In this document: positions 1 through 25,505 of the stretch, in pieces | Numbering within the stretch: the stretch's first letter is position 1 | Layout of the letters: every line of letters begins with the position of its first letter | Origin: Spirochaetales bacterium | GTDB lineage: Bacteria; Spirochaetota; Spirochaetia; JABEVK01 | NCBI GenBank assembly: GCA_037142615.1 | Contig: JBAXAI010000048.1 | Span: forward strand, 1-25,505 | Length of the DNA stretch: 25,505 nucleotides | Direction: 5' to 3' | The notes under the pieces: model-generated | Seen by the model: the letters and a program-made list of their open reading frames with translations, nothing else | What the model was told of the DNA's origin: nothing | Databases searched by the model: none | Position numbers and translations under genes: made by a program

Positions 1-70
1 CGTTCGTCAGGTCCGAAAACGTCAGCATCGAACGCCTCGTGAGAAGATCGGGTTAGTTTCAGCTTGTTGG

Positions 71-1051
71 CTACTTCTGTTGCGGATTCAGAACCAACTG
101 GATGACTTCAGAAGACACTAGTCCCTCTAAGCCACCGGCAAAGGACAGCGACACTGAGTAGATCTTCCCGGGTTCGAACGTTGCTGATACGGGGTCTCCA
201 AACTTGTCCTTGCTGAAAAGTGGGGTCTTGTCCCCAGCCATGACTGGATAAGAACCAGCAGAAAATGGCACGAGTTTGACGTACGGGAGGACATCCGTTG
301 GGAGAACCAGGGAAGCTTCTGCTATCCCTTTCTCGTTCCAGTCGCTCGCAATTTTGAGCTTTGGCCTTCCTGTCTGTACGTGTTGTAGTGAGATGAACGG
401 ATTTACAAGTCCTGCGTCGGGTCCAGCGATGGACCCGGGAATATCGCCGACCAGAATTGCAGATTGGCCGTCCTTGAGAGGAAACATTTGTGTGGGCGAA
501 ATCCCCGTTGAGACCAGTTTCCAGTTCTCCATGTTACGAATCTCGGCCAACCCCTCGCTGCTAAGCGCCAAAACGTAGTCTTTGGTCGCGTCGAGGGTTC
601 CTATTGGCTTGCCGGCAAAGGCAACCTTGCCGTGAAGGGGTGGCGACACTTTGAGGATCACTACCAAGGTTTCCAGCCGAACAATCTTCGGCAAGGGATA
701 GACTTCACCCGACTGAAGTTCGAATGCGGTCTGGCCATCAAATAGGTCGCCTGCAAGGGCGTCAAACAAGCACACTAGGTACTGCGTCGTCCGCGGCTGC
801 GATTCCAATACCACAGCAGATCCCGCGACCTCCGGATACGTTTGCTGAATCTGCTTGCCAAGACTGACCAAGGATGAAAGTCCCACTACCGCCGCAAGGG
901 CTATTCCTGTCCACCACCAGAAGCCGTGTTTTCGCTTGACCTTGTCCTGTCGCGCGTAGGTCTTTGTTCCGAGAGCCAAGTAGTGGCCACAGTGCTTGCA
1001 TTTCAGTGCAGCATCTTGGATTTCTTCCGCGCAAGCTGGACACTTCTTCAT
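71..1051 (-). CDS. Zinc-ribbon (UPF0547-like) membrane protein with large extracytoplasmic C-terminal region, 326 aa
   Basis: ATG at 1051 follows a GAGGA SD, which is preferred over the ORF-track start at 1093. N-terminus MKKCPACAEEIQDAALKCKHCG (CxxC-x10-CxxC) is followed by a TM helix (FWWWTGIALAAVVGLSSLVSL). Confidence 0.8.
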   Translation of the reverse strand: MKKCPACAEEIQDAALKCKHCGHYLALGTKTYARQDKVKRKHGFWWWTGIALAAVVGLSSLVSLGKQIQQTYPEVAGSAVVLESQPRTTQYLVCLFDALAGDLFDGQTAFELQSGEVYPLPKIVRLETLVVILKVSPPLHGKVAFAGKPIGTLDATKDYVLALSSEGLAEIRNMENWKLVSTGISPTQMFPLKDGQSAILVGDIPGSIAGPDAGLVNPFISLQHVQTGRPKLKIASDWNEKGIAEASLVLPTDVLPYVKLVPFSAGSYPVMAGDKTPLFSKDKFGDPVSATFEPGKIYSVSLSFAGGLEGLVSSEVIQLVLNPQQK

Positions 1052-1064
1052 GCGGGCGCGTTCC

Positions 1065-1460
1065 TCAACTACCGGCCAATCGCCCAATAACATTGAGCAA
1101 CGACAGGATTATTCCGATGATCATGAAGACCCAGAGGCTCGAGATTTGTGTCTTCTTTACTGTGGAATTGTTGGGCTTTCCCTTGGAACGAAAGTAGATA
1201 ATGAGACCAATTGGCCAAGAGAAGCTCCAGAGGGCAATCCATAGGTACTTCCCCTTGCCCCATCCACCGAACTTTTTCGGGTCCTTGATTTGACCAACGT
1301 TCCATATTGAGAGTGGCTTCTTCAAACCATAATCGGTGCTCGAATCTTCGATAAGGCTCGCTGCAGTTTCATTCAATACCTTGTCTAGCACCTCACCGCA
1401 GTGTTTGCACTTGGTAGCCTCATCCTGAATCTCTTCCGCGCATGCAGGGCATTTCTTCAT
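1065..1460 (-). CDS. Zinc-ribbon membrane protein, 131 aa, two C-terminal TM helices
   Basis: MKKCPACAEEIQDEATKCKHCG N-terminus; GGAG SD; hydrophobic segments YLWIALWSFSWPIGLIIYF and LWVFMIIGIILSLLNVIG; visibly more AT-rich than core genes. Confidence 0.8.
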   Translation of the reverse strand: MKKCPACAEEIQDEATKCKHCGEVLDKVLNETAASLIEDSSTDYGLKKPLSIWNVGQIKDPKKFGGWGKGKYLWIALWSFSWPIGLIIYFRSKGKPNNSTVKKTQISSLWVFMIIGIILSLLNVIGRLAGS

Positions 1461-1521
1461 AGCATTCTCCAGACTAGTGGTTTAGCTTCCGATTCCTCGA
1501 ATCGTAGGTTCGTACATGGAA

Positions 1522-1579
1522 ACTATGAAGTCTGATAACCCCCATACACAATCAGCAAATTCCCCACCTGACGTGGGCG
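1522..1579 (-). promoter_or_regulatory. Putative activator-dependent promoter of the zinc-ribbon operon (motif copy A)
   Basis: Minus strand TTGTGT-18-CATAGT, preceded by GGTGGGGAATTTGCTGA. Aligns ungapped with 1776-1814. Confidence 0.45.
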
Positions 1580-1589
1580 GCACACACGT

Positions 1590-1751
1590 TCAACGCGGAC
1601 TCACCCTTGTCACCGATTCGCTGAAATAGAGGTTGGCAGTGGTGATTGGGCCTTTTCCGGTTCCCGGGCCTGGTGCGGTCCAGATGCCGACGGCAGCCAA
1701 GACGGAGCCAAGAATCATGGCCAACGCGATACGGAGAGCGAGCCCACGCAT
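1590..1751 (-). CDS. Small secreted/membrane-anchored protein, 53 aa (absent from the ORF track)
   Basis: Translated by hand: MRGLALRIALAMILGSVLAAVGIWTAPGPGTGKGPITTANLYFSESVTRVSPR. Basic N-region plus hydrophobic core resembles a signal peptide. It fills the gap between the regulator and the zinc-ribbon genes on the same strand. Confidence 0.55.
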   Translation of the reverse strand: MRGLALRIALAMILGSVLAAVGIWTAPGPGTGKGPITTANLYFSESVTRVSPR

Positions 1752-1756
1752 GCTTC

Positions 1757-1814
1757 AGGTTGTCGCCGGATGGCTCCCAGGCGCAATAAGAAGTTTCCCC
1801 ACCCGTAGTAGGGG
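1757..1814 (-). promoter_or_regulatory. Putative activator-dependent promoter of the 53-aa ORF (motif copy B)
   Basis: Minus strand TTGCGC-18-CAACCT-5 nt-ATG, preceded by CCCCTACTACGGGTGGGGAAACTTCTTA. Matches copy A at 27 of 39 positions. Confidence 0.45.
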
Positions 1815-1818
1815 CACG

Positions 1819-2457
1819 CTACACCAGCTGGTTCTCCTGCGCGAACTTGAGCAGCTCGACGGGGCCTTTCACGTTGAGCTTGGCGTACACGGCGGCCTTG
1901 TGGTTGTCGGCCGTCTTCGCCGAGATACCGAGCTGGAAGCCGATCGACTTGACCGACTCCCCTTTCAACAAGAGCAGGCACACTTCCCGCTCGCGGACCG
2001 TCAAGGTCTTAAGACCGGCGGGAACTTCCTGTTCACGCTCTGTGTTGGCCAGGTGCCGGGCCAAGGCATCGAGGCTGATCTGGTCGAGGTAGACGTGACC
2101 GGCCACCGCGGAACGAACGGCCTCCAGGAGCACCTTGCCGGCGCTTTCCTTGTTCACAAAGCCCTGGGCGCCTTCGCGCAGCGCCCGCAACACCAAGGCA
2201 CCTTCCCGGAACATCGACAACATCAGCACCCTCAGGCCCGGGAACCGCGTTCGCAGGTCCTTCAAATGATCAAGGCTCACTCCATCGCCAAAGCGGACAT
2301 CGAGCAGCACGAGGTCGGCGGCGCTCGCCTCAAGCACGGGGACCAATTCCTCCAGGCTCGACGCCTCGGTCAGGTGCACGTTCCCTTCCAGGTCGTGCAG
2401 GATGGACTTGAGCCCAGCCCGCACGGTGGTATGGTCGTCAGCGATCACGATGTTCAA
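1819..2457 (-). CDS. NarL/LuxR-family response regulator (REC + HTH)
   Basis: IVIADDH, DLVLLD phospho-acceptor, GFVNK and LTVREREV...LGISAKTADNHKAAVYAKL HTH. TTG start at 2457 follows GGAGG and overlaps the kinase 3' end. Confidence 0.93.
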   Translation of the reverse strand: MNIVIADDHTTVRAGLKSILHDLEGNVHLTEASSLEELVPVLEASAADLVLLDVRFGDGVSLDHLKDLRTRFPGLRVLMLSMFREGALVLRALREGAQGFVNKESAGKVLLEAVRSAVAGHVYLDQISLDALARHLANTEREQEVPAGLKTLTVREREVCLLLLKGESVKSIGFQLGISAKTADNHKAAVYAKLNVKGPVELLKFAQENQLV

Positions 2458-3535
2458 GTGGAACCTCCCACACAATGGTCACTCCCTCGGCCGTCTCCCA
2501 AGACAACCGCCCGCCGAGCAGTTCTGCCCGTTCGCGCATTCCGCGCAGTCCCAACGAACCCGTTCGGGGAACGATGTCTCGCCCGACTCCGTCGTCCCGA
2601 ACCGAGAACTTCAGCCATCCTGCCTCGTGGTGGCCCCGGATGGTGACCTTGGTCGCGTGCGCGTGTTTGGCCACGTTGTTCAGCGCCTCCTGCAGAATCC
2701 GGTAGAGGTGAATGTCGGCCCCTACCGCCAAACCTTTGTCCAGCCCGGGTTCGAGGTCAGCCGTCACGAGAAGCCCCGTTCTGGCGGCAAACTCCTGCAC
2801 CAGGTCGGTCACCGCCCGGCGCAACCCAACCAGGTCCAGAGCAGGGGGGCGCAACCCTTGGGCCAACTGCCTCACCTGGTGCTGGGCCTTGTCGAGGCTG
2901 GCCGCAAGCGCCTCGCGTTCCTGTTCGGGAACGCGCGAAAGGAGCATTTTCGCACCCGCGAGCTCCTGCGCCAACGTATCGTGCAAGTCGAGGGCGATGC
3001 GACGGCGCTCGGCCTCCACCCGTGAGAGCGACAGCCGGTAGCCTTCCTGCAGCTCCTCAAACCGGCGTCGGCGCAACGCCTGTTCTCGTCCCCAAACGAG
3101 GGCAAAGGCGATCAGCGCGACGAAGGCCACCAGGAGGGCCGCCTGAAGTTTGCCAAACGCTGATTCCTGACCGGCAGCGAACCGCTGGAACTGTTCGTCG
3201 AGTCGCGCCGGGAGCGTCGAAGTCTTCAGCAAGTCCAGGTCGCTTTGATTCAGTTCTCCAAGAACTCCCAAGGTTCTGACGGTGGCCGAGCCAGCCAGAT
3301 CCCGCAGCGAGTCGCTCAATCGCGAACGTACCTTCGGAATCACGGGATCGGACTCCGGGAGCAGGTCGAGCAGCTCCAAAGTGTCGGTTACCCGCTGCAG
3401 GCGCACCTGGTCTTCAGCCACCTTCTGGCGCGTATGGGTCGCCGAGGCATAGAGAAACAGCAGTGACGCGAGCACCGTGACCAAAAGCACGACCATGGCT
3501 ACGCCGACCTGGCTGGCCGAATCAAGAACCCTCAT
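2438..3535 (-). CDS. Sensor histidine kinase, HisKA_3 + HATPase_c, two TM helices
   Basis: H-box ERRRIALDLHDTLAQ, N-box LYRILQEALNNVAKHA, DDGVG and GLRGMRERA. Two TM helices flank a ~100-aa extracytoplasmic region. Confidence 0.93.
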   Translation of the reverse strand: MRVLDSASQVGVAMVVLLVTVLASLLFLYASATHTRQKVAEDQVRLQRVTDTLELLDLLPESDPVIPKVRSRLSDSLRDLAGSATVRTLGVLGELNQSDLDLLKTSTLPARLDEQFQRFAAGQESAFGKLQAALLVAFVALIAFALVWGREQALRRRRFEELQEGYRLSLSRVEAERRRIALDLHDTLAQELAGAKMLLSRVPEQEREALAASLDKAQHQVRQLAQGLRPPALDLVGLRRAVTDLVQEFAARTGLLVTADLEPGLDKGLAVGADIHLYRILQEALNNVAKHAHATKVTIRGHHEAGWLKFSVRDDGVGRDIVPRTGSLGLRGMRERAELLGGRLSWETAEGVTIVWEVPLEHRDR

Positions 3536-3574
3536 GTTGCCATTCTAGTGGGTGACACCTAGAATGGGCACATG
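3533..3574. promoter_or_regulatory. Symmetric bidirectional promoter, both genes leaderless
   Basis: CATGTTGCCATTCTAG-10 nt-CTAGAATGGGCACATG, with arms complementary at 14 of 16 positions. TAGAAT lies 6 nt before the ATG on each strand and there is no SD. Confidence 0.7.
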
Positions 3575-4189
3575 AATCTTCGCTCGCGTCCCTTGGTTGT
3601 CGTCGGTGTGATCGTCGCTGCGCTCGGCAACGCCGTCTTGAACTACCTCGACCATGTCCTAAACCTACCCCTGTTCTTCGACAGCTTCTTCACGGCCATC
3701 GGGGCGGCGGTCTATGGTTGGGGTCCGGGGTTGGCCATCGCCATTCTAAGCCAAGTGGCCATCCAGGCGAGCCTTGTCGTGGCCGAGAACATGGTGTGGG
3801 GAATGGCCCTCCCCTTCGTCCTGTGTCAAATCGAAACGGCTCTCGTCATCGGCTTCATGGTCCGTTTCGGGTCGTTCCGCTCGATTCCTTCGCTCATCAT
3901 CGCCGTGTTCGCCGTGGCGCTGGGCAACTCGGTGATCGGCTCACTGGTAGCCACGTTCGTGTTCGGCGGCATCACGCTGCACGGTGCTGACTTCTTGGTG
4001 GCGGGGCTCATCATGGGCGGCCAGAACCTGCTCGAAGCGTCGTTCTGGGCCCGCGTGCCCATTAACCTGGTCGACAAGGGCATCGCGGTGGTCGCGGCCT
4101 ACCTGGTGCTTCAGCGGTGGGGGGCGGCGACCGGGTTGCCCATCAGAATTCCTTCGATGGAGAGATCTTCGTCCAGCGACTCCCAATGA
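3572..4189 (+). CDS. ECF transporter S-component-like integral membrane protein (orphan)
   Basis: About 6 hydrophobic segments; motifs LPLFFDSFFT...GWGPG and C-terminal NLVDK resemble ECF S-component families. No EcfA/EcfT genes in the window. Confidence 0.72.
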   Translation: MNLRSRPLVVVGVIVAALGNAVLNYLDHVLNLPLFFDSFFTAIGAAVYGWGPGLAIAILSQVAIQASLVVAENMVWGMALPFVLCQIETALVIGFMVRFGSFRSIPSLIIAVFAVALGNSVIGSLVATFVFGGITLHGADFLVAGLIMGGQNLLEASFWARVPINLVDKGIAVVAAYLVLQRWGAATGLPIRIPSMERSSSSDSQ

Positions 4190-4368
4190 AGTCCTTGGCC
4201 GCCACCGAGCAATTCGACCTGAAGTAACTCCTCGCGTGTTGCGTGGAACAAGCGCGGCGAGTACGAAAGGGGCACTCCGAGTTGGCGGCCATCGTCCAGA
4301 AGAACCCAGAAGTTGACGTCGTCAAACCAGACCTTCTTCGCGTTGGGGACACTAGTCAAAGTGGTCAT
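4111..4368 (-). CDS. DUF2442-family protein (putative antitoxin)
   Basis: WVLLDDGRQLGVPLSYSPRLFHAT...GLHWESLDEDLSIEGIL signature; GGAGG SD; overlaps the upstream DUF4160 gene. Confidence 0.88.
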   Translation of the reverse strand: MTTLTSVPNAKKVWFDDVNFWVLLDDGRQLGVPLSYSPRLFHATREELLQVELLGGGQGLHWESLDEDLSIEGILMGNPVAAPHR

Positions 4369-4594
4369 GCCATACCTCCCGGATCAGTCGCTCGTTGGCG
4401 GCCACGATCCTCAGTACCCTCGACAACTCGTGCACTGCAAAACCGGAGCTTTCCACAACCTCAATATGAGGATCCAGCCACACTTTGGCTAGGGCAGATC
4501 CCCGCTGAACATGGATGTGTAGGGGTTCTCTCGGCGTGCCCTCGTTGCTGTAAAAGAAGAGACGGAACCCGTGGGATGTGATGACTTTCGCCAT
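4352..4594 (-). CDS. DUF4160-family protein (putative toxin)
   Basis: GFRLFFYSNEG...EPLHIHV...AKVWL...EVWHDHF signature; usual pairing with DUF2442. Confidence 0.88.
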   Translation of the reverse strand: MAKVITSHGFRLFFYSNEGTPREPLHIHVQRGSALAKVWLDPHIEVVESSGFAVHELSRVLRIVAANERLIREVWHDHFD

Positions 4595-4736
4595 ACAACG
4601 AGTAACAAAGCTGACCCACGTTTCACTTGAACAAACTTGAGTGGCCCGCCCTGAGTTCGCCGAAACGGCGCCATTTCCGCAACTTTATCTGCGAAGAACG
4701 CGCGTTTTCCGCCAGTCGCTCGCCGAAGTCGAACGC

Positions 4737-5969
4737 CTAGCTCTTGAGGAGCTTCTGAATGATCTGGGAATTGTCCAGGAGCGAACTCAGTGAGCGGTTG
4801 TGGTGTAACCGACTCATCGCCCTTGCAAACAGGTTGCTGACGTTCGCGACGGTGTACCAGGGGCGGGTGAGCAGGGCATCTTCGTGGTACACGGCGTTGG
4901 TGCCAATGATTTTGGTGAACAGGCCCTTTTCGTAGGCGTCGTCGAAGCTTTTGATGGCGTCGCCGGTAAACAGCGGCAGGCTGATGCCGGCGATGATTTT
5001 TTTGGCACCCATCTCTTTGAGCAGCTGAAAAGCTTTGATGAGCGTGCTGCCGGTGCCCAAAAGGTCGTCGGCCATGAACACGTTTTTGCCGCTCACGTCA
5101 CCGAGCAGTTTGGTGCTGGTGATGTTGCTCTCGCTGGCGCTGGTGCTCAGTTTGCTGTAGTCGCGTTCCTTGTAGAGCATGGCCAGCGGCCGCTGGACAC
5201 AGCTGGCGTAGAACTTATTGCGGTCCACCGCGCCGGTGTCGGGGCTGACAACCACGAGGTCGGGGTCCTTCAGGTCGATCAAGTCGTGCAAGCGGCGCAA
5301 AATCTGGTAGCTACCGTGCAGGTTCTCGAGATTGAGGCGCACGAAGGTGTTCTCGATTTCCTTCGAGTGGATGTCGAGCGTGATGATGCGGTTGACGCCC
5401 ATGTTCTCGAGCATTTGGCCAAAACGGGCCGCCGTGAGGCCTTCGCGTCCTTTCTTCTTGTGCTGGCGGGCGTAGGGGTAGCTGGGAATCACCACCGTGA
5501 CGCTTTCGGCCCCGGCTTGCACGGCGGCATCGACGGCGGTCATCAGGCAGATGATGTGATCGTTGATGCTCAGGGTGAACTTTTCGTCGGAGTGATGGAA
5601 CTTCACCGGGTACATGTTGGCCACGTCCTGAATGATGAACAAGTCCATACCGCGGATCGAAATGCCGATCTCGGTTTTGAACTCACCGTTGGCAAACCGG
5701 GTGAAGCTGCCCGGCACCAGCAGGCGTGGGGGCCGGTACGACGCCACCGAACCCTTGGTGTCGGTCTCACTCGTATGCAGGTCGCTGTCGAGGTTGAGCT
5801 GACGCGTCATGTCCTCACGGCTCAGGCCGTAGCGGCCGGCCATCTCGGCCATCTTCTTGTCAAAATTGCGGTGGTAGATGTTCTTCAGGTGCGAAAGGAT
5901 TTCGCCGGCCAAAGCCTTTCCGCCGGGACAGGCGAGGATGCCCATCGACGCGGGCCGGTTGAAGCTCAT
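4737..5969 (-). CDS. prs: Ribose-phosphate pyrophosphokinase
   Basis: FANGEFK, YPYARQ, ITLDIHS, VVSPDTGA and DDLLGTGST PRPP-binding motif; long N-terminal insert. Confidence 0.95.
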   Translation of the reverse strand: MSFNRPASMGILACPGGKALAGEILSHLKNIYHRNFDKKMAEMAGRYGLSREDMTRQLNLDSDLHTSETDTKGSVASYRPPRLLVPGSFTRFANGEFKTEIGISIRGMDLFIIQDVANMYPVKFHHSDEKFTLSINDHIICLMTAVDAAVQAGAESVTVVIPSYPYARQHKKKGREGLTAARFGQMLENMGVNRIITLDIHSKEIENTFVRLNLENLHGSYQILRRLHDLIDLKDPDLVVVSPDTGAVDRNKFYASCVQRPLAMLYKERDYSKLSTSASESNITSTKLLGDVSGKNVFMADDLLGTGSTLIKAFQLLKEMGAKKIIAGISLPLFTGDAIKSFDDAYEKGLFTKIIGTNAVYHEDALLTRPWYTVANVSNLFARAMSRLHHNRSLSSLLDNSQIIQKLLKS

Positions 5970-5975
5970 GGTCGC

Positions 5976-6022
5976 AGATTAACACAAGCTCCGTTGACCA
6001 TGCAAGGCGGGGGAGTTACATT
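5976..6022. promoter_or_regulatory. Divergent sigma70-type promoters for prs and hflKC
   Basis: Plus strand TTGACC(5994)-17-TACATT(6017), then AAGGAG SD. Minus strand TTGCAT-18-TAATCT-6 nt-ATG of prs. Confidence 0.65.
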
Positions 6023-6045
6023 CATCCCTGTGAAAAGGAGACAAA

Positions 6046-7047
6046 ATGTCTGATCCGAAAATGACAGCCTTTGGGATTAACTTCAGCCCGAAGCTCATCA
6101 TTGCCATCATCGTTCTGGCTCTGGTCGGGTACGCGGTGTTCAGCGCCGTCTACATCGTCGACCAGACCGAAGAGGCCGTGGTGCTTACCTTTGGCAAGTA
6201 CAGCCGTACCGAGGGCCCTGGAATGAAGTTCAAAATTCCGCTGATCGAGGAGAACTTCAACGTTCCCACCAAGGTGGTGCAGAAGATGGACTTCGGGTTC
6301 CGCATGGACAATCAGGAGTTCCTCGGCGGAACCACCGAAGCCGCCCGAGCCAGCTACAAGGATGAGTCCACCATGCTGACCGGCGACCTCAACATCGTCG
6401 ACATCACCTGGATCATCCAGTACCGCATCACCGACCCACGAGCTTGGTTGTTCGGACTCGACAGCAAGGAAAAGACGGTGCGCGACATCAGCCAGTCGGT
6501 GGTGAGCCAACTGGTCGGCGACCGGGCCATCCTCGACATCTTGGGCACCGAGCGCGAAAGCATTCAGGCCAAGGCCACCGAGATGATGAACGATTTGTTC
6601 ACCAGCTACGGTATCGGCGTGTTGGTTACCGGCACCCAGCTCAAGGATATTTTTCCGCCCGAAGGCACCGTCAAGGCCGCCTTCGACGACGTCAACGTCG
6701 CCTTTCAGGACATGAGCCGCTTGATCAACGAAGGTAACGAGACCTACAACAAAGAAATTCCCCGCGCCGCGGGCGAGGCCCAGCAGGCCATCCAGGTGGC
6801 CGAAGGTTACGCCACCGAGCGCGTGAACAAGGCCGTGGGCGACGTCGCCCGCTTCAAAGCCGTGCTCGGTGAATACCGACGCAGCCCCGAAGTCACCCGT
6901 AACCGCCTCTACCTCGAAATGGTCGAAAACGTGTTCGCAGGCCAGGAAGGCACCGACCTCGTCGACAAGAAACTCGGCAGCTTCCTGCCGCTCAAGACCC
7001 TGACTGGCAAGACGAGCGCCCCTGCCGTCGCAGGAGGGACCCAGTAA
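6046..7047 (+). CDS. hflK: FtsH protease modulator HflK (SPFH)
   Basis: N-terminal TM; MLTGDLNIVD, IQYRITDP, AFDDVN, IPRAAGEA and PEVTRNRLYLE motifs; AAGGAG SD. Confidence 0.95.
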   Translation: MSDPKMTAFGINFSPKLIIAIIVLALVGYAVFSAVYIVDQTEEAVVLTFGKYSRTEGPGMKFKIPLIEENFNVPTKVVQKMDFGFRMDNQEFLGGTTEAARASYKDESTMLTGDLNIVDITWIIQYRITDPRAWLFGLDSKEKTVRDISQSVVSQLVGDRAILDILGTERESIQAKATEMMNDLFTSYGIGVLVTGTQLKDIFPPEGTVKAAFDDVNVAFQDMSRLINEGNETYNKEIPRAAGEAQQAIQVAEGYATERVNKAVGDVARFKAVLGEYRRSPEVTRNRLYLEMVENVFAGQEGTDLVDKKLGSFLPLKTLTGKTSAPAVAGGTQ

Positions 7048-8048
7048 TGGCTAAGACCAACAACAACCAGCTGTTCACCATCATCGGCGTGGCCGTGGCG
7101 GTCGTCGTCATCGGCTTTCTGGTGGCCGGTCCGTTCTACCAGATCCGCGAAGGCGAGCAGGCTGTGATCACCCAGTTTGGCGAAGCCGTGGGCACCGAAA
7201 CCACCGCCGGACTCAAGTTCAAGATTCCGCTCATCCAGGAAGCGAACATCTATCCCAAAAAGATCATGAGCTGGGACGGCGAACCACAGCTGATTCCTAC
7301 CCAGGAAAACCAGTTCATCTGGGTCGACAGCACCGCGCGCTGGCGCATCACCGACCTTCGCAAGTTCTACGAGTCGACCAAGACCCTCAGCCGCGCCTAC
7401 AGCCGCTTGGACGAAATCATCGACCCTGCCGTGCGCAAGGTGATCTCGACCAACCCGCTGCAAGAGGCCGTGCGGAGCACCGACATCATCAACGAGACCA
7501 AACGGAGCGGAGCCCTCACGGGGGCCAACGGTGAGGAAATCGAGGCGCTCAAGAGCCTGATCAGCAGCAACACCGACTTCAACGCCATCAAGACCGGTCG
7601 GCGCAAGATCAGCCAGGAAGTGCTGGCGGGGGTCAAGACGAACATCCAGACCCAGTTCGGCATCGAGATCATCGACGTGCTGATCCGCCAGATCCGTTAC
7701 AGCGACCAACTGACCGAGTCGGTGTACAGCCGCATGATCACCGAACGTAAGCAGTTGGCCGAAGGCTACCGCAGCTACGGTCAGGGCAAAAAGCAGGAAC
7801 TGTTGGGCAAGATGGAACGCGAGAAGAAGTCGTTGCTGTCGGAAGCGTATGCCAAGGCCGAACAAGTCAAGGGTGACGCCGACGCCAAGGCTGCACGCAT
7901 CTATTCTGACGCGTATGGGTCCGATCCGGAGTTCTACAACTTCTGGAAATCGATCGAAAGTTACAAGACGACGATGCCGCAGTTCCAGAAGACCATGACC
8001 ACCGACATGGACTACTTCAAGTACCTGTACTCGCCAAGAGGCCGGTAG
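7047..8048 (+). CDS. hflC: FtsH protease modulator HflC (SPFH)
   Basis: VITQFG, GLKFKIP, VYSRMITER and DPEFYNFWKS motifs; TAATG coupling to hflK. Confidence 0.95.
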   Translation: MAKTNNNQLFTIIGVAVAVVVIGFLVAGPFYQIREGEQAVITQFGEAVGTETTAGLKFKIPLIQEANIYPKKIMSWDGEPQLIPTQENQFIWVDSTARWRITDLRKFYESTKTLSRAYSRLDEIIDPAVRKVISTNPLQEAVRSTDIINETKRSGALTGANGEEIEALKSLISSNTDFNAIKTGRRKISQEVLAGVKTNIQTQFGIEIIDVLIRQIRYSDQLTESVYSRMITERKQLAEGYRSYGQGKKQELLGKMEREKKSLLSEAYAKAEQVKGDADAKAARIYSDAYGSDPEFYNFWKSIESYKTTMPQFQKTMTTDMDYFKYLYSPRGR

Positions 8049-8057
8049 CCAAGCGTT

Positions 8058-8879
8058 TCAGGAAGACTTCGGTGCTCGCATCGGAGTCTTCCAAATAACC
8101 CAGGCCGACTCCCAAGCCTTCGGCAAGGGGGTCGGCCGCACCTTCGAAGGGAATCGCCAACAAAAGGCCTCGTAGCTTTCCCGCACCAGACTCGCCCGAT
8201 CCGGCAGGGTTTCAGGCAGAACCACCAGAAAATCGCGGTCGCCGATCCGCCCGCAAAAGTCGCTCTTGCGCAAACCGGCCTTGAGCACGTTGCCGGCCTT
8301 GCGAAGCACGTCGTCGTCCACCTCGGGCCCGCCGAGCTTGAGCCACAGGACAGCCACATGGCCACCGTAGCGTACAAAGCGCTGAAATTCGATCTCGAGC
8401 AGTTCGAGCACCCACCGCCGGTTGGCCAGACTTGTCAGTTGGTCTTCACGCTCGTCGCCGGTCGACGCGGGTGCCTCACGCACGTCATACAGGAGCAACA
8501 CGCCGCCGACCGCCTCTCGCTCGGGGTTGTACACCCTCCGAAACACCCCGTGCAGCAACACCGGCAGGCCGCGAGGGTCGCAGAGCTCCAACGGCCCTTC
8601 CGAGTCGGCCAAACCGAGCGACGAAATCGCCAGCAGCGAATCACGGGTGTCGGTTCCTTGGGCGAGGAAGGTAAGTTCACGGTTGAGGCTGTATTCATCG
8701 GCCCAACCCAAGCGCCGCGAAAAGGCCGGGTTGACGGCTTCGATGGTGCCATCGGTGCGCAAAAAGATCACCAGATCGCGAGTCTGCTCAACAAGGAACG
8801 ACGCGGTTTCCGGTGACCCGGCTACCACGGGCGCGCTGTTGGGTATCCATTGCGAAAGCCAACTCTGCCAAAGACCCAT
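8058..8879 (-). CDS. PAS + degenerate GGDEF protein; C-terminus apparently frameshifted (alternative frame ends at 8017)
   Basis: PAS (DGTIEAVNPAF), DQLTSLANRR, RKSD I-site and GDRDF at the GGDEF position; GGAGG SD and TATACT upstream. Confidence 0.78.
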   Translation of the reverse strand: MGLWQSWLSQWIPNSAPVVAGSPETASFLVEQTRDLVIFLRTDGTIEAVNPAFSRRLGWADEYSLNRELTFLAQGTDTRDSLLAISSLGLADSEGPLELCDPRGLPVLLHGVFRRVYNPEREAVGGVLLLYDVREAPASTGDEREDQLTSLANRRWVLELLEIEFQRFVRYGGHVAVLWLKLGGPEVDDDVLRKAGNVLKAGLRKSDFCGRIGDRDFLVVLPETLPDRASLVRESYEAFCWRFPSKVRPTPLPKAWESAWVIWKTPMRAPKSS

Positions 8880-8989
8880 CGGGCCTCCATTTTTCTGTGA
8901 GTATACGCCCGTTTCGGGGGGCGCGCAATCGAAAGGTGGGCCCTGTGCGAGCGGCCGGTTTTCCGCTATGTTGAAGGCAGGAGTCTCCG

Positions 8990-9982
8990 ATGTTGTTTGC
9001 CCGTTTGTTGTTCCTTTTGGCCGTCCTGGCTGTTCCCTTAGGGGCCCTACCCGCCACGCTCGCCGTCTTCATTCCCGGAGCCTTGCAGGGGAGCCCCACC
9101 TACGAACTGCTCGACGCCGGTGTGCGCAAAGCGGCGGCCGAAGTCGCGGGAACCAAGGTCAAGACCATCGAAGGTGGCTTCAACCAGGCGCAGTGGGGCG
9201 AGCAACTCGCGACCCTGGCAGCCAGCGGCGACTACCAACTGATTGTCACCTCGAACCCAGCCATGCCCGAAATCTGCCTGCCCATCGCCGAGGCGTATCC
9301 GAAGCAGCGATTCCTGATTCTGGAATCCTGGTCGACCAATCCGTCGTTTGCCACCTTGTCGTACAACCACCGCGAGCTGGCCTACCTCCATGGGGCCCTG
9401 GCTGGACTTTTGGTCCAGGCCCGAAAAGGGACCCCGACAGTGGGACTCATCGCCGGGCAGGAGTACCCCGACATGAACAACGCCATCGTTCCCGGTTTTC
9501 GCGAGGGCTTTCAGTCCGTGCTCGCGGGGGGCAAAGTAGAGTTCCGCGTGGTGGGCAACTGGTATGATGCGCAAAAGGGCGCTGAACTGGCCAAGGGCTT
9601 GTTCGACCAAGGTGTTTCGGTGGTGTTGCCCATCGCCGGAGGCGCCAACCAGGGCGTGGTCTCGGCCGCCAAACAGGCTGGCAAGTCGGTGCTGTGGTAC
9701 GACAACGATGGCTACAGCGTCGAAAAGGGCACGGTTGTCGGCAGCGGCGTGATCCATCAGGACACAGCGGCCTACCAAATGGTGAAAAAGGCGTTGGCCG
9801 GCACCTTGGCGTACGGTAAGCCGGTGGTGGTCGGTTTCAAAGAAGGGTACCTCGACTATGTCACGGCGGCCCCCGCGTACGTGGCGGCGGTTCCCGCTTC
9901 CGTGCGCGCCACGTTCGAGGCGCTGGTGGTCCAGTTCCGCACTGGCAAGAAGACTCTTCCGGCACTCCTCACGCAGAACTGA
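8990..9982 (+). CDS. BMP-family ABC transporter substrate-binding protein (nucleoside/purine type)
   Basis: Signal peptide; GNWYDAQKGAELAKGLFDQGVSVVLPIAGGANQGV motif; AGGAG SD; first gene of an ABC operon. Confidence 0.9.
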   Translation: MLFARLLFLLAVLAVPLGALPATLAVFIPGALQGSPTYELLDAGVRKAAAEVAGTKVKTIEGGFNQAQWGEQLATLAASGDYQLIVTSNPAMPEICLPIAEAYPKQRFLILESWSTNPSFATLSYNHRELAYLHGALAGLLVQARKGTPTVGLIAGQEYPDMNNAIVPGFREGFQSVLAGGKVEFRVVGNWYDAQKGAELAKGLFDQGVSVVLPIAGGANQGVVSAAKQAGKSVLWYDNDGYSVEKGTVVGSGVIHQDTAAYQMVKKALAGTLAYGKPVVVGFKEGYLDYVTAAPAYVAAVPASVRATFEALVVQFRTGKKTLPALLTQN

Positions 9983-11436
9983 TGGCCGTTCTGGCGACGC
10001 TGTCGCACCTGAGCAAAACCTTTCCCGACAACGGAGTACGGGCGGTCGACGACGTGAGCCTGGAGCTGAACGAAGGCGAGGTGCTCGCGCTCCTGGGCGA
10101 GAACGGCGCCGGCAAGACCACCCTGATGGCTTTGCTCGCAGGACTTTTGGCCCCCGACGAGGGCGAGGTTTTTCTGGCTTCGGGCCTCAGCCCGGGTTTG
10201 GCGGCCGGCATCGCGCTGGTGCAACAACACCCGCCTTTTTCGCCCGAACTCCACCTGTGGGAGCACGCCATTCTAGGGCTCCCCGGTCGCCACCTCGAAA
10301 AGAAGGAGGCCGTGGTCACCCTGAACGCTGCGGTCGCTCGCTGGGGATTCCAGCTCGACTGGCACCAATTGTGCCGCGACGCCGGGCCTTTGGCTCTGCA
10401 AAAGGCGACCTTGACGGCGTTCTTTTTGCATCCGCTGCGTCTGCTGATCCTCGATGAACCGACGGCGGCGCTCGGTCCCCACGAGGCCGAAACTCTGCTC
10501 GAGGGCGTGCGGGCCTGGACCCGCGAAACGCAGGCCTGTGCGGTGTTCGTGACGCACAAGCTGGCCGAAAGCCTGGGGTGGGCCGACCGCATCGCGGTGA
10601 TGCGCTCAGGACGCCTGGAGGCCCTGACCACGCCCGCACACACCAGCCTGGAGCACCTGAGTCAACTTCTGTTTCCGTCGGGCCTGGCTGCGACTGTGCC
10701 CGAAGATCCTTTGCCGCCGGTCGAAGCCACGTTGCCGCCGGTGTTTGTCGCCCGTGGCACCAGGGCCGACTTCTCGCTCCGGGCGGGTGAAATCCTCGGT
10801 TTGACCTCGCTGCGAGGGGAAGGCGCGGAAGACCTCGAGGAAGAGCTTACGGGTCTGTCGCCGCTCCCGGAGGGTCAGCTGTTTCTGGGTGGCACCGACG
10901 TCAGCCAGCACAGCATTGCTGGGTTGCGTCGTCTGGGGCTCAGCTACGTGCCCAGCGACCGGATGGGGCGAGGTTCCAGCCCGCATTCGCCCCTGGCGAG
11001 CAACGTGATCCCTTACCAGGCCACCCGCCTGGCCCCGGGAGGCATTTTGAGGCGCGCCTCGGTGAGGGGCTACTTCCGTTCGCTGGCCAAACGGTTCTCG
11101 CTGCAGGGTGAGCCGGGGCAAAAACTGGTCACGTTGTCGGGCGGCAACATCCAAAAACTCATCTTGGCCCGCGAGATGGACCAGGGACCGCGCGTTCTGC
11201 TTCTGGCCGAACCCTCGTGGGGCCTCGACCTCGAAGCCCGCCGCGAGCTCTACCGGCTGATCCGGCTGGCTGCCCGCAAGGGGAGCGCGGTGGTCATTCT
11301 CAGTTCCGAACCGCAAGAACTGCTCGAGGTGTGTACCCGCATCGGCGTGCTTCGCGCGGGTCGTCTGCAAGGCGAGCGCCCCACCAGCCAGTGGTCGCTG
11401 GAAAGTCTGGGCCGTGAATTGCTGGGGGTATCGTGA
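9982..11436 (+). CDS. ABC transporter ATP-binding protein with tandem NBDs (CUT2 type)
   Basis: Walker A GENGAGKT, LILDEPT, VTHKL; second NBD with YVPSDR and LSGGNIQK. Confidence 0.93.
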   Translation: MAVLATLSHLSKTFPDNGVRAVDDVSLELNEGEVLALLGENGAGKTTLMALLAGLLAPDEGEVFLASGLSPGLAAGIALVQQHPPFSPELHLWEHAILGLPGRHLEKKEAVVTLNAAVARWGFQLDWHQLCRDAGPLALQKATLTAFFLHPLRLLILDEPTAALGPHEAETLLEGVRAWTRETQACAVFVTHKLAESLGWADRIAVMRSGRLEALTTPAHTSLEHLSQLLFPSGLAATVPEDPLPPVEATLPPVFVARGTRADFSLRAGEILGLTSLRGEGAEDLEEELTGLSPLPEGQLFLGGTDVSQHSIAGLRRLGLSYVPSDRMGRGSSPHSPLASNVIPYQATRLAPGGILRRASVRGYFRSLAKRFSLQGEPGQKLVTLSGGNIQKLILAREMDQGPRVLLLAEPSWGLDLEARRELYRLIRLAARKGSAVVILSSEPQELLEVCTRIGVLRAGRLQGERPTSQWSLESLGRELLGVS

Positions 11437-12485
11437 ATCCACAGGCGAAACGGCCGAACCCGCTGATCGGCTTTGCCAGCACGGCCATTGCCCTGGCCGT
11501 CGCGCTGGGCACCACCGTGGTTCTGCTGTTGTTGTTTGGCAGCGACCCGGCGCACGCGCTAACGAGCTTTTTTGGGGGGCCTTTTTCGTCGTCGTTGGCC
11601 TGGGGCAACACGCTCAACCAGACTTCGCTGCTCATCCTCACAGGTTTGGCGGCGTCGGTGGCCTTTGGATCGGGCAGTTTCAACCTCGGCGGCGAAGGCC
11701 AGATCTACCTCGGCGGCCTGGGAGCTCTGGCTGCCGCGCTGGTGTTGCCGCCCGGCTGGGGGATTGTGGGCCTTGGCCTGGCCTTGTGCGCCGGAGTGCT
11801 CGCGGGCGGGGTTTGGGGGGGGCTCAGCGGCGCGCTCAAGGCGCGGTGGGAGGCCGACGAGCTGATCACGACCTTCCTGCTGTCGGCGGCCATCATCCCG
11901 GTTGTCGACAGCCTGATCACCAGCCCGCTGTTTGCTTCGGCGGGCAGTTACCTCATCACGTCACGCAAGATACCCCACGAGTTCTGGCTGGCCGGTCTGT
12001 TGCCGCCGTCGAACCTTCACGCGGGCGCGCTGCTGGTCTTGCCTTTGGTGGTCGTCCTCGGAGTTCTGATCAGTTCGACGCCGTGGGGCTACCGGCTCCG
12101 GCTTTTGGGACGCAGCCGGGCTTTCGCGCACTACACCGGCATCTCGTTGGCAAGGTACAGTTTGTTGCCCTTGGGGCTGTCGGGAGGCCTGCACGGGCTC
12201 GCCGGAGCGCTGGGCGTGCTGGGCACGCAGCACGCGCTGGTGCAGGGCTTTTCGAGCGGTTGGGGCTGGAACGGCATCGCGGTGGCCCTGATCGCGCGCA
12301 CCAATCCCTGGGCCGTGGTTCCGGCGGCGCTGCTGTTCACCTTTCTGGACCAGGCGGCCCGGACCGTGGTGTTGCAGGGCCAGTTTCCGTTCCAGCTGAG
12401 CGCGCTGTTCCAGGCGGCTATTTTGTTCTTCATCACGGCGCAGTTGGTACCGGTGGCCCGTCGCAAGCTGCGAGGCAAACCGTGA
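11433..12485 (+). CDS. ABC transporter permease (BPD_transp_2)
   Basis: FNLGGEGQ, GWGWNGIAVALIA and multiple TM helices; GTGA overlap with the ATPase. Confidence 0.92.
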   Translation: MNPQAKRPNPLIGFASTAIALAVALGTTVVLLLLFGSDPAHALTSFFGGPFSSSLAWGNTLNQTSLLILTGLAASVAFGSGSFNLGGEGQIYLGGLGALAAALVLPPGWGIVGLGLALCAGVLAGGVWGGLSGALKARWEADELITTFLLSAAIIPVVDSLITSPLFASAGSYLITSRKIPHEFWLAGLLPPSNLHAGALLVLPLVVVLGVLISSTPWGYRLRLLGRSRAFAHYTGISLARYSLLPLGLSGGLHGLAGALGVLGTQHALVQGFSSGWGWNGIAVALIARTNPWAVVPAALLFTFLDQAARTVVLQGQFPFQLSALFQAAILFFITAQLVPVARRKLRGKP

Positions 12486-13330
12486 GCCTTCCGTTTGACC
12501 TGTTTACGCCGTTATTGCTGGCCGCGCTCGGCGCCTTGCTGTCCGAGCGCGCGGGGATCCTGAACATCGCCCTCGAGGGCCAGATGCTGGGTGGTGCGTT
12601 CACGGCGATTCTGGTGCAACAGTTGACGGGGAACCTGGCGCTGACAGCCCTTGCGGTGGTGAGTTTCGGCGCGGCCACAAGCCTGCTCCTGGCGTGGGGA
12701 ACCTTGAAGCTCAAGGCAGACCCCTTCATCGCGGCGCTGGGCCTCAACCTGCTGATCCCCGCCGTGATCGGCTGGGTTTCGTTCAGCTTGTTCGGCAACC
12801 AGGGCGTCATCCGGCTGAACGAAGCCTTTTCGCCCCAGCTCGGCGGCGTCAAACTGACCTTTGTCGCGGCGTTGGCGCTGGCGGTCGTCGTGCACGGCGT
12901 GCTGTTTCACACCTCGTGGGGGCTGCAACTGCGGGCCAGCGGCACGTCCGAAGACTTGGTGGCGAGCCGGGGCTTGAACAGCAACCGACTCAAGACGACG
13001 GCGTTGGTCCTTTCAGGGGTGCTGGGCGCTCTGGGCGGCGCGGTGTTGTCGCTCAACCTCGGCGCGTGGGTTCAAGGCATCAGCGCCGGCAAGGGCTGGA
13101 TCGCGCTGGTGGCCCTGTACCTCGGGCTGCGCCGACCTTTGCCGTTGATGGCCGCCTGCCTCCTGCTGGCTTGGACGCAACAGGCCTCGGGCTTCCTGCA
13201 GGGTCTGCCGGAACTGCCTCAGGGGCTCCTACTCGGGTTGCCTTCGCTCGTGACGGTCGTGGTGTTTGTGATTACCAGCGCCACCCAACGGGGCCGTCAG
13301 CGAAAGTCGGCCAAGCCCATTTCGCGGTAA
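12482..13330 (+). CDS. ABC transporter permease (BPD_transp_2), second subunit
   Basis: GTG start at 12482 in a GTGA overlap; LLAALGALLSERAGILNIALEG and AGKGWIALVA motifs. Confidence 0.92.
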   Translation: MSLPFDLFTPLLLAALGALLSERAGILNIALEGQMLGGAFTAILVQQLTGNLALTALAVVSFGAATSLLLAWGTLKLKADPFIAALGLNLLIPAVIGWVSFSLFGNQGVIRLNEAFSPQLGGVKLTFVAALALAVVVHGVLFHTSWGLQLRASGTSEDLVASRGLNSNRLKTTALVLSGVLGALGGAVLSLNLGAWVQGISAGKGWIALVALYLGLRRPLPLMAACLLLAWTQQASGFLQGLPELPQGLLLGLPSLVTVVVFVITSATQRGRQRKSAKPISR

Positions 13331-13971
13331 GTATGGATCACGCGGTCCACGCCGGCAGCGGTCACTTTGGCCTTTCCGGCCTCGTCGCTCCAGATGCCGT
13401 AGACCTTGCCGGCCCCGGCGGCGCGCGCGGCTTGAATGCCCAGCACACCGTCTTCCACGACCAGGCAATGTTCGGGCTTCACACCCAGGCGGGCGATGGC
13501 CAACGAAAAGAGCGCCGGGTCGGGCTTGCCCGGCATGGTGCCGTCGTCAAACACGATGCGCTCGGGCCGGAACCAACGGTGCAGGCCGAAGGTTTCAATG
13601 TAAAACTCGACGTTGCTTCTGCCCGACGCCGTGCCGATAGCGATTTCGATGCCGTTGGCCAAACAAAGCTCGAAGAGTTCGACGGCGCCATCGACCAGTG
13701 TGACGCGATGGGGCATCGAAAGCAGCATCTCGCGGTAGATCGCCTCTTTCTCTTCTGAAAGCGTGTGCACCTCGGCAGGCGTCGCCTCGCGCCCCAGGAT
13801 ATCGGGCCAGATTTCGCGGTTGGTGCGGCCCACATACCCATGATGGAACTCGTCATCGCTGAGCGTACGACCGAGGTGAGTCTCGGCGATGCGTCGCCAC
13901 ACGATCTCGTGCAAGTCCATGTCCCAGAGCAACGTGCCGTTAAAGTCAAAAACAATTCCGCGGTAGCTCAT
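13297..13971 (-). CDS. HAD-family phosphatase (beta-PGM-like, DxN motif I)
   Basis: IVFDFNGTL, GKPDP and LVVEDG...GIQAARAAG motifs; GGAGG SD; ATGA overlap with rbgA. Confidence 0.9.
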   Translation of the reverse strand: MSYRGIVFDFNGTLLWDMDLHEIVWRRIAETHLGRTLSDDEFHHGYVGRTNREIWPDILGREATPAEVHTLSEEKEAIYREMLLSMPHRVTLVDGAVELFELCLANGIEIAIGTASGRSNVEFYIETFGLHRWFRPERIVFDDGTMPGKPDPALFSLAIARLGVKPEHCLVVEDGVLGIQAARAAGAGKVYGIWSDEAGKAKVTAAGVDRVIHTYREMGLADFR

Positions 13972-14837
13972 TCCGCCTCCTGAGGTTCTGTCGTTTTGGG
14001 AGGCCTTTCGAGGCTGAAACGCCCGAGCTTGCCCGTGCGATATTCGGCCAAAAGTGACTGGAAGGCCCTGTCGTAGTCGATGACCCCGCCCTTGGCGAGC
14101 ATGCCCCGCCGCAGCCCCCAGGCCTCGATGCGGGCAAACACTTCGGTCGCCTCGGCGTCCACGTCGATCGGCTGGTCCCAATACGCGGCAAAGGCTCTGG
14201 GGTACTGGCGGGTGAGGCTGGTCACTAACTCCCGCACCAGGTCGCTCACCGACAGAATCTCGTCCTTCACCGACCCGAGAAAGGCCAACCGCTGCCCGAC
14301 CAAGGGGTCGTCGAACTTATGCCACAAAATGCCCGGGGTGTCGAACAGGTCGAACTTCTCGGCGATGTTGATGCGTTGCAGGCCCTTGGTGTGACCGGGC
14401 TTGGGCGCCACCGAGGCTTTCTTGGCTCCGACCAAAGCGTTGATCAGGCTGGATTTACCCACGTTGGGAACCCCGACGATCATGCCTCGCACCTTGCGCA
14501 GGCCGTACCACTTTTTGTCGTGGCACAGCTCGGTCACCGCTGTCAGAATGCCAGGCAAGTTCTTGCGCTCGGTGCAGCTGATCAGAACGGCCTTGGTGTC
14601 GGGTTGACGCTCGAACCACGCCTTCCACGCGGACGTCACTTGCGGATCGGCCAAGTCGATCTTGTTGAGCAGGATGACACGGGGTTTGTTGCCGATGAGC
14701 TCGAGCAGCAGCGGGTTAGCCGTGGCCAGCGGAGCGCGGGCGTCGACGACCTCAAGGAACACATCCACCTGCGAACGGTGCTCCTGAATGAGCCTCTGCG
14801 TCTTGAGCATGTGCCCGGGAAACCACTGAATATCCAT
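13968..14837 (-). CDS. rbgA: Ribosome biogenesis GTPase RbgA/YlqF
   Basis: MDIQWFPGHM start, DARAP, NKID, GVPNVGKSS and DTPG (circularly permuted GTPase). Confidence 0.95.
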   Translation of the reverse strand: MDIQWFPGHMLKTQRLIQEHRSQVDVFLEVVDARAPLATANPLLLELIGNKPRVILLNKIDLADPQVTSAWKAWFERQPDTKAVLISCTERKNLPGILTAVTELCHDKKWYGLRKVRGMIVGVPNVGKSSLINALVGAKKASVAPKPGHTKGLQRINIAEKFDLFDTPGILWHKFDDPLVGQRLAFLGSVKDEILSVSDLVRELVTSLTRQYPRAFAAYWDQPIDVDAEATEVFARIEAWGLRRGMLAKGGVIDYDRAFQSLLAEYRTGKLGRFSLERPPKTTEPQEAE

Positions 14838-14891
14838 GGTGGGCACTATACCATGATCTGTGCTAAATTGAGTCGTCCCGGGGGGGGATTC

Positions 14892-15221
14892 ATGGCCGAA
14901 TCGATCTTCAAAAACCGCAATATGCCACGCAGCAAGGTGAGCCTGTCGGGTTTTTACCAGTATTCCAACGAATGGTTTCCGTGCACCTTCTACGACCTCA
15001 GCAACCATGGGGCCGGACTCAAAATCAACCAGTTTTTTCTGCCGGGCGACGCCATCGCGCTCAAGTTTGGGCTCAACTCCGACCAGCAGGTCGTGAGGGC
15101 CACCGTTGCGAACGTCAACGGAACCCGCATCGGGACGAGGTTCCAACTCGAAGAGACCACACAGCAGTTTCTAGACCACATTCTGGGCGCCTTCAAGCGA
15201 CCATCGAGGAGAAACGCATGA
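14892..15221 (+). CDS. Stand-alone PilZ domain protein, 109 aa
   Basis: RxxxR (RNMPR) and DxSxxG (DLSNHG) c-di-GMP-binding motifs; ATGA overlap with proC. Confidence 0.82.
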   Translation: MAESIFKNRNMPRSKVSLSGFYQYSNEWFPCTFYDLSNHGAGLKINQFFLPGDAIALKFGLNSDQQVVRATVANVNGTRIGTRFQLEETTQQFLDHILGAFKRPSRRNA

Positions 15222-16018
15222 AGTTCAGCGAGCCTGTCGGAATCATCGGCTACGGCAATATGGGCCGGGCGATCGCCTTGGGCCTGCTCAAGACCTCGCG
15301 CGAGCAAGTGGTTGGGGTGCTCAGCCGCAACGAAAGCGGCGCGGCCCTGGCAGCGAAGAACAAGCGGCTCGTGGTTCACCGCAGCCTCGAGTCTCTGGTC
15401 GCCGCCAGCAAGGTCGTCATCATCGCCGTGAAGCCAGTCGACGTGCCGGCCCTGTTGGTTCAGTTGCGCCCGCTGGGCAGTGGCAAGTGGTTCCTTTCGG
15501 TGGCGGCGGGCCTGAGCACCAAGTGGCTTGCCGAGCAGTTGGCCAGCCCGCAGGTGGTGCGCTGGATGCCCAATCTGGCGGCGCAGACGGGCCACTCGCT
15601 GGTTGGAGTCAGTCCTGGTCCCCAAGCCGACGAGCACTTTGCGACCCTGGCGCTCGATCTGGCCCGCTCGGTCGGCACAGCGGCGTTGATTCCTGAAAAG
15701 CTGATGGCAGGCATCACGGGCCTTTCCGGTTCGGGCATCGCGTTTGTGTTCCAGTTTGTGCACGCGCTGGCGCAGGCCGGGGTACGCGAGGGTTTCGCCT
15801 ACCCCAAGGCGCTCGACCATGCCCTGACGACGCTCGAAGGAGCGGTTTCACTGCTCCGTGCCGGCAACGAGCACCCGGTGGCGTGGGTCAGCAAGGTGAC
15901 CTCGCCCGCGGGTACCACCATTGAAGGCATCAAGGTCCTCGAGGCCGGTGGCTTGACCAACCTCATCATGGACGCGGTCTCGGCGTCTTCCAAACGAGCC
16001 CTCGAACTCGAGCGCTAA
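15218..16018 (+). CDS. proC: Pyrroline-5-carboxylate reductase
   Basis: IIGYGNMG, AVKP, SVAAG, RWMPN, GLSGSG and VTSPAGTT motifs; GAGGAG SD. Confidence 0.95.
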   Translation: MKFSEPVGIIGYGNMGRAIALGLLKTSREQVVGVLSRNESGAALAAKNKRLVVHRSLESLVAASKVVIIAVKPVDVPALLVQLRPLGSGKWFLSVAAGLSTKWLAEQLASPQVVRWMPNLAAQTGHSLVGVSPGPQADEHFATLALDLARSVGTAALIPEKLMAGITGLSGSGIAFVFQFVHALAQAGVREGFAYPKALDHALTTLEGAVSLLRAGNEHPVAWVSKVTSPAGTTIEGIKVLEAGGLTNLIMDAVSASSKRALELER

Positions 16019-16112
16019 TGACCTTCAGCTTCTGCCCGCCGGTGGGTTAATGGGGCTACCAAAGTCACGGCCTGAGTCCTATACTGGGATAAACTGATCT
16101 CAGGAGTGGTCC

Positions 16113-17549
16113 ATGCTGAACTTTATTGAAACCCGGCGAGTCAAAATTGTCTGTACTCTCGGGCCGGCTACGAACAGCTACGAGAAAATCCTCAAACTGG
16201 CTCAAGTCGGAATGGACGTTGCCCGTTTCAACTTCAGCCACGGCAGCAACGAAGACCACAAACAGCGCTTCGACTGGGTGCGGCAGGCCTCCATCGAAAC
16301 GAAGAAGCCCATCGCGATTCTGCAAGACCTTCAGGGGCCGAAGATCCGCGTTCGCGAGTTCGAAGGCGGCCAGGTCGAACTGAAGGCGGGGGCACCGTTT
16401 ATCCTCACGGTACGTCAGGTGATGGGCAACTCGGGCATCGCGGCCGTCAGTTACCCCACGTTCCACAAAGACGTGTTCCCCGGTTCCACTGTCTTGCTCG
16501 ACGACGGCAACTTGGCCATGAAGGTCATCAAAATTGAGGGCGAAGACGTTCACTGCGAAGTGGTGCACGATGGCATCCTCAAGAACAAGAAGGGCGTGAA
16601 CCTTCCCGGCAGCATCCTGTCGGTCGAAGCGCTCACCGAGCAAGACAAGGAACACCTCAAGTTCGGCCTCGAGATCGGCGTCGACTACGTGGCCCTGAGC
16701 TTTGTCCAGCGCCCCGAAGATGTGAAAGCCATCAAGGAACTCATCTACTTTCATGGCAAAGACACGCCGGTCATCGCCAAGATCGAAAAGCCCCAGGCCG
16801 TGGACCGCATTGACGAAATCATCGCTCTCAGCGACGGCATCATGATCGCGCGCGGCGACATGGGCGTCGAGATGAACGTGTGGGAAGTCCCCGCCATCCA
16901 AAAGGATATCATCGAGCGCTGCAACAAGATGGGCAAGCCCGTCATCACGGCCACCCAGATGCTCGAGAGCATGATCAGCAACCCCCGCCCCACCCGTGCC
17001 GAAGCTACCGATGTTGCCAACGCCGTGCTCGACGGCACCGACGCCGTGATGCTCAGCGCCGAAACCGCCTCGGGCCAGTATCCCTTCGAAGCGGTCGAGC
17101 ACATGCACAAGATCATTCTCACCATCGAGGCCAAACGTAGCCGACCGTTCAGCGACCGCAAGCTCGAACTCGACGAGACCTACACCGTGGCCAATGCCAC
17201 CGGCGAGGCCGCCAGCGTGGCCGCAGCCGTGGTGGGGGCAAGCAAAATAATCTGCCTTACCGACTCGGGCTATACTGCAAAAGTGGTGAGCCACTTCAGG
17301 CCGCCGCGCGCCATCTTGGCGGTGAGCCCCAGCGACAAGGCCCTTCGTCAACTGGCCCTCTACTGGGGAGTCTGGGGCGTGCCCATCAGCACCTTTGGCG
17401 ACAACATCGATGACGCGGTGCGCACGGTGACCAACCTGCTCAAGAACGCCCACTACGTGAAGAGCGGCGAGCGGGTGGTGTTCACGGCAGCGCTTCCCTT
17501 CACGGCGCATCGCGACACGAACATGATCCGAATCGAACAGGTCCCGTGA
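16113..17549 (+). CDS. pyk: Pyruvate kinase
   Basis: KIVCTLGPA, ARFNFSHG, DLQGPKIR, IAKIEK, MIARGDMG, ATQMLESM and AVMLSAETA motifs; AGGAG SD. Confidence 0.97.
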   Translation: MLNFIETRRVKIVCTLGPATNSYEKILKLAQVGMDVARFNFSHGSNEDHKQRFDWVRQASIETKKPIAILQDLQGPKIRVREFEGGQVELKAGAPFILTVRQVMGNSGIAAVSYPTFHKDVFPGSTVLLDDGNLAMKVIKIEGEDVHCEVVHDGILKNKKGVNLPGSILSVEALTEQDKEHLKFGLEIGVDYVALSFVQRPEDVKAIKELIYFHGKDTPVIAKIEKPQAVDRIDEIIALSDGIMIARGDMGVEMNVWEVPAIQKDIIERCNKMGKPVITATQMLESMISNPRPTRAEATDVANAVLDGTDAVMLSAETASGQYPFEAVEHMHKIILTIEAKRSRPFSDRKLELDETYTVANATGEAASVAAAVVGASKIICLTDSGYTAKVVSHFRPPRAILAVSPSDKALRQLALYWGVWGVPISTFGDNIDDAVRTVTNLLKNAHYVKSGERVVFTAALPFTAHRDTNMIRIEQVP

Positions 17550-17564
17550 CCAGAAGGGCTTGGA

Positions 17565-18521
17565 CTAGCTGAGATCCGCGACGTCCAAGCCCGTAATCTC
17601 GAGGACTTCCGCCAAGGGGATCTCGCGGGCAAGCATCCTTCGCCCCAGCTCAATTGCTTTTTCCCGCTCGCCTTCCGCCTTGCCTTCTGCTTTGCCTTCT
17701 GCTTTGCCTTCTGCTTTGCCTTCTGCTTTGCCTTCTGCTCTGCCTTCGGCCTTCCCCTCGGCCTTCCCCTCGGCGAGGCCCAGGGCGAGTCCCTCCTCGC
17801 GGCCCTCTTTCTGGGCGTTCCATAGGAAACTCGCTTCGTCCATCTGCTGTTTCATGCGGGCCTTGTAGATCTCCCGGGCTTCGGAGTTCTTTTCGTAGCG
17901 GTAGTAGCGATTTGCCAGTTCCTGCAGACTGTGGTTCTTCTTGAGCAGGACAATCATGGGTCCCTCCAGTTCATCGAGATGTTTCAGGGCGTACAACCAA
18001 TCCGCCAAATCGGAATGGTCGTCCTCGGGTAGTTTCTTGAGTTCCAGATAGTGCATCACGCAGTCGTCGGTCAAACAGACCTCGGGATTGCTCTTTTCCA
18101 TGAGCTGAAACGTGGAATGGTAAGCGATCGAGTCAGGGAACAGGTTGAAGTTCAGTATGCTGACGCTGACCACCGGCATCAGTTTGGTGTAACGGTCGCC
18201 TTCTTCGATCTGCTCGACGTAGCTGTGGGCCCAGTAGTACAAGCTTCGCTCGCCATACTCGGACTGTCGGCGGACCTGCACTTCGACGTTGACCACGGTG
18301 CCGTCGGGCGCCTTGGCCTTGACGTCAATGATCGTGGATTTCGCCGAGTCATATTCCCGCTCGCCGATAGGGTTGATAATCTCGAGCGACGTGAATTCCT
18401 CCATCCCGGCGTGCTTTTGCACCGCATTGATGAAGGAACGTAGAATCTCCGTGCTGCTTTTGGCTCCGAAGAGGTATTTGAACACCACATCGCTCGTCGC
18501 CAGAATCCGTTTCATGTCCAT
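17565..18521 (-). CDS. Rpn-family recombination-promoting nuclease / PD-(D/E)XK nuclease-family putative transposase
   Basis: DVVFKYLFG, IIDVKA, NVEVQ, ERSLYYW, HYLELKK and C-terminal AEGK repeats ending in EITGL; AAGGAG SD. Confidence 0.9.
   Translation of the reverse strand: MDMKRILATSDVVFKYLFGAKSSTEILRSFINAVQKHAGMEEFTSLEIINPIGEREYDSAKSTIIDVKAKAPDGTVVNVEVQVRRQSEYGERSLYYWAHSYVEQIEEGDRYTKLMPVVSVSILNFNLFPDSIAYHSTFQLMEKSNPEVCLTDDCVMHYLELKKLPEDDHSDLADWLYALKHLDELEGPMIVLLKKNHSLQELANRYYRYEKNSEAREIYKARMKQQMDEASFLWNAQKEGREEGLALGLAEGKAEGKAEGRAEGKAEGKAEGKAEGKAEGKAEGEREKAIELGRRMLAREIPLAEVLEITGLDVADLS
17671..17774. repeat. 12-bp coding tandem repeat (CCTTCTGCTTTG), about 8.7 units, encoding AEGK
   Basis: Four exact copies at 17683-17730 flanked by degenerate copies. 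Confidence 0.95.
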
Positions 18522-18578
18522 AGTTTACTCCTTCCCTGACATACGGGGAAGAAGGGTGTTTTGCTTGCGCTACGGCAC

Positions 18579-18609
18579 AAAAAAAAGAGCCACCCTTTCG
18601 GGTGGCTCT
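18579..18609 (-). terminator. Rho-independent terminator of the Msp-like gene
   Basis: Minus strand GAGCCACCC-GAAA-GGGTGGCTC followed by T8. A second hairpin (TCAGC-GCAA-GCTGA) lies between it and the stop codon. Confidence 0.92.
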
Positions 18610-18642
18610 CGAGTCTCAGCTCAGCTTGCGCTGAAGTGAGTC

Positions 18643-19818
18643 TTAGAGGGAGACAGTGGCGGTAACCGACACCAGACCCAGCTTGCTGTTGACCAGGTTG
18701 CTGGAGTCCCACTCGGCGGAAAGGGTGGTGTTGGTGAAGATCTTGGTGAGCGAGGCACCAACCTTGGCGTTCAGGTCGGTCGAACCGTTGACGGACACCT
18801 TGGCGAAGGCGGTGACGCCGTCGGCGGGAGCCAGTTCCAAGTCAGCGTAGATCTTCGAACCGGTGAGCTGGTAGCCAACGTCGAGCGAACCAACCATCAA
18901 CAGATCCTTGGCGATCGAAACCTTGAGAGCTTCGTCGAGCGTGCCGGTGTTCGGGTATTCGGTCTGCGAAGTGATCGACAGGCCCTTGATGATGGGAGCA
19001 GCAACAGTGATAAACGCACCGTACTGGCCATCAGCCGACAGGTGGTAGTCAACCTGAGCGAGCAAGCTCACGATACCGGCGTCGTAACCGACGCTGGCAC
19101 CAATCCCGCTGACGCCATTGGTAACGGTGCTGCCCAAGTACGCAACACCCAGAGTGGCGTGCTCAACAGCAAGCACATTGGCGGTGACAGCGTATTCGAA
19201 GGTCTGCGTCGAAGAAGCCGCAGCGGTCCAGTCCTGGTTGTTGGCAACCTGGAAGATCAGGCCGAGGGTCTTCGGAATGGTGTAACCCACTTCGATGCCA
19301 CCCGTGCTGGTCTGAGCGCTAGTGGTCACGCCATCGGCCACGCCGATGGAGTAGGTGGTCGCACCGTAGGTGCCATTGAAGAGCACGCCGTCGAACAGGT
19401 TGCCCGGGGCCGAGTAGTCCAGCGAGGGATCGACCACGCCGGCCAGCTTGACGTACAGGTCGCCGAGCACAATCTTGGCGTAGTCAAAGGTGATGTCCGA
19501 ACCAGCAACAACATGGCTGCCGGTGGCACCGCCATCGTTCAGGCCAATGCGGAACTCAGCGCTGATCTGGCCCTGCTTGTCAGTCGAAGCCTCCACTGTG
19601 TCCGTGGCGCCATTTACGTCACCGATAAAATTGATGAACACCGAGCCAGAGGTCGTGTTCTGAAGGCCGAAGGTACCCTTATCGAGGTCGTAACCGGCAA
19701 TGAGCGAGCCCGAAGCGTTGACCTTGACCACGAGAGGCGAGGCAACTGCAACGTCAAGGGCAAACGCGAACGTGCCCATGGCCAACAGCGCCAGGAAAGA
19801 AAGAGCGACTTTCTTCAT
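18643..19818 (-). CDS. Major outer sheath protein (Msp/Tpr)-like beta-barrel outer membrane protein
   Basis: Signal peptide ending AFA; SGSLIAGYDLD...GLQN resembles Msp-type N-termini; alternating amphipathic beta strands; AAGGAG SD and strong terminator. Confidence 0.7.
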   Translation of the reverse strand: MKKVALSFLALLAMGTFAFALDVAVASPLVVKVNASGSLIAGYDLDKGTFGLQNTTSGSVFINFIGDVNGATDTVEASTDKQGQISAEFRIGLNDGGATGSHVVAGSDITFDYAKIVLGDLYVKLAGVVDPSLDYSAPGNLFDGVLFNGTYGATTYSIGVADGVTTSAQTSTGGIEVGYTIPKTLGLIFQVANNQDWTAAASSTQTFEYAVTANVLAVEHATLGVAYLGSTVTNGVSGIGASVGYDAGIVSLLAQVDYHLSADGQYGAFITVAAPIIKGLSITSQTEYPNTGTLDEALKVSIAKDLLMVGSLDVGYQLTGSKIYADLELAPADGVTAFAKVSVNGSTDLNAKVGASLTKIFTNTTLSAEWDSSNLVNSKLGLVSVTATVSL

Positions 19819-19844
19819 CTAGAACTCCTTGGAAAAATCAAAAA

Positions 19845-19960
19845 GATGTGTAATACATCCGTATTTTATCTCCCCTCTACGAGAGGAAGGTCCATTCACA
19901 TGGACTTGAGCTATTTGAACACGGGAAAAGGGGTTTGACAAGGCTTTTTTTGTTTTTTTT
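19845..19960 (-). promoter_or_regulatory. Promoter with A-tract UP element and structured 5' UTR of the Msp-like gene
   Basis: A-tract (19945-19960), TTGTCA (19941-19936), weak -10 and three short hairpins at 19890-19905, ~19874-19886 and 19845-19859. Confidence 0.5.
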
Positions 19961-20123
19961 CGGTTTGGCGTCCCGAAAGAATCGGAAAATGTGAAATGGG
20001 ACATTGTTAAGTTATTTTCAGAGAAAGACTTAAATCGGAACAGCAATTCCAGGGGGCGCCGCTTGGTTTAAAGGCTTGCTTGGTCAATGACCGACATAAA
20101 TAGACAATAAGGGACAATAAAGG

Positions 20124-21305
20124 TCAAAGCGAGGTGTCCGTAAACCAGTTTAGACGCAAATTTTGATCATTCGATACTTCTAATCTCTCTAGATACCCGT
20201 TCAGCGTCAGCCGTTCGTCGTCGGTGAGTGCGAAGCGTGTGTTAACGGGGATGATTCCGAAGGTTCGCGCCAGCCGGACCGTCGAAACTCCCTCACTGGT
20301 GCGCCAACCTGTGAGGAAGTGTTCGAGCCAGAACTCGCCGGCGGTGAGGAAATCCGACTCGGTGCCTCCCTTGAGCCACGGGAACAGGCGCGGATTGCGG
20401 GTGCGCAGCGGTCGCCACTCTCCGGCGGGGTTTTTGCCCACGAGGTTGCCTTCGGCTCCCGGTCCCAGCCCCATCCACGGGTCCATGCGCCAGTACACGG
20501 GATTGTGGAGCGACCGGCGACCCGGGAGGGCGAAGTTGCTGATCTCGTACCACTCGAAGCCAGCCGTCTGGAGTTCCTGCTTGGCCCGAAGCCACAGCTG
20601 GTCCTGCACCGAAGGCGTGCTCATTTTGAGTTTTCGGCGACGGACCAAGGAATGGAGGGCCGTTTCAGGCTCAACGGTCAGACTGTAGAGACTGACATGC
20701 GGGGGCGAAAAGGCTAGCAGCGTAGCCAGGTCGGCCTTGAGTTCGGTCCAAGTTTGGGCGGCCTGGCCCAGGTCGCCAGGCAATCCGGTCATCAGGTCGG
20801 CGCTCCACGTGCCCTTCCAGAGGTTGGCGATACGTTCCAGCGCTTGCAGGTTGGCCTCGCGGGTACACCAGCGGCCGAGGGTGTGGAGCCGTTCGGTCGA
20901 GAAGCTCTGAAGGCCGACGCTCAGGCGGGTGATGCCGGCGTCGGCCAGCGAGGCCAGCAAATCAGGTGTGACATTCTCGGGGTTCACTTCGAACCCGGCC
21001 TCGGCCCAGGTGGCCTTGGTGGTGCCCAACGCCGCGTTGAGCCTGTCGAAAAAAGGGCCGATCTTTTCGGGAGGAAGGATGCCGGGGGTGCCGCCACCGA
21101 AGTAGAGGGTGTGGTAGTTCAGCGCCAGGCCATCGCGGTCGGCGCGCTCGCGTTCCCGGGCAGCCTGGTCAACAAGGGCCGTGAGCGTGCGGTCGAGCAG
21201 CTCGGGCGACCAGCCGACTTCGAAGGTAAAATTGCAGTAGCGGCAGCGGTAGTCGCAAAACGGAATGTGCACGTACACCGACATGGGAACAACCGGCCGG
21301 TTCAT
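20124..21305 (-). CDS. hemW: Radical SAM heme chaperone HemW (HemN-like)
   Basis: YVHIPFCDYRCRYCNF, YFGGGTP, EVNP, RLSVGLQS, HVSLYSL, YEISNFA and HNPVYW motifs. Start placed at 21305, 7 nt after TAAGAT. Confidence 0.88.
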   Translation of the reverse strand: MNRPVVPMSVYVHIPFCDYRCRYCNFTFEVGWSPELLDRTLTALVDQAARERERADRDGLALNYHTLYFGGGTPGILPPEKIGPFFDRLNAALGTTKATWAEAGFEVNPENVTPDLLASLADAGITRLSVGLQSFSTERLHTLGRWCTREANLQALERIANLWKGTWSADLMTGLPGDLGQAAQTWTELKADLATLLAFSPPHVSLYSLTVEPETALHSLVRRRKLKMSTPSVQDQLWLRAKQELQTAGFEWYEISNFALPGRRSLHNPVYWRMDPWMGLGPGAEGNLVGKNPAGEWRPLRTRNPRLFPWLKGGTESDFLTAGEFWLEHFLTGWRTSEGVSTVRLARTFGIIPVNTRFALTDDERLTLNGYLERLEVSNDQNLRLNWFTDTSL

Positions 21306-21312
21306 GCCTCCC

Positions 21313-21363
21313 ATCTTACGGAGATTGTTCCCGTTGTCAAAGCAGGGGGGGGAGGTTTAGGCT
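21313..21363. promoter_or_regulatory. Overlapping divergent promoters for hemW and the aminopeptidase
   Basis: Minus strand TTGACA-16-TAAGAT-7-ATG; plus strand TTGTCA-18-TAGGCT-6-ATG. Both -35 hexamers use TTGTCAA at 21334-21340. Confidence 0.65.
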
Positions 21364-21369
21364 GGCAAG

Positions 21370-22470
21370 ATGAGCTTTCCCTCCCCGCTGTCCGACGAGG
21401 CGCTGCTGAACGCCACCCGCATCACGATCCAAGATTCGCTGAAGGTGAAGCCCGGCGAACGGGTGCTGATCATCACTAATCCTCTGACCGACGTCGACGA
21501 GATCTCGAAGTACCTGTACCACTGGGTTCGTGAGGCCGGGGGCGTACCCAACTTGCTGTGGCAGGAACCCAAGACCCTGCTCGACCCCATGGACAAGGCG
21601 GTAAGGTGGGCGTTGCTGTCGGAGCCTGACATTTACATATCAATGTCGGCCAACAAGATTGGCAAAGACGTCGAGGGTGTGGCCAAGCCCTACCTCGCTC
21701 CGGATGGCACCCCGTTCAACAGCCTGCCGATGTACCTGATCAAGGGTAAAAAGTGCACCCGCGGCTTTTGGAGCCCTGGAATCACCCGGGAGCTGTACAG
21801 CAAGTCGGTGCCGGTCGACTTTGCGCGGTTGGGGGCCGACTGCGCGTGGTTGGCCGAACGGCTCAATCGGGCCGTCGCCGTGCGCGTCACTTCGCCGGCG
21901 GGGACAGACATGACGTTTTCGGTGAAAGGGCGCACGGCCTTTGTCGACGACGGCGACTTCAGCCGCCCTGGCACGGGAGGCAACCTGCCGGCCGGGGAGT
22001 CGTTTATTTCACCCGTGGTGGGTAGCACCGAAGGCCGCATCGTGTACGACGGCTCGATGAGCACCAAGGGCGGGACGATCTTCCTGTACCACCCCATCAC
22101 AGTCGAGTTCGAGGCGGGGTACATCACCAGCATTGCCGGCGGCGAAGAGGCCGAGATTCTGGCCGACACCATCCGCGAGGGCGAAGAAAACGCGGCCTCG
22201 CTGGGCGACAAGGCCGACGAGTACCGCCGCAACGCGCGGCACCTGGGCGAATTGGGCATTGGCGTGAACCCACTGGCCGGCATCACCGGCAACATGATTG
22301 TCGACGAAAAGGCCGCCCGGACCTGCCACTTTGCCATCGGCAGCAACTACGACAACGACGGGCCCGCGCTCATCCATCTGGACGGGCTGGTCAAGGAACC
22401 GACGATCGAGCTCGAGCTGGACGACGGCACCCGGCTGGTGCTGCTGGAAGACGGGGAGCTCAAGCGATGA
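21370..22470 (+). CDS. Aminopeptidase, M29 (thermophilic metalloprotease)-like
   Basis: VKPGERVLII, GNLPAGE, LGELGIGVN, DEK, HFAIG and IHLD motifs. Confidence 0.88.
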   Translation: MSFPSPLSDEALLNATRITIQDSLKVKPGERVLIITNPLTDVDEISKYLYHWVREAGGVPNLLWQEPKTLLDPMDKAVRWALLSEPDIYISMSANKIGKDVEGVAKPYLAPDGTPFNSLPMYLIKGKKCTRGFWSPGITRELYSKSVPVDFARLGADCAWLAERLNRAVAVRVTSPAGTDMTFSVKGRTAFVDDGDFSRPGTGGNLPAGESFISPVVGSTEGRIVYDGSMSTKGGTIFLYHPITVEFEAGYITSIAGGEEAEILADTIREGEENAASLGDKADEYRRNARHLGELGIGVNPLAGITGNMIVDEKAARTCHFAIGSNYDNDGPALIHLDGLVKEPTIELELDDGTRLVLLEDGELKR

Positions 22471-23105
22471 TCGTTCCCTACGAAGCCCGCTTCCGCAAAG
22501 ACCTCGTCGAGATCTGCTGGCGCACCGGTTTGTACGGCAAGGACCTGACCGGCACCGACTACTTTATGGACAAGGAAGCCTTCGCGCTGTGCTTTTGCCT
22601 GCACTACGCCGAGTTTTCGCCCGATCTGTGCTTCATCGCGCTGAACGAGGAACGAAAAGCCATCGGCTACATACTGGGCACCACCGACACCAAGGCTCAA
22701 AAAGCCGACTACGTGCGCCAAATGTTGCCGCGCCTGCGCCGACACTTGTTTTTCAACACCTTTTGGATGAGCCGCGAGGACTACCTGAAGATGAGCGCGT
22801 GGGCCAAGAACCGCAAGCGCCCTCGCCTCGAGGACGAACTTCTGGGCGCGTACCCGGCTCACCTGCACATCAACCTGCTGCCGGGCTACCAAGGCCAGGG
22901 GCACGGCAGCCAATTGATGGACACTCTGCTGACCGAGTTCCGGCGGCGAGGTGTACCTGGGGTTCACCTGGGCACCAACAGCGCCAATGAGAAGGCCGTG
23001 CCCTTCTACAAGAAGCAGGGCTTCGCCTTGCTCGACGAAAAGCCCGGCGACATGTGGGGCTTGGGCGGCGATTTGAAGAGCCTGGTGTTCGGGCTGAAGC
23101 TGTAG
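22467..23105 (+). CDS. GNAT-family N-acetyltransferase
   Basis: YPAHLHINLLPGYQGQGHG acetyl-CoA motif and N..AVPFYKKQGF; ATGA overlap with the upstream gene. Confidence 0.9.
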   Translation: MIVPYEARFRKDLVEICWRTGLYGKDLTGTDYFMDKEAFALCFCLHYAEFSPDLCFIALNEERKAIGYILGTTDTKAQKADYVRQMLPRLRRHLFFNTFWMSREDYLKMSAWAKNRKRPRLEDELLGAYPAHLHINLLPGYQGQGHGSQLMDTLLTEFRRRGVPGVHLGTNSANEKAVPFYKKQGFALLDEKPGDMWGLGGDLKSLVFGLKL

Positions 23106-23228
23106 AGGTGCGCGGCCAAAGGACGGGACTGCGAATGTCTTGTAACCAGAAACGTCGACGATTTCGAAAACTCAAGTCTGGAAGTGCTGAGCCCGACCGA
23201 ATTTGTCGCAATCTACTTTCGGGGGTGA
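23106..23228 (+). pseudogene. C-terminal remnant of a PIN-domain (VapC/PIN_3-like) toxin gene
   Basis: Hand translation RCAAKGRDCECLVTRNVDDFENSSLEVLSPTEFVAIYFRG-stop matches the PIN_3 C-terminal pattern CA...cd.ivTRN..DF..s.i.vl.P.ef. No start codon or N-terminal half. Confidence 0.7.
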
Positions 23229-23296
23229 GCTCAGCTGCGATTAAAACTTCCCCCTTTGTTCCATTTCTGGTACAACGGTGGCAGGAGTTGCTGCCC

Positions 23297-23911
23297 ATGC
23301 TGAACGTTGTCACCCTCGACCTGGAAGGGGTTTTGGTCCCTGAAATCTGGATTGAGTTTTCGAAGATCACGAAGATTCCTGAGCTCAAGCTGACCACCCG
23401 CGACGTGCCCGACTACGACGTGCTGATGAACAAGCGCATCGGCATTTTAAGGGAACAGGGGCTCAAGCTGGCCGACATCCAAAGCGTGATCCGTCAGATG
23501 GAGCCGATGGACGGGGCCAAGGAGTTCCTGGACCGCCTGCGATCGCGCACGCAGGTGGTGATTCTGAGCGACACGTTTACCCAATTCGCGGGGCCCTTGA
23601 TGGAGAAACTGGGTATGCCGACGATTTTTTGCAACACGCTGACGGTTGACCCCGACGGTTCGGTGGTCGGGTACAAATTGCGCCAAAAGGACGGCAAACG
23701 CATCGCCGTGCAGGGGTTCCACTCGATGGGGCTGAAGGTGTTCGCGGCCGGCGACAGCTACAACGATACCGGCATGCTGCAAGAAGCCGACGCGGGCTTT
23801 TTCTTTTGCCCGCCGGAAAGTATCATCGCCCAGTTTCCCAAAATCCCGGTGACCTGGAACTACGGCGAGCTCGCCGCCGCCTTTGAGCCCTACTTGAAAG
23901 GAGCCCGCTGA
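23297..23911 (+). CDS. thrH: Bifunctional phosphoserine phosphatase/homoserine phosphotransferase
   Basis: LDLEGVLVPEIW, TTRDVPDYDVLM, ILSDTF and AAGDSYNDTGML motifs; AGGAG SD before ATG 23297. Confidence 0.94.
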   Translation: MLNVVTLDLEGVLVPEIWIEFSKITKIPELKLTTRDVPDYDVLMNKRIGILREQGLKLADIQSVIRQMEPMDGAKEFLDRLRSRTQVVILSDTFTQFAGPLMEKLGMPTIFCNTLTVDPDGSVVGYKLRQKDGKRIAVQGFHSMGLKVFAAGDSYNDTGMLQEADAGFFFCPPESIIAQFPKIPVTWNYGELAAAFEPYLKGAR

Positions 23912-24750
23912 TGCAAGACTTCTTCACCGCTGCGATTTTGGGCGTGATCGAGGGGTTCACCGAGTTTCTGCCGGTGAGCTCGACGGGCCATCTGATCATC
24001 GCCAACCAGTTTTTGAACTTCGCCAACCCGCAGTTCACCAAAATGTTCGACATCGTGATTCAGCTGGGGGCCATTTTGGCGGTGGCGCTGGTGTTTTGGA
24101 AGCGGTTGGTGCCGTGGGGCAAGCACGTCGAAGCGGTGGGTGGCGCCCGCAAGGTGTGGACGCTGTGGCTGTACGCCGTCATCGCCTTTGTGCCGACGGG
24201 ACTGGCCGCCTTTGTGCTCAAGGACTACATGGACCAGTACCTGATGACCCCTGCGGTGGTGGCGTCGACGCTGGTGTTCTACGGAATCGTGTTTCTGTTC
24301 ATTGAGCGGTTCGCGCCCAAGGCCCGTGTGACCGACGTGACCGAGTTGGGCTGGAAGCTGGCCCTGGCGATTGGGTTCATTCAGATTTTGAGCCTGGTGC
24401 CCGGCACCAGCCGCAGCGGCATCACCATCATCGGAGCCTTGCTGTTGGGGGTGGGCCGGGTCGCCGCCACCGAGTTCACGTTCTTTTTGGCGCTGCCGAC
24501 CATGGGCGTGGCAACGCTGTACTCGCTGTATAAATATGTCAAAGAAACACCGCTGGGCTTTACCGGCACCGAACTGGGCTCGCTGGTGGTGGGTTTTGTG
24601 GTGAGCTTTTTCGTGGCGTGGGCCGTCATCGTCGGTTTTGTGCGTTTTGTGCAGAAGAATACGTTTGTGGCTTTCGGGGTGTACCGCATTGTGCTCGGTG
24701 CGGCCGTCGCGGTGCTTCTGGTTCTGGGTGTCTTTCACAGCTCGCTATAG
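23911..24750 (+). CDS. uppP: Undecaprenyl-diphosphate phosphatase
   Basis: EGFTEFLPVSSTGH, IQLGAILA and PGTSRSG motifs; TGATG coupling to thrH. Confidence 0.96.
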   Translation: MQDFFTAAILGVIEGFTEFLPVSSTGHLIIANQFLNFANPQFTKMFDIVIQLGAILAVALVFWKRLVPWGKHVEAVGGARKVWTLWLYAVIAFVPTGLAAFVLKDYMDQYLMTPAVVASTLVFYGIVFLFIERFAPKARVTDVTELGWKLALAIGFIQILSLVPGTSRSGITIIGALLLGVGRVAATEFTFFLALPTMGVATLYSLYKYVKETPLGFTGTELGSLVVGFVVSFFVAWAVIVGFVRFVQKNTFVAFGVYRIVLGAAVAVLLVLGVFHSSL

Positions 24751-25505
24751 CAGGGGAGTCACTTCGGCCACAAACGTGTCGAACGCCAGGCGCAACTGCC
24801 GCTCGAGGGCCAGACTCTCGGTGGTCTGCCCTTGCTTGGCCGAGGTTTCGAGCCGACTGGCGGCTTCGCCCAGGGGCTTGGCCGTGAGATTGTAGGAACT
24901 GCCTTTGATGGCGTGCGCCAGCGCCGCAACTTGAGACCAGTTTCCGGCGGCTCGCGCGACAGCCAGCTGGTCGAGCGTGTCGCGGGTGCGGGGAAGAAAC
25001 CGGGCCAGAAGGCTCAACAACAGCTCGCGATTGCCCAGAAACACCGGCAACGCGGCCGCAAGCGAGAACGTCTGGGTCTGTGGCGGCAGTTCGGGCAGCT
25101 TGGCAACCAGCAGGTGTGGCGCGAACGACCGAATGGCGGCGTCAAGGGCATCGAGCGTAAACGGCTTGGTGAGGATGCCATTCATCCCGGCGGCCAGGCA
25201 GCGTTCGAGTTCACCTTTTACCGCGCTGGCCGTGACCGCGATGATGGGCGCCGTCACGCCCTTCTGGCGCATGCCGGCCGCCGACTCGTACCCGTTCATT
25301 TCGGGCATCTGAAGGTCCATGAACACCAGCTGAGGTTGGAATGTCAGCACTTGGTCGAGAGCCTCGCGACCGTTTTCGACCAAGAACACTTCGTGACCCA
25401 GGCTCGAGAGCAGCAGCAGGAACAACTGCCGGTTGACGTCGTGGTCTTCGGCGACCAGAATCCGTGCCGGCCGCACGCTCTTGCTGTCGGAGTGGGGCAG
25501 ACCCG
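24745..25505 (-). CDS. C-terminal REC + Hpt domains of a hybrid sensor kinase (5'-partial)
   Basis: ILVAEDH, FMDLQMPEMNG, LTKP and Hpt AHAIKGSS. The frame is open to the window edge. Confidence 0.88.
   Translation of the reverse strand, partial: GLPHSDSKSVRPARILVAEDHDVNRQLFLLLLSSLGHEVFLVENGREALDQVLTFQPQLVFMDLQMPEMNGYESAAGMRQKGVTAPIIAVTASAVKGELERCLAAGMNGILTKPFTLDALDAAIRSFAPHLLVAKLPELPPQTQTFSLAAALPVFLGNRELLLSLLARFLPRTRDTLDQLAVARAAGNWSQVAALAHAIKGSSYNLTAKPLGEAASRLETSAKQGQTTESLALERQLRLAFDTFVAEVTPLL

Follow-up and report, generated by a model that had tools for sequence, protein, structure and literature searches.

Gene Organization of the Locus

The window, that is, the whole 25,505-nucleotide stretch of Spirochaetales DNA that was analyzed, carries a gene for a membrane protein resembling ECF-transporter S components, which is divergently arranged with the genes of a sensor histidine kinase and a response regulator, the latter being followed by a 53-aa ORF and by two genes for zinc-ribbon membrane proteins (Table 1).

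Table 1. Features of the S-component/kinase locus and of the genes downstream of it
Feature	Position	Strand	Basis
S-component-like six-helix membrane protein, 205 aa, proposed co-sensor	3572..4189	+	ORF, fold, clade membership
Control region between the divergent units, inverted repeat across the 36-bp spacer (3536-3571)	3532..3575	.	sequence, promoter-like sites
Sensor histidine kinase, 365 aa	2438..3535	-	Pfam HisKA_3 and HATPase_c
NarL/LuxR-type response regulator, REC and GerE	1819..2475	-	Pfam
Motif copy A, GTGCC-N9-GGTGGGGAA, candidate element	1791..1817	-	exact-match scan
53-aa ORF, signal-peptide-like N-terminus, putative gene	1590..1751	-	ORF
Motif copy B, GTGCC-N10-GGTGGGGAA, candidate element	1558..1584	-	exact-match scan
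Zinc-ribbon membrane protein, 131 aa	1065..1460	-	Zn_ribbon_3 E 2.6e-7
Zinc-ribbon single-TM protein, outer domain ~250 aa	71..1093	-	Pfam

The spacer between the two divergent units carries an inverted repeat, the 17-nt arms of which (3532-3548 and 3559-3575) are 88% complementary, and the promoter scan detected in it a TTGCCA-17-TAGAAT site matching at 10 of 12 positions. Inspection of the sequence reveals a TAGAAT box on both strands, each ending 6 nt 5' of a start codon, and the two promoter-like sites overlap within the spacer. Boxes ending this close to the starts suggest leaderless mRNAs for both divergent units. The closest relative, L009, has the identical 36-bp spacing with a -10-like box 6 nt ahead of each start, and comparison with its orthologous regulator indicates that the true start of the regulator is probably the TTG at 2460. 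No EcfT or EcfA gene is present within the window, the only ABC ATPase of which (9982-11436) is part of a Bmp/PnrA-type importer. Both the symmetric, promoter-like region shared by the divergent genes and the lack of EcfA/T partners nearby, as described in an earlier note on this DNA, are thereby borne out, as is the S-component-like nature of the 205-aa protein (see below).

Fold, Family, and Conservation of the S-Component-like Protein

The 205-aa protein matches the NCBIfam family NF045596 (“CD3073 family putative ECF S component”) with an E value of 2e-19 and 70 bits, the cut-off being 180, and PF12822 with an E value of 6e-4 and 20.2 bits, below the cut-off of 30.7, while Pfam gave no match to PF07694 (5TMR-LYT). 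Its AF2 model (pLDDT 91.6) consists of six helices, and the top 19 rows of a VIA-align comparison are all ECF S components with Z scores of 10.2-14.5 (14.5 for RibU), the next row having a Z score of 8.9.

In an alignment of 42 S proteins, kinase-linked and ECF-linked alike, 11 columns are invariant, all of them occupied by polar or small residues, and a further 20 near-invariant positions are common to both groups, with the putative pocket residues being the same as in the ECF-linked sisters. The two groups differ in helix 1, where positions 16 and 24, the putative counterparts of the AxxxA motif, each hold a small residue in 42/43 ECF-linked rows as compared with 22/40 and 26/40 rows, respectively, of the kinase-linked clade defined below, a change that amounts to relaxation rather than loss; the window protein itself retains A16.

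Linkage and Fusion to Signaling Proteins

A first tree of the homologues has a 34-row clade (SH-aLRT 100) with no ECF-linked row inside. In a second tree of 115 homologues, to which a phylum sample had been added, the window protein falls into a 40-row Spirochaetota clade (support 98) that includes 0/43 of the ECF-linked rows and has EcfA-EcfA'-S-EcfT-MFS operons as its sister groups. Thirty members of this clade are kinase-adjacent, and one each is a fusion, adjacent to a HisKA_2 gene, adjacent to an MCP gene, or short-flanked, leaving six with no kinase nearby, two of which are cut by contig ends. The only gene families that recur around the clade members are the S protein, the kinase, and the regulator. 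The clade was found to adjoin HisKA_3/NarL genes and never ecfA or ecfT.

For the wider neighborhood survey, GTDB species genomes yielded 171 relatives, the best 80 loci of which were covered; a HisKA_3-like kinase lies within 2.5 kb in 26/80 and a NarL-type regulator in 22/80. According to Pfam, these 26 kinases comprise 16 with HisKA_3 (E ≤ 1e-6), 8 with HATPase_c alone, 1 with HisKA_2 and dCache, and 1 with no match; other kinases adjoin 8 more of the best 80 loci, 7 of them hybrid kinases of Desulfobacterota and 1 of the HisKA_2 type. The window's own genome encodes three S-protein paralogues, each adjoining its own kinase, and the two best paralogues of the window kinase are exactly the kinases beside the other two S genes. 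In one of these modules (C45) the S gene comes first and its TGA overlaps the GTG start of the kinase gene (GTGA), an overlap that suggests translational coupling of the two.

The association also occurs in the form of natural fusions. L128 is a single 547-aa ORF, nested within the kinase-linked clade (support 96), in which the S domain (4-187) is followed by two TM segments, HisKA_3, and HATPase_c. P0009 and P0010 join the S domain to DUF4118, (PAS), and a HisKA kinase (hhalign probability 98.5), and additional fusions combine it with a propeller and HD-GYP, the HD-GYP fusions accounting for 3 of the best 80 loci. The fusions to HD-GYP or hybrid kinases belong to other branches of the tree.

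The Kinase, the Regulator, and the Predicted Complex

The kinase consists of TM1 (residues ~10-31), an outer loop of ~95 aa, TM2 (~127-150), and the HisKA_3 (E 8e-9) and HATPase_c (E 2e-12) domains, with no HAMP domain being found by Pfam, and it partially matches the NCBIfam models of LiaS (E 7.6e-23) and UhpB (E 1.7e-28). In the alignment of 22 kinases (A3), M1 is the sole invariant column before E174, and the outer loop contains no conserved residue. The regulator has Response_reg (E 7.5e-18) and GerE (E 1.3e-13) domains.

Modeling of kinase residues 1-200 together with S-protein residues 1-192 gave an ipSAE of 0.55 (runs 0.49-0.59) as against 0.00 for the best of three controls, with a contact agreement between runs of at least 93% and a partner pLDDT of at least 81. 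The score falls into the band at or below 0.60, in which only 18 of 157 solved complexes, and both of the passing mismatches, reach the pass mark. Over all scores, 116/157 solved complexes and 2/215 mismatched pairs reach it. A complex of the S protein with the kinase, as envisaged in the earlier note, is thus predicted above its controls, with weak support.

Models for the Function of the S Protein

The model that we favor, and hold to be somewhat more probable than its competitors taken together, is that the S protein is a former transporter S component that now serves as the ligand-binding membrane partner of the two-TM HisKA_3 kinase. The observed basis of this model is the fold, the family kinship, the clade-wide linkage, the fusions, and the conservation pattern; what we infer is the binding, the ligand, the direction of signaling, and the target promoters. 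The ancestor would have been a true, CD3073-like ECF S component, the partnership of which with EcfAA'T was lost in one Spirochaetota lineage. A small molecule would enter the conserved pocket among the six helices at the outer side of the membrane, and the resulting rearrangement, corresponding to the first part of the S-component “toppling”, would be relayed within the membrane to the TM1/TM2 hairpin of the kinase. This would alter autophosphorylation at His185 and with it the state of the NarL-type regulator, whose target would probably be at least the palindromic divergent promoter, both units being autoregulated. Against this model, the outer loop of the kinase could sense by itself, and six of the 40 clade members lack a kinase nearby (two of them at contig ends). 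Acquisition of a fixed or fused kinase partner by a transporter subunit would represent a possible route from a transporter part to a receptor.

The earlier note had proposed such a detached co-receptor, and the clade-wide linkage, the fusions, and, weakly, the predicted complex speak for it, yet a solitary transporter regulated by the kinase predicts the same neighborhoods. In this alternative, which appears rather unlikely, the S protein transports alone or via BioMN/EcfAT, and the kinase and regulator are its dedicated control, in which the loop senses the substrate and the regulator turns on the S gene. Some BioY and BtuM proteins work alone, and adjacency, divergent promoters, and operons are all equally expected here, as are the palindromic control region common to both divergent genes and the HK-RR-S operons of L113, L121, and L123, where the S gene stands last like a regulated target. 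Solitary S components capable of transport have also been reported (PMC11109136). With pocket residues that do not differ from those of its ECF-linked sisters, the protein may still transport, and with EcfT encoded somewhere in 5/5 other carrier genomes tested and likewise in the window's own, it may dock to a module encoded elsewhere. However, the single CbiQ/EcfT match of the own genome belongs to a dedicated BioY-EcfA-EcfT operon on a different contig, its only ECF module, and fusions to HisKA_3, hybrid kinases, and HD-GYP are hard to square with free toppling. The arrangement of the C45 genes, the kinase loop devoid of conserved residues, the relaxed helix-1 positions, and, weakly, the predicted complex further argue against a solitary transporter.

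It is improbable that the S protein is instead a ligand-independent accessory subunit, a membrane scaffold or an inhibitor through which kinase activity is set or the state of the membrane or envelope reported, its ancestry being incidental. LiaF has a comparable part for LiaS, and the partial LiaS match recalls the intramembrane- and envelope-stress-sensing HisKA_3 kinases, while the zinc-ribbon membrane proteins and the predicted secreted one nearby point to the envelope as a theme. The proposal that the S-component-like (by I-TASSER) HmrC is a stress sensor upstream of HmrA (PMC11481889) points in the same direction. On the other hand, the 11 invariant residues, shared with true ECF S components, indicate a retained specific binding site and thus more than a scaffold, and a domain that feeds HisKA_3 kinases, HisKA hybrid kinases, HD-GYP proteins, and an adjacent MCP alike has the character of a typical input domain.

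Comparison with Known Systems

The favored arrangement, an S protein acting as partner of a separate kinase, has several partial counterparts. With the CD3073-family S components (NF045596) the window protein shares the family, the fold, and the 11 invariant columns, and the two are sister groups in the trees; the genes of that family, however, lie inside ecfAA'T operons, whereas the window protein scores well below the family cut-off and its clade has no ecf neighbors. Transporter-like co-sensors are represented by UhpC-UhpB-UhpA of E. coli, BceAB-BceS, and DctA-DcuS. Among these, UhpC, a transporter homologue, receives the ligand on behalf of a membrane kinase that is a separate protein of the HisKA_3/NarL class, as would be the case here, but UhpC is an MFS protein, BceAB and DctA are carriers of the ABC or DctA type, and none of them is an ECF S component.

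The 5TMR-LYT kinases BtsS, YpdA, and LytS, for which the idea of an “S-component fold” transceptor has been put forward by Partipilo & Slotboom 2024 (PMC11109136), likewise use a membrane domain with this fold as histidine-kinase input and have lost or relaxed the EcfT-docking small-residue motif of helix 1. Their domain is described there as fused, as having an extra helix H0, and as resembling S components in fold only, whereas the window protein is stand-alone, has six helices and no PF07694 match, is paired with HisKA_3, and is sequence-detectable kin of EcfAA'T-linked S components. The terms “operon”, “adjacent”, “gene neighbo”, and “stand-alone” are absent from the text of that article. 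HmrC of the Caulobacter crescentus HmrABCX system is a small, stand-alone, polytopic membrane protein, reported to be S-component-like, that is encoded with a kinase gene and lies genetically upstream of it as the proposed sensor of environmental stress by copper and temperature (PMC11481889). It differs in its five predicted TM helices, in the absence of a conserved domain by BLAST, and in belonging to another kinase pathway and phylum, and its S likeness comes from I-TASSER.

The Downstream Cassette

The earlier note had seen, directly downstream, two copies of a promoter motif preceding a small secreted protein and two zinc-ribbon membrane proteins, and had regarded these genes as the regulon of the module. 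The motif is indeed present as the exact 9-mer GGTGGGGAA at 1560-1568 and 1795-1803, the only two exact copies in the window, each preceded by GTGCC and situated in one of two consecutive intergenic gaps. Each copy starts no more than 10 nt 3' of a stop codon, namely, 3 nt past that of the regulator (copy A) and 6 nt past that of the 53-aa ORF (copy B). The promoter scan of positions 1-4700 gave one site versus 1.4 expected and none at the motif copies, hairpins at the copies were no more stable than in shuffled sequences (z -0.19 for copy A and +1.0 for the other), and the 9-mer is not enriched genome-wide (53 found versus 50.7 expected); as a promoter or operator, the motif is at best a candidate.

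Neither the zinc-ribbon genes nor the 53-aa ORF, moreover, are present in the best 80 of 171 loci, with no homologue of the 131-aa protein among them, and 11/11 other genomes of the order lack them as well. Since the 53-aa ORF, the predicted N-terminus of which is signal-peptide-like, has no relative in its own genome or in those 80 loci, its status as a gene is only putative. One strain has a near-identical cassette (4 differences over 1465 nt), with its regulator, kinase, and S genes diverging by 7-16%; a boundary of divergence between strains has copy B at its left edge, and the stretch 1579-1661, overlapping the 53-aa ORF, has diverged in sister strains. Judged from these comparisons, the cassette behaves as a separately evolving, recombining, strain-specific unit. 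The reading in which the downstream genes are a regulon with GGTGGGGAA as operator, or in which the adjacency has no meaning for this copy, is highly improbable, notwithstanding the motif pair, the occurrence in L009 of GCGGGTGGGG upstream of another small TM ORF, one located downstream of the L009 regulator, and the fact that the ZnR340 outer domain has only two copies in the genome, each adjoining an S/kinase module.

The two zinc-ribbon proteins themselves are confirmed by their ORFs and by Pfam zinc-ribbon families at both N-termini. The sole relative of the larger one (71-1093) lies beside the C45 module, with 33% identity over 255 aa (tblastn, own genome). Its start is likely at 1051, and its Atlas record begins at residue 15.

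A Kinase-Linked Relative of the ECF S Components

Sequence comparisons make it rather likely that the 205-aa membrane protein of the window is a detached co-receptor of the histidine kinase encoded beside it rather than a transporter subunit. The observation of the earlier note, which had proposed this reading, is largely confirmed, and the co-receptor claim itself has gained comparative support, from a kinase-linked clade and from fused proteins, that stops short of proof. If true, the protein would belong to a new class of accessory sensor for HisKA_3 kinases, and the family would open a way into the signalling of free-living spirochaetes, which have been little studied. A transporter-like co-sensor is known in UhpC, which acts for the HisKA_3 kinase UhpB.

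The window is one entire contig (25.5 kb) from a genome of 4.27 Mb that is 96.7% complete; its nearest public loci come from uncultured Spirochaetota, and the stretch is present in freshwater metagenome runs, with no RNA run among the 17 listed. The ORF calls (see table), from 71–1093 through 3572–4189, agree with the description in the earlier note. Kinase and regulator form a HisKA_3/NarL-type two-component system, with all four domains above their Pfam cut-offs and overlapping genes on one strand. The GGDEF gene and the Bmp/PnrA-type importer (8058–13758) lie 4–9 kb from the S/kinase module, with prs in between. A DUF2442/DUF4160 pair (4111–4594, minus strand; Pfam E 4e-22 and 3e-16), possibly toxin–antitoxin-like, separates the S gene from prs. 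Missing at the syntenic locus of the closest relative (L009) and skipped in a contig of run X3, where 4203 is joined to 4724, this pair looks like a small strain-variable insertion.

Positions of the features in the window and of fused proteins at homologue loci
Feature	Position	Strand	Assignment
ZnR340	71-1093	-	ORF; zinc-ribbon family at N-terminus (Pfam)
ZnR131	1065-1460	-	ORF; zinc-ribbon family at N-terminus (Pfam)
53-aa ORF	1590-1751	-	ORF
Response regulator	1819-2475	-	ORF; REC + GerE (Pfam)
Histidine kinase	2438-3535	-	ORF; HisKA_3 + HATPase_c (Pfam)
205-aa membrane protein	3572-4189	+	ORF; S-component fold (model)
prs	4737-5969		PRPP synthetase
GGDEF-domain gene	8058-8879	-	Pfam
Binding protein	8990-9982		Bmp/PnrA-type
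Double ATPase	9982-11436		Bmp/PnrA-type ABC importer
Permease	11433-12485		BPD_transp_2; Bmp/PnrA-type importer
Fused protein, L125	2011-5541		S domain/Reg_prop/HD-GYP or HD-GYP fusion
Fused protein, L126	1329-4988		as L125
Fused protein, L127	1160-4732		as L125
Fused protein, L130	917-3034		as L125
Fused proteins, L067, L081, L083			as L125

Fold of the 205-aa Protein

Neither of the curated family cut-offs is reached by the 205-aa protein: its match to PF12822 is weak (E 6e-4, 20.2 bits, under the cut-off of 30.7), and the match to NCBIfam NF045596, a CD3073-family putative ECF S component, is clearer yet partial (E 2e-19, 70 bits versus a cut-off of 180). The AlphaFold2 model, built on a 42-sequence alignment, has six helices (pLDDT 91.6, pTM 0.86), and its top Foldseek chains are ThiT, FolT, RibU, BioY, and PanT. 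As the Foldseek E-values are all at least 0.05, the fold assignment rests on the TM-scores of 0.5–0.6 and on the Z-scores of VIA-align, whose best 19 rows are all ECF S components (Z 10.2–14.5; next fold Z 8.9), led by RibU (5kbw_B, Z 14.5, rmsd 3.3 Å over 161 residues), with RibU, ThiT, FolT, BioY, and PanT aligning at an rmsd of about 3–4 Å over 150–165 residues. With a confident model and these matches, the S-component fold of the predicted structure can be regarded as established. No Pfam match to PF07694 (5TMR-LYT) was obtained for the protein at E ≤ 0.1. It also differs from the 5TMR-LYT proteins in that its six-helix model is devoid of the extra N-terminal helix H0 and ends, unfused, after helix 6, although relatives in the family do carry kinase fusions.

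Transporter or Kinase Partners

The main alternative is that the protein serves an ECF transporter, and here the statement of the earlier note that no EcfA/T partners are nearby is borne out, with neither gene found anywhere in the 25.5-kb window. The sole ABC ATPase in the window, placed between the binding protein and the permease, belongs to an ordinary importer. The single CbiQ/EcfT match in the genome is on another contig in a BioY–EcfA–EcfT operon, a module that the window protein may, as far as its sequence tells, use. The idea that carrier genomes are devoid of EcfT is ruled out, the gene having been found in five of five tested.

The neighbours of the homologues speak for the kinase. 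All three S paralogues of the source genome adjoin one, divergently in the window and on contig C5 and in the order S, kinase, regulator on contig C45, where the S stop codon TGA overlaps the kinase start GTG; the two best genome paralogues of the window kinase are exactly the kinases beside the other two S genes. A pattern and tblastn scan of GTDB species genomes yielded 171 relatives, and the earlier note had proposed weighing kinase against EcfA/T neighbours among such homologues. At the best 80 of the 171 loci, searched with phmmer, for which the kinase, regulator, EcfA, and EcfT of the source genome served as queries, a related kinase is found within 2.5 kb in 26 (in 22 of them with a NarL-type regulator), EcfA/EcfT in 31, and neither in 23. 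By Pfam, 16 of the 26 kinases carry HisKA_3 (E ≤ 1e-6), eight show HATPase_c only, one has HisKA_2 with dCache, and one has no match. Among the 23 remaining loci, Pfam revealed seven from Desulfobacterota in which the gene for a hybrid kinase (SBP_bac_3, PAS, HisKA, HATPase_c, and REC, with or without Hpt) comes after the S gene on the same strand, one adjoining a HisKA_2 kinase, one adjoining an MCP, and three from Bacillota, with GGDEF genes alongside, that encode fusions of the S domain to HD-GYP about 720 aa long.

The two kinds of neighbours separate on the tree. In a first tree of 81 rows, made by IQ-TREE under LG+C20 with a quick search and without the partial rows L017 and L077, a clade of 34 rows (SH-aLRT 100) comprises 26 HisKA_3-kinase-adjacent members, one HisKA_2-adjacent, one MCP-adjacent, and six lacking any signalling neighbour; ECF-linked rows are absent from it. 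Its nearest sisters are nine rows from Treponema, Clostridia, and others, and the seven sister loci sampled have ABC_tran, CbiQ, and MFS neighbours by Pfam in the order EcfA–EcfA'–S–EcfT–MFS. The family is present at E ≤ 1e-10 in 57 of the 401 Spirochaetota genomes searched, and a second tree, to which these phylum rows (with flanks of 1.5 kb only) and six fused proteins were added, recovered a 40-row clade with support 98, made up of 30 kinase-adjacent members, one fusion, one HisKA_2-adjacent, one MCP-adjacent, six with none (two of which, L039 and L049, end at contig edges), and one short-flank row. None of the 43 ECF-linked rows falls inside this clade, and EcfA/T are nearby in none of its 40 rows. 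The kinase label requires 7 changes on the tree, whereas shuffled labels average 26.9 and none of 500 shuffles went as low; because relatives share labels, this statistic shows clustering only. Arrangements within the clade differ (divergent, convergent, S-HK-RR, and HK-RR-S), yet adjacency is kept, and this conserved genetic coupling to a kinase across species, together with the fused forms, is one feature expected of a transporter-derived co-sensor.

The Desulfobacterota S genes (L055, L056, L062, L063, L066, L068, and L069, at about 6000–10000 of each locus) make up a separate monophyletic group with support 94–98, a second case, independent of the first, in which the family is coupled to a kinase, here the SBP_bac_3 hybrid kinase. 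Tandem arrays of 3–4 S paralogues occur in the Spirochaetota family f24 (e.g. G104:C3:151266-152974 and G120:C9:51424-53858), and most of the loci fetched from that family adjoin EcfA.

Fused Forms

A genome of the same class encodes, in a single ORF of 547 aa (L128), an S domain (residues 4–187), a linker, two TM segments separated by a loop of about 38 aa, HisKA_3, and HATPase_c, that is, the S protein plus a complete two-TM kinase. Within the clade it groups with three HK-RR-S operons as their sister (support 96); given its long branch (1.79), its membership of the clade is more certain than its precise position. Two further relatives, P0009 (1001 aa) and P0010 (711 aa), have the S domain followed by DUF4118, PAS in some cases, HisKA, and HATPase_c, with or without REC (hhalign probability 98.5). 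Spirochaetota proteins of about 1200 aa combine the S domain with a Reg_prop propeller and HD-GYP, and in one of three with Y_Y_Y, and direct fusions of the S domain to HD-GYP, of about 700–720 aa, occur in both Bacillota and Spirochaetota. The HD-GYP-fused members are often beside GGDEF genes, and these fusions suggest c-di-GMP signalling with S-component input. The transporter counterpart is P0011, a fusion of S to EcfT.

In one relative, P0012, the fusion partner is an inosine-uridine nucleoside hydrolase domain, and at a Kaistia locus (L070) two inosine-uridine nucleoside hydrolase genes (4777–5724 and 7664–8680) flank the S gene. These cases are a hint of a nucleoside-like substrate for some ECF-linked members and could guide the search for a ligand.

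Conservation and Predicted Complex

An alignment of 33 clade members and nine ECF-linked sisters has 11 invariant columns (N20, P33, D37, T41, N119, G133, D140, F158, N165, D168, and K169) and further positions are common to both groups, so that the putative pocket, which the invariant residues would line, looks retained. The 22 partner kinases have no invariant column between M1 and E174, and their outer loop varies in length and sequence.

Partipilo and Slotboom (2024; PMC11109136) describe a small-residue motif, AxxxA, in helix 1 of studied S components that docks onto EcfT and that is lost in 5TMR kinases and MreD. Helix 1 of the clade, at positions that may correspond to AxxxA, shows a parallel change, a relaxation rather than a loss: positions 16 and 24, which flank the invariant N20, each hold a small residue in 42 of 43 ECF-linked rows, versus 22 of 40 and 26 of 40 clade rows, respectively, and position 23 is Gly in 18 of 43 versus 3 of 40. 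The window protein has A16 and N24.

A complex of S component and kinase, which the earlier note had put forward, was predicted for kinase residues 1–200 (22-row alignment) with S residues 1–192 (42-row alignment) and three controls. It obtained an ipSAE of 0.55 (runs 0.49, 0.55, and 0.59) against 0.00 for the best control, with a tool verdict of ‘weak support’, at least 93% contact agreement between runs, and a partner pLDDT of at least 81. The ipSAE pass mark is reached by 116 of 157 solved complexes and 2 of 215 mismatches; 18 of the 157, plus both passing mismatches, do so in the band up to 0.60. Because the genomic prior is strong, the predicted complex is counted as modest support for a co-sensor pairing.

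Possible Route from Transporter Subunit to Receptor

Transporter-linked, kinase-adjacent, and kinase-fused members all belong to one sequence-alignable family and are cleanly separated on the tree, and because all three states can be aligned, the transition from transporter to receptor is directly testable. A more tentative proposal, which we regard as possible but on the doubtful side, is that the family records a stepwise conversion, in which an EcfAA'T-linked S component would first have become a stand-alone protein coupled in trans to a kinase, as in the window, and then a domain fused to HisKA_3 kinases, hybrid kinases, or HD-GYP enzymes. One ligand pocket would be reused across the transporter-linked, kinase-coupled, and fused states, a partial toppling motion of the S component would be the signal to the kinase TM helices, and the conversion would have occurred independently in at least three lineages, Spirochaetota, Desulfobacterota, and Bacillota.

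Partipilo and Slotboom showed a common fold for S components and 5TMR sensor kinases and leave the origin of the link between S components and fused 5TMR-LYT kinases unresolved; in the text of that article (PMC11109136), stand-alone S genes paired with kinases are not discussed, and the strings ‘operon’, ‘adjacent’, ‘gene neighbo’, and ‘stand-alone’ do not occur. The full-text literature searched, with most subscription journals outside it, describes no stand-alone PF12822-type S components paired with kinases and does not name ‘CD3073’. A comparable case is HmrC of Caulobacter (PMC11481889), also a stand-alone membrane protein, which I-TASSER likens to an S component and which acts upstream of HmrA.

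Divergent Control Region

The 36-bp spacer between the divergent start codons (3536–3571) contains a 17-nt inverted repeat with 88% complementarity, a TTGCCA-17-TAGAAT site, and on each strand a TAGAAT box that ends 6 nt ahead of the start codon. The spacing is also 36 bp in the closest relative, L009 (5965–6000), with −10-like boxes at matching positions, and the C5 paralogue has TATCAT 6 nt ahead of its ATG. Since −10-like boxes lie 6–7 nt before both starts and a Shine-Dalgarno sequence is absent, the divergent promoters would overlap, be mutually exclusive, and give leaderless mRNAs. The same layout is seen in the window, at L009, and at a further homologue locus, L002 (1451–1473); the C45 copy differs in having a GGAGG leader.

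The Zinc-Ribbon Cassette and the Repeated Motif

The earlier note had taken the 53-aa ORF and the zinc-ribbon genes as the regulon of the kinase, and this claim is not supported. ZnR340, ZnR131, and the 53-aa ORF have no relative at any of the best 80 of the 171 loci, ZnR340 is missing in all 11 other genomes of the order (four of the same genus), and when every ORF up to 5 kb from a clade member was clustered by blastp, only S, kinase, and regulator recurred. As its matches in the Atlas stay below 0.8 with TM below 0.32, ZnR340 is recognized by its zinc ribbon only. Contigs of other freshwater runs show 4 differences over positions 114–1578, divergence at equal length over 1579–1661, and then 82 differences in 1662–2392 and 170 in 2399–4712. 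One strain thus has a near-identical cassette up to 1578 alongside regulator, kinase, and S genes that differ by 7–16%. Because this between-strain boundary at 1578/1579 is sharp, the cassette is a separately exchanged unit, still downstream of the regulator.

Motif copy B and the 3' half of the 53-aa ORF contain the break. Both copies of the motif, GTGCC-N9/10-GGTGGGGAA, that the earlier note reported are confirmed; its proposed promoter role is not supported, both copies following stop codons and GGTGGGGAA showing no genome-wide enrichment (53 found versus 50.7 expected). The one extra match to the extended motif in the genome, on contig C62, is inside a coding sequence. A terminator reading fares no better, the hairpins being no better than shuffles and no terminator-like site being predicted. 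Lying on either side of the 53-aa ORF, about 235 bp from each other, the copies could be repeats that an insertion left behind and not sites of regulation.

A hint in favour of a link to the S/kinase module is that the only other copy of the ZnR340 outer domain in the genome adjoins the C45 module. The GGGTGGGG stretch is also found downstream of the L009 regulator, 3' of which, on reading the sequence by eye, come an unrelated 62-aa single-TM ORF (3925–4113, minus strand), preceded by GCGGGTGGGG, and after it an ORF of 461 aa; small membrane peptides may recur at this place behind the regulator even though their sequences are not alike.
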